This document shows, in pieces, positions 1 through 64,000 of a DNA stretch of 64,000 nt. The position numbers and the translations under genes are program-made. The notes under the pieces were generated by a model, which had not been told where the DNA came from, ran no database searches, and saw nothing but the letters and a program-made list of their open reading frames with translations. Where the stretch lies: contig JAFXTY010000050.1 in the NCBI GenBank assembly GCA_017535435.1, positions 5,211-69,210 of the forward strand, in the 5' to 3' direction. The stretch is from Spirochaetia bacterium (GTDB lineage: Bacteria > Spirochaetota > Spirochaetia > CADAEX01). Every line of letters starts with the position of its first letter. Position 1 is the first letter of the stretch.

Positions 1-36
1 GAACTACTGCTTGCAAACAAGGCAGAAGTCAATACC

Positions 37-549
37 ATGACTTCTTTTGGATGGACCCCTTTCCGCTTTGCCTGCTTTATGTTTCTTGTTGATAAAAAAG
101 AAAGAAAAGAGATCATCAGAATCTTAAAGGAAGCAGGTGCAAGGTCAGATATCAAAGGAGTGCCCTATTTATCTATCTGGGGAAAGATGACTTTCCATGA
201 AAAACTGAATGCATATATCAGCCGGTTCACACACCATGGCTTTTTCAAGGAATCCCTGATTTATAAGCGCTGCAAGATGGATAAGAGGACATTCTCTAAA
301 ATAAAGAACAATAAAAACCCGAACTATCATCCTAAGAAAAACAGTGTCTTGCAGCTGATAATAGGATTGGGACTGAAACTGTTTGAGGCCGAGGATCTTC
401 TGGCTTCCGTGGGTTACTCTTTTATCAAGAATGATGAGTTTGACAACATAATCAAAAAAAATATCAAGGCCAGGAAATATGATATCTCAGATATAGATGA
501 TGAGCTTTATAAGAAGACGGGGAAAACTCTCTGTTTCTATGAAAAATAA
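37..549 (+). CDS. hypothetical protein with C-terminal XRE-like helix-turn-helix segment
   Basis: 170-aa ORF near the window edge. C-terminal stretch KRTFSKIKNNKNPNYHPKKNSVLQLIIGLGLKLFEAEDLL has the spacing of an HTH_XRE recognition region. No other motif recognised. Confidence 0.4.
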   Translation: MTSFGWTPFRFACFMFLVDKKERKEIIRILKEAGARSDIKGVPYLSIWGKMTFHEKLNAYISRFTHHGFFKESLIYKRCKMDKRTFSKIKNNKNPNYHPKKNSVLQLIIGLGLKLFEAEDLLASVGYSFIKNDEFDNIIKKNIKARKYDISDIDDELYKKTGKTLCFYEK

Positions 550-882
550 TTACTGATGGCGTTTTTGGAGGATTGTAATAAGGTGAAGAACCGCCTCTTG
601 GTCGGTTTCGTCCAGGGTTTGAAAGACCTTGAGCAGCTTGCGGTATTTGGGCGGCAGGGAATCAATTAAGGCTTTTGTAGAAGAATCGCCTGTCATCAGG
701 TATTCCACCGAAACCCCAAGGGTTTGGGCAATCTTGACTGCATTATCAGCCGTGGGCAGTGAGTTATGACCGGTCAGGTAGTTTGCCAGCGTATTCCTGC
801 TGATTCCACATTTGACGGCCAGTTCTTTTATCTGTAGACCTTGGTATTCCAGCTCTGATTTTAAATTCTCCTTGAAACTCAT
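550..882 (-). CDS. XRE-family helix-turn-helix transcriptional regulator
   Basis: 110 aa. N-terminal LQIKELAVKCGISRNTLANYLTGHNSLPTADNAVKIAQTLGVSVEYL is a canonical HTH_XRE (Cro/C1) DNA-binding domain. Divergent from the AT-rich secreted-protein block. Confidence 0.75.
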   Translation of the reverse strand: MSFKENLKSELEYQGLQIKELAVKCGISRNTLANYLTGHNSLPTADNAVKIAQTLGVSVEYLMTGDSSTKALIDSLPPKYRKLLKVFQTLDETDQEAVLHLITILQKRHQ

Positions 883-940
883 ATTTATAGAATAATTAAA
901 TTTGGCTTATATGTGATTGATATAAACCTAAAATAATATA

Positions 941-972
941 TAATTGTTTTAAACAATTAAGTTTAATTGTTA
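941..972. promoter_or_regulatory. putative operator in the divergent promoter region: perfect 9-bp inverted repeat taattgttt-t-aaacaatta, plus a third half-site taattgtt about 23 bp downstream
   Basis: Read directly in the 883-996 intergenic region between the XRE regulator gene and the Tyr/Gly-rich protein gene. Coordinates +/-2. Confidence 0.3.
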
Positions 973-996
973 ATACATCGAAGGGAATGTAATTTA

Positions 997-1389
997 ATGG
1001 GTATTAAAAGAATAATCAGTATTATATGTTTGATGCTTGTAACAAGCAGTTTATCTTCCGCTTCTTTAAGCGAGCTTTTTATTATGGCTGAAGATGGGAC
1101 TTTCCTGGGCAACTTTGGAAGCGAGTATGATTCTCAATCTGTATATAACCAATATGGCAATTATGGTTCCCCCTATAGTTCAAAATCAATTATGAATCCT
1201 TATGGAACCTATGGGTCTGATTATTCTCAATATAGTCCTTTCAATGCTTATTCATCACATGGTCCCTGGCTGATGGACAGGAATGGCAATAATTATGGGC
1301 GTTTATCAATAAACAAATATGCCCATGGGGTGACCAATGATAGCTATAGGATTGCTTTGCAATTAAAGGCAATACGGGATTCTTTGTAA
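997..1389 (+). CDS. small secreted Tyr/Gly/Ser/Asn-rich repeat protein
   Basis: Start moved to ATG 997 (MGIKRIISIICLMLVTSSLSSA, a signal-peptide-like N-terminus) with AAGGGA 10 nt upstream. The mature part has degenerate repeats such as YNQYGNYGSPYSS, NPYGTYGSDYSQYS and NGNNYG. AT-rich codon usage. Confidence 0.55.
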   Translation: MGIKRIISIICLMLVTSSLSSASLSELFIMAEDGTFLGNFGSEYDSQSVYNQYGNYGSPYSSKSIMNPYGTYGSDYSQYSPFNAYSSHGPWLMDRNGNNYGRLSINKYAHGVTNDSYRIALQLKAIRDSL

Positions 1390-1408
1390 TAAAATAAGGA
1401 GATAAAAA

Positions 1409-1948
1409 ATGAGTTTAAGTTTTAATGAGATGCAGATTTTAGGATGGCAGATACAAGATGAACTGCGGGCAGAAAGAGCCAGCCGGGAACATATGGCATA
1501 TTTGAAGGCATATAGCGAACAGGCGCAAAGAATTGCCGAAAGCCGTCGGCAGCAGGATCAATTGGATATGCAAAGAGAGGCCCAGGAGCAGAATTTTGCT
1601 TATATGGCTCTTGCTTATGCTCCTCGCAGAACAGCGGAGAAACCAAATAAGGTAATAGTTGTTCCCAGTATTGATGTGGTTGTTGATGATAGACTTCTTG
1701 AATATTTTATGACAAACGATCAAGTTGAATTGGTTTTAAAACTTGATGAACTTGGTTTCCGTCCATGGACTACATCAGATTGGTTCTTGAACCTTGTTCT
1801 TGCACCAACAGTACGCAGTGCAATGGAGCGAAAAGGGGCTTTATTCTCTATATGTTTGGATACCCCGATAATGAATTACTGGAATCCTTCCGTCAGTCCA
1901 GTTCCGTTCTCCTGTTACCTTAATGAATCAATGTTTAAAGAGGAATAA
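1409..1948 (+). CDS. hypothetical protein
   Basis: 179-aa ORF with strong RBS TAAGGAG 8 nt upstream of the ATG. Gln/Arg-rich predicted coiled N-terminus. No family recognised. Confidence 0.5.
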   Translation: MSLSFNEMQILGWQIQDELRAERASREHMAYLKAYSEQAQRIAESRRQQDQLDMQREAQEQNFAYMALAYAPRRTAEKPNKVIVVPSIDVVVDDRLLEYFMTNDQVELVLKLDELGFRPWTTSDWFLNLVLAPTVRSAMERKGALFSICLDTPIMNYWNPSVSPVPFSCYLNESMFKEE

Positions 1949-1956
1949 ATAACACA

Positions 1957-2757
1957 ATGAAACACTCTAACTCTATATTTATTATACTGATTATTTCTCT
2001 CGTCTTATCATTTACAGCCTGCGGTGGTGGCGGGGATGACGAGGAAACAGAAGAAATAATCAATTTATTTGAAAATACAGAGTGGTATTTTTATGATAAT
2101 GACGAAATAGACACTTACAACAGCATAAGAATTTGGTATAACAGAAATGCATATATTCCATTTTCTTATTTAAGTTCTAATTACATATTTAGCCTTGTCG
2201 GCAATAGAGATGTTTATTATGAGCTGGAATCGTATGGCTCCGGTCCGGAAATGCATTTTTCAGTGGATGGCTTAGTTGTCAACAATTATGTAACCACCAT
2301 CAGTGGTGAATTATCCAGAAATAGATGGGATGCTGAAAATCATATTGCCTCTGCTGACTATTCCTATATTTATGCAAACTTGATGGTAGAAGCAGAAAAT
2401 GCTGAAACATATACAGGGATTATCCAAAATTGTGTAAAGAAGGGAGGGCATATTTCTAATCCTTTTATTGGCACTTCGTGGGAAACTGGTGGTGGAGACA
2501 CATTATATTTCAGAGATGATAAAGTATGTTTGGTTTCAGGTACAGAATATGAGTATCTGCTTACAATGGTTCCGACAGAAGATAATCAAGCAACACTCTT
2601 TTTAATCAGAAATAAAGATTATGGATCTGCCAGCATCTGGAATGGTTTTCAATATGTTCCAGTTGATAGTTTTTCAATAAAAGGCAAATATTCTGACTTT
2701 AATAATCTTTTGCAACTAACAGAAGAAATCACAGCCAATGTTTTTGATAGGAATTAG
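1957..2757 (+). CDS. putative lipoprotein
   Basis: 266 aa. Signal peptide plus lipobox LSFTAC followed by GGGGDDEETEE. AT-rich. No family recognised. Confidence 0.55.
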   Translation: MKHSNSIFIILIISLVLSFTACGGGGDDEETEEIINLFENTEWYFYDNDEIDTYNSIRIWYNRNAYIPFSYLSSNYIFSLVGNRDVYYELESYGSGPEMHFSVDGLVVNNYVTTISGELSRNRWDAENHIASADYSYIYANLMVEAENAETYTGIIQNCVKKGGHISNPFIGTSWETGGGDTLYFRDDKVCLVSGTEYEYLLTMVPTEDNQATLFLIRNKDYGSASIWNGFQYVPVDSFSIKGKYSDFNNLLQLTEEITANVFDRN

Positions 2758-2759
2758 AA

Positions 2760-3722
2760 ATGATTAATGTTAAACCCACCAAGTGCGTTTTATTGCTTTT
2801 CCTCCTCCTTCTCTCCCTCTTTTCCTGCAAAGCAGAGAACAAAATCCAGACTATTGCACAGCAGGTGTCGGAAGAAATCATGGAGCAGTATGAGCCGCTG
2901 GAAGGCGTGATGACACTGGTGGCAGATGCAAAGACTGGCGAGGTCATTGCCAGCGTGGACTTGGGCGGGACAGGCGATAATAGGTCAGAAACTTATACCT
3001 ATGAGCCAGGCTCGGTATTCAAGATTTTCAGCATAAGCTCAGCAATGTTCCTGCCAAATGGAATAACATCTGATTCCAAATTCAATTGCGAGGGTTTTTA
3101 TGACAAAGTAAAGGGCAATCCGATCAAATGTATAAAAGTCCATGGAGAAATTGATACTGGTGACATAATCAAATATTCATGTTACTCTGGCACTTGCTCT
3201 GCAGTAGAGACGGTCACAGACAAAGAATTACACTTTATGCTGAGCCAGTTTGGTTTTAGGGTACTGCCGCCTGAAGAATGGTCTGAGCGCTCGAAATATA
3301 CTGTTGCCCTTGGGCAAGGTATTGCTGTTACTGTCAAGCAGATGGTCAAAGCAGCTACTGTCTTTGCAAATCATGGAATGCTGGGTGCTGGCGAGATGGA
3401 GGTGGTTTCGCCAAAGGTTGCTGATGATATGCTGCTTATGATGGAAAAAGCAACTCAGCCGGATGGTATTGCCAGGCTGCATGGAGTAAAAGATTGCCGT
3501 GTTGCAATTGTGCCTGGAACCGCCCAGTGGTATGACCCAGAAACAAAAACCTACTCCGACAACAAGTTTGTTGCCTCTGCTTTGGCCATATTCCCCGTCG
3601 AAGAACCCAGATACATAGTCTATAACGTAGTTCTGCATCCCTCAAAGGGTGGAATAACCACTGGTACTGGTATCTGTGTTCCTGCCGTTGGAAAGATTAT
3701 AAATGAAGTAATAAGGAAATAA
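2760..3722 (+). CDS. lipoprotein with penicillin-binding-protein transpeptidase-like domain, truncated and degenerate
   Basis: Lipobox LFSC. The segment MTLVADAKTGEVIASVD...YEPGSVFKIF matches the class B PBP TGEI...EPGSxFK (SxxK) region. There is no N-terminal dimerisation domain and no clean SxN or KTG boxes (VPGTAQ in place of KTGT). Only 320 aa. Confidence 0.6.
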   Translation: MINVKPTKCVLLLFLLLLSLFSCKAENKIQTIAQQVSEEIMEQYEPLEGVMTLVADAKTGEVIASVDLGGTGDNRSETYTYEPGSVFKIFSISSAMFLPNGITSDSKFNCEGFYDKVKGNPIKCIKVHGEIDTGDIIKYSCYSGTCSAVETVTDKELHFMLSQFGFRVLPPEEWSERSKYTVALGQGIAVTVKQMVKAATVFANHGMLGAGEMEVVSPKVADDMLLMMEKATQPDGIARLHGVKDCRVAIVPGTAQWYDPETKTYSDNKFVASALAIFPVEEPRYIVYNVVLHPSKGGITTGTGICVPAVGKIINEVIRK

Positions 3723-3744
3723 GAATAATCGTTCTTGTTGTTTC

Positions 3745-4017
3745 TCAGTACAAATCGCTGTGCGTTCCAGTACGGAAGAGGTATAGCTCTAAATCTTTGT
3801 CATCTATTGAATAGATAAGCAACCAATCCGGTTGGATGTGGCATTCTCTAAAATCTTTGTAGTTCCCGAAAAGGGGATGATCATGGTATTTTTCTGGAAG
3901 CTTCTCTTGGTTTGCGAGTTTTGTGACAACCTCATCAAGCAGCTCGATTTTAAATCCGCGCTTAATGGCCAGTCTTAAGTCTTTGACAAATCTATTTGCC
4001 CGGATTATATTCAACAT
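3745..4017 (-). CDS. yafQ: type II toxin, YafQ/RelE family mRNA interferase
   Basis: 90 aa. ...DHPLFGNYKDFRECHIQPDWLLIYSIDDKDLELYLFRTGTHSDLY matches the YafQ C-terminal catalytic region. Overlaps the upstream antitoxin gene by 26 nt. Confidence 0.8.
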   Translation of the reverse strand: MLNIIRANRFVKDLRLAIKRGFKIELLDEVVTKLANQEKLPEKYHDHPLFGNYKDFRECHIQPDWLLIYSIDDKDLELYLFRTGTHSDLY

Positions 4018-4294
4018 GGTCTTCGCAAGCCTCTTTCATAATGTCGCTGAAGGAGTTATAGCGTTTATAGGCGAACTTATCTGTTTTCATCCTACTGTAT
4101 TCATTCAGTGCTTCTATAGTCTCCTTGTTGGGGATGTCCCGACGAATTTCAAAAGGAATACGCTGCTCCCGCACTGCCTGTTTGAGGAACAAAGTTATTG
4201 CAGAAGATAAATCCAGTCCTAAATCGGCCATAAGCTCCTGTGCCTGCGCCTTTAACTCGCTGTCTAAACTGATATTTGTACAAACTTTACTCAT
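3992..4294 (-). CDS. dinJ: type II antitoxin, DinJ/RelB family
   Basis: 100 aa. N-terminal ISLDSELKAQAQELMADLGLDLSSAITLFLKQAV is a RelB/DinJ ribbon-helix-helix fold. Immediately upstream of yafQ. Confidence 0.8.
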   Translation of the reverse strand: MSKVCTNISLDSELKAQAQELMADLGLDLSSAITLFLKQAVREQRIPFEIRRDIPNKETIEALNEYSRMKTDKFAYKRYNSFSDIMKEACEDHVEYNPGK

Positions 4295-4334
4295 ATTACC
4301 ACCATATTAAGTATATAATATGTGTGTAATGTGG

Positions 4335-5300
4335 TCAAGCTCTTCCTTTCTTCACCATAACCTCGTAGAGGAATACGGGGAACAGGGTCTCCTGCACCTC
4401 GGTGCGGACACTTCGGAAAAGCTTGTCGTATCGGGCGCAGGTGGCCATTATTTTTTCCAGGTCAGCAGTGGTGTACCGCTGGGCACCTGCGGTATGGGTG
4501 GTCTGACCACGCTTTGTGGTGACACCGTTCTTAAGGCAGGCTTCGTAGGAGCCAACACCCTGGTCCATCATGGTGCGCACGCCCAGCATACGCCGCAGCT
4601 GCCATATAAGGCCGCCCAACAGCTGTATGGGGGCTCCGTCCGATGACATCATCAGGTTCTTTGCAATCTCGGTAGCCTTCTCCAGGGTGCCCACCAATAG
4701 CTGGTCATAGAGAGTGAATACGTTCTCCTCTTTGCCGTTGAAGAGCATCTCCTCAATCGCTTCCAGGGTTATGGGCTCCTTGCTGTCGAAGAACAGAGCC
4801 AGCTTGTCGCACTCGTTCTTAACAGAAAGTGTATTGGCATCGCAGTTTCCCGCTATGAATGCAGCAGCATCGGAATCGATGGGAGTTCCCAGCCTGCGGA
4901 AATAGTTCTGGATATAGCTCCGCATCTGGGGCTCCTTAAGTTCCCAGAACACCTTCTCTTCCCCCACCGCCTTCTTAAGCTTTGCATCCACCTTCATGCC
5001 GCTGTCGGTAAAGATAAGCACAGCATCCTCGGAGGGCTTCTTCAGGTACTGCAGGAACAGGTCTATATCCTTCTTCTTGAGCTCTGCAGTATCATTAATG
5101 AATATAAGTTTGAAACTTGAGAACATAGAGAGGCTTTCCGCTGTCCCTATCACGTCATTCATATTGGAATCGTATGGATAGAAGGTGTACTCCTCGATCT
5201 CATCACCATACTGTTTCTTGATTTCTGTGCGGATTGAATCTATGTATGCTTTTTTCTCCCCCAGCTCCGGGCCGGTAAGGAGATAGCTGGGTTTAATCAT
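4335..5300 (-). CDS. holA: DNA polymerase III delta subunit
   Basis: 321 aa. Length and N-terminal YLLTGPE...K. pattern fit HolA. Placement is typical next to housekeeping genes. Confidence 0.65.
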   Translation of the reverse strand: MIKPSYLLTGPELGEKKAYIDSIRTEIKKQYGDEIEEYTFYPYDSNMNDVIGTAESLSMFSSFKLIFINDTAELKKKDIDLFLQYLKKPSEDAVLIFTDSGMKVDAKLKKAVGEEKVFWELKEPQMRSYIQNYFRRLGTPIDSDAAAFIAGNCDANTLSVKNECDKLALFFDSKEPITLEAIEEMLFNGKEENVFTLYDQLLVGTLEKATEIAKNLMMSSDGAPIQLLGGLIWQLRRMLGVRTMMDQGVGSYEACLKNGVTTKRGQTTHTAGAQRYTTADLEKIMATCARYDKLFRSVRTEVQETLFPVFLYEVMVKKGRA

Positions 5301-5563
5301 TCTTCTTCAAACTTGTTCTCGAAGATCTTGCTGATTGCTTCTACAGCTTCGGCCTCGTCGGCTCCGTCGGCCTTGAGGGTAAGGACAGTCTGATATGTGG
5401 CGGCAAGGGTAATTATGCCCATAATGGACTTTGCATTGATCTCATCGTCATCCTTTGACAGTGTGATGTCGGACTTGAACTTGTTGGCAACTTTGACAAT
5501 CATTGCAGCAGGTCTTGCGTGGATTCCCGCCCTGTTCCCAATTACGACTTGTTTACTGATCAT
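5297..5563 (-). CDS. ptsH: phosphocarrier protein HPr
   Basis: 88 aa. GIHARPA (His15 region) and KSIMGI (Ser46 region) motifs. Confidence 0.9.
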   Translation of the reverse strand: MISKQVVIGNRAGIHARPAAMIVKVANKFKSDITLSKDDDEINAKSIMGIITLAATYQTVLTLKADGADEAEAVEAISKIFENKFEEE

Positions 5564-5565
5564 AT

Positions 5566-6561
5566 TTATTCCTCGCCGAATTTATGTTCATTGTTGTAAA
5601 ATGAGGAGATATTCTTGGCCTCGAGCCACTGAATAGTCCTCCGGTTGAATTCCTTTGCCGAGAAGTAGCCCATGCTCTTGAGCCTTTCGTTCATGGCGCC
5701 GGTCTCAATTATGATAGGAATATTCCGTCCAGGCTTCACTGGGATGGTGAGGGATGGAATCTGCACTCCCAGAATCTCGGTGGTGTTCTCGTCGGTTCCA
5801 AGCCTGTTGTACTCTTTCTCGTTGTCCCATTCCTCCAGGTTAACCACCAGCTGTATCTCCTTCTGGTCCCGGACTGCTCCGATTCCATAAAGATGTGATA
5901 TGTTGATGATTCCCAGCCCCCTGATCTCCATGTGATGGGCCAGCTGCTGGTTGCCGCCCCGGCCTACCAGGCTGTTGCCATAGAGGTTCCTGATTTCCAC
6001 CACATCATCGGCAATAAGGCGGTGGCCCCGCTCTATAAGCTCCAGGGCAGTCTCACTCTTTCCTACACCGCTCTTTCCCTGGATAAGGATTCCCATTCCG
6101 TATACCTCCACCAGGTCGCCGTAAATAAGCTGTTTGGGTGCGAATACAGAGCCCAGGATACGGGAAAGGCGCCGGGTGAGCTCGGTGGTGGAAAGGGGGG
6201 TGACCAGCAGCGGGCAGTTGGCCTTGGATGCTATTGCCTTGATTTTCTCGCCAGGCTGAAGGCCGGTGGAGAAGATGCAGCATGGTATCTGGTATGAGAA
6301 GAATTTTTCTATGTTCTGGAAATCGAAGTTCTGCTCTTTCTCCATCTTCTCGATGAAGTTGGATTCTCTGATTCCGAAGATCTGGATACGCTGATAAGTG
6401 AAGTTGTCGAAGAAACCTATGAGGGCCAGACCGGGGCGGTCGAGAAAGGACATAGTTATCTCGTTCCCCAGCCCCTGGCGGCCTGCAACGCATTTCAGCG
6501 ACAGAGCATCATTTTCTTTCAGGTCCAGATCAAGGAGATCCAGGACTGTAAAATTCTTCAT
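5566..6561 (-). CDS. hprK: HPr kinase/phosphorylase
   Basis: 331 aa. Walker A GKSGVGKSETALELIERGHRLIADD and the C-terminal HprK signature. Directly upstream of ptsH. Confidence 0.9.
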   Translation of the reverse strand: MKNFTVLDLLDLDLKENDALSLKCVAGRQGLGNEITMSFLDRPGLALIGFFDNFTYQRIQIFGIRESNFIEKMEKEQNFDFQNIEKFFSYQIPCCIFSTGLQPGEKIKAIASKANCPLLVTPLSTTELTRRLSRILGSVFAPKQLIYGDLVEVYGMGILIQGKSGVGKSETALELIERGHRLIADDVVEIRNLYGNSLVGRGGNQQLAHHMEIRGLGIINISHLYGIGAVRDQKEIQLVVNLEEWDNEKEYNRLGTDENTTEILGVQIPSLTIPVKPGRNIPIIIETGAMNERLKSMGYFSAKEFNRRTIQWLEAKNISSFYNNEHKFGEE

Positions 6562-6609
6562 ACCATAACTATTTTATACTATGTAAGCACAAAAGGGAAG
6601 TGTGGAAAA

Positions 6610-6906
6610 TCAGTTGGATTTTTCCTGCATCTTCTCTTTTTCTTTCACAATCTTGGTCTTAACTTTTTCTGTAAGCTGGTCTATTGCATCATAGAGATCT
6701 CCGTTTGTGGTCTCGATATAGGCATCACCGCCCCATTTGAATGCGAAGTTGCTCTTCAGGGTGTACATGCCGTTTGCCCGCTCAACAGTGATCTCCAGGA
6801 ATGTCAGTGTGTCCTCTGCTGTTGCAAGACGCTTGAACTTCTTCTCAATCTGTTCCTTGGTCTTGTCAGAAACTTCATAATGGATTCCTCTGATTTCAAA
6901 ATTCAT
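6610..6906 (-). CDS. hpf: ribosome hibernation promoting factor (short HPF/RaiA form)
   Basis: 98 aa. Sigma-54-modulation-protein fold (MNFEIRG.HYEV...). Downstream of rpoN as in many bacteria. Confidence 0.85.
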   Translation of the reverse strand: MNFEIRGIHYEVSDKTKEQIEKKFKRLATAEDTLTFLEITVERANGMYTLKSNFAFKWGGDAYIETTNGDLYDAIDQLTEKVKTKIVKEKEKMQEKSN

Positions 6907-7069
6907 ACTTGCCTCCTGATTATTGATTTATATTTTGAAACTGTACGTCTGGCCATGTCGATTCCTCTCTCCTTGAGTATATCAGATATCTGCTGGTCGG
7001 AGAGATGTTTATCTTTGTTTGTCTCTAGAATTTCTTTTATGATTTCCAGCACGCTTTCCCCTGGGATGG
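6903..7069 (-). other. rpoN: C-terminal part of rpoN (HTH plus RpoN box) encoded in an alternate frame
   Basis: Frame B reads ...GESVLEIIKEILETNKDKHLSDQQISDILKERGIDMARRTVSKYKS, i.e. the sigma-54 C-terminal HTH and the RpoN-box ARRTVxKYR. It lies out of frame with the upstream 386-aa ORF. Confidence 0.7.
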
Positions 7070-8197
7070 GAAGAAGTAGCTGAAGGGGTAGAATCCCCAG
7101 TCGGTCTGAACATATTTGGAGTTTGCAATCCGCGATACTGTGGATTCGTTCCGCTTGATGATCTTTGCAAATTCCCGCTGTGTAAGGGGCTTTAGATACT
7201 TTGGCCCCTTGAGGAAGAAATCCCTCTGGCATTTTATGATTGCTTCTGCGGCTTTCTCCAGGGTATCTTTGCGCATCTCCAGTATATTGATGAAGTTATG
7301 GGCATCCTGCACCTTATCGTGAACAAACTCCTTTGCCTCTGGGTCTGCATCGGGGGCTTCATCCAGCTCGCTGAAGCTCTGGCTCACCTGCAGCTCCGGG
7401 ACTGCCAGGTCGTTCATATAGACAGAGAGCTCTCCATCCTTTGCTGTTATGGTGAGGGACGGGATCACAGACTGGTCGGGCTGAGTTGTGAAGGTTCTGC
7501 CAGGGAAAGGATTCAGGGTCTTGATGAAATCCCGGATTTCCAGCACCTGTTTCTCGGTTTTTTTCAAGGCTGCGGCGATAGTTTTATACTGCCCTTTCTC
7601 AAGCTCTTCCAGATATTCTTTTATTACCTCCCTGGTGCCATCAGGTTCGTCATCGCAGAGGGAGGCCTGGACTGCAAGGGATTCTTTATAATTGGAGACA
7701 CAGGTTCCCTGGGGATCCAGCATCTGCACCAGCTTGACCGCTTTGTCCAGGGTTTCCTCCTCCGCCTCGGGTACAGCCTCCTGGGGAGAAAACAGGAGAA
7801 AGCCATCATCGTTCAAATTTTGAACAAGTATTTCTGCGGCTTCTATAATTGCTTTGTCAATGTTTTTCTGCATTCCCAGCTGAATAAGCAGGTGATCCTG
7901 CAGGGATTCTTTCTGTGTAAGGGTGTTTTCGAGGAACTGCTGCTTCCGGTCGGCTTTATCCTCGTCCCAGTCGGTGGGGGTATCATCCTTCGGCCTGGAT
8001 TTCTCCAGGGAGCTGAGCAGGACTTCTGGGCTGTTTGCCTCTTCCAGGGCGGGGTTCTCTTCCAGCTTTTTCTTGATTTCCTCCCGAAGGTCAAGGACAG
8101 GCATTTCAAGGAGACGCATCATCATCCGCATCTGAGGGGCAATAATTTGTTTCTGGGTCTGTTCGGTAGCCAGATTGTTTGAAAGCATCGCCTGCAT
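7037..8197 (-). CDS. rpoN: RNA polymerase sigma-54 factor, N-terminal about 85 percent, frame-shifted
   Basis: 386 aa. Gln/Leu-rich activator-interacting region I, the core-binding region, and the C-terminus ...NESTVSRIANSKYVQTDWGFYPFSYFFPSQ. This is followed by a premature stop. Restoring one C in the C4 run at about 7058-7061 joins it to the RpoN-box segment. Confidence 0.8.
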   Translation of the reverse strand: MQAMLSNNLATEQTQKQIIAPQMRMMMRLLEMPVLDLREEIKKKLEENPALEEANSPEVLLSSLEKSRPKDDTPTDWDEDKADRKQQFLENTLTQKESLQDHLLIQLGMQKNIDKAIIEAAEILVQNLNDDGFLLFSPQEAVPEAEEETLDKAVKLVQMLDPQGTCVSNYKESLAVQASLCDDEPDGTREVIKEYLEELEKGQYKTIAAALKKTEKQVLEIRDFIKTLNPFPGRTFTTQPDQSVIPSLTITAKDGELSVYMNDLAVPELQVSQSFSELDEAPDADPEAKEFVHDKVQDAHNFINILEMRKDTLEKAAEAIIKCQRDFFLKGPKYLKPLTQREFAKIIKRNESTVSRIANSKYVQTDWGFYPFSYFFPSQGKACWKS

Positions 8198-8284
8198 ATC
8201 TATATTATACCCTAAAAAACAGAATTTGGCAAAAAAGTTTCTGCTATTGCGAAAAAGCTATAATCAATATATAATTATATAATT

Positions 8285-9148
8285 ATGAAACAATATCTTG
8301 ATTTAGTGAAATATGTGCTTGAGAACGGCCAGCGGAAAGTGAACCGGACTGGAGTAGCCACCTTGAGCTGTTTTGGAGTGTTCTATAAGGTGAATCTGGC
8401 AGAGGGGTATCCTCTCCTTACCACCAAGAAAGTTTATTTCAAATCCATGCTCCAGGAGCTTTTCTGGTATCTTTCCGGGGAGGAGCATATCCGGAACCTC
8501 CGCCAGCATACCAAGATATGGGATGCCTGGGCAGACGAGGAGGGACATCTGGAGACAGCATACGGCCGGTTCTGGCGGCGGTTCCCGGTGCCGGAGCAGG
8601 GGCTCCCGGGGGAGAAATGGGCCACAAAGTGGGTTACCACCGACCCTGTTACAGGACAGAAGACCTTTGACCAGATCCAGTACATCATCGATTCACTTAA
8701 AGAGATCAAGAAGAACCCGGAGTCCCCGGCCCTGCGGAGGCTGGTGGTAAGCGCCTGGCATCCGGCAAATGCGGCGGAAAGCCTGCTGCCTCCATGCCAT
8801 TACAGCTTCTGCTTCAACGTGACAGGCGGCAAGCTGAACTGCCATCTTACCCAGCGTTCTGCAGACATTGCCCTGGGTGTTCCTTTCAACATCGCATGCT
8901 ACGCTCTCCTTACCATGATGCTGGCAAAAGAGACCGGATTTGAGGTGGGCGAGTTCGCCCATACCCTTATAGATGCCCATATCTATGAGAACCATATAGA
9001 CGGCCTTAAGGAGCAGCTGACCCGGACCCCAGGCAAACTTCCTACAGTTAAGATTGCGGACAAGCCGTTCAACGAGCTGACTCCGGACGATATCGAACTT
9101 ATCGGCTATGAGCCTCAGGGTTTTATTAAATTTGGAGTTGCGGTTTAA
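8285..9148 (+). CDS. thyA: thymidylate synthase
   Basis: 287 aa. ThyA signatures (MKQYLDL..., active-site region ...LPPCH.) and correct length. Confidence 0.9.
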   Translation: MKQYLDLVKYVLENGQRKVNRTGVATLSCFGVFYKVNLAEGYPLLTTKKVYFKSMLQELFWYLSGEEHIRNLRQHTKIWDAWADEEGHLETAYGRFWRRFPVPEQGLPGEKWATKWVTTDPVTGQKTFDQIQYIIDSLKEIKKNPESPALRRLVVSAWHPANAAESLLPPCHYSFCFNVTGGKLNCHLTQRSADIALGVPFNIACYALLTMMLAKETGFEVGEFAHTLIDAHIYENHIDGLKEQLTRTPGKLPTVKIADKPFNELTPDDIELIGYEPQGFIKFGVAV

Positions 9149-9151
9149 GCC

Positions 9152-9628
9152 ATGAAAGAGATAAATGTCATTGTGGCAATGACAAAGAGCCGTGTGATCG
9201 GCAAGGATGGCGCACTCCCCTGGCACCTGAGCGAGGACCTTAAGCTGTTCAAAGCCCATACCACCGGCAATATAGTGATCATGGGGCGCAAGACCTTTGA
9301 TTCCATCGGCAGGCCCCTGCCCAACCGGCGGAACATTGTGGTGTCCAAAAGCATCCGGGAGGACGAGAAGGTAAGCGGCGTGGAGTATTTCCCGGACCTG
9401 GATCATGCTGTTGCATCAGCCCAGGAGGGAGACGGCCGCATCTTCATCATCGGAGGGGCCAGCATATATCACCAGATGATAGAAAAGGCTGACCGGCTTT
9501 ATATTTCAATGGTGGATGGAGAATTTGAAGGGGACACTTATTTCCCCGAAATCAGGGATGATGTGTGGAAGGTGGTGGCCACCGAGCCTCACGCTGGATT
9601 TACACTGAAAATATACGAGAGAAAATAA
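9152..9628 (+). CDS. folA: dihydrofolate reductase
   Basis: 158 aa. INVIVAM...IGKDG.LPWHL and IMGRKTFDSIGRPLPNRRNIV motifs. 3 nt after thyA. Confidence 0.9.
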   Translation: MKEINVIVAMTKSRVIGKDGALPWHLSEDLKLFKAHTTGNIVIMGRKTFDSIGRPLPNRRNIVVSKSIREDEKVSGVEYFPDLDHAVASAQEGDGRIFIIGGASIYHQMIEKADRLYISMVDGEFEGDTYFPEIRDDVWKVVATEPHAGFTLKIYERK

Positions 9629-9642
9629 TTGGAGAGTTGACC

Positions 9643-9918
9643 ATGGACATGGACGAATTGAAGCTTGAGATCAAGAAGATCATTATTTCATCATTGGAGC
9701 TTGAGGATGTAAAGCCTGAGAACATTGTGGACTCGGAGCCTCTTTTCGGAGCAGGTCTGGGACTTGATTCCATAGATGCGCTGGAGCTGGGAATTGCCCT
9801 TAAGAAACGTTTCGGTATCTCATTCTCGGCAGAGAGCAGCGACAACAGAAAGCATTTTGCATCGGTGGATGCACTTGCAGCATATATTTCAGCTCAGAAA
9901 AATGGAGAGGCAAAATGA
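9643..9918 (+). CDS. acyl carrier protein, APE-cluster type
   Basis: Start moved to ATG 9643 with GGAGAG RBS. The ORF-track N-terminal extension overlaps folA. LGLDSIDALEL phosphopantetheine-attachment motif. Confidence 0.85.
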   Translation: MDMDELKLEIKKIIISSLELEDVKPENIVDSEPLFGAGLGLDSIDALELGIALKKRFGISFSAESSDNRKHFASVDALAAYISAQKNGEAK

Positions 9919-10163
9919 CAAAAGAGGAAATTTTCGACAAGCTTAAAGAAATCTTCATCAGCGAATTTGAGCTGGATGAGTCAAAGATAACCATGGATGC
10001 CCTGGTGTTTGAGGATCTGGATCTGGACAGCATCGATGCAGTGGACATCATTGTAAAGATGAAGCGGTTCCTCCCTGCCAAGATCAACCCTGATTCCTTC
10101 AGAAAGGTCCGCACTGTAGGGGATGTGGTTGATGTTCTGTACGAGGCATCAAAGGCAAAATAA
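9915..10163 (+). CDS. acyl carrier protein, second copy
   Basis: 82 aa. DLDLDSIDAVDI motif. 4-nt overlap with the preceding ACP gene. Confidence 0.85.
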   Translation: MTKEEIFDKLKEIFISEFELDESKITMDALVFEDLDLDSIDAVDIIVKMKRFLPAKINPDSFRKVRTVGDVVDVLYEASKAK

Positions 10164-12314
10164 GTGGCTTGGACCCATAAGCAGATAAAGGCTGCCGTCT
10201 GCATCGGGTTTCTGGTGTGCGGCGGTATTATTGCCATTATCACCCGCTCTGCAAGGATTCTGACTTTCTACCCGGCGCTGGTGAACCTGTTCTTTCTGGT
10301 GCTATTCGGGCATACTTTATTTGCAGGTCCCAGCATGGTATATCGGCTTGCTACCCTTAAGGACAAGAGCATTGCCATAAGCCCTTATAGAAAAAAGATT
10401 GCAGCATACTGCCGGAATGTGACTCTGGTATGGTGCTGTTTTTTTATTGTGAACGGCAGTATAGCCCTGATGTCTGTGTTTGGAGATTCCTACCGGTTCT
10501 GGGCATTATATAACGGATGTATAGCCTACATCCTCATGGGACTTTTATTTTCAGGGGAGTATATTGTGCGTAAAGTTGTGCAGAAGAATATGAAAGGGGA
10601 TTTTATCCCTCTGACCCAGGTTAAGCTGAATTCCAGGGATATGGATTCTATTGTCTGCTATGAGGGAAGATATACAGATGGTGTTTTCAAGAGGTGGAGG
10701 GATTTTGCAGAAGACTGCACCAAGATGCGCCATTTCCTCTTGTCCCAGAATGTGGATAAGTGGATTTTGAACTGCGAGGACTGCTACTATTTCTATGTCA
10801 CTTTTGCCTCCCTGCTGCAGTGCAGGAAAGAGATTCTCCTTACAGCCAACATCACTCCTGAATTCATAAAAGAGATCCGGCTTCCCGGCATCGGTTTCCT
10901 TACCGACCAGAAGGCTCCGGATTCCACCGATATTGCTGCCATCATTGAGCAGCCTTCAATGGGAACCGAGGAGTTTCCCCCTATTGTTGCCTCGGAAACC
11001 AAGATTCATATGTATACATCAGGCAGCACCGGCCACCCGAAGGCAGTGCTCCAGCGGATGAAAGAGTTTGAGCTGGACAATGCCTTCATCATGTCCAAAT
11101 GGGGTGATGATTTCTATAAGCGCATAGTGTGCTCCTGCGTGAACCAGCACCATATCTACGGGCTTCTGTTCTCTGTGGTGCTTCCTTTTGCTGCCGGCGT
11201 TCCATTCCGCAGGAACCGTATCACTGTTCCTGCGGAGTTCAAGAGCCTTACCGACACCTCATATATGATTATCGCTGTTCCCGCGTTCCTTAAGAGGACA
11301 GTGGAGGATGAGACAGAATCCTTCGGCCTTAAGAGCCCTGTCATCTTCACATCTGGTGGCGTGCTCACCCCTGACGTGGCTAAGAAGACAGACCAGATCA
11401 TGGGATTCTGGCCTATCGAGGTATATGGAAGCACCGAGACCTCCGGCATTGCATACCGCCAGTCCAAGAACGGCCTTGAGTGGACACCCTTCGACAACGC
11501 CGAGATTTCACAGAATGCCGATGGCTGCCTGATTATCCGCTCTCCATACATAAGCGATCCGGCCGGCTTTGAGACTGCTGACCTGGTGGAGATTTTCCCC
11601 GACGGCCGTTTCCTGCTCAAGGGGCGTTCCGATTCTATTGTAAAAATCGAAGAGAAGCGTATCTCTGTGACTGAGGTGGAGAACCGCCTTAACCAGAACC
11701 CATATGTGAAGGACAGCTGTGTTATCGCAATGGCAGACCGGAGGCAGTACCTGGCGGCAGCCGTTGTTCTATCCCCTGCCGGCGTGGAGAAGTTTGCCGG
11801 CGCTGATAAATTTGATATCAACCAGTACTTCAGAAATTATCTGGCAGGCTTCTTCGAGGCTGTGGTGCTGCCCCGGAAATGGCGTTATCTGGATGCAATC
11901 CCCCAGAATGCCATGGGCAAGCGGAAAAAGGATGATATAAAGGCTCTCTTTGAGAAGAAGATAGAGGATATCCACGGCATCTCCTTTGAAATAAAGGAGC
12001 AGGAGGAGAATAAGGTTGTTGTTGCCTTTGTCGCTCCAGAGAACTGTGACTTCTACGACGGCCATTTTCCGGAGAAGAAATTTCTGCCGGCCGTAGCCCA
12101 GTTCCACATTGCGGTCAAGGTGGCAGAGCAATACTTTAAAGTTGAGATTCCACTGGTGGAGACCAAGAGAATCAAGTTCTCCCATCCTATTCAGCCTGAT
12201 ACCCCTATGCTCCTGACTATAACTAATGATGGAGACAAGCTGCAGTTTACCTATAACGACGAGGCTGGAAGGGAGCATTCAAGAGGCACCTTCCTTGCAA
12301 AGGAGCGGCAGTGA
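10164..12314 (+). CDS. tri-domain fusion: 4-TM membrane domain, AMP-dependent adenylating ligase, and C-terminal FabA/FabZ-like hotdog dehydratase
   Basis: 716 aa with GTG start directly after the ACP stop. Residues 1-150 are hydrophobic helices. Adenylation cores are YTSGSTGHPKAV, YGSTETSG and GR.DS.VKI. The C-terminus FYDGHFPEKKFLPAVAQFHIAV resembles the FabZ HFPG..VMPGVL active-site region. Confidence 0.75.
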   Translation: MAWTHKQIKAAVCIGFLVCGGIIAIITRSARILTFYPALVNLFFLVLFGHTLFAGPSMVYRLATLKDKSIAISPYRKKIAAYCRNVTLVWCCFFIVNGSIALMSVFGDSYRFWALYNGCIAYILMGLLFSGEYIVRKVVQKNMKGDFIPLTQVKLNSRDMDSIVCYEGRYTDGVFKRWRDFAEDCTKMRHFLLSQNVDKWILNCEDCYYFYVTFASLLQCRKEILLTANITPEFIKEIRLPGIGFLTDQKAPDSTDIAAIIEQPSMGTEEFPPIVASETKIHMYTSGSTGHPKAVLQRMKEFELDNAFIMSKWGDDFYKRIVCSCVNQHHIYGLLFSVVLPFAAGVPFRRNRITVPAEFKSLTDTSYMIIAVPAFLKRTVEDETESFGLKSPVIFTSGGVLTPDVAKKTDQIMGFWPIEVYGSTETSGIAYRQSKNGLEWTPFDNAEISQNADGCLIIRSPYISDPAGFETADLVEIFPDGRFLLKGRSDSIVKIEEKRISVTEVENRLNQNPYVKDSCVIAMADRRQYLAAAVVLSPAGVEKFAGADKFDINQYFRNYLAGFFEAVVLPRKWRYLDAIPQNAMGKRKKDDIKALFEKKIEDIHGISFEIKEQEENKVVVAFVAPENCDFYDGHFPEKKFLPAVAQFHIAVKVAEQYFKVEIPLVETKRIKFSHPIQPDTPMLLTITNDGDKLQFTYNDEAGREHSRGTFLAKERQ

Positions 12315-13057
12315 GCGAGTTCGCACCAGGGGCTGTGATCCCGGTCTACAACCATGGCAGCACCGCAGAGCCCATAGTTGATTTCCTTGTCTCACACCGC
12401 ATCCCTGTTGTCCTGGTGGATGACGGCAGCTACCTCAAGAGCAAGGCTGCCCTGGCCAAGATAGAGAAAAAATACCCTGATGATGTGACCCTGCTTACCC
12501 TTCCCGAGAACCAGGGCAAAGGGGCTGCGGTGATGATCGGCATAGAGATGGCGGCAAACCTGGGCATGACCCATGTGCTTCAGATTGATGCAGACGGACA
12601 GCACGATATCAACAGGGTAATGCCTTTCTTTGAGCTTTCAAGGAAGCACCCGGAAGCCCTGATATGCGGTTACCCGGAATATGACGAGACGGTGCCTAAG
12701 AACCGGCTGACAGGGCGGAAGATCACCAATACCATGATAGCAATCGAGACTCTGGGCAGCGGCATACGGGACGGAATGTGCGGCTTCCGGGTCTATCCTG
12801 TGGAGTCCACTCTTAAAATACGTAAGAAGCTGGCGTTTCCCCGCATGGGCTTTGACATAGATATTCTGGTAAAGCTTTACTGGTCCGGTGTCCCTGTCAT
12901 AGACAGCCCTGTCAAAGTGACGTACCCGGAGGGTGGAACTTCCAATTTCCGCATGGTGCACGACAACATAGAAATAAGCATGGTTCATACCCGCCTTTTC
13001 TTCGGAATGCTGTTCAGGCTTCCCAAGCTGATTGCCCTGAGGAAGCTCAATGGCTGA
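12311..13057 (+). CDS. family 2 glycosyltransferase
   Basis: 248 aa. VVLVDDGS and DADGQHD (D.D.H) motifs of GT-A/GT2. Confidence 0.75.
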   Translation: MSEFAPGAVIPVYNHGSTAEPIVDFLVSHRIPVVLVDDGSYLKSKAALAKIEKKYPDDVTLLTLPENQGKGAAVMIGIEMAANLGMTHVLQIDADGQHDINRVMPFFELSRKHPEALICGYPEYDETVPKNRLTGRKITNTMIAIETLGSGIRDGMCGFRVYPVESTLKIRKKLAFPRMGFDIDILVKLYWSGVPVIDSPVKVTYPEGGTSNFRMVHDNIEISMVHTRLFFGMLFRLPKLIALRKLNG

Positions 13058-13994
13058 GAAAGAGCACTGGTCAAAGCAGCATGAGAAAGGAAAGCTCTGG
13101 ATGCGGAAATTCACACTGGCCTGCATCAGGATACTTCCTGGAATAGTTGTACGTATTCTTGCTATCCCGATAGGCTTTTTCTTCTGGCTCATCTCGGGGC
13201 CGGAGCGGAAGGCGATTATAAAATATCTTAAGAAAGTAAGGCCCGACAGAAAGCCCTATACGCTGCCCCTGTTCCTCGCCTTTTCCATCACTATCATAGA
13301 GAAGGTGGAGTCCTGGGCCGGCAAGATAAGGCTGGGCAAGATACATTTCCAAGATGATGATATAAATACAATCTGGAAGGAACTGGAGCAGGGCAAAGGA
13401 GCGCTTCTTGTCTGCTCTCACCTGGGCAACATGGAGATGCTCCGGGCTATTGCAGACTTCGGCGATATCGGGGTTTCCCGCAGGGTTCCTGTGATTTCCA
13501 TCGTGGACTTCAAGGTGACAGCTGGGTTCAACAAGATGATAGAAGATGCCAACAGCAGTTCTATGCACAACATAATCAGCGCCTATGACATTGGTCCTGA
13601 TACTATGCTTATGCTGCAGGAGCATGTTGCCAAGGGCGGCATAGTAGTTATAGCCGGTGACAGGAATACAGAGGGAAAACTGGACAGAAATTTTGACATC
13701 GATTTTCTGGGGTCTTCCGCCCATTTTCCTCAGGGGCCTTTTATCATTGCGTCCCTTCTGGAGTGTCCGACCTACTTTGTCTTTGCCGTCAGGCAGAAGC
13801 CTCTCTCTGTTTCGGCAGAATACAATATGCACATTCATAAGACAAGGGTGAAGTTTTCCGGCAGCAGGGCAGAGAAGAAGCAGCAGATACGGCAGATGGC
13901 CGAGGAATTTGTCTCCTATCTGGAGAAATATTGTAACAAATATCCCCTTCAGTGGTATAATTTTTATGAATACTGGGAAAAAGGTGAATTATGA
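13050..13994 (+). CDS. LpxL/HtrB-like lysophospholipid acyltransferase
   Basis: 314 aa. N-terminal TM segment and an acyltransferase-like core (LLVCSHLGNMEML). Position matches the LpxL-like acyltransferase of APE clusters. Confidence 0.6.
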   Translation: MAEKEHWSKQHEKGKLWMRKFTLACIRILPGIVVRILAIPIGFFFWLISGPERKAIIKYLKKVRPDRKPYTLPLFLAFSITIIEKVESWAGKIRLGKIHFQDDDINTIWKELEQGKGALLVCSHLGNMEMLRAIADFGDIGVSRRVPVISIVDFKVTAGFNKMIEDANSSSMHNIISAYDIGPDTMLMLQEHVAKGGIVVIAGDRNTEGKLDRNFDIDFLGSSAHFPQGPFIIASLLECPTYFVFAVRQKPLSVSAEYNMHIHKTRVKFSGSRAEKKQQIRQMAEEFVSYLEKYCNKYPLQWYNFYEYWEKGEL

Positions 13995-14401
13995 GTATTG
14001 AAACATCAGTTGAGTTTAAAGTGGAATTTTATGACGTGGATGCCATGGGAGTGGTATGGCACGGCAACTATGTGAAATACATGGAGCTGGGGCGGTGTGC
14101 CCTTCTTGATAAGATAGGCTATGGCTACAACGAGATGAAGGAGAGCAATTATGCTTTTCCGGTAGCCTCCCTCAAGCTTAAGTATATAAAGCCGCTGATG
14201 TTCAAGCAGACTGCAGTCATAAAGGCAGTTCTTACCGAATATGAGAACCGGATCAAGATAGAGTATTTCATCTATGATAAAGAATCGGGAGAACTGGTCA
14301 CCAAGGGAGAGAGCATCCAGATGGCTCTGAATATGAAGACCCTGACAACCTCTTTCCAATGCCCGGAATGCTTTATCAAGAAGGTTGAAGCTCTGTTATG
14401 A
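13991..14401 (+). CDS. 4HBT/YbgC-family acyl-CoA/ACP thioesterase (hotdog)
   Basis: 136 aa. FKVEFYDVDAMGVVWHGNYVKYME is the 4HBT active-site region. Confidence 0.75.
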   Translation: MSIETSVEFKVEFYDVDAMGVVWHGNYVKYMELGRCALLDKIGYGYNEMKESNYAFPVASLKLKYIKPLMFKQTAVIKAVLTEYENRIKIEYFIYDKESGELVTKGESIQMALNMKTLTTSFQCPECFIKKVEALL

Positions 14402-15000
14402 GAAAAATTCTGTTATTCCTTATTCTGTTTCTCGCTTTCACAAGCCTGCTGGCCGCTGATCAGCTGGAGGAGGTCTATTCCAGGATCTCGAGCCATCCGG
14501 TGACCAAGGGAGAACTCACCCAGGAGCAGTATATCAAGATGGCAAACCGCAGTCTCATTTCCAAAGGGACTTTTGTCATGGCTTCCGATAATGGAGTCAT
14601 CTTTGAGATCATCGATCCTTTCCCATCCTCTTTGGTTGTGACCCCGGAGAAGATGGTGCAGACCCTGCCCGGCGATGTGGTTTCTGTCATGGACGGTAAA
14701 GATAATGCCATGTTCAGCAATATTGCAAAGATAATCCATTCTGTCTTTGCAAATGATGTGCAGGTGCTCAAGGACAACTTCCAGGTCTCTGTGACCGGGG
14801 GGCCCAAGGATGTGGTCACACTGATTCCAAAGGATCCTCTTCTATCCATGCTTTTTCAGAAAATCACTCTGGCCGTGGGTGATTCCATAGATTCTGTCTC
14901 TATAATCGAGACAGGTGGCAACTGGGTGAACTATACTTTTTTCAATAAAACTTTTCCGGAGAAGCTGACTGAAGATGAAAGGCAGCGGCTGGCCAATTAG
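14398..15000 (+). CDS. LolA-like outer-membrane lipoprotein carrier family protein
   Basis: 200 aa with signal peptide. Size and position (between the thioesterase and the MMPL exporter) match the LolA-like component of APE clusters. Sequence similarity judged only by eye. Confidence 0.5.
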   Translation: MRKILLFLILFLAFTSLLAADQLEEVYSRISSHPVTKGELTQEQYIKMANRSLISKGTFVMASDNGVIFEIIDPFPSSLVVTPEKMVQTLPGDVVSVMDGKDNAMFSNIAKIIHSVFANDVQVLKDNFQVSVTGGPKDVVTLIPKDPLLSMLFQKITLAVGDSIDSVSIIETGGNWVNYTFFNKTFPEKLTEDERQRLAN

Positions 15001-17200
15001 GCGGATCCTTTTCCTCTGTGGGGTGGCTGCAGCCTTTATTGCCGCTCTGTGCCGGGGGATAAACCTGGATACCAGCTTTTTCTCTATCTTCCCGGAGTAC
15101 AGCTCATTGTCGGAGGTAGAGAAAAAAATATCCCAGAACACATCCTCATCTGTCTATATCTTTGCAGAAAGCTCTGATTTTGATACCGCAAAGAGGGGAG
15201 CCGAAGCTTTCTATGATGCATTTATAGACTCCGATATTTTCAGAAGTCTGGTGATGTATCAGGATGCAGATTCCTTCGATGAGGTAAAGACTTTTCTCTT
15301 TGAACACAGATATCAGCTTATTGATGATGATACCCTTGCCCTTCTGGATGCGGGAAAGGCAGATGCTGTTGCAAAGGGAGCCCTTTCCCAGGTTTACAGT
15401 CCCTTCTCCTTTGCCGATTTAAGCCATCTGGATAAAGACCCGTTCCTTCTGACAGAAAAAAATATGAAAAAGTATGCATCTCTGGGAGCGGGCAATATGT
15501 TCATGAAGGAGGGATGCCTTGCGGCCAAGTCTGCAGGAAAGTGGTATGTGATGATAAGGGGTACAGTGACCGATTCTTCCCTCTCCTTCTCCAAAAAAAA
15601 TGGAATAGGAAAAGTATATGAGCAGATAAAAATCCTGGAGCAGGAAAATCCGGAGATTGCCTATATCTGTTCGGGCGTTCCTTTCCATAGCTATGAGAGT
15701 TCTTCCAAGGCCATGAAGGAGATTTCTTGGATAACAGGAATATCCCTGACGCTGGTAGCTCTTATTATTTTTGTTGCATTCCGTTCTTTGGTCCCCATGC
15801 TTATTTCTCTGGCCAATATTACAGTATCGCTGATGTTCGGCCTGGCTGTGGCTCTGATTTTCTATGGTAAAATAAATGCCCTTGCACTGGTTTTCGGAAC
15901 CACCCTTATAGGAGTCAGCATCGACTATTCTATACACTGGTTTGTAAACCGGGAGAGATTATTCCGAAGCCTTGCAGTGAACTGCCTTTCTACCGAGGTG
16001 AGCTGGTGCCTGCTGATGCTGGCTCCATTCCCGCTTCTGCGGCAGATTGCTCTGTTCTCGGCAGCAGGCCTCCTGTGCTCCTATCTGACAGTGCGGCTTA
16101 TTTATCCCCTGTGTCCTGCTGCAGAGGGCTGTTCTGCCGAGGCTGGAGATAAAGCAGGACAGGGGTCTGGGGGACACCTTGCCCGGACTGCCGGGATACT
16201 GGTTATAGCTCTCTGTCTTATAGCCTCTGCTGCCTCAGGCATAAGAATAAAAAACAATATCAGGGGAATGTATACAATGTCGGATCACCTGCTGGAGTGG
16301 GAAAAGAAGGCTTCCGGCATACTTGGCCTGGGCAGCAGCGGTCAGTACTTTATCGTAGCCGGCCGTGGCCCTCAGGAACTGCTGGGCCGGGAGGAGCAGC
16401 TGACAGCCGCCTTGGAAAAGGAGAAGAAGGCTGGCGCCCTGGGTGGCTATGCCGCCATCACCAACTATGTCCCTTCCATGGCGCGCCAGGCCAGGAGCTA
16501 CCAGGCGGCTTCCCTGCTTCTCCAGCGCTCCCAGGCGCAGCTGAAAGCTCTTGGTTTCGGGAGCGCTGCGGCCGCTCCGTTTGAGCTTGATTACAGGAAC
16601 AGCGCGGGCAAGGTGGTGTCCTTGAATACAACTCCCTCCTTCCTGCAGGAGAGCATCGACACCCTCTACCTGGGAAAAGTCGGTGACACATATTACTCCG
16701 TGGTGTTCCCTCTGCAGGTCAAGGACAGCGAAGCCCTTAAAAGCCTTGCCGACGGAAATCATATTTTCTTCATGTCTAAAATCAAGGATATAGAACAAGA
16801 GCTGGATCACCTTACCAAGATAGCTTTATGCTTTATTCTGGCCTCTTATCTGCTGGTGTTCCCGCTCCTGTTTGTTGTATATAAGAAAAAGGCCCTGGGG
16901 ATTGCACTGGTTCCTGTAGCTGTGATTCTTGGTTCCCTTGCCTTTGTATCCTCCACCGGAGGAGTGGACCTCTTTGCCTGTTCAGGCATCGTCCTTATAT
17001 TCGGCCTTGGTCTGGATTATCTTGTATATGGTCTTGAGAAAAAGTCTGGAAAAGCCACACTCCTTTCCTTCATCACCACAGAGCTTTCCTTCGGCGCTTT
17101 GGCATTAAGCAGCTTTGTCCCTGCCCATGTGTTCGGTCTTACTGTCTGTGCGGGATTGGCTTTAGCTTATCTTCTCTCCTGCTTGATTAACCGCAGTTAA
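14975..17200 (+). CDS. MMPL/RND-superfamily exporter
   Basis: 741 aa. Two 6-TM bundles, each preceded by a periplasmic loop. GxS.DYS.H-type motif (GVSIDYSIHW) typical of MMPL/SSD proteins. Confidence 0.8.
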   Translation: MKGSGWPIRRILFLCGVAAAFIAALCRGINLDTSFFSIFPEYSSLSEVEKKISQNTSSSVYIFAESSDFDTAKRGAEAFYDAFIDSDIFRSLVMYQDADSFDEVKTFLFEHRYQLIDDDTLALLDAGKADAVAKGALSQVYSPFSFADLSHLDKDPFLLTEKNMKKYASLGAGNMFMKEGCLAAKSAGKWYVMIRGTVTDSSLSFSKKNGIGKVYEQIKILEQENPEIAYICSGVPFHSYESSSKAMKEISWITGISLTLVALIIFVAFRSLVPMLISLANITVSLMFGLAVALIFYGKINALALVFGTTLIGVSIDYSIHWFVNRERLFRSLAVNCLSTEVSWCLLMLAPFPLLRQIALFSAAGLLCSYLTVRLIYPLCPAAEGCSAEAGDKAGQGSGGHLARTAGILVIALCLIASAASGIRIKNNIRGMYTMSDHLLEWEKKASGILGLGSSGQYFIVAGRGPQELLGREEQLTAALEKEKKAGALGGYAAITNYVPSMARQARSYQAASLLLQRSQAQLKALGFGSAAAAPFELDYRNSAGKVVSLNTTPSFLQESIDTLYLGKVGDTYYSVVFPLQVKDSEALKSLADGNHIFFMSKIKDIEQELDHLTKIALCFILASYLLVFPLLFVVYKKKALGIALVPVAVILGSLAFVSSTGGVDLFACSGIVLIFGLGLDYLVYGLEKKSGKATLLSFITTELSFGALALSSFVPAHVFGLTVCAGLALAYLLSCLINRS

Positions 17201-17782
17201 GGTGAAATCGGGGAGATCATTGTATTTCTTGATGATCAGGTTATCTCTGTCTGTCTTACGTTCAAAGGCTGTGGCCATAACATAGCCGCCCCCCTCATAC
17301 ATCGAGTAGAAAAGGCTGCTCTGGCAGAGAATTCTACTTCCGCTTATGGAGAAGGAGGGGGTCTCCCTTACTGCTCCGACAGTGGTTCCCAGCAGCTTTA
17401 TATGAGCCTCCTTGAGCACCCACAGCATCATAAAACGTCTCTGTTTCTCTTGGGGATTTCCAGCCTCTTCCAAGAAGGCTTTCTCCTCTGGATGAAAAAA
17501 CTTCTCCGCTATGGCAATGGAAACTTTTCTGTCAGAGCGCTCGATATCGCATCCTGTCTTTCCTTCTGACATTGTACAGATCACCAGATTCTTGGCATGG
17601 GAGATGTTGAAATCCACATTGCAATCGGTATACTCCGGCCTCCCTGCCTGGGTTATGTGCCGTTCCGGGTGGCTGCCTATCAGCTCTTCTTCCATAAGGG
17701 AAAGGAGCTCAAGCCCTTTTGTGTGCTGCTCCTTATAAATGTGAGATTCTGATGATAAAATGCCCAGTCTGCTTTCCATCAA
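17162..17782 (-). CDS. Sfp-type 4'-phosphopantetheinyl transferase
   Basis: 206 aa. FNISHA, GCDIE and WVLKEAHIKLLG motifs (PPTase motifs 1-3). Antisense to the cluster. Its 3' end overlaps the MMPL gene end by 39 nt. Confidence 0.7.
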   Translation of the reverse strand: MMESRLGILSSESHIYKEQHTKGLELLSLMEEELIGSHPERHITQAGRPEYTDCNVDFNISHAKNLVICTMSEGKTGCDIERSDRKVSIAIAEKFFHPEEKAFLEEAGNPQEKQRRFMMLWVLKEAHIKLLGTTVGAVRETPSFSISGSRILCQSSLFYSMYEGGGYVMATAFERKTDRDNLIIKKYNDLPDFTLTAVNQAGEKIS

Positions 17783-17842
17783 TGCAAGTATATAGCTTTT
17801 TTTACTGGAAAGGAAGTCAATTAACTGTTATTATATAATATT

Positions 17843-18415
17843 ATGAAGGTTGCTCTTAAGCTTCTGACCGTTCTAATGATCTCCATCCTCCTCTTCTCCT
17901 GTGTCACCAGACGGGAGAATGATGCCAGATATTCGGTATATGTTACAAACGAGGCAAAATTCGAGCTTCTGCCCCCTTCAGCCTTCCAGGAGAACATGGA
18001 CCGGTTCCAGAACATAACCGGCTATTTCCAGAATAAAGTGCACATCTTCGGAGCCTATATCAAGAGCGATGACGAGAGGGTGGCAATCACCTTCTTCAAC
18101 CAGATGGGAGGTAGCGTGGGAGATCTGCTTTACACAGGGGATTCCCTTCAGGCCGATTCACATTTCACCCCTCCTGGGGCAAAATTTGAATATATGATGG
18201 CAGACTTCCAGTTCTGCTACTGCAAAAAGGAACTCCTTGCCGAAAGCCTTGAGGCTGTGGGACTCCGTTTCGGGTGCACTGAGCAGGATGGAAAGGAGAT
18301 CCGGCAGATATGGGATAAGGACCAGCTGGTAATCCAGGTGGAAAAAGAGAAAAACCATACCAGTCTCCAGAATTTCCTGCGGCAGTACAGATACGATATC
18401 CAGGAGGGAACCTGA
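17843..18415 (+). CDS. putative lipoprotein
   Basis: 190 aa. Lipobox LLFSC. Sits where APE clusters carry a small lipoprotein. Confidence 0.5.
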   Translation: MKVALKLLTVLMISILLFSCVTRRENDARYSVYVTNEAKFELLPPSAFQENMDRFQNITGYFQNKVHIFGAYIKSDDERVAITFFNQMGGSVGDLLYTGDSLQADSHFTPPGAKFEYMMADFQFCYCKKELLAESLEAVGLRFGCTEQDGKEIRQIWDKDQLVIQVEKEKNHTSLQNFLRQYRYDIQEGT

Positions 18416-19521
18416 TGGCTGTCTATCTTTCTTCCCCGGGTGTTGCATGCTGTGCCGGAAGCGGACTTGCAGCCCTGCATGATGCAGTTTTGGAAAGGAA
18501 GCCATGGCATAAGACTGACCTTGCAATGGAAGCTCTTATGGATGATGCCCTGTCTCAGATCAAGGATGCCGTGGCCTTGGCTGTAAATCGTTATGGAAAC
18601 AGCCGTATAGGAGTTTTTGTAGGCTCCTGCGACAACGGCACTTCCTATTCCCTGCCGGCACACAAGCAGTTCTTTGAAACCGGCTCATTTCCTGCTGGCT
18701 ACTCATTCTCATACCAGAAGGCAGATTATCCCGCCGCATATATTCAGAAAAAACTGGGGCTCCGTGGCTTTGCCGCCGCCTGTGCCACCGCCTGCGCCTC
18801 CAGTGCCAGCGCTATAATCAAGGCATGCCAGCTTATAAAGGCAGGTTTCTGCGATGCAGCTGTTGCAGGGGGTGTGGATATAGCCTCCAGGATTGTCCTT
18901 TCCGGCTTTGGGGCACTGGAGGCAGTTTCCCCAGGTCTTACCAATCCTTTCAGTAAGAACAGGGACGGTATTTCCCTTGGAGATGGAGCCGCATTCTTTG
19001 TCATTGCCCGGGAAGACCTGTGGGAAACAGGCATACAGCTTCTGGGCTGGGGTGAAAGCTCCGATGCCCATCACATTACTGCTCCCGAGGCCAGCGGCGC
19101 ACAGGCGGCTGCCGCAATAAAGAAGGCATTGGACAGCGCCGGGCTTAAGCCGACTGATATCGATTACATAAACCTTCATGGAACCGGAACCAAGCTGAAC
19201 GATCTTATGGAAAGCCGGGCCGTGGCCAGTAACTTTGGATCGGGGATGCCTCCTGTAAGCTCCACAAAGCCGGTCACTGGCCACACCCTGGGGGCGGCTG
19301 GGGCTCTTGAGCTTGCAATCTGCTGTTCCCTCATCACTGCCGGCGACGGCAAGCTTCCTCCCCAGCTCTGGGACGGAGAAAAAGATGAAGAGCTGGAACC
19401 TCTTAACTTTGCAGAAAAAGAAAAAACATATAAAGGCATCCGCACCTGCATGAGCAACACCTTCGGCTTCGGCGGCTGCAATGTGAGCCTGATAATTGGA
19501 GAGAAAGATGAAGGCCATTGA
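18415..19521 (+). CDS. beta-ketoacyl-ACP synthase (KS)
   Basis: 368 aa. Thiolase-fold KS with the active-site Cys region (ACATACASSAS) and His/His region (NLHGTGT..., GHTLGAAG). Confidence 0.85.
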   Translation: MAVYLSSPGVACCAGSGLAALHDAVLERKPWHKTDLAMEALMDDALSQIKDAVALAVNRYGNSRIGVFVGSCDNGTSYSLPAHKQFFETGSFPAGYSFSYQKADYPAAYIQKKLGLRGFAAACATACASSASAIIKACQLIKAGFCDAAVAGGVDIASRIVLSGFGALEAVSPGLTNPFSKNRDGISLGDGAAFFVIAREDLWETGIQLLGWGESSDAHHITAPEASGAQAAAAIKKALDSAGLKPTDIDYINLHGTGTKLNDLMESRAVASNFGSGMPPVSSTKPVTGHTLGAAGALELAICCSLITAGDGKLPPQLWDGEKDEELEPLNFAEKEKTYKGIRTCMSNTFGFGGCNVSLIIGEKDEGH

Positions 19522-19966
19522 GAAAGATGAACTTATAAACCTGCTTCCTCACAAGGGAAGGATGTTCCTCCTGGACCGTGCGGTGGATGTGGATTATGAG
19601 GATTATTCCATAAAGACCCAGGTGGATGTGACAAAGAATTCCATGTTCTATGACGAGGGGCTGGGAGGGATTCCTTCTTACATAACCTTTGAATATATGG
19701 CTCAGAGCATCTCTGCCCTTTCTGGCTTTGCCAACAGGCGCAAGGGATTGCCTCCGAAGGTGGGAGTCATCCTCAGTGTCTCTGACTTCAAAACCTTTGT
19801 TCCTGTGCTTGAGGCGGGAACAACTGTCACAGTCGCAGATTACCATCAGGCTGTGGTGGACCGGGTCTTCTCTTTCAACTGCACAGCCCATGTGGGTGAC
19901 ACTCTTGTGGCATCCGGCAAGCTTACAGTGATGGACATTGATGATCTGAGCGAATTGGGTATATGA
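19496..19966 (+). CDS. FabA/FabZ-like 3-hydroxyacyl-ACP dehydratase
   Basis: 156 aa. LPHKGRMFLLDR matches the FabZ LPHRYPFLLVDR region. Confidence 0.75.
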   Translation: MERKMKAIEKDELINLLPHKGRMFLLDRAVDVDYEDYSIKTQVDVTKNSMFYDEGLGGIPSYITFEYMAQSISALSGFANRRKGLPPKVGVILSVSDFKTFVPVLEAGTTVTVADYHQAVVDRVFSFNCTAHVGDTLVASGKLTVMDIDDLSELGI

Positions 19967-19983
19967 TGAAGGAAGGAGCTTTT

Positions 19984-20709
19984 ATGGATAAAAAGAAAGT
20001 GCTTGTGACCGGGGCTGGCCGGGGTATTGGCCGCGCCATTGCCTTGGCCTGTGCAAAGGCAGGATATGAGGTTATTGCCCATTACAATAAAAGCAGCCGG
20101 CCGGCAGCTGAGCTGAAATCTGAGATTGAAGCAGGCGGCGGTGTATGCCGGCTTATCCAGTTTGATATCTCTGACCGGGCCGACTGCCGCAGGAAACTTG
20201 AGGCTCTATGGGAAGAGCAGGGGCCGCTGTGGGGCATTGTGTGCAATGCTGGAATCTGCTCCGACAACACCTTTGTGGCTCTGTCTGACAATCAGTGGGA
20301 TTCTGTCATCAACACCAACCTGAACGGTTTCTTCAATGTCCTTTCTCCGCTTGTAATGCCTATGTGCCGCAAGAAAAAGGGACGCATAGTGACAATAGCC
20401 TCTGCCTCCGGCATCATAGGAAACCGGGGTCAGGTCAACTACAGCGCCTCCAAGGCCGGGATCATAGGTGCCACCAAGGCTCTTGCAACCGAACTTGCCA
20501 GCCGTTCCATCACCGTGAACTGCGTGGCTCCGGGGGTAATTGAGACAGATATGATAGGGGAGGTTCCCGAGGACAAGGTTCTGCCTGCCATCCCTATGGG
20601 GAGATTCGGAAAACCTGAGGAAGTGGCTCCTGTTGTAGTATTCCTCCTCTCTGAGGAAGCATCTTACATAACACGGCAGGTTATTTCTGTAAACGGTGGT
20701 CTATTATGA
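19984..20709 (+). CDS. 3-oxoacyl-ACP reductase (SDR)
   Basis: Start at ATG 19984 with GGAAGGAG RBS. TGAGRGIGRAIA Rossmann motif and YSASKAG catalytic Tyr-x3-Lys. Confidence 0.85.
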   Translation: MDKKKVLVTGAGRGIGRAIALACAKAGYEVIAHYNKSSRPAAELKSEIEAGGGVCRLIQFDISDRADCRRKLEALWEEQGPLWGIVCNAGICSDNTFVALSDNQWDSVINTNLNGFFNVLSPLVMPMCRKKKGRIVTIASASGIIGNRGQVNYSASKAGIIGATKALATELASRSITVNCVAPGVIETDMIGEVPEDKVLPAIPMGRFGKPEEVAPVVVFLLSEEASYITRQVISVNGGLL

Positions 20710-21929
20710 ACAGAAGAGTTGTGGTAACTGGCGGAAGCGTAATCTCTGCCCTGGGAAATGAATGGAACGAGATTTTTGCAAACCTGAAGCAGAAGAAGAA
20801 CAAAATCAAATATATGCCTGAATGGGAGAGGTACCAGGGGATGAACACCCGTCTGGCCTGTCCTGTGGATTTTAAGGCTCCCGATTTCCCCCGGAAAAAA
20901 ACCAGGGGCATGGGACGCATTGCCCTTATGGCTGTGACCAGTGCAGATAATGCTCTTAAGGATGCAGGCCTTCATGAAAGCCCGGAGCTCAAGGCTGGAC
21001 GATGTGGAGTCTCCTACGGTTCCTCTGCCGGCAGCATCGACTCCCTCCTGGACTTCTACTCCATGCTTATAACAGACACTGCAAACAAGATAAGCGCCAC
21101 CACCTACATAAAGATGATGCCCCAGACCTGCGCTGCCAACATCAGTGTCTTCTATGGCCTTACCGGCCGTCTTATAACCACCAATACGGCCTGCACATCA
21201 GGCAGCATGTCCATAGGATATGCCTTCGAAAGCATAAGAAACGGACAGCAGGACATAATGCTTGCCGGCGGTGCCGAGGAGCTTTCCCCCGCCGATTCTG
21301 CTGTGTTTGACGTGCTCTTTGCTGCCAGCGGGTTGAATGATAAACCAGAGCTGACCCCAAAGGCCTACGATAAGAATCGGGACGGACTGGTGATCGGCGA
21401 AGGTTCGGGAACCCTCATCCTTGAGGAATATGAGCATGCTGTGGCAAGAGGTGCCAAGATTTATGCCGAGATGGTGGGCTTTGGAACAAACACCGACGGT
21501 ACACATATAACCCAGCCCAACAAGACCACTATGCGCCGGGCCATGGAACTGGCCCTGGAAAGCGCAGGTCTTACCCCCGACAGGATAGGCTATGTGAATA
21601 CCCACGGCACCGCGACTCTGGCCGGCGATGTGGCAGAAAGCCATGCTACCTACGAGGTGTTCGGAGGTAAAGTACCAGTCAGCACAATCAAGAACTATAT
21701 CGGGCACACCCTGGGCGCCTGCGGCGTCATTGAGGCATGGACATCAATCAATATGATGAGGGAGGGGTGGCTTGCCCCGAACATTAATCTGACCGAGGTG
21801 GATCCAGAATGCGCTCCGCTTGATTACATAATGGGCGATGGAAGGGAGACCAAAGTGGACTACATAATGTCCAACAACTTCGCCTTCGGAGGAATCAACA
21901 CATCTCTTATTTTCAAGAGGTTATCATGA
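20706..21929 (+). CDS. beta-ketoacyl-ACP synthase II-like (KS)
   Basis: 407 aa. TACTSG active-site Cys, HGTAT and GHTLGACG His motifs. ATGA-type overlap with the KR gene. Confidence 0.85.
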   Translation: MNRRVVVTGGSVISALGNEWNEIFANLKQKKNKIKYMPEWERYQGMNTRLACPVDFKAPDFPRKKTRGMGRIALMAVTSADNALKDAGLHESPELKAGRCGVSYGSSAGSIDSLLDFYSMLITDTANKISATTYIKMMPQTCAANISVFYGLTGRLITTNTACTSGSMSIGYAFESIRNGQQDIMLAGGAEELSPADSAVFDVLFAASGLNDKPELTPKAYDKNRDGLVIGEGSGTLILEEYEHAVARGAKIYAEMVGFGTNTDGTHITQPNKTTMRRAMELALESAGLTPDRIGYVNTHGTATLAGDVAESHATYEVFGGKVPVSTIKNYIGHTLGACGVIEAWTSINMMREGWLAPNINLTEVDPECAPLDYIMGDGRETKVDYIMSNNFAFGGINTSLIFKRLS

Positions 21930-23008
21930 TGGATTACTATTCTGACAAGATGAGGGCAATAGATGCCAAGACCAAGGCCCAGGAAATTGCCTTTGCCCCT
22001 CTGGCCTTCCAGACAGTGCTGGCACTGCGGAACCTGGGGATGCTGAAGAGTATCAACGATTCAGGGGATGCGGGGCTTACAGCTGAAGCAGTTGCCGAGA
22101 AGGCAGTAGTCTCTCTCTACGGAGCAAAAGTTCTTCTGGAATTTGCCCTGGGAATGGGGGTGGTCAAACTGGTTCCCGAAATCAAGGAAGAGCGGTATGT
22201 CCTGTCAAAGACAGGCTGGTTCCTTCTTGAGGATGATATGACCCGGGTCAACATGGACTTTGTGAACGATATCTGCTACAAAGGGGCTTTCAATCTCACA
22301 GAATCTGTAAAAAACGGAAAGCCGGAGGGACTGGCTGTATTCGGGAAATGGACAACAATCTATGAGGCTCTTTCCACCCTGCCGGAACAGGCCAAGAAAA
22401 GCTGGTTCGCCTTTGACCATTTCTATTCCGACATCGCCTTCCCCGAGGCGCTGCCCATAGTATTTGCCCAGAAGCCGAAGAAACTGCTTGATATCGGCGG
22501 CAATACTGCCAAATGGAGCATCTGCTGCTGCAAGTATAATCCAGATGTGAAGGTGACCATAGTGGATCTGCCGGGCCAGACCGCAGTAGCCCGGGAGAAT
22601 GCGGCAAAGGCTGGATTCGGTGACAGAATCGATACCTGCGAGGGGAATATCCTTGCCGATTCCACAGTATTGCCAAAGGGCTATGATGCAGTGTGGATGA
22701 GCCAGTTCCTGGACTGCTTCTCCTTGAAGCAGGTTACCAAGATCATTAAGAAAGTAGTGTCTGCTGCAGGGAATAATACTGATATTTTTGTGCTGGAGCC
22801 CTTGTGGGACTGCCAGAAGTTCCAGGCCTCATCCTACTCCCTCCAGGCCACATCCATATACTTTACCTGCATGGCCAATGGAAACAGCAAGATGTACCGC
22901 TGTCAGGAGCTGTTAGATGCCATAGAGGCCGGCGGTGCCAAGCTGGAGACAGCCCACCATAACCTGGGCTCCAACAGTTATTCGCTCCTCCGGTTCAGGA
23001 AAAAATAA
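21926..23008 (+). CDS. SAM-dependent O-methyltransferase (class I, with dimerisation domain)
   Basis: 360 aa. LLDIGGNTAKWS (motif I, GxGxG-like) and a downstream acidic residue. Confidence 0.75.
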   Translation: MMDYYSDKMRAIDAKTKAQEIAFAPLAFQTVLALRNLGMLKSINDSGDAGLTAEAVAEKAVVSLYGAKVLLEFALGMGVVKLVPEIKEERYVLSKTGWFLLEDDMTRVNMDFVNDICYKGAFNLTESVKNGKPEGLAVFGKWTTIYEALSTLPEQAKKSWFAFDHFYSDIAFPEALPIVFAQKPKKLLDIGGNTAKWSICCCKYNPDVKVTIVDLPGQTAVARENAAKAGFGDRIDTCEGNILADSTVLPKGYDAVWMSQFLDCFSLKQVTKIIKKVVSAAGNNTDIFVLEPLWDCQKFQASSYSLQATSIYFTCMANGNSKMYRCQELLDAIEAGGAKLETAHHNLGSNSYSLLRFRKK

Positions 23009-23652
23009 TGGAGCTTTATATCAACCGATGGGCCTTTTGGGCACCGCCTTGCGACAACCAAGCCGCCTCGCCGCCCCTGGACTATGTCCCGCCTCTATTA
23101 AAGCGCAGACTCAGCCAGCTGACCAGGATGACCATAGAGGTTGTGCACCAGGTGCTGGATGCAGCCCCTGAAAGCGGCCTGGTCTTTGTCTCGTCGGGCG
23201 GCGAGTCGGCCCGGCAGCTGCAGGTTGACAGGATGCTTATCGAGGATGGCGGCATACTGCCGGCTCCCTTCTCCCTGTCAGTCTTCAACGCCTCTCCAGC
23301 CATGGCTACCATAGCCCTGGGTATGAAGGGAGGCTACACCGCACTGTTCCCGGCTCAGAACCTTTTCCAGGAGGGACTTGTATACGGAGCTGCCCCTGTC
23401 ATGGCTGGAGAGACAGAATCTGCGATTCTGGTGTTTGCCGACCAGCAGCTGCCGGCCGAGTATATGGCCATTGCCTCCCCGGAGGACATAATTCCACCCT
23501 ATGTAGCCTCCTTCGTCCTCTCTTCTGTAAAACAGCCCGGCGGTATGGCAATAACTTTGAATCCCGAAGCTGCCTGCATCGGTGAAGCAGTTCCTTACTC
23601 ATCCCTGGAGGAACTTATAACCATGCTCAAGGGGGAGGCTTCCAGTGTCTAA
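23008..23652 (+). CDS. KS-N-terminal-like / chain-length-factor-like protein lacking the catalytic Cys
   Basis: 214 aa. Position and size match the CLF-like partner of APE KS enzymes. Low-complexity Ala/Pro-rich region. Weak similarity judged by eye. Confidence 0.5.
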   Translation: MELYINRWAFWAPPCDNQAASPPLDYVPPLLKRRLSQLTRMTIEVVHQVLDAAPESGLVFVSSGGESARQLQVDRMLIEDGGILPAPFSLSVFNASPAMATIALGMKGGYTALFPAQNLFQEGLVYGAAPVMAGETESAILVFADQQLPAEYMAIASPEDIIPPYVASFVLSSVKQPGGMAITLNPEAACIGEAVPYSSLEELITMLKGEASSV

Positions 23653-24412
23653 GCTTCTCCTCTGGTACCGTATTTTTGTGAAGCTCTTCCTATTCTTTGT
23701 CTTTGGAGTCGGCAGCCTTGTCCTCATAACCGCAGTGTTTCCTACAATCCGCCTTTTATCGGCATCAAATCAGGCCTTCAAGCGGAAATCCAGGAAGGCT
23801 ATGTGCAATACCCAGAAGTTCTTTGTATGGCTTGGAACACTGATGGGGGGCTTTGAGCTGAAGGTGGATGACAAGGAATATTTAAGCCATCTTTCCGGCA
23901 AGATAGTAGTGGCAAACCATCCGTCGCTGCTGGATGTGGTTATGCTCCTTTCTGTGATTCCCAATGCCGACTGCATAATCAAAGCATCCTTGGGACACCA
24001 TAACATTGTAAGCAACATAGTGAACACCCTCTATATTTCCAACTCTCTGGATTTTGACCACCTGACAAAGGAATGCACCAAATCGCTCCAGGAAGGCAAC
24101 TGTCTGATCATTTTCCCGGAAGGAAGCCGTACCAAAGCCGACGGAGTCCACCACTTCCAGCGGGGAGCTGCCCATATCGCCCTGTCATCAGGATGCAGCC
24201 TGATTCCGGTGTGTATCGGCGGTACTGATAAATATGGGCTTAGAAAACATGATCCGATGCTCTCCTATAATCCTAAGGAGAAATTCATCTATACACTCAA
24301 GACTCTTCCCGAGGTGAATCCTGCTGATTATGCAGATATTCCGGTTCCGGCAGCGGCTCGGAGAATCACAGAGAAGATTAAATCTGACATAGAGACTGAG
24401 CTGAATCGTTGA
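23645..24412 (+). CDS. 1-acyl-sn-glycerol-3-phosphate acyltransferase (PlsC-like)
   Basis: 255 aa. N-terminal TM segment. VVANHPSLLDVV (H.4D acyltransferase motif I) and FPEGSRT (motif III). Confidence 0.7.
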   Translation: MSKLLLWYRIFVKLFLFFVFGVGSLVLITAVFPTIRLLSASNQAFKRKSRKAMCNTQKFFVWLGTLMGGFELKVDDKEYLSHLSGKIVVANHPSLLDVVMLLSVIPNADCIIKASLGHHNIVSNIVNTLYISNSLDFDHLTKECTKSLQEGNCLIIFPEGSRTKADGVHHFQRGAAHIALSSGCSLIPVCIGGTDKYGLRKHDPMLSYNPKEKFIYTLKTLPEVNPADYADIPVPAAARRITEKIKSDIETELNR

Positions 24413-24467
24413 CAAAGAAAAACATTCTTAATATAAATAGATTATATTTCTGAAAAGGGGAATTCAT

Positions 24468-24686
24468 TTGGCAAAGGAAGAAGCGATAGAGATAGAAGGT
24501 ATTGTCAAAGAGGCACTGCCAAACACCATGTTCAAGGTGGAACTGAAGAACGGACACATTATTCTGGCACACCTGTCAGGAAAGATGAGAAAGTTTTACA
24601 TCCGTATTGTTCCAGGCGACAAGGTTAGAATAGCTCTTTCCCCATACGACCTGACCAGAGGAAGAATCATCTTCCGGGAAAAATAA
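24468..24686 (+). CDS. infA: translation initiation factor IF-1
   Basis: 72 aa with TTG start and AAAGGGG RBS. Near-identical to the IF-1 consensus (...GIV.EALPN.MFRVEL.NGH.VLAH.SGKMRK..IRI..GD.V.VE.SPYDLT.GRI..R). Confidence 0.9.
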
Positions 24687-25100
24687 TTATTTTTTGACTG
24701 CAACCCAGACAGCTCCGGAGCCTCCATCAGCAGCCCCGGGAATTCCATGCTTTCCGGCATAAGAGGAATGCTCAATAAAATCCATAACTGCTTTCTTAAG
24801 CTTCGGCTCTTCTTTTGAGTGGATTCCCTTTCCGTGTATGATAAGCACTTTTTTCCATCCTTTTTTATGCGCTTCTATAAACAAGCTGTTAAGCTGTGCC
24901 TGTGCCTCGGCCACTGTAAGCCCATGGAGATCGATGGTGGCATCTGCAGATATTTTCTCATAATTTATTGAACGCCTCGGCGCCTGCGGCTGGGACTCTT
25001 TTTCTTTTATCTGGGCTTCCGCTTTTTTTGCCTCCGGGGTTTTTTCCCACTGGGCAAAGATATCGGCAAAGCTTTTTTTCTTAGGATCTGTAGTCTGCAT
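24687..25100 (-). CDS. Smr-domain protein
   Basis: 137 aa. IDLHGLTVAEAQAQL...VLIIHGKG is the Smr (MutS2 C-terminal-like) signature. Confidence 0.65.
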   Translation of the reverse strand: MQTTDPKKKSFADIFAQWEKTPEAKKAEAQIKEKESQPQAPRRSINYEKISADATIDLHGLTVAEAQAQLNSLFIEAHKKGWKKVLIIHGKGIHSKEEPKLKKAVMDFIEHSSYAGKHGIPGAADGGSGAVWVAVKK

Positions 25101-26364
25101 TTTCCTTCACATAGGCATAGGAGAGGTCTGTTCCCTTGACTTCAGCACATCCTTTTCCTTTATCAGAAAGCTTATACAGAACATCTACAGTCATGTTATG
25201 CTCGGGGTAGGTCTTGTGGTCTGAATCAAAGGAGCGCTCTTTCATATATTTGGAGAGCTTGTCCTCCTTGCGTCTGTCGATGCAGAAGGAGCCCTTGTCA
25301 AATACCAGCTCCTTCCCAAGCCATATGCTCATCTGGTCCTTGTCGAAATCCAGGCCGTTGTTGCCCATGAAGTCTCCTACGCTGGAGACCAGGCGGCCTA
25401 CATTGGGGTCGTTGCCGAAAACAGCGGTGGTGACAAGGGGTGAGTTGATCACGGCCTTGCCAACTGCCTTTGCAATATCATTGTTCTGTGCCCCTGTCAC
25501 CTTGACTTTTATGACATGGCCTGATCCTTCGGCATTGCGGACAATATCCTCGGCCAGTTCGGTGCAAAGCTTAAGGAGGGCCTCCTCAAAAAGCTTCTCA
25601 TCCACTGCCGGCTTGGCTGCGGAGCTGAGGAGAATGACAGAGTCGCTGGTGCTCTGGTCGCTGTCCACTGAGATGCAGTTGTATGTCTGGTCTGCAACGC
25701 GCTTGAGGCACTTCTGCAGGAAGCTCTTGCTCATTGAGATGTCGGTGAGTATGTAAGAAAGCATGGTGGCCATGTTGGGCTCTATCATGCCGGCTCCTTT
25801 TGCCACAGCCACAATGCGGCCCCGGCCCACCTTTATGGAGCGGAGCTTGGGGAATGCATCGGTGGTCATTATGCCTTTGGCCAGCTTGACACCAGTACCT
25901 CCCTCAAGGGATGCAACCAGCTGGGGAATCTTATCTTTCATTGCCTTGATGGGGAGCCGCCAGCCTATGATTCCTGTGGAGCAGGGAAAGTATTCCTCTG
26001 CCTTGCCGCCGGCAGTCTTGGCCAGTGTCTCAAGGAGGCTGATGGAATCCTCTATTCCGGTTTTCATGCAGACATTTGCAATCTTGTTGTTGATCAGGAT
26101 GCCCCGGATCTGTCTGGCTTTAAGCCTTTCTCTTCCGATTATGACAGGAGAGCCTGGACATTTGTTGCTGGTGAATATGCCGGCAAAACGTGTTGTCGGT
26201 TTGTCCAGCATAATAAGTGACATATTCATGGGAAGGGGGTTGATAAGTTTTCTTTCTTCAGGGAAAAACGACAGGGGAAGAACAGCAGTCTTGAAGCCTT
26301 CCGGAAGCTGTCCCCGCTTTTCCAGGGCAGCTATATATGCATCATAAGATTCATATTTTTCCAT
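25081..26364 (-). CDS. argJ: bifunctional glutamate N-acetyltransferase / amino-acid acetyltransferase
   Basis: 427 aa. Self-cleavage site ...PNMATMLSYILTD (ATML), KGAGMI and VDSDQSTSD motifs. Confidence 0.85.
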   Translation of the reverse strand: MEKYESYDAYIAALEKRGQLPEGFKTAVLPLSFFPEERKLINPLPMNMSLIMLDKPTTRFAGIFTSNKCPGSPVIIGRERLKARQIRGILINNKIANVCMKTGIEDSISLLETLAKTAGGKAEEYFPCSTGIIGWRLPIKAMKDKIPQLVASLEGGTGVKLAKGIMTTDAFPKLRSIKVGRGRIVAVAKGAGMIEPNMATMLSYILTDISMSKSFLQKCLKRVADQTYNCISVDSDQSTSDSVILLSSAAKPAVDEKLFEEALLKLCTELAEDIVRNAEGSGHVIKVKVTGAQNNDIAKAVGKAVINSPLVTTAVFGNDPNVGRLVSSVGDFMGNNGLDFDKDQMSIWLGKELVFDKGSFCIDRRKEDKLSKYMKERSFDSDHKTYPEHNMTVDVLYKLSDKGKGCAEVKGTDLSYAYVKENADYRS

Positions 26365-26382
26365 AGCTTAAATTTATAGAAA

Positions 26383-26850
26383 TTAATTGAGCAGTGCAAG
26401 ATAAAAATTGGCCAAAGCAATATTTTCCCTTGCCGGCTGATAATCAGGATTTATATCAAGGGCCCTGCGGAAGAATTCCTTCGCTTTCTTATAATCCTTG
26501 CGGCGGAAAAAGATGGTGCCCATATTGTTGCAGAGCACATCGCTTTCCCCTTGCTCAAGGGCTTTCTGAAACAGCGTTTCCGCCTCTGTGTCCCGTTCTG
26601 CCTTAAGATGGACTGTCCCCAATGCGGTGAGGATATCAGCGTCATCACATTTAAGGGCAAGGGCTTTCTCCAGATAGAGGCGGGCATCATCCAGCCTCTC
26701 CTGATCGGAGGCAAGAAGACCCAGATTATAGAAGGCCAGATGGTTTGAGCTGTCTGCCTTGGCTGCCAGAAGGAACAAATCCTCTGCCTTCTGCATATCA
26801 TCTTCGGCCAGAGCGTCGGCACCTTTCATCATAAGTTCCTGTGAGTCCAT
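26383..26850 (-). CDS. tetratricopeptide-repeat protein
   Basis: 155 aa. Three to four 34-residue TPR units with the W/LG/Y/A/F/A/P spacing. Confidence 0.65.
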   Translation of the reverse strand: MDSQELMMKGADALAEDDMQKAEDLFLLAAKADSSNHLAFYNLGLLASDQERLDDARLYLEKALALKCDDADILTALGTVHLKAERDTEAETLFQKALEQGESDVLCNNMGTIFFRRKDYKKAKEFFRRALDINPDYQPARENIALANFYLALLN

Positions 26851-26927
26851 AGATTAAATATAGTGATAGTGAAAACGTTTGGCAATCGGCCTATAATATG
26901 TTATAATCAATAGATGGGGAGGATGAT

Positions 26928-28211
26928 TTGATTAACCTGCGCAGATTTTACAAGGAGAAACAGCTCTACATAATTGTTGTAATCGCAGTTGTCCTTCTTT
27001 TCTGCTTCGTGGGATATATCGCCACCTCCTTCTTCAATATGATGCAGGACAACATGGTGCGCCGTGTGGAGAGCAGCAGCATCTATGAGCAGTGGCTCCT
27101 TACTAAATCGGCGGCCGAGATCTTCCTTACCTCGGGCAAGCAGCCGGAGCTTAAGACAAATGTGAACATGAACATAAGGGCTCTGGACAAAAGCTTTGCT
27201 GTACTGGAGGGAGAGACTGCCCAGGTGTTCCTTGGGGATGACGAGTTCAAGGACAAGGTCCCCAGCTTGCTTCAGAACTGGAACTATATTAAATATTACC
27301 TGTTTGAGATTGTAAGCAACGAAGACAGCTACCGGAATTTCGAGACCCAGATATTCTGGCTTTCCAACGACACCAACCGTTTCTCCAGCGAGCTCAAGGA
27401 TCTCGCCTCCTTCATGGATCAGTACCACAGAAGGCAGCTGAACATGCTGTGGAAAGTCTTCCTGGGCCTTATATTCCTGTACCTCTCCTTCACTGCTATC
27501 TTCATCTTCTTCTTCAACCGTTTCAGCAAGACCCACAGGGCAGAGCAGGAGTACAAGCAGCTCCTGGCAGAGTCTATGGAGAACCGGGAGATAGAGAAGC
27601 AGAATATGGTGCTGGAGATTCACGATACTGTAATCCAGGATATGGTCTATTCAAAAATGCTCTGTATGGACCTGGTGAATCAGTATAAAGGAGACCGGGG
27701 ACAGGAGCAGATCATGGCCCTGACCAACAAGCTGGCCGGAGCTCTGCAGCAGATGCGTGATATCTCCTATGGCATAAGGCCTCCGGAGCTGGAGAAAAAC
27801 CTGGATGAGATTGTCTCCAACTATGTGAAGAACTGGGAGATCAAGACAGGCAGGAAAGCTGAATATTCTGCCATTGGCCTTGAGTCTGTCAAAGTTAAGA
27901 ACTCCCTGAAGCTCAATATCTATCGTATTATCCAGGAGCTTATGACCAACATCGAGAAACATTCCGATGCCACCGGAGTAAAAATAAACATAATCATTTC
28001 CTGGCCAAGTCTGCTGCTCAAGGTGTCGGATGACGGCAAGGGCTTCAACCTGGAGCAGGCCCTGGAGAAGTCAGACGGCAAATCCCATTCAGGACTCCGG
28101 GGTGTCATGGAGCGGGTCAAGATATCAAAGGGAACAATAAAAATCAAATTCTTGCAGGAACGGGGTACTGTGGTGAATATCACATTCCCATTGGAGGATA
28201 TAGATGACTGA
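26928..28211 (+). CDS. sensor histidine kinase (NarL/DegS-class, HisKA_3 plus HATPase)
   Basis: 427 aa with TTG start and GGGGAGG RBS. One TM segment on each side of a periplasmic domain of about 150 aa. H-box EIHDTVIQDM. HATPase N/G boxes in the C-terminus. Confidence 0.8.
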   Translation: MINLRRFYKEKQLYIIVVIAVVLLFCFVGYIATSFFNMMQDNMVRRVESSSIYEQWLLTKSAAEIFLTSGKQPELKTNVNMNIRALDKSFAVLEGETAQVFLGDDEFKDKVPSLLQNWNYIKYYLFEIVSNEDSYRNFETQIFWLSNDTNRFSSELKDLASFMDQYHRRQLNMLWKVFLGLIFLYLSFTAIFIFFFNRFSKTHRAEQEYKQLLAESMENREIEKQNMVLEIHDTVIQDMVYSKMLCMDLVNQYKGDRGQEQIMALTNKLAGALQQMRDISYGIRPPELEKNLDEIVSNYVKNWEIKTGRKAEYSAIGLESVKVKNSLKLNIYRIIQELMTNIEKHSDATGVKINIIISWPSLLLKVSDDGKGFNLEQALEKSDGKSHSGLRGVMERVKISKGTIKIKFLQERGTVVNITFPLEDIDD

Positions 28212-28869
28212 TGTGATCAATGTAGTTATTATCGAAGATCACGCCCTTATGAGGGAGGGGATCAAGGCTATCATCAGCCGGGATGAAAAGATAAAAGTTA
28301 TAGGGGAAAGCGACAATGTGGATGAAGGATATGATGTGGTCATGAACTGCAATCCAGATATCCTGCTCCTGGATATAGCGCTCCACGGAAGCTCCGGCCT
28401 TGTGCTGGCAAAACGGCTTCTGGCCGCAAAGCCTGGCCTGCTCATCATAATCATTACTGCCTACTCCAAGATAGATTATATTCTCGAGGCAGTGGAGAGC
28501 GGCGTCAAAGGGTATATCCTCAAGGAATCCTCCCCCGAGAACCTGGCAGATGCCATAGAGAAGGTGTATGCCGGAGAGATTTACATAGACAGCTATATAT
28601 CAAACAAAGTGATAAAATCCCTTATCACCAAGAATGATGTGGAGATTGCCGAGGACAACAAGTCGGCCTACAGCAAGCTGTCCCTCAGGGAGCAGCAGAT
28701 ACTCAAGCTCCTTATCGACGGTGTCCCTATCAAGGATATAGCCGAGGAGCTTTTCATCAGCTCAAAGACAGTGGAGAACCACAAGGCCAGCATCATGGTC
28801 AAGCTCAAATGCAAGAACATGACCGAGCTTATCCGCTACGCCATAAGCATAGGACTTATTGATGTTTAG
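28204..28869 (+). CDS. response regulator, LuxR/NarL family
   Basis: 221 aa. Receiver domain (DILLLDIAL, phospho-acceptor Asp) and C-terminal LuxR HTH (LSLREQQILKLLIDGVPIKDIAEELFISSKTVENHK). Overlaps the kinase gene. Confidence 0.85.
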   Translation: MTDVINVVIIEDHALMREGIKAIISRDEKIKVIGESDNVDEGYDVVMNCNPDILLLDIALHGSSGLVLAKRLLAAKPGLLIIIITAYSKIDYILEAVESGVKGYILKESSPENLADAIEKVYAGEIYIDSYISNKVIKSLITKNDVEIAEDNKSAYSKLSLREQQILKLLIDGVPIKDIAEELFISSKTVENHKASIMVKLKCKNMTELIRYAISIGLIDV

Positions 28870-29845
28870 AAAACCTTTATTTTCCATCCTTCTATGCCTG
28901 CTCCTCTTCTCCTGCGGCGGCAAACAGGCCAATGTGGCCATATCCAAGCCTATGCTCACCATCCGGTCTTCTTACATGAATACCCCCTTCTTCCTGGCCG
29001 GTACAGTTCTGGAAGGAATCATAAACTACAACACTAAGCTGCTTTCTGTGAACGAATCGGAGAATACCAATGGCAACGAGAAGATAAAGTCGCTTATGGA
29101 AGGTACTGCAGATCTGGCAGTTCTTTCAGGGCCAGAGGGATATATGGCATTCAACGGGCATCCTAACTACTGGTCAGCTCCTCAGAACATCAGAGCTCTG
29201 TTCGGCATCTTCCCCTCGATATATACGGGATTCACCCATATTGAGGACCTGAATAGCATATCAGATCTGATAGGGCACAGAATTGCACTGAACACAGAAT
29301 CGTCGGTATCGGGAGACCTGCTGTTATATTTCCTCAAGCTTAACGGAATCAACACAGACAACACCAAGATATTAAGGGTGGAGCAGAGCGAAGGAGAGAG
29401 GCTTTTCTCCGAGGGCTTTGTGGATTTCATCTGGTACAATATGAGCTATAAGTATACCTTTGCAAAAAATGTTCCTCCTGATATTCCTATCCGCCAGTAT
29501 AATGTGACTCCATTCACCTTCAAGGAGAAGGATAAGCTGCGGGAATTCCTCTCTGTCTATCCGGTGTTCTATACCGAGAGCATGGTGGATGTGAGCGAGG
29601 ATAAAGAGGCAGAGCTGGATGAGAAGACCTTTGCCTCCTCCACCTTCATCGCCTGCTCCGAGAATATGGATGAGGAGACTGCCTATACAATCACCAAGGC
29701 CTGGTTCGAGAACATCGATTATATAAAAATATTCTTCCCAAGCTACAACGAAAGGACAGCCCAGGTCTATTTCCAGCGCCGTGTTCCGGTTCCTTTCCAC
29801 CCAGGCGCGATCCGATATTTCAAAGAGATCGGTTTTATGAACTGA
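28859..29845 (+). CDS. TAXI-family TRAP-type solute-binding lipoprotein, orphan
   Basis: 328 aa. Lipobox LLFSC. C-terminal ...VPVPFHPGAIRYFKEIGF resembles the conserved TAXI C-terminus. No TRAP membrane component nearby. Confidence 0.5.
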   Translation: MMFRKPLFSILLCLLLFSCGGKQANVAISKPMLTIRSSYMNTPFFLAGTVLEGIINYNTKLLSVNESENTNGNEKIKSLMEGTADLAVLSGPEGYMAFNGHPNYWSAPQNIRALFGIFPSIYTGFTHIEDLNSISDLIGHRIALNTESSVSGDLLLYFLKLNGINTDNTKILRVEQSEGERLFSEGFVDFIWYNMSYKYTFAKNVPPDIPIRQYNVTPFTFKEKDKLREFLSVYPVFYTESMVDVSEDKEAELDEKTFASSTFIACSENMDEETAYTITKAWFENIDYIKIFFPSYNERTAQVYFQRRVPVPFHPGAIRYFKEIGFMN

Positions 29846-29985
29846 TACTTTTTTTTCCCGATTAGAGCCGAAAAATGGGGCTTTTCCCAACTTGAAAACC
29901 ACTCTTCCCCTGGTGATAATGAAAATGTAATATTTCTTTTCATCCTCTTTTGGATATGTGATCCCCCATTACATATTCGTACATT

Positions 29986-30017
29986 TCAGCTGCACTTCCC
30001 AGTGCAGCTTTTTTTTA
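29986..30017 (+). terminator. rho-independent terminator (stem cagctgcact / agtgcagc, loop tccc, T8 tail)
   Basis: Read directly, about 140 nt downstream of the TAXI gene stop and just upstream of hisI. Coordinates +/-2. Confidence 0.5.
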
Positions 30018-30041
30018 TTATAATATATGCGAGGTCGGTGT

Positions 30042-30434
30042 ATGGAGAAAAAAGAGTATACTGAACAGCTTATGGTAAATTTCGGAGAGGATGGAAAGAC
30101 CCTGCTTCCTGTGGTAACTCAAGACTGCCGCACAAAAGAGGTGCTTATCCTTTCTTTCATCAACAAAGAGGCCTTTGAGGAGACCCTGCGCAGCGGCTAT
30201 GCCACATACTGGAGCCGCAGTCGGAACGAACTGTGGAAAAAAGGGCTTACCTCCGGCGACATGCTGAAGGTGGAGGAGATCCGCATCAACTGTGAGCAGA
30301 ACTCCTTCCTGTTCCTTGTGACACCAATGGGCAAAGGGGCCTGCCATGCAAAAAGGGAAAGCGGCGATGCTCATACCTCCTGCTATTACCGGCGTCTTGG
30401 AAAAAACGGCAGCCTTGAATTTGTGGAGAAGTGA
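30042..30434 (+). CDS. hisI: phosphoribosyl-AMP cyclohydrolase
   Basis: Start at ATG 30042 (GAGGT RBS). C-terminal GKGACHAKRESGDAHTSCYY matches the HisI ...ACHTG...SCF metal-binding signature. Confidence 0.8.
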   Translation: MEKKEYTEQLMVNFGEDGKTLLPVVTQDCRTKEVLILSFINKEAFEETLRSGYATYWSRSRNELWKKGLTSGDMLKVEEIRINCEQNSFLFLVTPMGKGACHAKRESGDAHTSCYYRRLGKNGSLEFVEK

Positions 30435-31495
30435 GGACAACTATGGAAACTAAAGATAAACTTATAATCGGAATGCCTGCCGGTTCTCTGGCCAACCCTA
30501 CCCGGGGCGGCAACCTGGTGGATCTGCTGGCAAAAGCTGGATTCCCTGCCAAAGGCTACGACGCAGGCGGTCCTACCGATTTCACATCTGTGAACTTCCT
30601 GTTCGGCTGGGACGGCAGGCCCCAGGAGTTCTGCACACAGCTGGCCCTGAACGAGCTGGATATAGCCATTGCCGGGGACGACTGGATGCAGGAGCGGATT
30701 CTTGAGATGAAGATGGCTTACGGCATAGAGCTGGCTCCTGAGAAAGTATTGTCGCTGCACAGGGGCAACATAAACCTGGTAGGAATTGTGGACGGCTCTT
30801 TCCATGAGTCAACCACCGAAGAGTTCCTTACAAACCTTATCAAGCGCAAGGATCAGATAACTGTAGTGACAGAGCTGCCATACATGGCTCTCAACTGGAT
30901 TCAGAATAAACTCAAGAAAATCGGGGCACCGGAGAAGTTCCAGAAGTGGTCTATCCAGAAGTACAAGACTCCTGCGAAAGAGGGCTGCGGAATTATTATC
31001 TACGAGACCTGGGGAAAGACCGAGGCAAAGCTTAAGAACGGCGGTGCCGACATCGGTTTGGAAATAACCCAGAGCGGCAGCGCACTCCGCAACTACGGCC
31101 TTAAGATCCTGGAGTGGGTGTTCTCCTCCGAGACAGGAATCTGGATTTCTTCCGAACTGCAGAAGTCTGCACCTAAGATGGAGCTCCTGAAGATGTTCCT
31201 CATAAACCTGTACGGAATTATCAACGCAGAGAACAAGGTTATGCTCTACTTCAATGTTCCATCCGGCAATGATGATGAAATCAAGGCTTACCTCAAGGCC
31301 AACAACCTGTTTGCCGAGGAGCCTACCATCATACAGGGGCAGGAGTTCTCCCAGTACTGCATCCAGCTTGAGTCTGCCAGCAAGGAGAAGCCTATAGCCA
31401 TGGTGCGCTACCAGCTCCTTAAGCTTGGGGCAAAGAGCATCGAGACTGTCCCTATTCTCTCCTCTATACCGGATCTTCAGGTTTTAGGCTTATGA
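30431..31495 (+). CDS. hisG: ATP phosphoribosyltransferase, long form with C-terminal regulatory domain
   Basis: 354 aa. LIIGMPAGSL, LDIAIAGDDW and GGADIGLEITQSGSALRNYGL follow the HisG PRT-fold signature regions (G.AD.I.D...TG.TL..N.L). Longer than a typical HisG, so the boundaries carry some uncertainty. Confidence 0.7.
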   Translation: MRTTMETKDKLIIGMPAGSLANPTRGGNLVDLLAKAGFPAKGYDAGGPTDFTSVNFLFGWDGRPQEFCTQLALNELDIAIAGDDWMQERILEMKMAYGIELAPEKVLSLHRGNINLVGIVDGSFHESTTEEFLTNLIKRKDQITVVTELPYMALNWIQNKLKKIGAPEKFQKWSIQKYKTPAKEGCGIIIYETWGKTEAKLKNGGADIGLEITQSGSALRNYGLKILEWVFSSETGIWISSELQKSAPKMELLKMFLINLYGIINAENKVMLYFNVPSGNDDEIKAYLKANNLFAEEPTIIQGQEFSQYCIQLESASKEKPIAMVRYQLLKLGAKSIETVPILSSIPDLQVLGL

Positions 31496-32211
31496 AATAT
31501 TTAAGAGTTCTGGCTCTGGCTCTGGTGCTGCTGGTCTCTTTCAGCTGCACTGTAAAGCAGGATCTTACCATCAAGAGCGGAAAGGATGGGGAGATCTTCA
31601 TAGACCTTGAGCTGAACCCTGTCTTTGTACGCTACATAAACGATCTTTCCGAGACCACAGGCAAGAGTGCAAAGAGCGGTATCTTCAACACCGAGGAGAT
31701 AACCAGGGAGCTCAAGGAATATCCTTCTGCCCGCCCTGTATCTGTAGTCTCCCCGGAGCCCTCAAAGCTTATCCTTATACTTAAGACCGAGAACTACACC
31801 AAGCTGCTGCCGGACAAGTATGTCCCTTTCATCCGTATCTCCGATTCCGGCAAGGTGCGGAAAGTGACATTCCACATAGGAAGGGACAACTACAAAGCTC
31901 TGGACGAGATCTTTGAGATAAGCGACAACCCCATTCTCTCAGGCCTGGCGCCGCAGATAGACAAGCCATATTCAAAATCGGAATATGTGGATCTGCTCCA
32001 GTATGTCTTTGAGGATTATCTTGAGAAAGGGGAGTCGGCCCAGAAGATCCTGGACAAATCCTATGTCCAGCTGAACATCAAGACATCGGGAAAAGTGCTT
32101 TCCTCCGACAAGGGCTCCTTCAAGGGAAACAGCCTTTGGATAAAGCTTCCGCTGGTGGATTTCCTTACATTAGAGAAGACAGTGGAGTTCAGTTTCACTT
32201 ATTCTATCTGA
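31492..32211 (+). CDS. putative lipoprotein
   Basis: 239 aa. Signal peptide plus lipobox VSFSC. No family recognised. Confidence 0.5.
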   Translation: MKYLRVLALALVLLVSFSCTVKQDLTIKSGKDGEIFIDLELNPVFVRYINDLSETTGKSAKSGIFNTEEITRELKEYPSARPVSVVSPEPSKLILILKTENYTKLLPDKYVPFIRISDSGKVRKVTFHIGRDNYKALDEIFEISDNPILSGLAPQIDKPYSKSEYVDLLQYVFEDYLEKGESAQKILDKSYVQLNIKTSGKVLSSDKGSFKGNSLWIKLPLVDFLTLEKTVEFSFTYSI

Positions 32212-32866
32212 ATTTCAGAATAGGCCAGCCATGCTTCTTGGCGCAGCGGGTCAGCCTGAAATCAGGGTTCACAGCCACCGGGTTTCCAACTTCCATGAAC
32301 ATAGGATAATCGTGGATGCTGTCTGAATAGAAGGAAGAAGCTGCAAGATCGATATTGTTCTCTTTTATATACTCGAGGACTTTTCTTCTTTTCTCTTCCC
32401 GGAATGCAGGCTTGCCCTCGAACCGTCCCAGACATTTCCCATCCTTGAATGCGAACTTTGTCGCAATGATGGCATCAACTCCAAGGTAGTCAGCCAGAGG
32501 CTTTATGATAGTCTCCATGGAAGAGGTGGCCAGGATGATCTTTTTGCTGTTGCTCTTCAGGTGGTCTATGTAGCGCTTTGCATCTCCGTAAACCTTCTCC
32601 TTCTTCATCATATTGTTGAAATTCTCCACGGCCAGTTCATCCAAGAAGGACTTCTCTATCCCCACCATCTCGTCAAAGTGCCGGTCAAAGTGCTTGTCTG
32701 CCATGTGGCCGAACTTGTAGTTCATGCATATATAGGGAATGTGCCGGAGTATGGTTATGGAGAAAACTTTACGCTTTATAAGGAGCAGCAGATAGCTGAG
32801 AGATGTGATATTTTTTGTAATTGTGTGATCCACGTCGAAAATTTCGGCGCCCAGTTTCTCTTCCAT
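32204..32866 (-). CDS. HAD-superfamily subfamily IB hydrolase
   Basis: Start moved to ATG 32866 (MEEKLGAEIFDVDHTITKN is HAD motif I, D.D.T). The ORF-track extension to 33109 overlaps galU. GNPVAVNPD-type motif III/IV region. Confidence 0.7.
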   Translation of the reverse strand: MEEKLGAEIFDVDHTITKNITSLSYLLLLIKRKVFSITILRHIPYICMNYKFGHMADKHFDRHFDEMVGIEKSFLDELAVENFNNMMKKEKVYGDAKRYIDHLKSNSKKIILATSSMETIIKPLADYLGVDAIIATKFAFKDGKCLGRFEGKPAFREEKRRKVLEYIKENNIDLAASSFYSDSIHDYPMFMEVGNPVAVNPDFRLTRCAKKHGWPILKFR

Positions 32867-32939
32867 TGCTTTTAATATAATGAGTTGTAATATTTTCTGC
32901 AAGTCTTGATTATTTATTGATTTAATATATATTGTAAGT

Positions 32940-33800
32940 ATGAAAGGTGTAATTATCGCCGCCGGATACGGCACCCGTTTTCTGCCGGTGACCAAGACGG
33001 TTCCCAAGGAGATGCTTCCTATCATAGACCGTCCTGCCATAGATTTTATTGTCTCTGAATTCATACAGTCTGGAATTAAAGAAATTCTTATTCTCACATC
33101 ACGCCGCAAGAAAGCCCTGGACGATTACTTTGACCGGGAGACAGAGCTTGAGGAAGTATTTATGCGGGAAGGAGCTGCCGCAAAGCTTGCGAAGATAGCA
33201 CCCCCCGAGGCTGATATCTTCTTCCGCCGCCAGAACGAGATGAAAGGGACAGGCCATGCCCTTATGCAGGTTAAGTCTTTTGTAGGGGATGAGCCTTTTG
33301 TTGTGGCTTATCCTGACGATCTTCATACCGGCGATGTGCCCCTGGCTGCCCAGCTTATAAAAAAGTATGAGGAGACAGGCTGCAGCGTAATGTCTGCACT
33401 CCATAACCCGCCCCATCTTGAGCGGTATGGAATATTGAAGCTTGATTCTGACAAAGCCCATGTGGTTGATATAGTTGAGAAGCCGGCTCCAGGCACTGAG
33501 CCCAGCCAGGAGGCATCCATAGGGCGCTATCTATTCACTCCCGACATCTTCCCGTTCCTTGCGGAGGGCTGGGAGAAACATTGCCAGGCAGGTAATACAG
33601 GGGAATATTTCCATGTCTATGCTCTTAAGAAGCTGATGGATCAGAAAAAAGTTGTATGCGCAGTAATCAAGGGGGAGCGGCTTGATACCGGAACTCCTGC
33701 CGGATACCTGAGCGCAATAATCAGATATGCCTATGAGAACCCGGAGTATCGGAAAGTGATTCTGGAAGAAGTGGAGCGCCTTGAGGGGAAGAAGAAATGA
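32940..33800 (+). CDS. galU: UTP--glucose-1-phosphate uridylyltransferase
   Basis: 286 aa. GVIIAAGYGTRFLPVTKTVPKEMLPIIDRPAIDFIV is the GalU N-terminal nucleotide-binding signature. Confidence 0.85.
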   Translation: MKGVIIAAGYGTRFLPVTKTVPKEMLPIIDRPAIDFIVSEFIQSGIKEILILTSRRKKALDDYFDRETELEEVFMREGAAAKLAKIAPPEADIFFRRQNEMKGTGHALMQVKSFVGDEPFVVAYPDDLHTGDVPLAAQLIKKYEETGCSVMSALHNPPHLERYGILKLDSDKAHVVDIVEKPAPGTEPSQEASIGRYLFTPDIFPFLAEGWEKHCQAGNTGEYFHVYALKKLMDQKKVVCAVIKGERLDTGTPAGYLSAIIRYAYENPEYRKVILEEVERLEGKKK

Positions 33801-34294
33801 AAAAAGCAGTTATAGCCTTGATCCTTTTTGCTTTTGTTGCCTCATTCCTTTTCGGCAGCGGGGCAAGGGAGCTGGGAAGAAGCGACACCAAGACTCTGAC
33901 CGACAATATAATAAAGTGGAAGAACCATGATATCAAATCCTACTCAATCACAGTGGTGTATGCTGCTGCAAACAGACCCGACACACTGTTGGAGCTGAAG
34001 GTGGAGAACAAGAAGGTTGTCAGATGTCTGATGAACGAGATTGAAGTCTCTGATTTTTCCGGGGCTCAGCTGTACACCATTGATGCTATGCACGAATCCA
34101 CCAAGAAGTTGGTTCGCAAAAACAAGAAGAATGCCCCGATGCTCTATATTGTCAAATATGATGAGACATATGGCTATATAACCAGCCTGGTACGGATCTA
34201 TAACCCCAAGGCAGAGGCTGCCATGGCTCCCAACGATTTCAGCTATAGAATAAAATGTTATGACTTTGTTCCAGAGGAGCCGGTAAAGAAATGA
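33797..34294 (+). CDS. secreted hypothetical protein
   Basis: 165 aa with signal peptide. Directly upstream of the metalloprotease gene, ATGA overlap. Confidence 0.5.
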   Translation: MKKAVIALILFAFVASFLFGSGARELGRSDTKTLTDNIIKWKNHDIKSYSITVVYAAANRPDTLLELKVENKKVVRCLMNEIEVSDFSGAQLYTIDAMHESTKKLVRKNKKNAPMLYIVKYDETYGYITSLVRIYNPKAEAAMAPNDFSYRIKCYDFVPEEPVKK

Positions 34295-36000
34295 GGAAGT
34301 TCATCCCTCTTCTTCTGCTATTGTTGATATCCCCATTGCTGTGGGCTGCCTCTCCCAAGCCTGGTTCCGGGCATACTCATGACGGAAGTATAAGACCAGA
34401 TATGGAGGAGATGGGGCTCTATAGTTCTTCTGATGGAGTAATGCGCACCTCTGCCATGACAAAAGCTGCTGTCAGCACCACAGGGAATAAAAAGATTCTG
34501 GTCATCCTGGCCGATTTCGGAGATTTTAAATTTAATAAAGATTATGTAGTTGATGACAATGGCGCCAATGCCAAATATTCACAGGATCATAATAAAGACT
34601 ATTATGATGACTTGCTCCAGGGCAGCTATGGGCTTACTATGAAAAAATTTTATGATCAGCAGTCCCGGGGAAACCTGAACCTCTCCTTCCAGGTGCTTGG
34701 ACCATATACGGCCGATAATTATTTTAGTTATTATGGGGAAAATGATGCTGCAGAAAATGATAAAAGACCTGGAACTTTGGCTCAGGAGATGATGACGAAG
34801 GCAATAGGCAGTGCAGCTGCCGATCTGGACAACTGTGCTGTGATCATAATCCATTCCGGTCCAGGGGAAGAAGAAAATAAATATAAATTCAGTAATTTTA
34901 TCTGGTCCCATAAAAGTTCTCTGACCCAGCAGAATAATAAAAAATATTATCCATATGAGGATAATCTTTCCCCTGTGGAAATAGTTCCGGGCAAGTTTTT
35001 TGATAATTATATCATTGTGCCGGAATATACAATCTGGAGTGCAATAGGTGCACCGCCGCCCGAGGCAACTGTAGGGGTAATATGTCATGAGTTCGGCCAT
35101 GCCCTTGGGCTTAAAGATGCCTACGATACCACTGGTGCCACCGCAGGCGTTGGACAATGGAGCCTTATGGGGGGCGGCGAATGGGGAACCATGGGAACTT
35201 GTGGAGTAGCTCCAGGGGAAGATCCTACTCCTTTCATGGCTTGGGAATTGGCTAAGCTGGGCTGGATTACAGAGAAGGATATAACCCCTGCTGTCGGAGA
35301 AAGTAAATATTATGAATTTGACAATATGAATGAGTCATCAGAGGTCTACCGTGTCAATTTGAGCAATGATCAGCATCTGACCTTTGAAGGGATGGCAAAG
35401 AATCTGTCAGGTTCCGGAATGGCAGTATACGAGACAGGGCTGCTTATCACCCAGGTCCATGAAGGAATAATTGAAAATTATAGTTCAGCGAACCGCATCA
35501 ACAGCACCGGTTACAGACCCCACGGCTCAATGGTGGTGGAGGCCAAGGCATCGAACTACAAGGCCAATGGTCTGGGAGACCTGTGGCGGGGCAGCAGAAA
35601 CACCTACCGTGTTACAACTACAGCCCTGTTCAGAAGCGATACATTGACCTCTGTCGGCCCTGTCAAGAATTCCGAGGCAGAGCTGCCTGTCCTGCCTCTT
35701 TTCATCAGCACAATAATCGGCTCCGGTGTGGCTATATCAATTCTTCTGTTATGGTACCATGGCCGGAAAAAACTGTGCTTTGCTGTAGCATGTGCCGCAT
35801 TTGCAGCCTGTTTCAGCATGTCCTGTGCTATCAGCGGTGGTGGCGGCGGTGGTGGCGGTGTATATGACGGCGGTCCTAACACCAACTACTATACCAACAT
35901 GTCAAATGTTCATTCCAAGACAGGAAATTCAGGCATAACAATCTACAATATCAAATGCAACGAAGATGGAAGCGGCAGTTTCTGTGTCAAGAAAGAGTAG
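34291..36000 (+). CDS. M6-like (immune inhibitor A-type) zinc metalloprotease with C-terminal TM anchor and Gly8/Cys-rich tail
   Basis: 569 aa. Signal peptide. HEFGHALGLKDAYD is the HExxHxxGxxD zincin motif. The C-terminus has one TM helix, then a Cys-rich segment and GGGGGGGG. Confidence 0.7.
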   Translation: MRKFIPLLLLLLISPLLWAASPKPGSGHTHDGSIRPDMEEMGLYSSSDGVMRTSAMTKAAVSTTGNKKILVILADFGDFKFNKDYVVDDNGANAKYSQDHNKDYYDDLLQGSYGLTMKKFYDQQSRGNLNLSFQVLGPYTADNYFSYYGENDAAENDKRPGTLAQEMMTKAIGSAAADLDNCAVIIIHSGPGEEENKYKFSNFIWSHKSSLTQQNNKKYYPYEDNLSPVEIVPGKFFDNYIIVPEYTIWSAIGAPPPEATVGVICHEFGHALGLKDAYDTTGATAGVGQWSLMGGGEWGTMGTCGVAPGEDPTPFMAWELAKLGWITEKDITPAVGESKYYEFDNMNESSEVYRVNLSNDQHLTFEGMAKNLSGSGMAVYETGLLITQVHEGIIENYSSANRINSTGYRPHGSMVVEAKASNYKANGLGDLWRGSRNTYRVTTTALFRSDTLTSVGPVKNSEAELPVLPLFISTIIGSGVAISILLLWYHGRKKLCFAVACAAFAACFSMSCAISGGGGGGGGVYDGGPNTNYYTNMSNVHSKTGNSGITIYNIKCNEDGSGSFCVKKE

Positions 36001-37153
36001 AAATAAATCTTCTTCCGAAGAGTATTGTGAAAAGAGCCAGAAGGGGAATGAAGGCCCAGCAGGTGGACTGAAGCCCCACCATCAGAACAAGCAGGAACAC
36101 TACGCACATGACAGCCATGAAGGCAGATATCCATTTGAACCGGAATAAGATAGATAACGGACAGCACCACAATAGATTCAGGTTCCACTTGGTGGCGGTG
36201 TGGTCTGAGATAAACCACAGATAGAAGATCAGAATCCCGGCCAGGAAGTTCAGCGTAACCAGGGTGTATTCATAGCAGCTTAAAATTCTTTTTGCCCAGC
36301 CTTTTTTCCTGATGCAGCCCAGGTAGATAAGTATCAGTTCAACCACCAGCAGAAGAATGGCAAGGAGCAGAGGCAGGCTGATTTTTATCGGGTCATTTTT
36401 CAGGTCATTTAAAGGGTCGGTTATCGGGTCAGCAGTTGACCTGAATAAGACTTCGTCGCTGGCCACCAGCGGCCTCCCCTCGTTTAAGGTGCTGCCTCCA
36501 ATGATATCGTGCACAAGGGCTGGGAGGAAGAAGCTGTCGGAAGGAAGCACCTGCTGATCAAGAGGCATTCCCAGCACCAGCTGGATTCCCACATCAAACC
36601 AAGGGGATTTCTTCAGATGGTACCTGATATAATCCCTGTAGCTTTTTTCCCCTATTTTTGCAATGACCGCCTGATCATATATGATGTCGTTTCCAATTGT
36701 TTTATCCAGTACAGATTGGATACGGGTGGAACAGTTGTCCTTGATGAAGTCATATTTATAGTAGCGGTTTTCTGGCATCGCGTTTTCTGTCAGGAAGGCA
36801 TATATCCGGGCAATTTCCTCAGGAGTCAGGTTCAGTTTCTGTTCCACTACGCTGCGGTTCTCTAAAAGAGTATAGTTCTTGAACGTCCGCCTGAACTTCA
36901 CCACCCCAAGGAAATAATCCAGCTGACCATGGACAAACTTAGGGACGAATTCAGGATCCTGAAAGTCGAAGGTGCCGAAGTTATAGAGAATATCGATGTC
37001 GTTATCTTCATCCAAATAGCGGAATGCGGTGTGGCCGAAGGCTGAGTAGATGGCATCTCCCGGGTACACGGTGATAAGGCTGAGTTCCGGCTGTGCAGAG
37101 AGAGTGAGGGCAGAAAAGAATAGAAGAAGGAAAAAAAGTCTAAAGCCTTTCAT
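35987..37153 (-). CDS. DUF4105 (Lnb N-terminal-like) membrane protein
   Basis: 388 aa. Signal peptide. The segment ITVYPGDAIYSAFGHTAFRY...GTFDF resembles the DUF4105/Lnb periplasmic domain. C-terminal 4-5 TM helices. Convergent 14-nt overlap with the protease gene. Confidence 0.6.
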   Translation of the reverse strand: MKGFRLFFLLLFFSALTLSAQPELSLITVYPGDAIYSAFGHTAFRYLDEDNDIDILYNFGTFDFQDPEFVPKFVHGQLDYFLGVVKFRRTFKNYTLLENRSVVEQKLNLTPEEIARIYAFLTENAMPENRYYKYDFIKDNCSTRIQSVLDKTIGNDIIYDQAVIAKIGEKSYRDYIRYHLKKSPWFDVGIQLVLGMPLDQQVLPSDSFFLPALVHDIIGGSTLNEGRPLVASDEVLFRSTADPITDPLNDLKNDPIKISLPLLLAILLLVVELILIYLGCIRKKGWAKRILSCYEYTLVTLNFLAGILIFYLWFISDHTATKWNLNLLWCCPLSILFRFKWISAFMAVMCVVFLLVLMVGLQSTCWAFIPLLALFTILFGRRFISTLS

Positions 37154-37172
37154 CTTTTTCAGTATACAACCA

Positions 37173-38384
37173 TTAAGAGAATAAATCTATTATTTTTTCT
37201 GCTGCCCGGAAGGCGGTGGAGAAGCAGCCCTGAAGCAGATAGCCGCCGGTGGGGGCCTCCCAGTCTGCCATCTCCCCGATTACAAAGCAACCGGGCCTGG
37301 ATTTGAGCATGAGGCTGGAGTCAAGCTGAGAGAGGGCGACGCCGCCGGCCGAGGAAATGGCCTCCTCCAGAGGGCGGCAGCCAGTTATGGCCAGGGGCAG
37401 GTTTTTGACCTGGGAGAGGTCGCCATCTGGGGAGAGCTCCCGGAAAAGCAGATAAGGGAGGCCTGTAAGGCCAAGGGTCTTGCGGGCATAGTTGGAGAGG
37501 GAGCTCTTCCTCCTGGGTTTGGAGAGGCGGCGTTGAAGCTGCTGGGCAGACAGGTGGGGCAGGAGATCTGCAGTTATGGTACATTTGCCCGACTTTGCCA
37601 GCTCCTGCCGGATATACCAGCCTATGGAATAAACCCCGCTCCCCTCCAGACCGTACCCGGTCAGCACCACCTCGCCGGTGCTGGGGCTGCCACTGCAGGT
37701 GAGGGCGATATCCAGGCTGGTGCCTGAGCCAGGGACGTGGCCCGCAATGCGCTCCCGCAGGAGCGGCGACCAAGCCGCCTCCACCCCGCAGTTGGCAGCC
37801 CGGAGGGGAGCAACCTGGATGCCGGCAGCCTGGAATGCATTCACCCAGGCTCCGTTGGAGCCGGTCTCCGGTCTGCTGCCGCCACCCAGGGCGAAAACAG
37901 CGTACTCAGCCTCCAGCCCCAAAGCGCTCTCCCCCTGCCGGAACATAAACTGCCCCGCCTTGCTTCCGAAGCCGGTGAATTCGCAACCCCCCTTGAATGT
38001 GAACAGAGGCGAGGCCTCAAGCCTTTCCAGCCAGGCGGCAAGCACCTCCTGGACCGGAACCTTGGTAAAAATCTTGCCCCCGTTGCCCACAAAGGTGTCA
38101 GACCCTATTTTCCTGTACCATTTAATCAGATCATCAGGGGAGAAATCCTCCAGAAGCCCCTTGAAAAGAGCCTCGTTGCCATAATACTTAACAGATAGTT
38201 CCCCGGGGGTTCCCCTATGGGTGCAGTTGAGCCCTCCGCTGGAGCCTGCCAGCAGAAACTTCCGGCCCGGAGCTGCCATCCTGTCCACAAGAAGTACAGG
38301 AATACCGGCCTCCACAAGGCGGTATGCGCAGAAAAGCCCGGCAGGGCCTGCTCCAACTATCAGAACTCTCTTCCCTTTCCCCAT
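37173..38384 (-). CDS. BaiN/HI0933-family NAD(P)/FAD-dependent oxidoreductase
   Basis: 403 aa. N-terminal VLIVGAGPAGLFCAYRL dinucleotide-binding motif. Family-typical length. Confidence 0.75.
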   Translation of the reverse strand: MGKGKRVLIVGAGPAGLFCAYRLVEAGIPVLLVDRMAAPGRKFLLAGSSGGLNCTHRGTPGELSVKYYGNEALFKGLLEDFSPDDLIKWYRKIGSDTFVGNGGKIFTKVPVQEVLAAWLERLEASPLFTFKGGCEFTGFGSKAGQFMFRQGESALGLEAEYAVFALGGGSRPETGSNGAWVNAFQAAGIQVAPLRAANCGVEAAWSPLLRERIAGHVPGSGTSLDIALTCSGSPSTGEVVLTGYGLEGSGVYSIGWYIRQELAKSGKCTITADLLPHLSAQQLQRRLSKPRRKSSLSNYARKTLGLTGLPYLLFRELSPDGDLSQVKNLPLAITGCRPLEEAISSAGGVALSQLDSSLMLKSRPGCFVIGEMADWEAPTGGYLLQGCFSTAFRAAEKIIDLFS

Positions 38385-38480
38385 GCCGATATTGTCCTTT
38401 CTTAAGCCCGATTAGTCAAGATTTCTTTTTTGTTGCCAATTTATTATTTATATCTTAAAATAGAAACACAGGAGTAAATA

Positions 38481-40184
38481 ATGTATCCACACAGAACATT
38501 CCATTTCTTGGAACCTTTCAAGGGAAAGCTATTCAATGGAGATATTCCTACCCTGGCAGAGCTCTTCCAGGTTGCGGCCGCCCGCTACCTGGACAAAAAA
38601 TGTCTTACCACCTACAACCCAGACAAATTTGTCCTCACCTTCCGGGAGGCCCGGGATAAAATTCTCACCCTTGCCGCTTCCCTGGTGGAAAAAGGGGTCA
38701 AGCCTGGGGACAGGGTAGTCCTGACAGGCAAGAACCGGCCGGAATGGGCTGTGGCCTACTATGCCATCGCATCAGCCGGAGCAATCATTGTTCCTCTTGA
38801 CTATACCCTCCACGAGGATGAGCTCAAGAACCTCATCGACTTCAGCGAGCCGGTGGCTGCTATTGTGGATAAAGAAAAATACAGCATGGTGAAAGGGATG
38901 CTGCCCGATGGAGCCCCTTACTATGCTCTTGATCCGGCCAACGACAACTATGTCCTCTCCTTGGAGAATGCACCGCTGGAGAAGCCGGTGCCCCGTGAGG
39001 TGAAGGATCTGGTGGCAATCCTCTACACATCTGGAACCACAGGAATTCCAAAGGGAGTAATGCTCTCCAACTCCAACTTGGTGAACGACTGCTTCCTGGC
39101 CCAGATGAACATGCAGATTTATCATACCGACGTGTTCTATGCCCTCCTTCCGGTACATCATGCATATACTATGCTTTCAGTCCTGGTTGTGGGAATTGCC
39201 CAGAGCGCCGAGGTTGTATTTGCCAAGCGCCTTGTGGTCAAGGAGATGCTCAAAGACCTGAAGGATGGCCAGATAACTATCTTCCTGGGTGTCCCCATGC
39301 TCTTCAACAAGCTGATCGCCAACATCATGAAAGGGGTCAGGGAAAAGGGAATCGTGCTCTACAGCATAGTGCGGTTCCTCATGTTCATAAGCGGAATCCT
39401 GAAGAAGTGCGGCATCAAGATTGGAAAGAAGCTGTTCGGCAAGATGATCCTGGACAAGGCGAACCTCTCCAGCATCCGTATATGTATAAGCGGTGGCGGA
39501 CCACTTCCAGCCTCCACATTCCGTATGTTCAACCAGCTGGGTCTTGATTTCGTGCAGGGCTATGGCCTTACCGAGACATCCCCGATTGTCACACTGAACC
39601 CAATCTATCACTTCAAGGTCAAGTCGGTAGGTCTGGTTCTTCCTGAGATTCAGGTCAAGATCATCAACCCGGACAAAGAGGGACGGGGTGAGATTGCCCT
39701 CAAGGGTCCTACAGTGATGCAGGGTTACTATAAGAACCCATCTGCCACCGACGCTGTGATGGACTTGAACGGCTATTTCTACACCGGCGACATGGGATAT
39801 CTGGACAAGGAGAACTTCCTCTACCTGACCGGCCGCAAAAAGAACATCATTGTCACAGCAGGTGGAAAGAATGTATTCCCGGAGGAAATCGAGGACCGGT
39901 TCCAGCTATATCCCGAGATCGAGCAGATTCTGGTGAGGGGCTACTTCATGGATGGCAAGAAGAAAGAGGCTGCTGGAGAGATGATCGAGGCTCTGATCTA
40001 CCCTTCCGAGGAGCTGAGGAACACAGGAGATCCGGATGGAATCCAGAAGAAGCTTGAGGAGATTGTGAACACCGTGAACCGGCAGCTTGCAAGCTATATG
40101 AAGATTGCCCGGGTGCGGGTTGTGGACCAGCCTTTTGAGGAGTCTTCCACAAAGAAGATAAAACGGTATAAAGTAAACGCATAA
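38481..40184 (+). CDS. long-chain-fatty-acid--CoA ligase (AMP-binding)
   Basis: 567 aa. LYTSGTTGIPKGVMLS, QGYGLTETS, YTGDMGY and GRKKNIIV adenylate-forming core motifs. Confidence 0.85.
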   Translation: MYPHRTFHFLEPFKGKLFNGDIPTLAELFQVAAARYLDKKCLTTYNPDKFVLTFREARDKILTLAASLVEKGVKPGDRVVLTGKNRPEWAVAYYAIASAGAIIVPLDYTLHEDELKNLIDFSEPVAAIVDKEKYSMVKGMLPDGAPYYALDPANDNYVLSLENAPLEKPVPREVKDLVAILYTSGTTGIPKGVMLSNSNLVNDCFLAQMNMQIYHTDVFYALLPVHHAYTMLSVLVVGIAQSAEVVFAKRLVVKEMLKDLKDGQITIFLGVPMLFNKLIANIMKGVREKGIVLYSIVRFLMFISGILKKCGIKIGKKLFGKMILDKANLSSIRICISGGGPLPASTFRMFNQLGLDFVQGYGLTETSPIVTLNPIYHFKVKSVGLVLPEIQVKIINPDKEGRGEIALKGPTVMQGYYKNPSATDAVMDLNGYFYTGDMGYLDKENFLYLTGRKKNIIVTAGGKNVFPEEIEDRFQLYPEIEQILVRGYFMDGKKKEAAGEMIEALIYPSEELRNTGDPDGIQKKLEEIVNTVNRQLASYMKIARVRVVDQPFEESSTKKIKRYKVNA

Positions 40185-40930
40185 TGTTAGTCATTCCAGC
40201 TATAGACCTGTTGGGCGGCAAGTGTGTCCGCCTTTACAAGGGAGATTACAGCAAAGTCACAGTTTATAGCGACGACCCGGTGGCAATGGCCCGTGGTTTT
40301 GTGGATGCCGGTGCCAAGCGGATTCATCTGGTGGACCTGGATGCAGCCCGGGGCGGGGTGAACAACCGCTACGTTATTGCCAGGATCTGCAGGGAGGTGA
40401 ATGCTCTCTTTGAGCTTGGTGGCGGTATCCGCACAGAAGATGATGTGAAGGAGATCCTTGATATCGGGGTGGACCGTCTTATCCCGGGTACAGTGTTTGC
40501 GAAAGACCCGGAGTGCGGCGCCCGGTGGACAGCCCGGTATGGGAAGAAGTTCATAGCAGGAATAGATGCTCTGAAGGGCGAGGTGAAAGTATCAGGCTGG
40601 CAGCAGGGCTCAAGTATCTCGGATGTGGACCTGGCAAAGAAGGCTGCTGAGTGCGGCATGTGCTCCATCATCTACACCAATATTGTGAAGGACGGTACTC
40701 TCTCGGGCCCCGATACAGAGCGCACCCTTACAGTTGCCGAGGCCTCCGGCATTCCGGTGACAGTCTCCGGAGGTATAAGCTGTGAGCAGGATTTTGCCGA
40801 TATAGTTAACAACCCGCGGTGTGCTGGACGCATCGGCGGCATAATCACCGGCAAAGGGTTCTACGAGAAGAAATTTGACCTTGCCACTGTGATTTCAAAA
40901 TACCAAAAGGATGAAGGAATTATCTTCTGA
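40184..40930 (+). CDS. hisA: 1-(5-phosphoribosyl)-5-[(5-phosphoribosylamino)methylideneamino]imidazole-4-carboxamide isomerase
   Basis: 248 aa. MLVIPAIDLLGGKCVRLYKGDY N-terminal signature. (beta/alpha)8 phosphate-binding GG motifs. Confidence 0.85.
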   Translation: MLVIPAIDLLGGKCVRLYKGDYSKVTVYSDDPVAMARGFVDAGAKRIHLVDLDAARGGVNNRYVIARICREVNALFELGGGIRTEDDVKEILDIGVDRLIPGTVFAKDPECGARWTARYGKKFIAGIDALKGEVKVSGWQQGSSISDVDLAKKAAECGMCSIIYTNIVKDGTLSGPDTERTLTVAEASGIPVTVSGGISCEQDFADIVNNPRCAGRIGGIITGKGFYEKKFDLATVISKYQKDEGIIF

Positions 40931-41790
40931 TGAAAATTAAGGATATCTTGCAGCAGAATAAAGTGACTATCTCTTTCGAGGTTTTCCCTCCAAAGAAGGC
41001 GGACGGCCTTGAGGCGGTGGAGAAGGCTACCGAGCAGATTGCCTCCCTTAAGCCCGATTTCATGAGCGTGACCTATGGGGCCGGGGGTTCCACCAACAAG
41101 ATGACACTGGAGATAGCCTCCAACCTGCAGCATAAACATGGTGTGACAGTGCTGCCTCACTTTACCTGCGTGGCATCATCCAAAAGCTATGTTCGGGAAA
41201 TGGTGGGCCAGATCAAGGCCCTGGGCATCGAGAACATCATGGCCCTCCGGGGTGATATCCCCCAGGATGGGGTTGTAGGGACCGACTATAAATATGCCTC
41301 CGACCTTATCCGGGACATAAAGGAGCAGTCTGACCTGTGCATCGGCGGCGCCTGCTATCCCGAGGGACATATCGAGTGCAGGCATAAAGAGGACGACATC
41401 ATCCATCTCAAGGAGAAGGTGGAGGCAGGATGCGACTTCCTCACCACCCAGATGTTCTTTGACAACAATATCCTGTACAACTTCCTCTACCGCATACGGG
41501 AGAAGGGAATCACTGTGCCGGTGCTGGCAGGAATAATGCCTATAACCAACGCCCGGCAGCTGGAGAGGAGCGTGGCTCTCTCCGGCACGCACGTGCCCCA
41601 ACGGTTCCGGGCCATAGTGGATAAGTTCGGCGACAACCCACCTGCCATGAAGCAGGCCGGAATCGTCTATGCTGCCGGCCAGATCATCGACCTGATCGCA
41701 AACGGCATCACCCATATACATGTTTACTCCATGAACAAGCCGGAGGTTGCAGCCGGTATCTTGAACAATCTCTCCAGCGTCCTCCGATAG
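40930..41790 (+). CDS. metF: methylenetetrahydrofolate reductase
   Basis: 286 aa. ISFEVFPPK N-terminal signature and MetF-typical length. ATGA-coupled to hisA. Confidence 0.85.
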   Translation: MKIKDILQQNKVTISFEVFPPKKADGLEAVEKATEQIASLKPDFMSVTYGAGGSTNKMTLEIASNLQHKHGVTVLPHFTCVASSKSYVREMVGQIKALGIENIMALRGDIPQDGVVGTDYKYASDLIRDIKEQSDLCIGGACYPEGHIECRHKEDDIIHLKEKVEAGCDFLTTQMFFDNNILYNFLYRIREKGITVPVLAGIMPITNARQLERSVALSGTHVPQRFRAIVDKFGDNPPAMKQAGIVYAAGQIIDLIANGITHIHVYSMNKPEVAAGILNNLSSVLR

Positions 41791-41797
41791 GTGCAGT

Positions 41798-42415
41798 ATG
41801 TCAGAAATACCCACAATACTCAAAAAGCTGGAAGGAACATCTGAGCAACAGATCCTTGTAGAGATAGAAGCTGCTTATGAAAGGATTGATCAGGAGCAGA
41901 AGGGCTGGTATGAGAAATCAGACTTCCTTTGTCCCCAGGGCTGCGGCGACTGCTGTGCCCATTTTGAGCCAGATCTTATGGTTTCGGAAGCACTTTATAT
42001 GGGAGCCTGGCTCTTGGAACATCAGCCAGTCCTGGCCCACAGTGTTGCAGAGGAAAAATTCCCCTTTTATGATAAAGAACATTGCCAGTTCTTCAACCCC
42101 GATTCCTCATTGCACTGCTCCATCTATGGAGGCAGGCCTTTCATCTGCCGCCTTTTCGGGGCCAGCGGTGTCAGGTCAAAGTCCGGGGAACTGGTGTGGA
42201 AACCCTGCCGGTTCTATCCATCGGAGCAGCTGGCAATGCATATTCCCCCTTTGATGCATAGGCAATATTCTTCAGAAGAACTTATGCAGATCTTCGGGAC
42301 AGTTCCCCCTGATATGGGAGCCCTTATGTCCGGGACAGATGCAGACACAGTCCTCCTCAGGGATATCCTGCCTAAGATTATAAGACATCTTCTTTTTATC
42401 ATTGGAATGAACTAA
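41798..42415 (+). CDS. YkgJ-family Cys-cluster protein
   Basis: 205 aa. CPQGCGDCCAHFEP (CxxCxxCC) plus downstream Cys pairs. Confidence 0.55.
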   Translation: MSEIPTILKKLEGTSEQQILVEIEAAYERIDQEQKGWYEKSDFLCPQGCGDCCAHFEPDLMVSEALYMGAWLLEHQPVLAHSVAEEKFPFYDKEHCQFFNPDSSLHCSIYGGRPFICRLFGASGVRSKSGELVWKPCRFYPSEQLAMHIPPLMHRQYSSEELMQIFGTVPPDMGALMSGTDADTVLLRDILPKIIRHLLFIIGMN

Positions 42416-43450
42416 TCATTTTTTCAGATTGAGTTCAAGCAGAATCGGGAAGTGGTCGCTGCACCCCTCGCCGCTGGCCTTGTCATAAGGCCTCGGATGG
42501 TCTTTCTTGCTGGTGTTCCACTGGGTCTTCACAACCTGGAAGCCTGCAAAATAAAAACCCTTATTATCGGTGAGATTTGATCCCAGGAAGAAGTTGTCGA
42601 TAGTCTCCCACCGGCTCCGGTAGACATAGCTGCCTGGCTCCTGGTTCTTGTCCCATAGCCACGGGGAGAAAAGGTACTTCTGGTTTTTGTTCTGGTCATC
42701 CCCGGTTATCCGCAGGTACTGGAAACGGGAGGGAAGGTTCACCTGGGCCGGCATTATGGCTCTGACTATGCCCTTTCCTTCCCTCTCGTACTCGTCGGCA
42801 CATTCATTGAAGTCACCTAAAAGAAGAACCTCGGCCTTGGGATTCTCGTCGTAAATCGCCTTGAGACGGGCGTTGACCACATCTGCGGCGCACAGCCTCT
42901 TAGGCTCGGTGTTCTTTCCCACCTTGGATTTCCAGTGGTTGTTCAGGATGATAAGCTCGTGGCCGTGGATGTCGAAGGAAACCTCCACAATCTGCCGTAA
43001 GTCATGGCCTGAGTCAGCCTGGGGAGCATGATATTTCACATAGTTGAAAGGATACTTGCTTATGAAAGCAGATTGGATTGCCGAGTTCCTGTTCTCCGAA
43101 ACAGCTATATATTTATAGCCGTAATCCTTAAGGTAGCCCTTGGTCAGCTCGGTGAGGATACCCTTGTTCTCAATCTCCTGGAAGCCAATGATGTCCGGCC
43201 CGTCAGGAGCGGCATCGATGGTCACCCGGCTTATCTGGAGCAGCTTGCCCATGTAGTCCTTCTCGGTCCAGTTGCCGTTCTTGGGATTGTACTTTGCATA
43301 CTCCGACCCCTGCTCTGCACCGTCGAACATGTTCTCCACATTGAAGGACATGACCCGGATGGAACGGGGCTCCTTGGGCTCTGGCAGAGGGCTGCACTTG
43401 GTCCAAGAGATAAATACTATGGCAAAAACAAGTATCAAAGATTTTTTCAT
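42416..43450 (-). CDS. endonuclease/exonuclease/phosphatase (EEP) family lipoprotein
   Basis: Start at ATG 43450 (MKKSLILVFAIVFISWTKCS, signal/lipobox). VMSFNVENMF and GDFN...DH motifs of the EEP fold. Confidence 0.7.
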   Translation of the reverse strand: MKKSLILVFAIVFISWTKCSPLPEPKEPRSIRVMSFNVENMFDGAEQGSEYAKYNPKNGNWTEKDYMGKLLQISRVTIDAAPDGPDIIGFQEIENKGILTELTKGYLKDYGYKYIAVSENRNSAIQSAFISKYPFNYVKYHAPQADSGHDLRQIVEVSFDIHGHELIILNNHWKSKVGKNTEPKRLCAADVVNARLKAIYDENPKAEVLLLGDFNECADEYEREGKGIVRAIMPAQVNLPSRFQYLRITGDDQNKNQKYLFSPWLWDKNQEPGSYVYRSRWETIDNFFLGSNLTDNKGFYFAGFQVVKTQWNTSKKDHPRPYDKASGEGCSDHFPILLELNLKK

Positions 43451-43506
43451 GATACTTGATATACTCAAAAAAAGTTCATTTTGATTTAACTTTTGGAAAA
43501 AATTTT

Positions 43507-44868
43507 TCATTTTATTCGTAAAACCAGATCCTTAAAGGAATTACCGCGGTCGAACTCGTTCTTGAAAAGCTCAAAGGAGGTGGCTCCCGGGGAGAAGAGA
43601 ACTATATCGCCGCTCTCGGAACCCTTGTATGCAGCATCCAGGGCCTCTGCCAGTGTGCTGTATGGGCCGTTGTAACGGCATCCATGGGCATCCAGTTCGG
43701 CAATCATCTTGTCAGTGGCACTGCCCCTGAGCAGGTACATCTTCTTGGCTGCCTTTGCAATCTCAGGCAGAAGGTCGAACATCAGGTTCTTGTCGGTGCC
43801 TCCGGCGATAAGCACCACCGGCGCCTCAAAGCTTTTTACTGCGGCCAGGCAGGCCTGTGGGATGGTGGCAGTGGTGTCGTTGTAGAATTTTCTTCCGTTA
43901 TATTCCCGGACAAACTCAAGCCGGTGGGGAATCCCCTTGAAGTCGGCCAGCGCATTCATAATATCGGTGCTCTTGAAACCGTAGAGGTACATGGTGGCGG
44001 CAGCAATCAGCAGGTTTCTCCTGTTGTGTTCTCCCGGGATAAGAAGCTTTTCCGGCAGTATCTGCTCTTTCTTGCCATTCAGTTTTATGTAGCCTTTCTT
44101 GCCCTCAAGCCAGATCTGCTCCTCCTTGCCCATGTCAGAGCCGGAGAACCAGATGGGGTGTGCCGGAGTCTCGTCAAAGAACTGCTTCCCGTAGTCGTCA
44201 TCAAAATTGCAAAGGGTGTACTGATTCTTGGTCTGGCTCTGGTAGATCACTTTCTTGTCGTCGGCATACTCCTGCACCGAATTGTACCGGTTCTGATGCT
44301 CGTGCATTATGTTGGTGATTACCGAAACCACCGGCTTCAGAAGCCCCTTCCCCCGGATGTCGGCCAGCTGCCAGGAGGAGAGCTCCAGGATCACCAGAGA
44401 CTTGTCGGTAAGCTCTTCAAGGAAGGAAAGAGGCGAGATAGTGATATTGCCACCCAGGAAAGTATCGCTCTTAAGCTTTTTCATGCCGTGGTAGATGGCA
44501 GATACAGTGGTGGATTTTCCCTTGCTGCCAGTGACTGCAATGACATCGCCCTTGAACTCAGAGAGGAATATGGAGATGTCGGTTTCTATCCTTTTCGCTT
44601 TGGCCAAGTAAGGAGAAGTAAGTGGTACGGCAGGGTTCTTGATTACGATATCAGCATTCTCGAAATCGGACATCTCGTGCTTCTCAAGCACATAACGGAT
44701 ATCGTATTCAGAGAGCATATCCATGGAAGGCTTAAGTATCTGGGCAGAGCGAAGGTCTGTGACTGTAACCTTGGCCCCTTTGGAAGCGAAGAATTTGGCT
44801 GCTGCCATGCCACCTCCGTTGAGACCCAGTCCCATTATGGTGATTTTCTTGCCGGTGTAGTCTTCCAT
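43507..44868 (-). CDS. murD: UDP-N-acetylmuramoyl-L-alanine--D-glutamate ligase
   Basis: Start at ATG 44868 with GAGGGG RBS. KKITIMGLGLNGGGMAAAKFFASKGAKVTVTD N-terminal Rossmann signature. VTGSKGKST P-loop. Confidence 0.85.
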   Translation of the reverse strand: MEDYTGKKITIMGLGLNGGGMAAAKFFASKGAKVTVTDLRSAQILKPSMDMLSEYDIRYVLEKHEMSDFENADIVIKNPAVPLTSPYLAKAKRIETDISIFLSEFKGDVIAVTGSKGKSTTVSAIYHGMKKLKSDTFLGGNITISPLSFLEELTDKSLVILELSSWQLADIRGKGLLKPVVSVITNIMHEHQNRYNSVQEYADDKKVIYQSQTKNQYTLCNFDDDYGKQFFDETPAHPIWFSGSDMGKEEQIWLEGKKGYIKLNGKKEQILPEKLLIPGEHNRRNLLIAAATMYLYGFKSTDIMNALADFKGIPHRLEFVREYNGRKFYNDTTATIPQACLAAVKSFEAPVVLIAGGTDKNLMFDLLPEIAKAAKKMYLLRGSATDKMIAELDAHGCRYNGPYSTLAEALDAAYKGSESGDIVLFSPGATSFELFKNEFDRGNSFKDLVLRIK

Positions 44869-44937
44869 TGTCCCCTCACAAAAATAATTATAGCACACTT
44901 AAAATAAATGATATATACTAATAATTGGGAAGTTAAA

Positions 44938-45249
44938 ATGGATTATCAAGATTATGAAGAAACATTAGAAATACTTGCTGATAAACGTTTGTCCAAAGAT
45001 TTAAAGATTGGAATTCAGCAGATTAAAGAAAATAAACTCGTTGATTGGTCAGAATTCGAAAAAGGCCTCGCTATGTTTACTCCTGATTTTATGGAGGATG
45101 GGCGGATCCAACCAGAGTTATTGAAAAAAAGTGGAGATTGGAATTCGGAGCAGGAAACCCTGTACCTCTGTTCAATACCAGGAATGAGAGAATCACTCCT
45201 TGAGGCACGCAAAGAACCTTTGGAAGAAAGTGTTGAGGATATAGACTGA
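44938..45249 (+). CDS. small acidic protein with two Phd/YefM-antitoxin-like C-terminal motifs
   Basis: Start at ATG 44938 with GGGAAG RBS. Contains EETLEILADKRLSKDLKIGIQQI and EQETLYLCSIPGMRESLLEAR. Both resemble the YefM ...[20 protein letters not shown] segment. AT-rich. Confidence 0.45.
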   Translation: MDYQDYEETLEILADKRLSKDLKIGIQQIKENKLVDWSEFEKGLAMFTPDFMEDGRIQPELLKKSGDWNSEQETLYLCSIPGMRESLLEARKEPLEESVEDID

Positions 45250-45265
45250 TAATGTGGACACATTA
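45250..45265. promoter_or_regulatory. 7-bp inverted repeat taatgtg-ga-cacatta in the 80-nt gap upstream of the GIY-YIG gene
   Basis: Read directly. Possible operator. Coordinates +/-2. Confidence 0.2.
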
Positions 45266-45330
45266 TGAATAAAAATATTCTACCATGTCATTAAAACAAG
45301 CGGCGGAATTATAAACCTTGGAGGAAATAA

Positions 45331-46203
45331 ATGAATACTGAAATAATTGCAACAATTCAGCAGCTTCTTAAAGGACGAAACTTAGAATTTGATAATGCTA
45401 AGAAGATAAAACTAGTCCGTCATAAAGATTCAAGACCCATGGATGAGCGGAAGATACAGGGTGAACCATATACAGGTTCACTATATAATTTATATCGAAA
45501 TGAATATGAAAGATTTTTGAAATATCAGAATGAACAACGATCAGCTAATTTTATAAATGTTGAATATATTGTTGCATTTATTGGAGAAGATGGTACAGAT
45601 TCAAGGTTTATTGGAGTTTATAAAAATAATGGTGTAGTTGGTAAATTTGAAGATCATCATATATTTGATTTTGAAGAAGTACCTGGTTTTGAAATATTAA
45701 AAGAGCGAGTTGTTGTCGATTGGGGTAAAAATGCTATTTCGTGGCATCAGTGGTATGAAAATGAAAAGGCCGTGATAAGAATTGACAGAGGTCTAATAGA
45801 AAACGATATTCCTCTTTTTATAAGCTATAATGATGTTTTGCTTACATATCGACAATTAAAAACAATTTTTGATAAAGAAATAGCGGATTGGAAAAGACGT
45901 CTTGATTGTTGTAATTGCATTTATTTGATTCAGGATACAAATAATGGGAAGCAATATATCGGATCCACCTACAATAAAGAAGGTATTTGGGGACGCTGGA
46001 AAGATTATGCAGAATCAGGACACGGGGATGATGTGCTTCTAAAAAAAGAAATTGATAAAGATCCATTATATGCCATGAAATATTTTCATTGGATAATTCT
46101 CGAATTATTGCCTTTGAAAATATCAGAAAATGAAGCAATAGATAGAGAAAAATTATGGAAAAGAAAACTATGTTCTTTGTCTTTGGGATATAATAAAAAT
46201 TAG
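45331..46203 (+). CDS. GIY-YIG nuclease-domain protein with unknown N-terminal domain of about 190 aa
   Basis: 290 aa. C-terminal CIYLIQDTNNGKQYIGSTYNKEGIWGRWKDYAESGHGDD carries the GIY...YIG...R...E/H layout of the GIY-YIG fold. RBS GGAGGA. AT-rich relative to flanks. Confidence 0.6.
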   Translation: MNTEIIATIQQLLKGRNLEFDNAKKIKLVRHKDSRPMDERKIQGEPYTGSLYNLYRNEYERFLKYQNEQRSANFINVEYIVAFIGEDGTDSRFIGVYKNNGVVGKFEDHHIFDFEEVPGFEILKERVVVDWGKNAISWHQWYENEKAVIRIDRGLIENDIPLFISYNDVLLTYRQLKTIFDKEIADWKRRLDCCNCIYLIQDTNNGKQYIGSTYNKEGIWGRWKDYAESGHGDDVLLKKEIDKDPLYAMKYFHWIILELLPLKISENEAIDREKLWKRKLCSLSLGYNKN

Positions 46204-46220
46204 AAATATAGAAATAATAT

Positions 46221-46913
46221 ATGCTAATCGATGCACACACCCATATTGTTCCAGACTCCGATGACATCACCGTTATCTATAATTCGGTGACTGCAGAGGA
46301 CTGGGAGCGCATTCCTGCAAGCCCGAATATCATCCCATTCTACGGCATACATCCATGGCATGCAAAAAGTTGTTCAAAAATTGAACTTGTGGCTTTGGGG
46401 CAGTTTATCAAGGAGAAAAAGGCAGCAGACATCAGGTTCGGAATAGGGGAGACTGGCCTTGATAAAACAGATAGAAATCCCGATTTTGAAGACCAGAAAG
46501 GCTTTTTCGCCTTCCATCTCTGGCTGGCTCAGCAGTATCAGGTGCCCGTTGCTGTACACTGTGTCCACGCATGGGGTCCTTTTATGGAAATCCTCTCGGA
46601 GGTGCCGGATAATCTTCCTGTCTTGATGCACTCCTATTCAGGCTCTCTGGAAACGGCAAAAACTCTTCTTAAACGCAACACCTGGTTCTCTTTCTCCCCG
46701 TCGGTACAGCGCATCGAAAAACAGACCGAAGTGCTCCGGCAGATTCCTCTTGAAAACATGTTCCTTGAGACCGATTTTACCGAGATTCCATCATCAGGTT
46801 ACCGGGAGACTTTAGAAGAGCTTTATAACTTTGCCGCCGGGGTAAAAAATGTAACTCCCGAAACAGTAAAAAAATATATTGAAAATAATATTAAAACACT
46901 ATTTTCCCCTTGA
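46221..46913 (+). CDS. TatD-family metal-dependent hydrolase
   Basis: 230 aa. MLIDAHTHI N-terminal His pair and later His/Glu/Asp ligands (VHCVHAW, LETDF). Confidence 0.75.
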   Translation: MLIDAHTHIVPDSDDITVIYNSVTAEDWERIPASPNIIPFYGIHPWHAKSCSKIELVALGQFIKEKKAADIRFGIGETGLDKTDRNPDFEDQKGFFAFHLWLAQQYQVPVAVHCVHAWGPFMEILSEVPDNLPVLMHSYSGSLETAKTLLKRNTWFSFSPSVQRIEKQTEVLRQIPLENMFLETDFTEIPSSGYRETLEELYNFAAGVKNVTPETVKKYIENNIKTLFSP

Positions 46914-46965
46914 AAAAAATGTCACCTTGTTCCTATAATTACCTTTGGGAGGAACGGGGGGAACT

Positions 46966-48483
46966 ATGTTCAAAAAAGGGTTTGACAATGACTTATATCT
47001 TAAGCTTCAGAGCGAGACAATTCTTGCCAGGATAAAGGATTGCAACAGCGACAAGCTCTATCTGGAATTCGGTGGCAAAATCCTGTTCGACCTCCATGCC
47101 GCCCGGGTTCTGCCCGGTTTCGACCCCAATGTGAAGATGCACCTTCTGGCCAAGATGAAAGACTCTGTGGATGTCATCATGTGCATCTCTGCTCCCGACA
47201 TCGAGAAAAAGAAAGTGAGGGCTGATTTCGGAATCACCTACGACTCCGATGTGATGAAGACCATCGACGACTTCCGGGCCTGGGGCATCTCGGTAAAAGC
47301 TATTGTCATAACCCGATACGACGGACAGCCATCAGCCGACGCCTTCCGCACCACCATGGAAAGCCGGGGAATGAAGGTCTACACCCACAAATTCACCAAA
47401 GGTTACCCTACCGATGTTGACCTGATTGTAAGCGAGCAGGGCTATGGAGCCAACCCATATATCGAGACCGAGAAACCTATAGTTGTAGTGACCGGCCCCG
47501 GCCCAGGAAGCGGTAAGCTGGCCACCTGCCTTTCCCAGATGTACCACGAGCAGAAGCGTGGGGTCAAGGCTGCCTATGCCAAGTTCGAGACCTTCCCTAT
47601 CTGGAACATTCCTCTTAACCACCCTGTGAACAGGGCCTATGAGGCTGCTACTGCGGAACTCAAGGATGTGAACATGATAGATCACTTCCACCTTGAGGCT
47701 TACAATATCAAGACAGTCAACTACAACCGGGATATCGAAGCATTCCCTATTGTCCAGCGGATCATCGAGAAGATCACAAATGCACCATCAGTATACAAAT
47801 CTCCTACAGACATGGGAGTGAACCAGGCTGGAAACGCTATTGTTGACGACGATGTTGTACGCAGAGCAGGGGAACAGGAAGTTATACGCCGTTACTTCCG
47901 GTATGCCTGCGAGCAGGCTCTTGGCTTATGCACTGCCGACACACTGCAGCGTGTGGAGCTTATTATGAATGACATGGGGCTCAGGCAGGAGGACCGGAGC
48001 ACTGTGGTTCCTGCCCGGGAAGCTGCCCAGATCGCAAAAGAGCGGAACAAGGGAAACCGTGGTATCTACAGCGGCGCTGCAATTGAACTGCCGGACGGCA
48101 CTATTGTGACAGGCCATAACTCACCGCTTCTCCACGCCGCATCCAGCGTTGTCCTCTCTGCCACCAAGAAGCTGGCAGGAATACCTGATGAAGTTGAGCT
48201 TCTTCCAAGCACTATCCTTAAATCCCTGGCCGACTTCAAGGAGGATGTCCTTAAGAGTGCATCTGTAAGCCTGAACCTGGAGGAGACCCTCATAGCCTTT
48301 GCCCTGGCTGCCGCCATAAATCCTACTGCCGCATCTGCCCTTAAGAAGCTTAAGGAACTGGAGGGGTGCGAGATCCACATGACCCATGTGCCATCCCCAG
48401 GTGATGCTGACGGACTAAGAAAGTTAGGCTTCCATTCCACCAGCGATGCTGAGTTTGCCACAAAGGCCCTCTACCGCCGATAA
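46966..48483 (+). CDS. DUF1846/UPF0371-like conserved protein
   Basis: About 505 aa. MFKKGFDNDLYLKLQSE N-terminus recalled as typical of DUF1846. Start uncertain (alternative TTG at 46945). Confidence 0.55.
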   Translation: MFKKGFDNDLYLKLQSETILARIKDCNSDKLYLEFGGKILFDLHAARVLPGFDPNVKMHLLAKMKDSVDVIMCISAPDIEKKKVRADFGITYDSDVMKTIDDFRAWGISVKAIVITRYDGQPSADAFRTTMESRGMKVYTHKFTKGYPTDVDLIVSEQGYGANPYIETEKPIVVVTGPGPGSGKLATCLSQMYHEQKRGVKAAYAKFETFPIWNIPLNHPVNRAYEAATAELKDVNMIDHFHLEAYNIKTVNYNRDIEAFPIVQRIIEKITNAPSVYKSPTDMGVNQAGNAIVDDDVVRRAGEQEVIRRYFRYACEQALGLCTADTLQRVELIMNDMGLRQEDRSTVVPAREAAQIAKERNKGNRGIYSGAAIELPDGTIVTGHNSPLLHAASSVVLSATKKLAGIPDEVELLPSTILKSLADFKEDVLKSASVSLNLEETLIAFALAAAINPTAASALKKLKELEGCEIHMTHVPSPGDADGLRKLGFHSTSDAEFATKALYRR

Positions 48484-48555
48484 TTGTTCTTGCTAAAAAA
48501 TCTCAGTAGTAATATATTAATTATAATAGGCTAATACCTATATAAGGAGTTCTCA

Positions 48556-51500
48556 ATGCAGAGCGTAGGAATCAATATTGGTTCTTCCAGCTTGAAGATA
48601 GCTTGCGTTGCAGATGGTAAGCTTTTGTGGGCTGAGAGTATTCCCCACGAGGGCAATTTCCACGATGCGGCAGAAAAAATATTAGAAGCTCATCCCATTG
48701 AAAAAGGGGCAAGAGCATTGGCAACCGGAACAGAGGGACGTTTTCTCTTCTCTGTCAACAAGACTGTGGAGCCTCTCTGTATTGAAGAGGCCCTGAAGGA
48801 GCTTAAGCTCAAGGCAGATGCCATTGTCTCCCTGGGCGGTGAGGATCTGGTAGTCTACACCCTCAATGACGAGGGAAGAATCATAAACAACTTCTCCGGC
48901 AGCAAGTGTGCCTCCGGAACTGGAGAGTTCTTCAAGCAGCAGCTTGCCCGTATGGACATGAAGCTGGAGGATGTGAACGGTGTTCCAGACACAGCCCGTA
49001 TACTTGAGCTTTCAACAAGATGCTCGGTATTCATGAAGAGCGACTGCACCCACCGGCTCAACAAGGGCGAGGCAACTAAAGAGGATATTGTCCTTTCCCT
49101 CAGCAATGTGATGGCTGTGAAGGTCATCGACTTCCTCAAGAAGGCAAGAATAAGCAAGGGCAAGGTCATCCTTGTGGGTGGAATCACCAGGAACCGCCAT
49201 ATCATCCGGTTCATCAAGGAGAAGGCTCCTGATATCGAATTTATCATCCCGGAGGAGGCATCTTACTTCGAGGCCCTGGGTGCCGCATATCTGGCAGCTA
49301 AGGATGGAAGCCCGATGCCGGAGCCAGGCAAGCTCATCACAAAGAATAAGGTAAGCTTCACCCACCTTGAGAGCCTTAAGACACAGCTTTCCAAGGTCAC
49401 ATACTTCCCTGCAAAGCATGGCAAGACAGTTGCAGGCAGAGAATACATACTGGGAGTGGACGGCGGTTCCACAACCACCAAGGCATGTCTTATCGACATG
49501 GAGACAGACGAGATAACTGCATCCTTCTACGGCCGTACCCATGGCGACCCGGTGAAGGCTCTCAAGCAGTGTCTCCAGGAAATCAAAAAGCAGGTCAAAG
49601 CCGATATCGGTGACGGCAAAATCAATATAACACTGGCATCAACCACAGGCTCATCCCGGGAGATTCTGGGAGTGTTCCTGGAGACACCGGCTGTATACAA
49701 CGAGATTATCGCCCACACCGAGGGAACCACATACTTCTCCAACGATGTGGACACTATCTTCGAGATCGGCGGTCAGGATGCAAAATATGTGCTCCTCAAG
49801 AACAAGGTTCCTATCGACTATGCCATGAACGAGGCCTGCTCTGCAGGTACAGGATCCTTCCTTGAGGAATCTGCCTCCGGAGACCTTAACATTGCCCATG
49901 CATGGGAGATCGGGGACATTGCCCTTGAGGCAGAGAACCCGCTTAAGTTCGGCGAGCACTGCTCTGCCTTCATCAACTCAGATATCCGCAAGGCTATCCA
50001 GCAGGGTGCAACACGGGCCGACATCACAGCAGGTATTGTCACATCCATAGTCTCCAACTACCTTAACAGAGTTGTGGGAAACAGGACTGTGGGCAACAAG
50101 ATATTCCTCCAGGGTGGAGTTGCCAAGAACAAGGCTATCCCACTGGCCTTCGCACTCCTTTTAGGCAAGGAGATTCTGGTGCCGCCAGATCCTGAGCTCA
50201 TGGGCTGCTTCGGCGTAGGCCTTCTGGCAAAGCAGAAGTTCAAAGAGGGGCTTATTTCCAAGGCAACCTTCGACATCGACAAGATCCTTGAGACTGAGAT
50301 CATCTATGAGAGCGAGTTCAAGTGCAAATCCTGCGAGAACCAGTGCCCTATCCGTATCCTCAAGGTAAACGGCAACAAGTATATGTTCGGCGGCCGGTGC
50401 TCCAAGTACACCAACTCCAGGAAGAAGAAGCTGTTCGACGAGTCCAAGATCCGGAACTTTGTGGATGAGCGCAACGACCTTATGTTCAAGACCTTTGCTC
50501 CGGACGAGGCCAGCTTTGTGAAGAAGAGGGACTACACTGTAGGTATTCCCAAGGCATTCTCTGTCTATACGCTCTATCCCTTCTACTCCTGGTATTTCCA
50601 CCAGCTGGGAATAAAGACAGTGCTTTCAGACAAGGTGCCCCACTCCGGTGTTGCCAGGGTTGAGTCCACCTACTGTTTCCCTGCGGAGATTGCCCACGGT
50701 GCGGTTCAGGATATCCTGGACAAGCATACAGACTACATATTCCTGCCTCATTACCGGGACATGCCCAGCCACGAGAGCGACATACACGCAAACTTCTGTC
50801 CTATTACCCAGAGCCTGCCATACTACATAAGAAAGGCTTTCCCCGAGATTCCCGAGGAGAAGATCCTTTCACCTGTAGTAAGCTTCAGAACTGGACTGGA
50901 CAAGGCTATAGAGTTCTTTATCCAGTTGGGAGAGAAACTGGGATTCACTGCTGCCGAAGCTAGAGATGCCTTCAATGTGGCACTTAAGAAGCAGAATGAG
51001 TATCAGGAGGCTGCATTCAAGCTGGGCGAGGAAGCTTTGGAATATGCCAAGAGTCAGAAACAGCCTGTCATTGCACTTCTGGGCCGTCCATATAACGCAT
51101 TTGCCAAAGAGGCAAACATCGGTATCCCACGGAAGTTCACAAGCCGTGGCAACACAGTCATTCCGTTTGATATCCTGCCTATAGGCAACAAGAAAATATT
51201 CCCGAATATGTACTGGTACTATGGCCAGAAGGATATGCACACTGCCTTCAATATGAAGGAGAACCCTAACATATTTGTCACCTGGGTCAGCAACTTCTCC
51301 TGTGCACCAGACTCTTTCATGCTCCACTACCTTAAGTGGATAATGGGGACCAAGCCGTTCCTGGTGCTGGAGCTGGATTCCCACTCTGCAGATGCAGGTG
51401 TGGACACCCGTGTTGAGGCATTCCTGGATATTATCGAGGGCTACCGCCTGAAGTACAGCGGAAAGGACGAGGAGCGCTATGACAACGGCCTCCGGTTTGT

Positions 51501-52833
51501 GAACGACGGCAAGAGCGAGCCCCATCTCCATAACGAGCATACAGGTGAGGATATTGCTATCCGCGGCAACAAGAAGGTGAAGATTCTCCTCTCCAACATG
51601 GGTGATATCTCTGCCAGGTCCATGGCTGCCACAGCCCAGTCCCTGGGCTTCAATGCCGAGGCTGTTCCTATTCCGACACCACGGACACTGCGTTTTGCCC
51701 GGAACCATGCATCTGGAAAGGAGTGTGTTCCTTCCCTGCTGCTTCTGGGTTCAATGCTTGAGTATTTTGCATCTGACAAATACGACAAGAGTACCACATA
51801 TATGATATTTGTCCCCATAACTACAGGGCCATGCCGTACAGGCCAGTACTTTGTCTTCTACCAGAACCTGTTCCGGGACCTTAGGCTTGAGAACGTGGTT
51901 GTATTCACCTTGAGTGCAGACCACTCATATTCAGAACTTGGGGCAGGATTCTCCAAGATTATGTGGTGGGCATTGTGTGCCGCCGACTATCTTAAGGATA
52001 TTCAGACAGTTCTCCGTACCTGTGCCAAGGACAGAACATATGCCATGGCCGAGGTTCAGGAAGGTGTCAAGTATGTCCTTGAGGAGGCCAGAAAGAGCTG
52101 GAAGAACATAGTTCCGGCCCTTAAGGTGTTTGCTGACAGGGTCAAGAAAATTCCGCTAAAGAAAGATCCAGCCACCTGTCCGAAGGTTCTGGTTGTGGGC
52201 GAAATCTATGTGCGCCGTGATGACTATGCAGTGGACGAGATTATCAGATCCTGTGCAGATAAAGGCATTATAGCCAAAGTTTCCGGCATAGGGGAGTGGA
52301 TCCACTATACCGACTTTGTGCAGGAGTACTTCCTTAAGCGGGAGCGGACAGTATTCCCATGGTATAAGAAGATATTCAGCGACAACACCAAAAAGCTGCT
52401 TGTTCTTAAGCTTGCAGAAGCCTGGAAGGAGTCTACCGAGGCTAAGATAAGAGAGGCACTGGAGCCCTGTGGCCTGATACCAAAGTCGCCTCACGATATG
52501 AAGAAGATTATGGCCAATACCCTCAAGTTTGTAAGCTACGAGCTTAACTCCGAGATCTCCATCTCCAGCGGTGCAGCTGCTACAGCTATGGAAGAAGGTT
52601 ATTCCGGCGTTGTTAATATATCTCCATTTGCATGTCTTATCGGACGTGTCATCGAAGGGCTCTATATGCCATATGCACGGCAGCACAAGTATCCAGCTAT
52701 CTCCATAGAGATTGACGGCAACCAGCTGCCTCCGAACATTATCAATAAGCTTAACATCTTTATGCTCAATGTCATCAGGTACAAAGAGAATCCAGGTGTA
52801 GCAGAGCTGATTGATTACGAGGATGAGAAGTAG
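48556..52833 (+). CDS. giant CoA-substrate-specific enzyme activase (two BadF/BadG/BcrA/BcrD ATPase domains) fused to a 2-hydroxyacyl-CoA-dehydratase D-component-like domain
   Basis: 1425 aa. Two acetate/sugar-kinase-fold ATPase domains (MQSVGINIGSSSLKIA..., second LGVDGGSTTTKACLI...). Cys pairs and a dehydratase-like C-terminal region of about 800 aa. Confidence 0.8.
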   Translation: MQSVGINIGSSSLKIACVADGKLLWAESIPHEGNFHDAAEKILEAHPIEKGARALATGTEGRFLFSVNKTVEPLCIEEALKELKLKADAIVSLGGEDLVVYTLNDEGRIINNFSGSKCASGTGEFFKQQLARMDMKLEDVNGVPDTARILELSTRCSVFMKSDCTHRLNKGEATKEDIVLSLSNVMAVKVIDFLKKARISKGKVILVGGITRNRHIIRFIKEKAPDIEFIIPEEASYFEALGAAYLAAKDGSPMPEPGKLITKNKVSFTHLESLKTQLSKVTYFPAKHGKTVAGREYILGVDGGSTTTKACLIDMETDEITASFYGRTHGDPVKALKQCLQEIKKQVKADIGDGKINITLASTTGSSREILGVFLETPAVYNEIIAHTEGTTYFSNDVDTIFEIGGQDAKYVLLKNKVPIDYAMNEACSAGTGSFLEESASGDLNIAHAWEIGDIALEAENPLKFGEHCSAFINSDIRKAIQQGATRADITAGIVTSIVSNYLNRVVGNRTVGNKIFLQGGVAKNKAIPLAFALLLGKEILVPPDPELMGCFGVGLLAKQKFKEGLISKATFDIDKILETEIIYESEFKCKSCENQCPIRILKVNGNKYMFGGRCSKYTNSRKKKLFDESKIRNFVDERNDLMFKTFAPDEASFVKKRDYTVGIPKAFSVYTLYPFYSWYFHQLGIKTVLSDKVPHSGVARVESTYCFPAEIAHGAVQDILDKHTDYIFLPHYRDMPSHESDIHANFCPITQSLPYYIRKAFPEIPEEKILSPVVSFRTGLDKAIEFFIQLGEKLGFTAAEARDAFNVALKKQNEYQEAAFKLGEEALEYAKSQKQPVIALLGRPYNAFAKEANIGIPRKFTSRGNTVIPFDILPIGNKKIFPNMYWYYGQKDMHTAFNMKENPNIFVTWVSNFSCAPDSFMLHYLKWIMGTKPFLVLELDSHSADAGVDTRVEAFLDIIEGYRLKYSGKDEERYDNGLRFVNDGKSEPHLHNEHTGEDIAIRGNKKVKILLSNMGDISARSMAATAQSLGFNAEAVPIPTPRTLRFARNHASGKECVPSLLLLGSMLEYFASDKYDKSTTYMIFVPITTGPCRTGQYFVFYQNLFRDLRLENVVVFTLSADHSYSELGAGFSKIMWWALCAADYLKDIQTVLRTCAKDRTYAMAEVQEGVKYVLEEARKSWKNIVPALKVFADRVKKIPLKKDPATCPKVLVVGEIYVRRDDYAVDEIIRSCADKGIIAKVSGIGEWIHYTDFVQEYFLKRERTVFPWYKKIFSDNTKKLLVLKLAEAWKESTEAKIREALEPCGLIPKSPHDMKKIMANTLKFVSYELNSEISISSGAAATAMEEGYSGVVNISPFACLIGRVIEGLYMPYARQHKYPAISIEIDGNQLPPNIINKLNIFMLNVIRYKENPGVAELIDYEDEK

Positions 52834-53689
52834 AAAGTTTTTGATACTGCTGGTTCTTTGCCTGGGAATATTGTTTTCTGCCCAGGCAGAGCCGGTAGTA
52901 AGTTATCTGGGGCCACAGGGCACCTATTCTCAGGAAGCCTGTCAGGTTTTCTTCGGTCAGCAGGGAGAATTCCTTCCTTTTGAGAGCGTAAGTAAAGCAG
53001 TTCAGTCTCTGGTCGAGGGTAAATGCGATTATGCGGTGATTCCTCAGGAGAACACAATCGGTGGTGCTGTCCTTGATTATGTTGATGTGCTGATAGCTCA
53101 TAAAGAAGTCTATGTCTGTGGCGAGGTGGAGCTCCTTATAAGTCAGAACCTTTTAGCCATTCCTGGCACAAAGCCGAGTGATATTAAAGAAGTTTTCTCC
53201 CATAAGCAGGGCATTATACAGGGTCGGGAATGGCTTGATAAAAACATTCCTGATGCAAAGGTGACCGAGGTCTCAAGCACGGCGGAAGGGGCACGGCTGG
53301 TTTCTGAAAAGGGGGATTCATCTTATGCGGCTATTTCATATGCAGCCTGTGCTGGTGTGTATGGCCTTGAGATTCTTGCCCCGGGTATCCAGAACAATAA
53401 CAGCAACAAGACCCGCTTCTATGTGCTTTCCGTAGAAAAGCCTGTATCCGGATCTGGTGAGAGGATTGCATTTATTGCTTCGGGAGATGCAAAAAGTCTG
53501 CCTGCTCTTATGGCAGATATGAAAAAGAAAAAGATGACACTGGTCACAATTCACGACTGCCCCAAGAAGACAGAACTGGGAGAATATTATTACCTTATTG
53601 AATGTACCGGATCATATAAAAGCTATCAGAAGCTGGCAGGAAAAAGCAGTTTTGACCTGCGCTACCTGGGCAGTTTTGATGTACGCTGA
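52823..53689 (+). CDS. prephenate dehydratase (PDT plus ACT-like domain) with N-terminal signal peptide
   Basis: Start at ATG 52823 (MRSRKFLILLVLCLGILFSAQA|EP). PDT signatures LGPQGTYSQEA, NKTRFYVLS and STAEGAR. C-terminal ACT-like segment. Confidence 0.7.
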   Translation: MRSRKFLILLVLCLGILFSAQAEPVVSYLGPQGTYSQEACQVFFGQQGEFLPFESVSKAVQSLVEGKCDYAVIPQENTIGGAVLDYVDVLIAHKEVYVCGEVELLISQNLLAIPGTKPSDIKEVFSHKQGIIQGREWLDKNIPDAKVTEVSSTAEGARLVSEKGDSSYAAISYAACAGVYGLEILAPGIQNNNSNKTRFYVLSVEKPVSGSGERIAFIASGDAKSLPALMADMKKKKMTLVTIHDCPKKTELGEYYYLIECTGSYKSYQKLAGKSSFDLRYLGSFDVR

Positions 53690-53694
53690 CTAAC

Positions 53695-54249
53695 TTATCT
53701 CTCCTTTTCCGATACAAAGCAGGCTACCAGCCCGTAGATAAGTGTAGGGCGGATCCAGATTTCTGTAAGCATATAGTTGGTATATTCATTGATTGGATTG
53801 AGGTAGATGACATAGTTGTACAGTCCTGCAATGGCTGTATCAATGATGAAAAGAAGCCACAGATTGCGTTTGGTGTAACTCTTCCAGTCCTTGCGGGCAT
53901 AGAAGAAAGTCAGCAGCAGGAGCAGCATCACCGATAGCGTAAGGCAGACCAACTGGAGTGGGTAACTTTCCAGTGGCGGCGGAAAAAGGATATCCCGCAG
54001 CAGTACTGTAATGCCTACGAATACCGAGCTCCAGTAGTTGAAACGCTGGCTGTCCAGCCGTCTAAAGAAGTACAACGCCATCATCACCAGGCAGGCGATA
54101 TAGCACAGGTTAAGCACCAGTTCGGGCCATGCCTCGGCCAGACCGAAATGCTTTATTCCATAGAGCATTATGCCTACCGAGAGCACAGCCGCTACAGCGG
54201 TAAATCCAATGTCTATGATCTGTGATTTCTTTCTGAATCTTGTTTCCAT
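53695..54249 (-). CDS. hypothetical polytopic membrane protein
   Basis: 184 aa with about 5 predicted TM helices. Last gene of the minus-strand operon, 1 nt after the RsbW-like gene. Confidence 0.45.
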   Translation of the reverse strand: METRFRKKSQIIDIGFTAVAAVLSVGIMLYGIKHFGLAEAWPELVLNLCYIACLVMMALYFFRRLDSQRFNYWSSVFVGITVLLRDILFPPPLESYPLQLVCLTLSVMLLLLLTFFYARKDWKSYTKRNLWLLFIIDTAIAGLYNYVIYLNPINEYTNYMLTEIWIRPTLIYGLVACFVSEKER

Positions 54250-54250
54250 G

Positions 54251-54670
54251 CTATCTTGAAAATACTTTTGTCATATTAAGGATATTCTTACCATCCCTGT
54301 ATGTATAGCTCATATCATCAACTTTCTGCCTGGAATAAAAAATGCCAAGACCGCCTATAGGCTTGTCTTCCACAGCAAGGCTTGTATCCGGCCCGTCTTG
54401 TTCCAGCGGATTGAATGGTATTCCGCTGTCTGTAATGGTGATACAGGCTTTGTTTTCTTCCGGGTAGAGGAGAAAGTTTATGGCAACGTTTCCACCGTTT
54501 TCGCCGTAGGCATAGCTTGCTATGTTTATGAAAAGCTCTTCCAGCACCATCTTTATCTGCATGAACTCTTTTTGGGGACATGAAAGCAGAGAAAGGCTTT
54601 CTGTTACGAAAGCAAACACTTTGTTGAGATTTTCTTTCTGTGCTGCTATTTCCAGTATTTTTTCAATCAT
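54251..54670 (-). CDS. RsbW/SpoIIAB-like anti-sigma regulatory Ser kinase (HATPase)
   Basis: 139 aa. MVLEELFINIASYAY (N-box-like), ITDSGIPF (G1) and GGLGI (G2) motifs. Confidence 0.7.
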   Translation of the reverse strand: MIEKILEIAAQKENLNKVFAFVTESLSLLSCPQKEFMQIKMVLEELFINIASYAYGENGGNVAINFLLYPEENKACITITDSGIPFNPLEQDGPDTSLAVEDKPIGGLGIFYSRQKVDDMSYTYRDGKNILNMTKVFSR

Positions 54671-54681
54671 AATTACACCTC

Positions 54682-56133
54682 CTATGCCATATGAATAAGC
54701 AGCATGGTGATGTCGTCAAACTGCTCTGTCTGAGATGCAAATGCATCCACATCCTGTTTGATTCCCAAAAGGAAAGATTCCTCTCCCCGGTTGTCCAGCC
54801 TGTTCAGCGTTGCAATCAGGCGGCTGTCTCCGTATAGACCGCCTTCTGAATTGTGAGCTTCGGTGACGCCGTCGGTGTATAAGAAGATAGTGTCACCGCT
54901 CTGCAGCTCCAGTGTCGATTCCTTGTATACGGTGCCTTCCATGCCGGCCAGCATAAGCCCATGACGCTTCTTTAAGAATTCAAAGTCCCCTCCGGATTTT
55001 GCAAAACATGGCGAATTATGCCCGGCATTGGTATAAGTGATCAGGTGGGTCTCTGTATCCAGAATTCCTATCCAGGCGGTGGCAAACATCTCTTCTGTAT
55101 TGTTCTCGCATAACATGCGGTTAACATCGGTAAAAATCTCGGCTGTAGAACGCTTCATGGAGGCATGGTCTTTTATCATAGTCTTTACAGTCATCATAAA
55201 GAGGGCAGCTGGTACACCTTTTCCTGATACGTCGGCTATTACAAAGCCGATATGGTTGCTGTCTATCTCGAAAAAGTCGTAGAAATCGCCACCCACTTCC
55301 TTTGCAGTATCCATGGATGCGTATATCTGGACATCCGGGTGGGACAGCAGGATATGGTTTACCGAGGGGAGCGAGCCGTACTGTATATTTGCCGCAATGT
55401 TCAAATCGGCTTCCACGGTGGCTATCCGGCTCTGGCTTTTTACCACAGTATCGGTGTTAAGGTTAGTGATAAGGTAGACAAGAGGATAAGAAAACATACA
55501 GCTGGTAATAAAAAAATCATTATTGCCTTTTAAAATATAATACTGAATAGAATAGATAAAAAAGATGAGCACAAGAAAAATAGTAAAGTGGATTGCAGTA
55601 CGATAGTTTTCTGTGTGTTTTTTTCGTTCTTTGATTATAGTTCGTGCTACCAGAATAATTGGAGTCAGGGTATACAGGAAAAATACTGGTGCAAAAATAT
55701 AGTTATAGGCAGGCAGGAACTGTATCATATTCTCTTCATCCACCATGTAGAGAAAGTGAGTCCAGGGCATAGTAATGCAGAGCAGCATCACTATGCAACC
55801 AGGGATAATATATAATAGCCATACTTTATGGATGACCAGGCCGAACCGTTCATGTACATAGCAGTTTATGAGGGAGCAGATTATAAAAAGCGTCATGGTA
55901 TACAACCCCCATATCAGGTAGTTGAGTGCCACCATTATGACTCCCCCTCCAGTCACAAACCCTGAAAACGCATCTAAAAGGGACATAAGAATGATTGAGA
56001 GCAGCAGAAGGGTAAGCTTGTCGGAAAAACCCATTTTATACAGCACAATGTTGTTGTAGAGAAGAATGAACAGCAGAAAGAGCGAGAAGATAACCAGCTC
56101 ATAGTAGAGGGCATCTGTTGTCAGAATATCCAT
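54682..56133 (-). CDS. PP2C-family Ser phosphatase (RsbU/SpoIIE-like) with N-terminal polytopic membrane domain
   Basis: 483 aa. About 8-10 TM helices, then a PP2C core (GGDFYD, VIADVSGKG, LYTDGVTEA metal-binding Asp motifs). Confidence 0.8.
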   Translation of the reverse strand: MDILTTDALYYELVIFSLFLLFILLYNNIVLYKMGFSDKLTLLLLSIILMSLLDAFSGFVTGGGVIMVALNYLIWGLYTMTLFIICSLINCYVHERFGLVIHKVWLLYIIPGCIVMLLCITMPWTHFLYMVDEENMIQFLPAYNYIFAPVFFLYTLTPIILVARTIIKERKKHTENYRTAIHFTIFLVLIFFIYSIQYYILKGNNDFFITSCMFSYPLVYLITNLNTDTVVKSQSRIATVEADLNIAANIQYGSLPSVNHILLSHPDVQIYASMDTAKEVGGDFYDFFEIDSNHIGFVIADVSGKGVPAALFMMTVKTMIKDHASMKRSTAEIFTDVNRMLCENNTEEMFATAWIGILDTETHLITYTNAGHNSPCFAKSGGDFEFLKKRHGLMLAGMEGTVYKESTLELQSGDTIFLYTDGVTEAHNSEGGLYGDSRLIATLNRLDNRGEESFLLGIKQDVDAFASQTEQFDDITMLLIHMA

Positions 56134-56157
56134 ATAACATCTCCTTCTTTTTAATCG

Positions 56158-57891
56158 CTATCCTGTTACCATGAAAGTATTGCGGTTGTAACTCATGGTG
56201 GTAAGGTACTTCTTGTTGCCCTTGAGTGCATCCATATAGCCGGAGACCACAAAGGCAAGGCAGGATACTGCATTTGCATCCTCATCTGCCAGATTGAACA
56301 GCACGCCGTCGTCCTTGGTGATAATCTGTACGGCATTGTCCCGCAGAATGACGGTACATTCTGCTGAGATAAGCTGCTTTCCTGAGCCGTTTTTCTCGTA
56401 GATAAGCATGTACAGATCCTCGATCAGATGCTTGCAGCGGAAAATTATTTTTTTTCTTATACCAGCAGCTGCAAGGAAAACCTCAACCTGCTTCTGAGTA
56501 GCAATGACATTCTCTGGTGTCACTGTAAATTCGTAGAAGGCAATATTGCCGGCATCAGTTTTTTCTTTAAGCAGCAGGGGCCAGTTTGTCTTTCCATATC
56601 TTATGCGTACATACAGCATTGTAATGATGTATGCCACCAGCGGGGAGAGTGCGGATCCGAAAAACAGTCCGTAAAGGCCGAATAGTTTTCCACAGATTAT
56701 ACAGACAGGAACAGCCACCAGTGCATCCCGCATACCGCAGATTGCAACCCCCAGCATAATTCTGTCGATAAGCAGGTAGTAGGAACTCAGCAGATACAGC
56801 ATACTTATGGGGACAAATCCCAGTGCCATGATACGGATGCCATTTGTAGCATAGGCTGCTGCAGGAGAGTTTGTAACGCCGTAGATTCTGGCTATAAAGG
56901 GAGCTAGGAGGACAAATAGGGCGAACATAAAAAGTGCCTCAAGGATGGCAGCCTTCTGGGCCAGAGCATAGCATTTTTTTACACCATCATAAGTCTCTTC
57001 TCCCAGATATATATTCATCAGCGGAGTGATTGCCTCGCCGATGCCGTCAAAAACCAGCTGGAATTCCTTTATGAACAGGATAAATGCCACTAAAATAAGC
57101 ATTTCTGGACCATAGGTGCTGACTATAAAGCGGTTGATGACTACGGTGAATATTCCAATGAACAGGTAGGAGCTGGCATCTATGGCGCTGTACTTGGCAG
57201 CAGTGGCCAGGCCGCGGAAAGAAAAGTAAATGCCTGGCTTGAAGGATGAGCTTGGGCGGAAAAAATGCATACAGGAGATAGCCAAGGAAAGTGCAGTCCC
57301 GGCAAAGGATGCAAAACCGATGCCCGCAATCCCCCAGAAAGGGGCAAGGGCGATAGAAAGCACCAGGTTTCCAACCATCTGTGCTATGTTGGCGGCAAAG
57401 CTTATGCTTTCATCGCCGTCAGTCAGCACCATCTCTGTCATAAGCATATTCAGGGGAGACAGCAGAATGGCACAGCTGTACCAGAAAAGATAAGGCTTTG
57501 CCAGCAGGAATACAGTCTGTTCCGGCTCATAAAAGAGCAGGTAGCGGTCTCCAAAAGTCAGGAGCATGGCAAACAGAATGCCGCCTGTCATTATTGCGGC
57601 AGTAAAACCCAGCGAAAACCAGCGCCCGGCAGCTTTCTGGTCAAATTCCCCCATGGCCTTGGCATATAGAATCGGAATTCCTATAGAAATAAGGCCTGCG
57701 AAAAACGAGGCGGCGGAATATGCCGGAGCTACCAGGCTGATAGCGGCAACAGCATCCTTTCCCAGCGCAATTCCTGCGATTATTGAATCTGAGATCAGAA
57801 GTGCGGTAACCACTACCATGGTCATGGTACCTGGAAGCAGCAGCGAGATAAATTTTTTCTGCAGAAAGGTCGGGGCAGACTTTATTTCCAT
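56158..57891 (-). CDS. MATE-family efflux transporter fused to a C-terminal RsbW-like (anti-sigma kinase-fold) domain
   Basis: 577 aa. 12 TM MATE core of about 450 aa. The C-terminal 125 aa FYEFTVTPENVIATQKQVEVFLAAAGIRKKIIFRCKHLIEDLYMLIYEKNGSGKQLISAECTVILRDNAVQIITKDDGVLFNL align by eye to RsbW (EMKVPAQPEYVGIIRLTLSGVASRMGY...EIEDLKIAVSEACTNAVQHAY...EVSI...EDRLEVIVADEGDSFDF). No GGLGL box. Confidence 0.7.
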   Translation of the reverse strand: MEIKSAPTFLQKKFISLLLPGTMTMVVVTALLISDSIIAGIALGKDAVAAISLVAPAYSAASFFAGLISIGIPILYAKAMGEFDQKAAGRWFSLGFTAAIMTGGILFAMLLTFGDRYLLFYEPEQTVFLLAKPYLFWYSCAILLSPLNMLMTEMVLTDGDESISFAANIAQMVGNLVLSIALAPFWGIAGIGFASFAGTALSLAISCMHFFRPSSSFKPGIYFSFRGLATAAKYSAIDASSYLFIGIFTVVINRFIVSTYGPEMLILVAFILFIKEFQLVFDGIGEAITPLMNIYLGEETYDGVKKCYALAQKAAILEALFMFALFVLLAPFIARIYGVTNSPAAAYATNGIRIMALGFVPISMLYLLSSYYLLIDRIMLGVAICGMRDALVAVPVCIICGKLFGLYGLFFGSALSPLVAYIITMLYVRIRYGKTNWPLLLKEKTDAGNIAFYEFTVTPENVIATQKQVEVFLAAAGIRKKIIFRCKHLIEDLYMLIYEKNGSGKQLISAECTVILRDNAVQIITKDDGVLFNLADEDANAVSCLAFVVSGYMDALKGNKKYLTTMSYNRNTFMVTG

Positions 57892-58187
57892 TCGATGTCA
57901 AAAACGCTGTCAAGGCAGGTGCTTTCCAGCACGTCCTTAAAGTTCTCTCCTACGTTGATAAGTTTCATAGAAGCCTTTTTCTGCTTGAGCGTCTTGAATG
58001 TAGAAAGCAGTACGCGGATTCCGGCAGAGGAGACATAATCACAGTCGGTGAAATCCAGCACCAGGGCGGTGATCTTATCAATCTGTGTACCGATAACGGC
58101 AGATAATTCCGGGCTGGTAAGCGTATTCAGCTCACCGGAAAGAGCAATTGTCTGTTTTCCATCAGAAACAGTAGATGTTAATTCCAT
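57882..58187 (-). CDS. STAS-domain anti-sigma-factor antagonist (SpoIIAA/RsbV-like)
   Basis: 101 aa. LDFTDCDYVSSAGIRVLL with a conserved phosphorylatable Ser (DYVSS) and the STAS fold pattern. Confidence 0.8.
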   Translation of the reverse strand: MELTSTVSDGKQTIALSGELNTLTSPELSAVIGTQIDKITALVLDFTDCDYVSSAGIRVLLSTFKTLKQKKASMKLINVGENFKDVLESTCLDSVFDIEWK

Positions 58188-58202
58188 ATATTTCCTCCAG
58201 CT

Positions 58203-61199
58203 TCAGCCATCACAGATACGATATAGCATATTTGACTGTTTTGCAAGCAAGTTGATTTGTCTGGACGACAGTGTGATATCAGGATTTTCTGCCGTCATTA
58301 AGAGCATTTCACAGGAAGCAGCAAATAGGTTTACGAACCTTTCCATACTTTCCCGTCTGTACTGGGCTGAGTTATAATCAAGAATAAAACCGAATCCGTC
58401 TCTGCTCTCAAGTATCTCAATCTCAGGTGAATTGCCGCAGCCACAGGGGAATTCATCGGTCTCCAAGGGCTCTGCCGTATTCTTCATGAAACTGCGGTAT
58501 TTGTCACATTCGTACATATCTCCCTGATATAAAAGACATAAGACTTCATGCCCTTGGTACAACCCGATTCTGTCAAAGTAGGAGATGCTTCCATGGGCAA
58601 TACTTTCAAGAACCTGCTCCTTTGCCTGCATAAGCAGATCTTTCAGCTTGGTTTTATCATCAATAGTGAATGCAATAGGAAAGTCCTTATAAAAGAGTCC
58701 GATGGAACGCTGTACAGAGACATCTTCCCGTCCGTTCCATACCCAGGAGAGCATGACATTCCGGGCTTTGTCATACATAGCAATTGCCAGGGCAACAGCT
58801 GCAGTATAGAATTCATTCTTCCCCAGTCCATAATGCTGGCAGAGGGATGTGACACGATCTTTTGAGAATTTAAAATCACCCTCTATACTGTCCAGGATAT
58901 TCTTATCTGTGTCAAAATCGGTCCGGGGCCGGGTATGCCAGCCATCTTTGTCATAGCGGTTTTTAAAGTACGCAACATCATGGGAATAAGTTTCGGTGTT
59001 CTTGAAGTCTGCTTCTTTCTGCATAGCCTGGTAGGTGAAATCGGCCCCTAGTTCGGTGCCGCCCAGGCTTAGAGCAATGTCGTCCATAAGAATTTCCATA
59101 GAAGAGCCATCTGCAACAACATGGTATACATCAAAAAGAAAAACGTTCTGCTCCGGAGTGCTTATAATCCGGGTTCGGAAAAGGGGGCTGCCGTCAAGCA
59201 GGAATGGTCTTACAAAGTGTTTTTCGGCATCGGCAAGTTCTTCCATGTTCATGGTCTCCACAGGTATTTCCTTGTCAAAACCAGCCTCATAGCGCAGATA
59301 ATAGGTGTCACCCTCTTTCTCGATGACGCTCAAGAGTGCAGGATGGGCAGAAAGGGCTTTCCTGACAGCCTGGGCGAACTGGCTCAAGTCCACATTGTCC
59401 GAAAGTATGGCCTTATACGCAAGGTTGTACATGACTGTTCCTGGAGCCGACAGTTCACAGCGGAGCATATAAAGCTGAATATCGTTTAATGGTGCTTTTG
59501 TCAGCCTGTTTTTTCCCTGTACACTGGCAGATGTTTGAGCCATAAGAGCATCCACTGCTTCTGCAATAGCCCGCACAGTCCGTTTCTCAAAAATAAGAGG
59601 CACGGACAAAGGAAGAGTATTGCATTTGACCAGGAGATTCATGGCGCATATACTGTCACCACCAAGGGCAATAAAATCATCATCAATACCGATTTGCCCT
59701 ACATTTCCAGATTCGTTCAGAACTTTCTTAAAAGCATCACAAAGCATTTTCTGTGTCTTAGTCTCTGGTGGCACATATTCAGCATGATTCTCGCTGAAAG
59801 CTGGTGGTGTCAGTGATTTTTTGTCTATCTTGCCGTTTGTGTTCAGGGGCATTTTCTCAAAGTGGATAAAGTATGAAGGAATCATGTACTCGGGAAGAAG
59901 CTTTTTTAAGGATGTGCGGATTGTCTCCTCAGGAACAGCAGTCTCCTTCTGGTAATAGGCACAGAGAAAATGAATTCCCGTGTTCTCAAAAGCCTTTACA
60001 GCTACAACCTTTGTTCCCAGCACTTTTTTAAGTGCAGTCTCCACCTCGGCAGGCTCCACACGGTTTCCGTTGATCTTGACCATATCGTCTGCCCGTCCCA
60101 GAATGTATAAAAGTCCGTCTTCTCCCCGTCTGGCAAAGTCCCTGGTGCGGAAGAATTTTTTTCCTCCTATCCAGATGAATGCTTTATCATTCTCTTCCTG
60201 CTGGTTCAGGTAGCCCCGGAAATAGGGCAGGTAAAGGCAGATTTCCCCTTCTTTTTCAGAAACCTTGCCGTCATCAAGAAGCACCATATCGGTATAGGAG
60301 CATCCAGACCCAATCGGCGTGTTTGAATATGGCCTGTCGATCACAAAGCTGCAGGCTGTGGACATAAGCTCTGTATTGCAGTAGAGATTGCGGAAGTCGA
60401 ATCTGTCGCTATAGGTATCGCTTACCCGTTCGGAAGAAAGCATAATAACCTTGGGTGAAAGGCTTTTGTTTTCAGAAAGGGGTTTTATCATCGAGGCTGT
60501 CAGGAACATTGCGTCAATCCTGTGGTCTTTTAAAAACTGCATGTAAAGCATAGGATTTTTGACGACAGCATCGGAAACTATATAAATTGTAACGGCATCG
60601 TAGAGCATACTCACATTGATAATGATAAAAGCAGAAAAAGTTACCGGCGCCACATTTGCAAAGCGGAGGGAATCGTCCTTCATGGTATAGGGTTTCACAA
60701 CTTCCTCGGCTGTACCTGTTGTCGTAAAACGGTACACACCATATTCTTCTACAACTCCTTTCGGCTTTCCTGTGCTGCCTGATGTGTAGATGATAAAGGC
60801 AAGGTCATGCTCGTCGCTCTCTGCCCAATCTGCTTCTGGAAGGGGCTTGTAGCTCATGGCCTTATCCCAGTGCATACTGTCAAATACCAGTCTGGCACCC
60901 GAGTCCTTAAGCACATGCTCTATGCGCTCCTGGCCCATGGCATCGGAAATGGGTACAAAGGCACAGCCGCATTTTATTACCCCAAGTTCCACAGCAACAT
61001 ATTCCATGGATTTTTCCAACTTTATGGCAACCAGTTCTTCTTTTTGGAGCCCCAGTGTTTTTAAGTATGCGGCAACACGGCTTGAATAATCATTCAGCTG
61101 GGCATAGGTGGTTTTACGCTCGCCGTCCCGGTCAACTATAGCGGCGCGTCCAGGGTATTTCCCTGCCACTTCTGATAATCTATGTAAGAATGGAATCAT
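58203..61199 (-). CDS. single-module nonribosomal peptide synthetase, domain order A-T-C
   Basis: 998 aa. Adenylation cores IIYTSGSTGKPKGV, GRADDMVKINGNRVEPAEVE and NGKIDKK. Carrier-domain Ser in IALGGDSICAMNLL. C-terminal condensation domain with YHVVADGSSM (HHxxxDG). Confidence 0.8.
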   Translation of the reverse strand: MIPFLHRLSEVAGKYPGRAAIVDRDGERKTTYAQLNDYSSRVAAYLKTLGLQKEELVAIKLEKSMEYVAVELGVIKCGCAFVPISDAMGQERIEHVLKDSGARLVFDSMHWDKAMSYKPLPEADWAESDEHDLAFIIYTSGSTGKPKGVVEEYGVYRFTTTGTAEEVVKPYTMKDDSLRFANVAPVTFSAFIIINVSMLYDAVTIYIVSDAVVKNPMLYMQFLKDHRIDAMFLTASMIKPLSENKSLSPKVIMLSSERVSDTYSDRFDFRNLYCNTELMSTACSFVIDRPYSNTPIGSGCSYTDMVLLDDGKVSEKEGEICLYLPYFRGYLNQQEENDKAFIWIGGKKFFRTRDFARRGEDGLLYILGRADDMVKINGNRVEPAEVETALKKVLGTKVVAVKAFENTGIHFLCAYYQKETAVPEETIRTSLKKLLPEYMIPSYFIHFEKMPLNTNGKIDKKSLTPPAFSENHAEYVPPETKTQKMLCDAFKKVLNESGNVGQIGIDDDFIALGGDSICAMNLLVKCNTLPLSVPLIFEKRTVRAIAEAVDALMAQTSASVQGKNRLTKAPLNDIQLYMLRCELSAPGTVMYNLAYKAILSDNVDLSQFAQAVRKALSAHPALLSVIEKEGDTYYLRYEAGFDKEIPVETMNMEELADAEKHFVRPFLLDGSPLFRTRIISTPEQNVFLFDVYHVVADGSSMEILMDDIALSLGGTELGADFTYQAMQKEADFKNTETYSHDVAYFKNRYDKDGWHTRPRTDFDTDKNILDSIEGDFKFSKDRVTSLCQHYGLGKNEFYTAAVALAIAMYDKARNVMLSWVWNGREDVSVQRSIGLFYKDFPIAFTIDDKTKLKDLLMQAKEQVLESIAHGSISYFDRIGLYQGHEVLCLLYQGDMYECDKYRSFMKNTAEPLETDEFPCGCGNSPEIEILESRDGFGFILDYNSAQYRRESMERFVNLFAASCEMLLMTAENPDITLSSRQINLLAKQSNMLYRICDG

Positions 61200-62341
61200 C
61201 TGATAGATCCTAAGGTGTCTTTGAAATAATCCAGGACAGCTTTAAGTCCGCACTCCAAATCGGCCTTGTTCAAAAGCAGGTTTACCCGGAAGCAGAATCG
61301 GTGTTTTAAGTCAAGGCACTGCATAACACCAGGATAGGCAAAGTAGCCTTTATCTTTCATCAGCATCTTCATGGCATCGACGAAGAGCCTGTCATCAATC
61401 GTACGATCAATAAAAATCATGGCGTAATGCCCGGACACTTCCGAAGAAACTGTGGCAAAATCATAATCAGACAGTATATGCCTGACCAGCGAAAGATTTT
61501 CAGCCCAGAATTGATTATAGATGGAAAGACATTCATCAAAATTAGGTGAGATAAAATGATGATATCCCTGCCGGCATGAATAGTTGATAGAGCCTCCAAA
61601 GCTGTCATTCAGACTGTTGATTGCATCGTAATATTTTTTATGCACCACCAGGACAGAGAATTTTATTCCCTGGATACCAAGCGCTTTATGGGGGCTGTAT
61701 ATGTAGATAAGGTTTTCCTGAATCCCGAATGTCCGGGAAAGCTCCCTGCCGTTTATGCACAGGGATTCGTCTAAGATTACAAGCTTACCTGCATTCAGAA
61801 GTTTCTGAATGCCCTCTTTTACCCGCCGTTTGAAATAAATACTGCAGGAATTTAGAGGAGAAGTGAACCAGAAGGCATTGCAGTCAGACTGCAGAAGGAG
61901 GTCTGCATCAAATGATTCATTTATGTTCTCCATGAAGTCATCGAATATTGTGTAGTCCATTTTTAAGGCATCACAGCAGTCTGGAACGGAAAAATAGTAG
62001 GGGGTGATGATTCCAAGCTTTGCAGCCATTTCTGAAAGAAGAATTGAGACCATAGAAATGGAGAGGGTGCTCTGGGTCAGTGCATGGAAAAACGCATTTT
62101 TACAGTCGTCGGCAGAAAATCCCAGCTTGTCCGCAATTATCTCTTTTACATCCTCTGGAAAGTAATAATAGTAGTCGAATACATCCTGCTCGTTGTCAAC
62201 CTTCAGAATCTTTTTGATTTTTTCTTTATATTCAGAACCGGTATTCCAATAGGAAAGGTTTACAGGAGGCTGCTCCCGGCATTCTTTTTCTGCCTCATCC
62301 AGTTCCATCTCAATTTCATAATCAGTCATATAATTTTTCAT
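61196..62341 (-). CDS. PLP-dependent fold-type I enzyme (aminotransferase/decarboxylase-like), family unresolved
   Basis: 381 aa. LVILDESL (acidic residue before the PLP region) and YSPHKALGIQGIKFSVLV (S.HK Schiff-base Lys context). Similarity judged by eye only. Confidence 0.45.
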   Translation of the reverse strand: MKNYMTDYEIEMELDEAEKECREQPPVNLSYWNTGSEYKEKIKKILKVDNEQDVFDYYYYFPEDVKEIIADKLGFSADDCKNAFFHALTQSTLSISMVSILLSEMAAKLGIITPYYFSVPDCCDALKMDYTIFDDFMENINESFDADLLLQSDCNAFWFTSPLNSCSIYFKRRVKEGIQKLLNAGKLVILDESLCINGRELSRTFGIQENLIYIYSPHKALGIQGIKFSVLVVHKKYYDAINSLNDSFGGSINYSCRQGYHHFISPNFDECLSIYNQFWAENLSLVRHILSDYDFATVSSEVSGHYAMIFIDRTIDDRLFVDAMKMLMKDKGYFAYPGVMQCLDLKHRFCFRVNLLLNKADLECGLKAVLDYFKDTLGSIR

Positions 62342-63482
62342 ACTCCGTGTAGGTATAGCTTTTAATAGGCTTTATTCCAGACATTCTACTATATAAGAGG
62401 ATATCTGGAAAGTTGATTCCATTGAAATAGTTGACTTGTGCAAAGGAATATGAACCCATGTCGCCGAAAATGATTTTATCTCCAGGCTTCAGGGGCGATG
62501 AAAAGTCGTATTCCCCGAACACATCCCCGGAAAGGCAGCTGTTACCTGCAAGCAGATAGCTGTATTTCTTTTGGTCAGCGCGTCCTTTTTCTGGATAGAC
62601 CACAGGGAGCTGGTAATAGTTTTTAAGGACATCAAGGGCATGGCAGGAAAGGGATGTGTCAAGAATTGCTATGTCCTTTTCGTTGTGCACTATGTCCAGT
62701 ACAGTAACAACTAGGAAGCCTGCCTCCATAACCAGATATTCACAGGGCTCTATGTAGGTCTTTAAATGATATTTTGTATGCAGGATATCCAGATTCGCCT
62801 GGAAATGGTAAAAGTCAAAATCATCCTCGGTCAGGGCCTGCCCTCCCCCTAAGTTTATCCAGGAGACATAGGGAAAATAGCCAGAGAACTTTTCTATCCC
62901 GGCAGAAAGGAGATTGTTGAAATCTTTGGAAGAATTTCCGCATAGGGCATGGATATGGAAGCCGGAGATACGGTCCATGATATCTGGCTCAACTTTAGAA
63001 AGAGCCTCTTTTGTAAGTCCGAACCGGGAATAACGGCCACAGGGATTGTAGACAGCTTCTTTTACTGCATTGATTTCTGGATTAAGACGCAGGGCAAAAT
63101 TATTCTTTGCAGTCCCCACCTGATTGAAAACTGAAATCTGCTGTGGAGAGTTAAGGACAATATGGGAACAGATGGTGGCAATCGCCTCGGCATCTTCTGC
63201 CTTGTAAGCTGGGGTGTGAATATGAACTTCCTTTCCCAGGCCACTTCCCAGCTTAGCCTCAAAAAGCCCCGATGCAGAGGTCCCTTCTACATAAGGCTTG
63301 ATTAAAGGAAATGCCTTTGCCAGTGGAAAACCTTTCATGGCAAAAAGGAGTGAAAGCCCTGCTTTGTCAGATTTTGCCTTTATAGCCTTCAGGTTTTTTG
63401 TGAGAATATCGGTATCAATAATGTAGCAAGGTGTTTTGACCTTTTCTGTCCAGCCTGCAAAGGTGCCAAAATCAGAAGTCAT
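62322..63482 (-). CDS. carboxynorspermidine/carboxyspermidine decarboxylase-like (fold-III PLP decarboxylase)
   Basis: 386 aa. N-terminus KTPCYIIDTDILTKNLKAI resembles the NspC ...TPYYLIDE..L..NL start. LFAMKGF PLP-Lys region. Family-typical length. Confidence 0.65.
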   Translation of the reverse strand: MTSDFGTFAGWTEKVKTPCYIIDTDILTKNLKAIKAKSDKAGLSLLFAMKGFPLAKAFPLIKPYVEGTSASGLFEAKLGSGLGKEVHIHTPAYKAEDAEAIATICSHIVLNSPQQISVFNQVGTAKNNFALRLNPEINAVKEAVYNPCGRYSRFGLTKEALSKVEPDIMDRISGFHIHALCGNSSKDFNNLLSAGIEKFSGYFPYVSWINLGGGQALTEDDFDFYHFQANLDILHTKYHLKTYIEPCEYLVMEAGFLVVTVLDIVHNEKDIAILDTSLSCHALDVLKNYYQLPVVYPEKGRADQKKYSYLLAGNSCLSGDVFGEYDFSSPLKPGDKIIFGDMGSYSFAQVNYFNGINFPDILLYSRMSGIKPIKSYTYTEYEKLYD

Positions 63483-63997
63483 TTAATGTCCAGACCCTCT
63501 TTTTTGATGCACTCAACTTCTGGAACGCCATAGAGCAGCTGCACCAATGCCTTGGCATACTGGAAGCCGAAATCAAAGTCGCCGATATATCCGCCGGATG
63601 TAGTCACATAGTAGAACTTCTTTGCCTTGCACAAACCCTTAGGGTAACCTTCGGGGGTGTAGCGGAAAGTGATGCCACATACAGATGTGGCCTCGAAGTA
63701 AAGCTTTATCAGAGCTGGAAAGGAAAGATCCCAGTATGGAGCAGCCATTACTATGATATCAGCATCGGCAAACTGTTTGGCATACCGGAAAAACTGGTCG
63801 CTGAAATCATTTGCGGCAAGGGCTTTATCCCGTTTTGCAATATCAGCAATAGTAAGTGGTCTTAAGTTCTCATCTGCCAGATTCAGTACTTCTGCTCTCT
63901 CCCCAGTCTCTTTCTCCAGCTTTGAAAGAAGGTCTTCTGCCAGTTTAAGTGTCCGTGATTCCGGGCGTATGCAGGCATTTATAAACAATGTGCTCAT
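63479..63997 (-). CDS. flavodoxin-like-fold NAD(P)H-dependent FMN reductase / azoreductase-like protein
   Basis: 172 aa. TLFINACIRPESRT N-terminus and the MAAPYWDLSFPALIKLYFE pattern of the Flavodoxin_2 family. First gene of the minus-strand operon as seen in the window. Confidence 0.6.
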   Translation of the reverse strand: MSTLFINACIRPESRTLKLAEDLLSKLEKETGERAEVLNLADENLRPLTIADIAKRDKALAANDFSDQFFRYAKQFADADIIVMAAPYWDLSFPALIKLYFEATSVCGITFRYTPEGYPKGLCKAKKFYYVTTSGGYIGDFDFGFQYAKALVQLLYGVPEVECIKKEGLDIK

Positions 63998-64000
63998 AGT

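Follow-up and report, generated by a model that had tools for sequence, protein, structure and literature searches.

Gene organization of the locus

The window analyzed here, a 64,000-nucleotide stretch of DNA from a rumen spirochaete, carries nine minus-strand ORFs that span positions 63997–53695 in its ORF list. A sequence-only reading had described nine co-directional genes at this site, and the ORF listing reproduces their coordinates exactly. The nine domain assignments made in that reading, including a non-obvious RsbW-like tail on a MATE protein, all proved correct in Pfam and NCBIfam searches of the nine ORFs and in structure and profile comparisons. The features are as follows.

63479..63997, minus strand: ORF1, flavodoxin-fold NAD(P)H-dependent FMN reductase/azoreductase-like protein (Pfam Flavodoxin_2 4e-23, FMN_red 2e-11)
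62322..63482, minus strand: ORF2, PLP-dependent decarboxylase, predicted NspC paralogue, 386 aa (TIGR01047, Pfam Orn_DAP_Arg_deC)
61196..62341, minus strand: ORF3, divergent fold-type I (aminotransferase class I/II fold) PLP enzyme, 381 aa (structure)
58203..61199, minus strand: ORF4, single-module NRPS with the order A-T-C, 998 aa (Pfam)
57882..58187, minus strand: ORF5, single-domain STAS protein of the anti-sigma-factor-antagonist type, 101 aa (Pfam STAS 4e-14, TIGR00377)
56602..57891, minus strand: ORF6 residues 1 to about 430, divergent MATE (DinF-like) transmembrane domain (Pfam MatE)
56161..56559, minus strand: ORF6 residues 445–577, cytoplasmic C-terminal tail with an RsbW/SpoIIAB (GHKL) fold
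54682..56133, minus strand: ORF7, membrane-anchored PP2C/SpoIIE-type Ser phosphatase, 483 aa (Pfam SpoIIE 4e-48)
54251..54670, minus strand: ORF8, stand-alone RsbW-like Ser kinase, 139 aa (Pfam HATPase_c_2 1e-18)
53695..54249, minus strand: ORF9, small polytopic membrane protein, 184 aa (hydropathy)

Read from ORF1 to ORF9, the first three gene pairs overlap by 4, 20 and 4 nt; a gap of 15 nt and an overlap of 10 nt follow, and the last three junctions are gaps of 24, 11 and 1 nt. Because the genes overlap or nearly abut and terminator-like sites are not in excess, the arrangement fits transcription of the nine genes as a single transcript. The suspicion that the operon runs beyond position 64000 was borne out by L003, a MAG locus 93–97% identical to the window, in which two extra co-directional genes, coding for a D-2-hydroxyacid dehydrogenase and an aminotransferase, precede ORF1; the operon therefore has at least 11 genes. 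ORF1 has 172 aa when counted from the ATG in the window, and its L003 copy has a possible start 15 codons earlier, with an overlap with the upstream aminotransferase gene. As the earlier reading had held, there is no sigma factor gene in the operon, and none was found in its flanks or among the recurrent neighbours of related loci. Our literature search likewise agreed with its statement that it knew of no described system of such composition: we found no published description of one.

Biosynthetic genes

ORF2 matches the nspC model TIGR01047 with 347 bits (residues 15–383 against 1–378 of 380), which misses the cut-off of 409 bits, and by this comparison it is a paralogue of carboxynorspermidine decarboxylase (NspC). 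For ORF3, a Pfam search gave no match. Its AF2 model (pLDDT 90.6) retrieved GntC, AspAT, KAT and OrfR as the top structures in a Foldseek search of the PDB (E 2e-17, TM about 0.70), and Lys219, within the motif SPHK, is invariant in the family alignment. The ORF3 family is very small (68 proteins), PF00155 matches are present in its orthologues, and the pairing with an NspC-like gene is also seen in one unrelated locus.

ORF4 exhibits AMP-binding (2e-46), PP-binding (2e-6) and Condensation (1e-32) domains in Pfam, with the motifs GGDS in the T domain and YHVVADG in the C domain. It has neither a TE nor an R domain, so release must occur via the terminal C domain. In an alignment with LgrA, Ser takes the place of Asp235 in the A domain (FS opposite FD). 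Asp235 is missing in 23 of 25 MATE-linked A-T-C enzymes, in which Ser of the T domain and His of the C domain are retained. No characterized homologue was present among the 120 best NRPS relatives of ORF4.

The switch proteins and the MATE tail

ORF5 exceeds the cut-off of TIGR00377 (64 bits). Its predicted phospho-acceptor, Ser54 (codon 58026–58028), is aligned with Ser56 of RsbV (6m36_B), and the motif [YF][VIL]SSAG[IL] is invariant in all 45 STAS proteins compared. In ORF7, the catalytic domain occupies residues 292–481 and covers positions 2–190 of the 192 in the SpoIIE model, while the N-terminal part of about 200 aa is polytopic according to hydropathy; NCBIfam gave weak SiaA and RssB matches. 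An alignment with Bacillus subtilis RsbW (6m36_A) revealed intact N (EELFIN), G1 (DSGIPF) and G2 (IGGLGI) boxes in ORF8, and the kinase motifs were checked as invariant columns among 10 orthologues; on these motifs, ORF8 is predicted to be a competent kinase.

ORF6 as a whole (57891–56158, minus strand, 577 aa) is hydrophobic until about residue 426. The Pfam MatE match (2e-14) is split over two stretches, a full-length match to the NCBIfam model PRK09575 falls far short of the cut-off with 71 bits, and the only PDB sequence matches of the MATE domain are to DinF-BH (E 4e-4). The tail gave no match in the Pfam search; its RsbW-like assignment was confirmed by structure and profile comparison, and it is homologous to the co-encoded kinases. 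The idea of a MATE protein with a fused RsbW-like domain was thus upheld as to fold, but the fused domain lacks part of the kinase motifs, and the kinase that appears competent is ORF8. In the tail, Leu stands in place of the N-box Asn (25 of 25 aligned tails), the N-box helix is shortened by a deletion of 4 residues, the G2 box glycines are missing, and the lid region has low model confidence. It retains the invariant Glu, the G1-box DxG, and an invariant Asn 10 residues past the Glu. With neither the G2 box nor the N-box Asn for ATP binding, the tail is probably a pseudokinase, with a putative role in STAS docking.

ORF9 has no family match in the Pfam and NCBIfam searches. Homologues occur in L003, L005, L036 and L075, and in the other spirochaete loci L005 and L075 the ORF9-type gene comes after the MATE-tail gene.

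Distribution and neighbourhoods of the MATE-tail gene

A profile of the tail matched 546 cluster representatives among 1.84 billion proteins. In the best 150 listed, every full-length protein has the tail at the C-terminus and is about 560–600 aa long; judged from the full-length matches in this set, the tail appears confined to MATE proteins. The genomes are almost all from the ruminant gut and belong to Spirochaetes, Fibrobacter and Clostridia.

The sequence-only reading had proposed a survey of the co-occurrence of MATE-tail, STAS, PP2C and NRPS genes, which we carried out on 41 loci, counted at species level, that have 4 kb or more of flank on each side. PP2C and STAS genes adjoin the MATE-tail gene in 28 of these loci, 15 of the 41 having both without an NRPS, and an A-T-C NRPS adjoins it in 17, four of the 41 having NRPS and MATE-tail genes without switch genes. 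Gene order varies between phyla with the composition retained. Because dozens of species in three phyla have the same families next to their MATE-tail genes, the grouping is not due to chance, and the survey strongly supports a functional link, as predicted from gene context, of the MATE-tail gene to STAS and PP2C and to the A-T-C NRPS. Consistently, all five sampled distant A-T-C homologues (35–40% identity) adjoin a MatE protein of 551–595 aa, with the tail confirmed by HMM in two.

The switch genes form an optional layer: a sister spirochaete has, at the corresponding chromosomal site, the pathway and a MATE-tail gene but no switch genes. In total, the conserved tail lacks a nearby STAS or PP2C gene in 13 of 41 loci, sister spirochaetes at this site included, and the tail may therefore have a role apart from the switch, or the switch proteins may act in trans. 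No local kinase gene is found in 19 of the 28 PP2C and STAS loci, though the tail looks unable to bind ATP; in L068 and L080, the kinase is fused to the PP2C protein. In L078, whose MATE tail was confirmed by HMM, and in L079, the MATE-tail/A-T-C pair lies amid genes for Glycos_transf_2 (GT2), YdjC, two GT_STM0557_N (GtrC-like), NeuB and Polysacc_synt.

Proposed function of the operon

We propose, with about even confidence, that this is a small biosynthetic operon in which a partner-switching phospho-switch has as its direct output the MATE transporter that moves the product. From the gene order, folds, motifs and neighbourhoods observed, we infer STAS–tail binding, its control by phosphorylation, a direction of gating and a substrate. 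The dead RsbW-like tail would occupy the place of the anti-sigma factor in classical systems: unphosphorylated ORF5 would dock on it and alter transporter activity, in the simplest form by relieving autoinhibition. ORF8 would phosphorylate Ser54 and thereby detach the STAS protein from the tail, and ORF7 would dephosphorylate it when its own polytopic N-terminal half senses a signal from the membrane or envelope. If this is true, the phosphorylation switch acts on a transporter and not on gene expression. The scores of the MATE domain, far under the NCBIfam equivalog cut-offs, count against this proposal.

As to chemistry, we can only guess at the product, the substrate of the A domain and the amine acceptor. 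Since Ser replaces the Asp that binds the alpha-amino group, ORF4 may activate a carboxylic acid other than a normal alpha-amino acid, and a 2-hydroxy or 2-oxo acid is plausible in view of the D-2-hydroxyacid dehydrogenase and aminotransferase encoded upstream. At the terminal C domain, this acid would be released by amide formation with a free amine. The NspC-like decarboxylase and ORF3 would supply that amine, an acceptor of polyamine-like or decarboxylated amino-acid type, and the acyl-amide would cross the membrane via the dedicated MATE-family transporter.

Such release onto a free polyamine by a terminal C domain is a feature of vibriobactin synthesis (VibE/VibB/VibH with NspC). It also occurs in the glidonins (PMC10587159). 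ORF4 resembles these systems in its terminal condensation domain, the lack of TE and R domains and the NspC-like gene in the same operon, and, like acid-activating A domains, it lacks Asp235. The window differs in having a single A-T-C module, no DHB or siderophore genes, and an NspC-like protein below the equivalog cut-off.

Alternative explanations

The glycosyltransferase surroundings of the pair in L078 and L079, with YdjC (a deacetylase family), NeuB and Polysacc_synt genes, point to the flipping of a lipid-linked sugar rather than the export of a soluble metabolite. The MATE-tail protein, a member of the MOP superfamily, might accordingly flip a lipid-linked or envelope-bound amine N-acylated by the A-T-C enzyme, as in Arn/Gtr-like pathways, and the phospho-switch would tune cell-surface remodelling. 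Precomputed MurJ (PF03023) matches on some family members are in line with this, and partner-switching systems have repeatedly been tied to exopolysaccharide control (discussion in bioRxiv 10.64898/2026.04.08.717354). We nevertheless consider it unlikely: glycosyltransferase and undecaprenyl-linked genes are absent from the operon in the window and from related ones in Fibrobacter and Lachnospiraceae, the window has the amine-making decarboxylase and PLP enzyme instead, and the PDB sequence matches of the MATE domain are to the DinF multidrug exporter and not to MurJ or Wzx. The transporter could instead be the input, substrate flux altering the hold of the tail on the STAS protein and thus freeing it, or ORF8, to act on a target encoded elsewhere (a sigma factor, an enzyme or the NRPS itself). 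One STAS protein with two W-type partners, the tail and ORF8, is the arrangement that such competition needs, and trans-acting partners must exist anyway, given the many loci without a kinase and some without STAS and PP2C. This seems distinctly improbable, however, because known partner-switching systems usually receive input via the phosphatase, and ORF7 has its own polytopic membrane domain as a possible sensor; no candidate target recurs in the neighbourhoods, and fusion of a W-like domain to a transporter most simply means regulation in cis.

The 19 loci with PP2C, the invariant STAS Ser and no other local kinase would be accounted for if the tail still phosphorylated the STAS protein, making the MATE protein a full RsbW equivalent and ORF8 a lineage-specific extra. 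The Glu, DxG and Asn kept by the tail would suit such activity, whereas its lost N-box Asn, N-box deletion, missing G2 glycines and poorly modelled lid argue against it, as do the PP2C-fused kinases of L068 and L080, which suggest that a separate kinase is needed; we regard it as very unlikely. Hardly credible is a mere co-directional succession of an unrelated biosynthetic unit and an unrelated regulated transporter unit. The blocks do occur apart, as in the 15 loci without an NRPS and the four without the switch, and the switch-plus-MATE block of the window behaves as a cassette, since the sister locus L004 does not match it at the nucleotide level; against this, the genes overlap or abut, and the NRPS gene adjoins the MATE-tail gene in three phyla, in several divergent NRPS lineages and in all five NRPS-centred samples.

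Comparison with known switches

The window shares its three protein types (STAS, GHKL Ser kinase and PP2C/SpoIIE phosphatase) with RsbU-RsbV-RsbW and SpoIIE-SpoIIAA-SpoIIAB of Bacillus, together with the phospho-Ser, the intact kinase boxes of ORF8 and, in SpoIIE, a layout resembling the membrane-anchored ORF7. Unlike these modules, it has no sigma factor, the degenerate second W-type domain on the MATE protein presumably replaces the anti-sigma/sigma output, and the host phyla are non-sporulating. Rv1364c of Mycobacterium tuberculosis, with fused RsbU-RsbW-RsbV-type domains, and UsfX are SigF regulators with no transporter fusion. SiaABCD of Pseudomonas aeruginosa consists of the membrane PP2C SiaA, the kinase SiaB, the STAS-like SiaC and the diguanylate cyclase SiaD; there, the STAS-like protein binds an enzyme as the output, whereas the presumed output here is a transporter with its own W-like docking domain, and ORF7 falls far short of the 700 bits set as the SiaA equivalog cut-off.

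In SLC26/SulP and MlaB-MlaF, a STAS domain on the cytoplasmic side of a transporter is needed for stability or function. SLC26/SulP transporters carry it at the C-terminus (PMC8256260). There, the STAS domain is fused, or bound to an ABC ATPase, with no kinase/phosphatase cycle, whereas the transporter in the window carries the W-like receptor and the STAS protein is free and predicted to be phosphorylatable. In the HenR/All4160/Alr3423 system of Anabaena, STAS, a SpoIIE-type phosphatase and a kinase together exert direct control over a membrane-associated biosynthetic function (bioRxiv 10.64898/2026.04.08.717354). This phosphorylation-dependent switch on a non-transcriptional output resembles the one that we propose, although its STAS domain is fused to the glycosyltransferase output, whereas in the window the transporter has the kinase-fold domain fused to it and STAS is a free protein.

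Organization and extent of the operon

The nine minus-strand genes that the sequence-only reading had placed in one operon were reproduced at exactly the same positions by our ORF listing. They and the features around them are listed below.

Features of the operon and its surroundings
63997 to 53695 (−): operon of nine genes, namely ORF1 (FMN reductase-like), ORF2 (NspC-like decarboxylase), ORF3 (PLP enzyme), ORF4 (A-T-C NRPS), ORF5 (STAS), ORF6 (MATE with RsbW-like tail), ORF7 (membrane PP2C/SpoIIE), ORF8 (RsbW-like kinase) and ORF9 (small membrane protein)
53695–54249 (−): ORF9, the last gene of the operon
52811–53689 (+): prephenate dehydratase gene; TTG start; signal-peptide-like N-terminus MITRMRSRKFLILLVLCLGILFSAQA; convergent with the operon
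48556–52833 (+): gene for a 1425-aa BcrAD_BadFG + DUF2229 + HGD-D protein; convergent with the operon
45331–46203 (+): gene for a 290-aa protein with a GIY-YIG nuclease domain at its C-terminus
L003, within 1718–3858: D-2-hydroxyacid dehydrogenase gene, 329 aa; co-directional with ORF1
L003, within 1718–3858: class I/II aminotransferase gene, 382 aa; its stop codon overlaps a possible earlier start of ORF1

From 63997 toward 53695, the ORFs overlap by 4, 20 and 4 nt, are separated by 15 nt, overlap by 10 nt and are then separated by 24, 11 and 1 nt. The operon ends with a stop codon 5 nt away from that of the convergent prephenate dehydratase gene. On the upstream side, the ATG of ORF1 is 3 nt from the window end, and the earlier suggestion that the operon continues past 64000 was borne out by L003, a locus from a goat-reticulum Spirochaetia MAG that shares 93–97% DNA identity with the window. 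Just beyond the window end, L003 has the 2-hydroxyacid dehydrogenase and aminotransferase genes upstream of ORF1, so the operon comprises at least 11 genes; farther out are genes for a divergently oriented amidohydrolase and for LemA. No sigma factor gene was found in the 11-gene operon, which agrees with the earlier claim for the nine genes, nor in its flanks or among the recurrent neighbours of related loci.

A promoter and terminator scan returned sites no more numerous than in shuffled sequence and is thus uninformative on transcript ends; a single transcript is compatible with the scan, not proven by it. An Rfam search of the window gave no match. PADLOC matched none of the nine proteins, and the operon is therefore not a known defence system. 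The 1425-aa protein encoded downstream resembles a 2-hydroxyacyl-CoA dehydratase activator, and its gene and the prephenate dehydratase gene are syntenic in L003 and in L004, a locus from a sister spirochaete MAG. The GIY-YIG gene may be mobile or lately acquired: its GC content is 0.34 as against about 0.48 nearby, with a strong GC skew.

The MATE protein and its RsbW-like tail

ORF6 encodes a divergent MATE protein with two MatE repeats, predicted to form about 12 transmembrane helices. Pfam MatE matched it in two stretches, residues 10–429 aligned to positions 4–430 of 435 in PRK09575, and the protein, which is hydrophobic to about residue 426, aligned full-length to DinF-BH. Its NCBIfam scores were all far under the equivalog cut-offs (71 versus 445 bits). 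The sole relative of the MATE domain among PDB sequences was a DinF-type drug exporter, and we therefore dropped a MurJ or Wzx identity.

Residues 445–577 form the tail, which matched nothing relevant in Pfam or PDB sequences, gave no HATPase_c_2 match and was related to ORF8 by BLASTP only at E = 0.002. The tail is strongly conserved family-wide, with the consensus LLIEELYMLIYEKN...ECTV...IITKDDGVLFD...LTTMSxNRNxF, and when its family profile was compared with a profile of the RsbW-like kinases encoded at these loci, the match had a probability of 93% (E 3.6e-7). It has an RsbW-type Bergerat/GHKL fold and sequence homology to the RsbW/SpoIIAB family. The description of the tail as RsbW-like accordingly stands for fold and homology but most likely does not extend to a working kinase, since the N-box Asn and the G2 box are gone. 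The Asn that is invariant in the kinases (EELyVNi) is opposite a Leu in the tail (EElyMLI; Leu in 25 of 25 aligned tails), the N-box helix carries a 4-residue deletion relative to the kinases, and the tail has no glycine counterpart to the G2 box IGGLGI. The lid region has low pLDDT in the model. ORF8, by comparison, matches HATPase_c_2 (1e-18), can be aligned with RsbW of B. subtilis and retains the E/N, DxG and GGLG motifs; judged by these motifs, it is a working RsbW-type GHKL serine kinase with N, G1 and G2 boxes. Given that the motifs are degenerate in the tail and intact in ORF8, the fused tail is most likely a non-catalytic docking domain, and ORF8 would be the kinase of the system.

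When a profile of the tail was searched against 1.84 billion cluster representatives, 546 proteins were retrieved at E ≤ 1e-3 and 373 at E ≤ 1e-10. Clustered at 50% identity, the family numbers no fewer than about 370 clusters. Among the best 150 listed of the 546, the tail is always C-terminal, in proteins of about 560–600 aa or fragments thereof, and so seems to occur in no other context than fusion to a MATE protein. Source databases label these proteins 'MATE family efflux transporter' or 'hypothetical protein' and nothing more specific. Scanning a single genome for each species yielded 73 MATE-tail loci, nearly all from MAGs or isolates of goat, sheep, yak, buffalo, deer or cattle gut and belonging to Spirochaetia/Treponema, Fibrobacter, Lachnospiraceae, Oscillospiraceae and other Clostridia. 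Its members come from three phyla and almost exclusively from bacteria of the ruminant gut.

The switch proteins

ORF5 is a single-domain STAS protein (Pfam 4e-14; TIGR00377 64 bits, cut-off 53), and its Ser54 aligns with the phospho-acceptor Ser56 of RsbV. Without exception, the 45 STAS proteins of related loci carry the motif [YF][VIL]SSAG[IL], and 31 of these proteins come from loci without a local kinase gene. ORF7 carries a SpoIIE/PP2C domain matching nearly the full profile (4e-48), preceded by a hydrophobic N-terminal half, and is by analogy a putative phosphatase acting on phosphorylated STAS. A sporulation role for this SpoIIE-like protein was dropped since, to our knowledge, Spirochaetes and Fibrobacter do not sporulate. 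ORF9 is hydrophobic and matched no family. Homologues of it directly follow the MATE-tail gene in two spirochaete loci without switch genes (L005, 3849–4607; L075, 2–650), so that ORF9 seems tied to the transporter or pathway, not to the switch.

Across the loci the kinase is supplied in three ways, as a free protein, fused to the PP2C protein or not at all within the locus. The fused form, SpoIIE + HATPase_c_2 in 714–766 aa, occurs in L080 (9465–11609) and L068 (7696–9996), a fusion also known from M. tuberculosis Rv1364c.

Conserved neighbourhoods of MATE-tail genes

The ORFs of all loci were searched with the nine window proteins, and the 41 loci with at least 4 kb on each side of the MATE-tail gene were counted.

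Genes found beside the MATE-tail gene (loci out of 41)
NRPS + PP2C + STAS: 12
NRPS + PP2C + STAS + kinase: 1 (L003 only, the window's species)
PP2C + STAS + kinase: 8
PP2C + STAS: 7
NRPS only: 4
None of NRPS, PP2C, STAS and kinase: 9

The co-occurrence for which the sequence-only reading had proposed such a survey is thus recurrent: 28 of the 41 MATE-tail genes have PP2C and STAS genes as neighbours, and 17 have an A-T-C NRPS gene. Gene order varies by lineage with the composition preserved, being decarboxylase, PLP enzyme, NRPS, STAS, MATE, PP2C in Fibrobacter and MATE, PP2C, STAS, NRPS in Lachnospiraceae. Clustering of all neighbouring ORFs revealed no further recurrent family save some transporters and lineage-specific synteny. 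In a neighbour-joining tree of MATE-tail proteins, the NRPS-linked ones (Spirochaetes, Fibrobacter and two Lachnospiraceae) form one clade, which fits a cassette that appears to have been transferred between phyla inside the rumen.

The linkage was also seen from the synthetase side. The 120 best NRPS relatives are single-module proteins of about 940–1000 aa, except for one 752-aa entry, with A and C domains in all, a recognised T domain in most and uninformative names. All five sampled relatives (35–40% identity) adjoin a MatE protein of 551–595 aa, and the tail was verified by HMM in both of the two tested. STAS and SpoIIE genes are adjacent in two of these five samples, and one (L080) has the phosphatase–HATPase_c_2 fusion. 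At the P0418 locus (GCA_016648615.1), the MATE-tail, STAS and SpoIIE genes come after three tandem A-T-C synthetase genes and a DUF6198 gene, an arrangement in which one regulated transporter may handle more than one acyl-amide, or else a short oligomer.

L004 occupies the same chromosomal site as the window operon; the flank with the prephenate dehydratase and the 1425-aa activase is 88% identical in DNA, and the biosynthetic genes are the same (77–78% identical). It has two extra genes, for a 273-aa protein without assignment and a 210-aa GNAT protein, and a different MATE-tail allele with 57% amino acid identity to that of the window. The STAS, PP2C, kinase and ORF9 genes are all absent from L004, and window positions 53683–58275 have no nucleotide match there (compared with L004 10001–11737). 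The block of switch and transporter genes thus has the character of a cassette that can be exchanged, the switch being an optional layer. The GC content falls to 0.41–0.42 at about window positions 55000–56500.

Biosynthetic genes and predicted product

Searches with Pfam and NCBIfam profiles supported most of the domain calls made earlier. ORF1 is Flavodoxin_2/FMN-reductase-like. ORF2 aligns full-length to TIGR01047, the NspC equivalog, with 347 bits against a cut-off of 409, and is treated as a carboxynorspermidine decarboxylase paralogue. The window's ORF3 protein had no Pfam match. Its family comprises 68 proteins among 5.8 billion sequences, some of which match PF00155; its PDB profile matches were weak (E about 0.008), and hhalign of the family against the neighbouring genuine aminotransferase gave a probability of just 3.8%. 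The AF2 model (pLDDT 90.6) matched fold-type I enzymes in Foldseek, namely GntC, aspartate aminotransferase, kynurenine aminotransferase and OrfR (E about 1e-17, TM about 0.70), and Lys219, the Schiff-base Lys in the motif SPHK, is invariant in the family. The model match and this Lys show the earlier call of a PLP-fold enzyme to be correct.

ORF4 is an NRPS module in which Pfam found A, T and C domains. The core motifs YTSGSTG, NGKIDKK, GGDS and YHVVADG are present, and the A3, A8 and A10 motifs, the T-domain Ser and the catalytic His of the C domain (YHVVADG) are retained. In amino acid-activating A domains, Asp235 binds the alpha-amino group of the substrate. ORF4 has Ser at this position, where each of the two LgrA A domains has the Asp of its FD motif, and Asp235 is missing in 23 of 25 MATE-linked A-T-C enzymes. 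Because ORF4 has no TE or R domain, its terminal C domain must release the product by transfer to a free nucleophile. VibH of vibriobactin biosynthesis is a precedent for such release. So are the glidonins, to which a terminal module attaches putrescine (PMC10587159). A vibriobactin-like catechol siderophore was considered and dropped, as DHB-synthesis and receptor genes are lacking.

Genes for the NspC-like decarboxylase and the ORF3-type PLP enzyme co-occur in Fibrobacter and Treponema loci; since they travel together, they likely supply the amine. The acid substrate, at a reasonable guess, is a 2-hydroxy or 2-oxo acid derived through the upstream 2-hydroxyacid dehydrogenase and aminotransferase. 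The predicted product would be a small acyl-amide, probably cationic, and as such a fitting cargo for a MATE exporter. An ORF3 homologue of 31% identity is also encoded close to an Orn_DAP_Arg_deC gene at L076 (8001–11801), an unrelated locus without an NRPS gene, where the neighbours include TIR, RHS and radical-SAM genes; this pairing suggests that the PLP enzyme and decarboxylase form a two-step amine-making unit.

Proposed mechanism and alternatives

The genes described here are best read as a partner-switching system with a putative new, fused output class, together with an uncharacterised family of A-T-C synthetases. We propose that a membrane or envelope cue would lead the membrane PP2C (ORF7) to dephosphorylate STAS-P, that free STAS would dock on the RsbW-like tail and switch the transporter, and that ORF8 would reset the system by phosphorylating Ser54 of STAS. 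Of this scheme, we observed the folds, the motifs and the conserved linkage. STAS docking, its phosphorylation and the way the transporter is gated are modelled on RsbU-V-W, the substrate is a prediction, and we give the mechanism about an even chance of being right. A slightly more cautious judgement applies to its evolutionary form, in which a MATE family would have captured a dead anti-sigma kinase domain as a STAS receptor and the transporter would be the output of the partner switch.

Some observations count against this mechanism. The tail is kept in 13 of the 41 loci without switch genes nearby, and 19 loci with PP2C and STAS genes have no local kinase gene, so that for them one has to suppose either a kinase acting in trans or some activity left in the tail. 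A tail that is itself an active kinase is nevertheless very unlikely, with the N-box Asn replaced in every aligned tail. The tail might instead be a sensor or decoy and the real target encoded elsewhere, which we consider doubtful; the candidate target that we infer is the MATE domain to which the W-like tail is fused. That the genes are mere co-directional neighbours is hardly credible beside the conserved linkage. Somewhat more weight, although it too is unlikely, attaches to an envelope role, in which the MATE protein would flip a lipid-linked, N-acylated amino sugar. In L078 (2700–13000) and L079 (2406–11997), the paired NRPS and MATE-tail genes are surrounded by GT2 (Glycos_transf_2), YdjC, two GT_STM0557_N (GtrC-like), NeuB and Polysacc_synt genes; the layout recalls Arn/Gtr surface-modification pathways and suggests a flippase role there. 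However, the window has no glycosyltransferase genes.

Relation to known systems

Partner switching is the textbook control of sigma factors, and few non-transcriptional outputs are known. Those with outputs other than sigma factors include SiaABCD, SypE/SypA and BtrUVW. In Anabaena HenR/All4160, STAS is fused to a glycosyltransferase (bioRxiv 10.64898/2026.04.08.717354), and SLC26/SulP transporters carry STAS domains (PMC8256260). In full-text literature searches, neither the fusion of an RsbW-like domain to MATE or another transporter nor the cluster turned up, in agreement with the earlier claim that no system of this composition had been described; neither a survey of rumen BGCs (PMC8241843) nor a review on STAS-only proteins (PMC8256260) mentions the fusion or the cluster.

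If the proposed mechanism is true, this would be the first partner switch to gate membrane transport, thereby adding transport to the few non-transcriptional outputs, and the first instance in which secretion of a non-ribosomal product is gated post-translationally in response to a signal. It would then follow that a secondary metabolite's release can be controlled after translation as well as by transcription of its gene cluster, in a simple study system of one STAS, one tail, one kinase and one phosphatase. The A-T-C synthetases, lacking the amino-binding Asp and any characterised relative, point to an unexplored class of small acyl-amides. The carriers are abundant fibre-degrading rumen bacteria (Fibrobacter, Treponema and Lachnospiraceae), and one of them, Fibrobacter sp. 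UWB13, is cultured, which opens the idea to direct test.

Follow-up and report, generated by a model that had tools for sequence, protein, structure and literature searches.

The DNA analyzed here is a stretch of 64,000 nucleotides from a Spirochaetia bacterium, a spirochaete of rumen or gut (in the following, the window), in which a first-pass annotation had described positions 58203-63997 as a four-gene set around an NRPS. The four open reading frames are present as described, all on the minus strand, but the same-strand run continues past the NRPS through five more genes, to position 53695. These encode a STAS protein, a MATE-like membrane protein, a PP2C phosphatase, an RsbW-like kinase, and a small membrane protein. 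The genes and domains of the run are:

63479..63997, minus strand: azoreductase-like flavoprotein, 172 aa, flavodoxin-fold, FMN-dependent NAD(P)H oxidoreductase
62322..63482, minus strand: NspC-family fold-type III PLP decarboxylase, 386 aa, carboxynorspermidine/carboxyspermidine decarboxylase-like, of a cluster-specific clade
61196..62341, minus strand: orphan fold-type I PLP enzyme, 381 aa, class I/II aminotransferase-like
58203..61199, minus strand: whole NRPS, 998 aa, with AMP-binding, PP-binding, and Condensation domains in that order
59790..61199, minus strand: NRPS adenylation domain, aa 1-470 (PF00501, 159 bits; code SAIFMSLSTK)
59535..59762, minus strand: NRPS thiolation (carrier) domain (PF00550, 28.5 bits; GGDS with Ser516)
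58203..59522, minus strand: NRPS terminal condensation domain, aa about 560-998 (PF00668, 113 bits; motif YHVVADG)
57882..58187, minus strand: STAS anti-sigma-factor-antagonist-like protein, 101 aa (PF01740, 52.6 bits; TIGR00377, 64 bits)
56587..57891, minus strand: MATE/MOP-superfamily membrane domain of a 577-aa protein (PF01554, 54 bits, above GA)
56161..56586, minus strand: SpoIIAB/RsbW-like C-terminal domain (GHKL anti-sigma kinase fold) of the MATE-like protein, recognized by hhalign, AF2, and Foldseek
54682..56133, minus strand: membrane-anchored PP2C (SpoIIE-type) serine phosphatase, 483 aa (PF07228, 164 bits), with a multi-TM N-terminal region
54251..54670, minus strand: RsbW-like serine kinase/anti-sigma factor, 139 aa (PF13581, 68 bits)
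53695..54249, minus strand: small multi-pass membrane protein, 184 aa, final gene of the run, with no family match

Overlaps of 4, 20, and 4 nt between the first four genes indicate that their translation is coupled, and the downstream run is spaced by gaps of 15, 24, 11, and 1 nt and one 10-nt overlap, with no intergenic gap or overlap above 24 nt. Nine genes of the operon lie inside the window, and two more are found upstream in sister contigs: in the near-identical contigs L006 and L096, a 2-hydroxyacid dehydrogenase (2-Hacid_dh) and a YbdL-like aminotransferase belong to the same operon and directly precede the flavoprotein gene, past the window edge. The final 184-aa membrane protein, which had no family match in Pfam/NCBIfam profile searches, has 97% identical homologues in L006 and L007, and a 182-aa protein encoded after the MATE gene in L096 is its positional counterpart. 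The four-gene set had thus left out the most conserved partner of the NRPS, the MATE-like protein with its partner-switching module. Two other statements of the first-pass annotation hold, as there are no aryl-acid (DHB) genes among the scanned large ORFs of the window, and no description of such a cluster was found in the searchable literature.

The order adenylation (A), thiolation (T), and condensation (C) that had been proposed for the NRPS was confirmed by profile search, and the catalytic motifs of all three domains are intact and look competent. In a 14-sequence alignment, the SGSTG.PKG motif and K457 are invariant, as are G513, D515, and S516 of the carrier domain and G698 of the C domain, and H693 and D697 are nearly invariant. 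The A-domain specificity code, read using verified GrsA numbering, is SAIFMSLSTK, and we know of no nameable specificity that matches it. Position 235 is occupied by Ser, not Asp, and Asp235 was found in none of the 119 homologues. Because the A domain lacks this residue, an aminoacyl group is unlikely, and of the "acyl/aminoacyl" product formerly suggested only the acyl version is favored; as judged from the code, the substrate of the domain is probably an acid that has no alpha-amino group. The operon contains no further carrier domain, thioesterase, or reductase domain, and the natural reading is therefore that the terminal C domain transfers the acyl group from the carrier to a free nucleophile and so releases it, in line with the release logic already proposed. 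The clade with the code SAIF[MA]SLSTK is the one that carries the orphan PLP enzyme, and other clades have different codes and different neighbors.

This PLP enzyme has a confidently assigned fold with conserved Lys, Asp, and Arg residues, and its family has only 68 members, seen just in Fibrobacter and Spirochaetia lineages. Its pairing with the NRPS recurs in both lineages, and the trio with the decarboxylase recurs in the Fibrobacter-type cluster L091, whose decarboxylase is 73% identical to that of the window. The flavoprotein occurs only in Spirochaetia versions of the cluster. It matches PF02525 (Flavodoxin_2, 82 bits) and PF03358 (FMN_red, 44 bits), and its best PDB matches are FMN-dependent NADH-azoreductases (E 1e-16), with every NCBIfam azoreductase model below cutoff.

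The decarboxylase is a member of the NspC family and not a LysA, which answers the question of family raised earlier: it scores 347 bits with TIGR01047 nspC (E 7e-104) and only 78 bits with lysA, and among solved structures, it reaches 296 bits with the CANSDC 9eaf and at most 43 bits with DAP decarboxylases. It shares the fold and the catalytic motifs of NspC and can be aligned over its full length with the CANSDC structures (9eaf, 3n29). Unlike NspC proper, it falls below the TIGR01047 equivalog cutoff of 409 bits and departs from the family at ten positions where conservation is 70% or more; the changes include EPGEA to EPCEY, HMPD to HALD, and two that alter the charge (E287K and K349Q). 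Among representatives of clusters formed at 50% identity, even the nearest is just 46% identical to it. A carboxy(nor)spermidine dehydrogenase, the enzyme that would accompany NspC, was found neither in the window nor in the related loci. The decarboxylase is also missing from many otherwise equivalent clusters, including those of the Fibrobacter succinogenes type, which have the same A-domain code, and the Lachnospiraceae clusters have neither of the two PLP enzymes, so that a role of these enzymes in building the amine is clade-specific at best. It is probably not a housekeeping NspC and belongs to a divergent, cluster-linked clade of the family.

The constant partner of the NRPS is the MATE-like protein, which adjoins it in 12 of 12 distinct family neighborhoods (Spirochaetia, Fibrobacter, and Lachnospiraceae). 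NCBIfam MATE models score it far below cutoff, and some homologues also match PF03023 (MurJ family). Its C-terminal domain had no Pfam match when searched alone; hhalign aligns it with the RsbW-like protein of the window (E 2e-4), Foldseek against the PDB gave SpoIIAB, RsbW, or UsfX as all of the top 13 matches (AF2 pLDDT 77), and distant homologues in L013 and L015 match PF13581 (HATPase_c_2) directly, with 43 and 24 bits. With another residue in place of the N-box Asn, and no G2 box, the domain has lost the ATP-binding motifs and is apparently a pseudokinase of the SpoIIAB/RsbW fold. An HMM of the domain matches 16 of 16 family loci, and neither this domain nor the STAS protein occurs in any of about 75 ordinary NRPS loci from other bacteria. 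From fold and synteny, we infer a MATE-like exporter with a built-in docking domain for a phosphorylation-controlled STAS protein.

The neighboring genes fit the classical systems SpoIIAA/SpoIIAB/SpoIIE and RsbV/RsbW/RsbU, in that the locus has a STAS protein with a phosphorylatable Ser, a GHKL serine kinase, and a PP2C phosphatase, and in that the putative docking partner of STAS has the SpoIIAB/RsbW fold. The STAS protein scores above the TIGR00377 cutoff and has an S53-S54-A55-G56 motif that is invariant across five loci, with Ser53 as the conserved phosphorylation position. The RsbW-like protein has the N-box Asn and a GGLG G2 box, both visible in the alignment, and the PP2C gene recurs beside the cassette in Fibrobacter and Lachnospiraceae loci. 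Unlike in the classical systems, there is no sigma factor in the locus, the module travels with NRPS genes, and the anti-sigma-like domain that lacks the N-box Asn and the G2 box is fused to a MATE/MOP protein of the 12-TM class. Partner switching with a non-sigma output is known from Anabaena HenR/All4160 (bioRxiv 10.64898/2026.04.08.717354). L096 retains the biosynthetic genes as well as the MATE protein, C-terminal domain included, and lacks the STAS, PP2C, and kinase genes, so that the switch either can be dispensed with or is encoded at another place.

The reading that we prefer, to which we assign a probability of about 0.5, is a compact operon for biosynthesis, export, and regulation of a small N-acyl amine (amide) metabolite, with export coupled to the partner switch. 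The A domain would charge the carrier with a carboxylic acid that has no free alpha-amino group, possibly a 2-oxo or 2-hydroxy acid from the upstream aminotransferase and D-2-hydroxyacid dehydrogenase, and the terminal C domain would join the acyl group to a free amine through an amide bond and so release it. This amine would be pathway-specific, derived from the orphan PLP enzyme and the divergent NspC-family decarboxylase, rather than bulk spermidine or norspermidine, and the flavoprotein would contribute a redox tailoring step. The product would exit via the MATE/MOP-type protein, whose SpoIIAB-like pseudokinase domain may dock the unphosphorylated STAS protein. With the phosphorylation state of STAS set by the RsbW-like kinase and the membrane PP2C phosphatase, export, or signaling from the exporter, would be coupled to an envelope signal. 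The steps need not occur in this order, and the decarboxylase could act after the condensation.

The biosynthetic part of this model has a parallel in bacillamide formation, in which the tryptophan decarboxylase BmdA makes tryptamine, the terminal C3 domain of BmdB (A1-PCP1-Cy2-A2-PCP2-C3) condenses it, and the FMN oxidase BmdC tailors the product (PMC8795117). In both cases, a PLP decarboxylase readies, or would ready, a free amine, the carrier-bound acyl or peptidyl group is released onto this amine by a terminal C domain, and a small flavoprotein does the tailoring. The parts appear unrelated, as judged by family annotation: an aromatic amino acid decarboxylase stands against the fold-type III NspC-family enzyme and a nitro-FMN-reductase family protein against the azoreductase-like flavoprotein, and the NRPS of the window is single-module, with an A domain lacking Asp235, in a cluster that adds the orphan PLP enzyme and the switch-linked exporter. 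By description, the short NRPSs for nematophin and for the rhabdopeptides/xenortides of Xenorhabdus and that for glidonin are also similar, as their last C domain uses a free biogenic amine, which is putrescine for glidonin (PMC10587159); these systems belong to other host phyla and have other accessory genes. Nematophin is reported to form from an alpha-keto acid and tryptamine by condensation (PMC6935581), and such chemistry would fit an A domain without Asp235.

Among the alternatives, the one that survives best, although we consider it unlikely, reverses the order of steps as known for FslC in rhizoferrin formation: the C domain would first acylate an amino acid or carboxy-amine, and the NspC-family enzyme would then decarboxylate the N-acylated product. 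The decarboxylase matches the model of the N-citrylornithine decarboxylase FslC weakly (E 2e-6), E287K, K349Q, and the altered EPGEA and HMPD motifs would fit a substrate without a free distal amine, and the enzyme is an optional add-on to a core of PLP enzyme and NRPS, as expected for late tailoring. The bacillamide precedent runs the opposite way, however.

Next in rank, and rather doubtful, is the model of the first-pass annotation, in which the NspC-like enzyme supplies norspermidine or spermidine and the terminal C domain acylates this polyamine, yielding an N-acyl-polyamine as siderophore fragment or signal. VibH acylates norspermidine with DHB from VibB, and the analogy is that a condensation-family enzyme would move a carrier-bound acyl group to a free amine. 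The clear family membership of the decarboxylase, its retained catalytic motifs, and the terminal C domain without a downstream carrier agree with this model. However, the supply of polyamine is made doubtful by the sub-cutoff score, the ten altered positions, and the equivalent clusters without the enzyme, the dehydrogenase is missing, and the operon has no siderophore uptake genes. VibH is a free-standing C protein and not part of an A-T-C fusion, DHB genes are lacking among the scanned large ORFs, and the NspC-like enzyme of the window is a divergent paralogue. Sequence support for the analogy was also lacking, as the C domain alone gave the elongation C domains of LgrA, bacitracin synthetase, and TycC as best solved relatives, with weak similarity (LgrA being the best, at 59 bits), and no VibH chain at E ≤ 0.01.

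We regard as still less probable that the acceptor acylated by the C domain is anchored in the membrane or linked to a lipid, with the MATE/MOP-like protein as flippase (Wzx-, MurJ-, or GtrA-like) and the switch tuning surface remodeling. In the L094/L095 subclade, the MATE-NRPS pair is embedded among glycan-modification genes (a PgfS/ArnC-like undecaprenyl-phosphate sugar synthase, a YdjC-type deacetylase, and two GtrC-like membrane glycosyltransferases), with no other flippase gene in L095, which suggests that the membrane protein may flip a lipid-linked product instead of exporting a soluble one. The PF03023 matches point in the same direction, as do the DUF1329-MMPL-DUF1302 envelope genes that adjoin the cassette in L001, L008, and L097, and polysaccharide synthesis is a known target of partner switches. 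Against this, genes for glycosyltransferases or lipid carriers are absent from the clade of the window, the A-domain code of this clade is not the one found in the glycan clade, and in gut Clostridia, the same set of MATE::HATPase_c_2, STAS, and RsbW genes also flanks NRPSs that have three modules and end in a reductase. Such NRPSs typically yield soluble small molecules.

That housekeeping genes for decarboxylase, PLP enzyme, and flavoprotein, each from a large superfamily of general metabolism, came to lie beside an unrelated NRPS by chance is highly improbable in view of the gene overlaps, the recurring pair and trio, and the narrow distribution of the PLP enzyme family.

The export and switch cassette also occurs outside the A-T-C architecture. 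In L015 (Blautia) and L052, the same export and switch cassette, with a MatE::HATPase_c_2 protein, a STAS protein, an RsbW-like protein, and a PPTase, flanks an A-T-C-A-T-C-A-T-R NRPS, which differs from the NRPS of the window in architecture and release chemistry. By description, these loci resemble the terminal-reductase clusters of gut Clostridia, of the dipeptide aldehyde/pyrazinone type, that were reportedly published by Guo and colleagues in Cell in 2017. The combination of an NRPS with a putatively switch-linked exporter recurs in three phyla of gut anaerobes.

The most interesting feature of the locus lies just outside 58203-63997, the interval in which the first-pass annotation had placed a four-gene set for an N-acylated polyamine. 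The four minus-strand genes are there as claimed, encoding a flavoprotein, an NspC-like decarboxylase, a PLP-fold enzyme and an A-T-C NRPS, and they overlap one another by 4, 20 and 4 nt, but the boundary has to be moved, as five further genes follow the NRPS on the same strand down to 53695, with gaps of 15, 24, 11 and 1 nt and one overlap of 10 nt.

Genes of the operon (positions in the window)
63997-63479, minus strand: flavoprotein (Flavodoxin_2/FMN_red), 172 aa; closest solved structures are FMN-dependent NADH-azoreductases
63482-62322, minus strand: NspC-family decarboxylase, 386 aa; TIGR01047 at 347 bits, E 7e-104
62341-61196, minus strand: fold-type I PLP enzyme, 381 aa; without Pfam or NCBIfam match
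61199-58203, minus strand: NRPS, 998 aa; AMP-binding, then PP-binding, then Condensation
58187-57882, minus strand: STAS protein; PF01740 and TIGR00377 above cutoff
57891-56158, minus strand: MatE-like membrane protein, 577 aa; Pfam MatE
56133-54682, minus strand: membrane SpoIIE/PP2C phosphatase; PF07228 at 164 bits
54670-54251, minus strand: RsbW-like HATPase_c_2 kinase, 139 aa; PF13581 at 68 bits
54249-53695, minus strand: membrane protein, 184 aa; last gene of the run

The start codon of the flavoprotein gene stands 3 bases from the window end, and in two related contigs, L006 (NRPS 97% identical) and L096 (79%), the flavoprotein gene is directly preceded, on the same strand, by a D-2-hydroxyacid-dehydrogenase-family gene and a YbdL/methionine-aminotransferase-like gene, the latter overlapping it by 4 nt. 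L006 also encodes, about 9 kb upstream of the NRPS and beyond the window, a 540-aa A-T didomain protein (L006:1-1200; AMP-binding plus PP-binding), which could conceivably be the source of a carrier-bound partner. A promoter and terminator scan of 52.5-64 kb gave counts equal to the shuffled expectation. The G+C content of the operon region (54000-64000) is 0.44-0.47, as against mostly 0.50-0.53 in the adjacent 36000-52000, and the operon proteins are 50-73% identical to Fibrobacter proteins, which is consistent with horizontal acquisition. The named homologues stem from rumen or gut 'Spirochaetia bacterium' MAGs. Two proteins from a 5.8-kb contig that is assigned to a Lachnospiraceae MAG, MBR4543098.1 (NRPS) and MBR4543100.1 (MATE), share 90%-identity clusters with near-identical homologues of the window proteins, and reflect either mis-binning or a very recent transfer. 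Elsewhere in the window, the plus strand carries an aryl-polyene/flexirubin-like lipid cluster at 10164-24412, with an AMP-binding::ApeI-dehydratase fusion, an MMPL/RND-like protein, two ketosynthases and an O-methyltransferase, and at 48556-53689 two genes convergent with the operon, the first for a 1425-aa BcrAD_BadFG+DUF2229 CoA-enzyme activase-like protein and the next for a prephenate-dehydratase-family protein whose N-terminus is hydrophobic and signal-like.

The NRPS looks catalytically complete, as the motifs of its A, T and C domains are all kept in an alignment of 14 sequences (35-79% identity), and the A-T-C order with intact domains is borne out. The A domain scores 159 bits with PF00501, its A3 (SGSTGxPKG), A5, A7, A8 and A10 motifs are invariant in this alignment, and K517 is present; the carrier domain, above GA for PF00550, contains LGGDS, with G513, D515 and the phosphopantetheinyl serine S516 invariant in the 14 sequences. 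In the C domain, HHxxxDG reads YHVVADG, so that the first His is a Tyr, and conservation across the same 14 sequences is at least 90% for the catalytic second His (H693) and for D697, and complete for G698. The ten specificity positions of the A domain, read on a GrsA numbering that was verified with PDB 1amu, give the code SAIFMSLSTK, with Ser and not Asp at position 235, and Asp235 is found in none of 119 full-length NRPS homologues. Asp235 of A domains binds the substrate alpha-amino group, so that its absence makes an acid lacking this group in free form the probable substrate; of the acyl or aminoacyl product first proposed, the acyl form is favoured and the aminoacyl form is unlikely. 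The code is clade-specific within the family of relatives of this NRPS: SAIF[MA]SLSTK occurs in Spirochaetia and Fibrobacter, VGYFYGIYPK and similar codes in Lachnospiraceae, IGYCHTAYLK in a glycan-associated clade, and VVDFYACPVK in a Treponema clade. The terminal C domain is not followed by a T, TE or R domain, so that release onto a free nucleophile, putatively an amine, is the simplest reading. The VibH logic put forward for this step has no support from sequence: a phmmer search with the C domain alone against all PDB chains (E <= 0.01) gave as best match an elongation C domain of LgrA (59 bits), followed by bacitracin synthetase 3 (BacC), TycC, PvdL and E domains, with no VibH chain among the matches. 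The analogy is thus one of architecture, we do not count the locus as a member of the VibH/vibriobactin system, and the C domain is, by sequence, very divergent from solved structures.

The decarboxylase aligns over its whole length with solved carboxynorspermidine decarboxylases (9eaf, 296 bits; 3n29, 265 bits), and its PLP Lys, HxH, GGG, CxxGD and YS motifs align with those of both. A LysA identity, which the first-pass annotation had named as a ground for refutation, can be dismissed, with TIGR01048 at 78 bits against a cutoff of 298, PDB DAP decarboxylases at 43 bits or less, and no lysine genes nearby; the enzyme is a member of the NspC family. That it would also act as a plain NspC, supplying norspermidine or spermidine, is unlikely. 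Its TIGR01047 score of 347.2 bits lies below the equivalog cutoff of 409.05, and among 1.84 billion cluster representatives its closest full-length relatives are 46, 43 and 43% identical, with all others at 38% or less; the copy in the Fibrobacter-type cluster L091 is 73% identical, the highest value for any cluster protein. Ten substitutions (F110L, G130A, Y222F, G247C, A249Y, P283L, E287K, P292L, V348A and K349Q) are common to the copies of the window, L091 and L096, all at sites with a conservation of 70% or more among 122 representatives of the family; EPGEA thereby becomes EPCEY (G247C and A249Y), and HMPD becomes HALD (P283L). Each substitution is found in at most 10% of the 122 representatives, and P283L, E287K and P292L in at most two sequences. 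A carboxy(nor)spermidine dehydrogenase gene near nspC is usual, though not obligatory, and no such saccharopine-dehydrogenase-type partner was found in the operon, among the large ORFs scanned in the window, or in L006, L091 and L096. In addition, F. succinogenes-type clusters with the same A-domain code are without the decarboxylase. The sub-cutoff score, the distant relatives, the ten substitutions, the missing dehydrogenase partner and this patchy presence together argue against a plain NspC pathway; the family assignment of the first-pass annotation stands, its polyamine supply is doubtful, and while its gene observation is confirmed, its interpretation is partly supported.

The PLP enzyme has 68 relatives among 5.8 billion proteins, the named ones all from Spirochaetia/Treponema or Fibrobacter, including F. 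succinogenes, and it is 60% identical to a Fibrobacter homologue that adjoins an NRPS. PF00155 does not match it even at E <= 10; some Fibrobacter homologues have a precomputed PF00155 match. In an alignment of 37 members, D191-E192, P217-H218-K219, R352 and N354 are invariant and S216 nearly so, and alignment with HisC identifies among the conserved residues the pyridine-N Asp, the Schiff-base Lys and the carboxylate-binding Arg of class I aminotransferases. The fold-type I fold and these three residues place the protein in the class I/II aminotransferase superfamily, in agreement with its initial description as a PLP-fold enzyme; it may act as a transaminase, lyase, cyclase or decarboxylase.

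Beyond the NRPS, the operon contains the three parts of a partner switch, namely a STAS protein with a phosphorylatable Ser, a GHKL Ser kinase and a PP2C phosphatase. The motif SSAG (S53-S54-A55-G56), which matches the phospho-Ser motif of SpoIIAA, is invariant among the STAS proteins compared, and the stand-alone 139-aa kinase keeps both the N-box Asn and the GGLG box. The operon itself lacks a sigma factor gene, and the only one found in the window, for sigma-54, lies at 7037-8197, about 46 kb away. A candidate for a different output is the MatE-like protein, which scores 54.3 bits with Pfam MatE (threshold 24.9) in a match restricted to the N-lobe, and which is far below cutoff for the NCBIfam equivalogs. 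Its C-terminal domain (residues 436-577) has no Pfam match at E <= 10 and nothing meaningful in a profile search against the PDB, but a direct comparison with the RsbW-like kinase of the window by hhalign gave E 2e-4 in the expected register. An AlphaFold model of the domain, based on 19 homologues and of moderate confidence (pLDDT 77), has SpoIIAB, RsbW and UsfX as its 13 best Foldseek matches (E 1e-4 to 7e-3, TM 0.55-0.65), several of them structures of complexes with STAS partners, and in two distant homologues, L013 and L015, Pfam HATPase_c_2 is detected at the equivalent position (43 and 24 bits, respectively). By alignment, the Glu of the N-box and the Asp and Gly of the G1 box are invariant; Leu or Thr takes the place of the N-box Asn that binds Mg-ATP, and no G2 box (GxGxG) occurs in the window protein or its close family. 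We read the domain as a predicted pseudokinase that keeps the STAS-docking fold.

The NRPS family was examined in 12 distinct neighbourhoods at 28-97% identity: the window (with L006 and L007), L001-3, L004/5, L008-10, L013, L091-L096 (each separate) and GCA_016648615.1. All 12 have a MatE-like gene of 550-600 aa directly adjoining the NRPS gene, a synteny that crosses phyla, and the switch genes are less constant than this gene. STAS and SpoIIE phosphatase genes are present at the cassette in L001-7, L091, L092, GCA_016648615.1 and L097, the last of which was found via the PLP enzyme and stands outside the 12 neighbourhoods; in L092 the phosphatase is fused to a kinase domain. The examined stretches of L013 and L093 have no STAS gene, with a SpoIIE phosphatase nearby in both, that of L013 bearing a 5TMR-LYT sensor. 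L096 has, at the same insertion site (L096:12912-15187, corresponding to window 53695-58187), the biosynthetic genes, the MATE protein with its domain and then a 182-aa protein, and it is without STAS, SpoIIE and RsbW, which suggests that the switch genes were gained or lost recently. The accessory enzymes differ as well, as Fibrobacter and Spirochaetia have the orphan PLP enzyme with or without the decarboxylase, and L004 from Lachnospiraceae has none. GCA_016648615.1 has three tandem stand-alone A-T-C genes (998, 988 and 968 aa), followed by DUF6198, MatE, STAS and SpoIIE. L008 contains at 18992-22964 a second MatE protein of 577 aa with a related C-terminal domain, next to Peptidase_M15_4, a 395-aa STAS-APH (kinase) fusion and Y_phosphatase3, which looks like a differently built switch beside a MATE protein.

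As a negative control, HMMs of the STAS protein and of the MATE C-terminal domain were run on about 75 unrelated ordinary NRPS loci from actinomycetes, pseudomonads, cyanobacteria, myxobacteria and others, the yield of a contig scan with the NRPS alignment whose back-translated patterns were generic and missed close relatives, and no match was found. The only additional matches outside the family were in L015, a human-gut Blautia MAG, and L052, a Clostridia MAG, where a three-module NRPS of about 2990 aa with a terminal reductase (A-T-C-A-T-C-A-T-R; L015:5138-17341, L052:3540-15311) is flanked by a MatE::HATPase_c_2 protein and STAS, in L015 also by an RsbW-like protein and a PPTase. These two loci may belong to the published gut dipeptide-aldehyde/pyrazinone BGC family. 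The empty control and the two matches indicate that the cassette is, as judged by these HMMs, specific to NRPS loci of gut anaerobes and not tied to a single NRPS architecture.

Two genomic contexts bear on the transport step. In a subclade at 37% identity (L095:6406-15997, L094:8190-16000), genes for two GtrC-like (PF19528) membrane glycosyltransferases come after the MATE-NRPS pair; a PgfS/ArnC-like GT2 (undecaprenyl-phosphate sugar synthase) and a YdjC-type deacetylase precede the pair in L095, and in L094 it lies within a larger polysaccharide cluster. These glycan genes suggest that a lipid-linked amino sugar is N-acylated and then flipped, and the MOP protein may thus be a flippase in some lineages. 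A set of DUF1329 (TP_0789/LolA-like), MMPL and DUF1302 genes adjoins the cassette in three diderm loci, two of them of Fibrobacter type and one of Treponema (L001:16470-22179, L008:1-3987 and L097:4106-9656), accompanied in L001 and L097 by an unannotated protein of about 330 aa, and may be an outer-membrane leg of export in diderms.

In the mechanism that we propose as the best supported, an amine made by the pathway would be joined as an amide to a carboxylic acid that lacks an alpha-amino group, with the flavoprotein presumably taking part, and the product would be exported through the MATE/MOP protein coupled to the partner switch. The STAS protein would bind the MATE C-terminal domain, and either the switch would gate the transporter or the transporter would signal to the switch, with the caveat that L096 keeps the MATE domain without switch genes. 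Decarboxylation may precede condensation or follow it. In a more far-reaching reading, the MATE/MOP protein, with its own anti-sigma-like pseudokinase domain, would be the direct output or sensor of the STAS/PP2C/RsbW switch. The cassette would be a mobile module for 'regulated export', found with NRPS genes in at least three phyla of gut and rumen anaerobes, and would place secondary-metabolite export or lipid-linked flipping under post-translational partner-switch control; in the clade of the window, the product would be a new amide whose amine is built by an orphan PLP enzyme and an NspC-family decarboxylase that has been neofunctionalised. We give this more far-reaching reading a probability of roughly one in three (about 0.35).

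We rate the locus as a new variant built from known kinds of system. In bacillamide synthesis (PMC8795117), a decarboxylase works together with a terminal C domain and a flavoenzyme, a chemistry like that proposed for the window operon; by domain-family annotation the parts are apparently unrelated. Glidonin (PMC10587159) and, as far as its summary in PMC6935581 goes, nematophin are likewise made by NRPSs with amine-capping terminal C domains and similar chemistry, and for the regulatory half, Anabaena HenR/All4160 offers partner switching with a non-sigma output. Literature searches for the cassette, for NRPSs of rumen Fibrobacter and Treponema, and for MATE proteins together with anti-sigma antagonists yielded no description, and none of the searches brought up a MATE/MOP protein that has a fused anti-sigma-like domain and a link to NRPS genes; within this literature, the earlier impression that the pathway is undescribed is upheld.

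If the STAS protein indeed docks on the MATE domain, partner switching would gain a new class of output, a transporter and not a sigma factor or an enzyme, and in natural-product biology export would become a new point of post-translational control. New amine-forming chemistry may be sought in the cluster-specific NspC paralogue and in the orphan PLP family with its 68 members, and the system, of three to five enzymes, is of a size that could be reconstituted completely in vitro. The cassette is carried by Fibrobacter succinogenes, rumen Treponema/Spirochaetia, Lachnospiraceae and a human-gut Blautia, and the product or products made with it could be of importance in fibre-degrading consortia.
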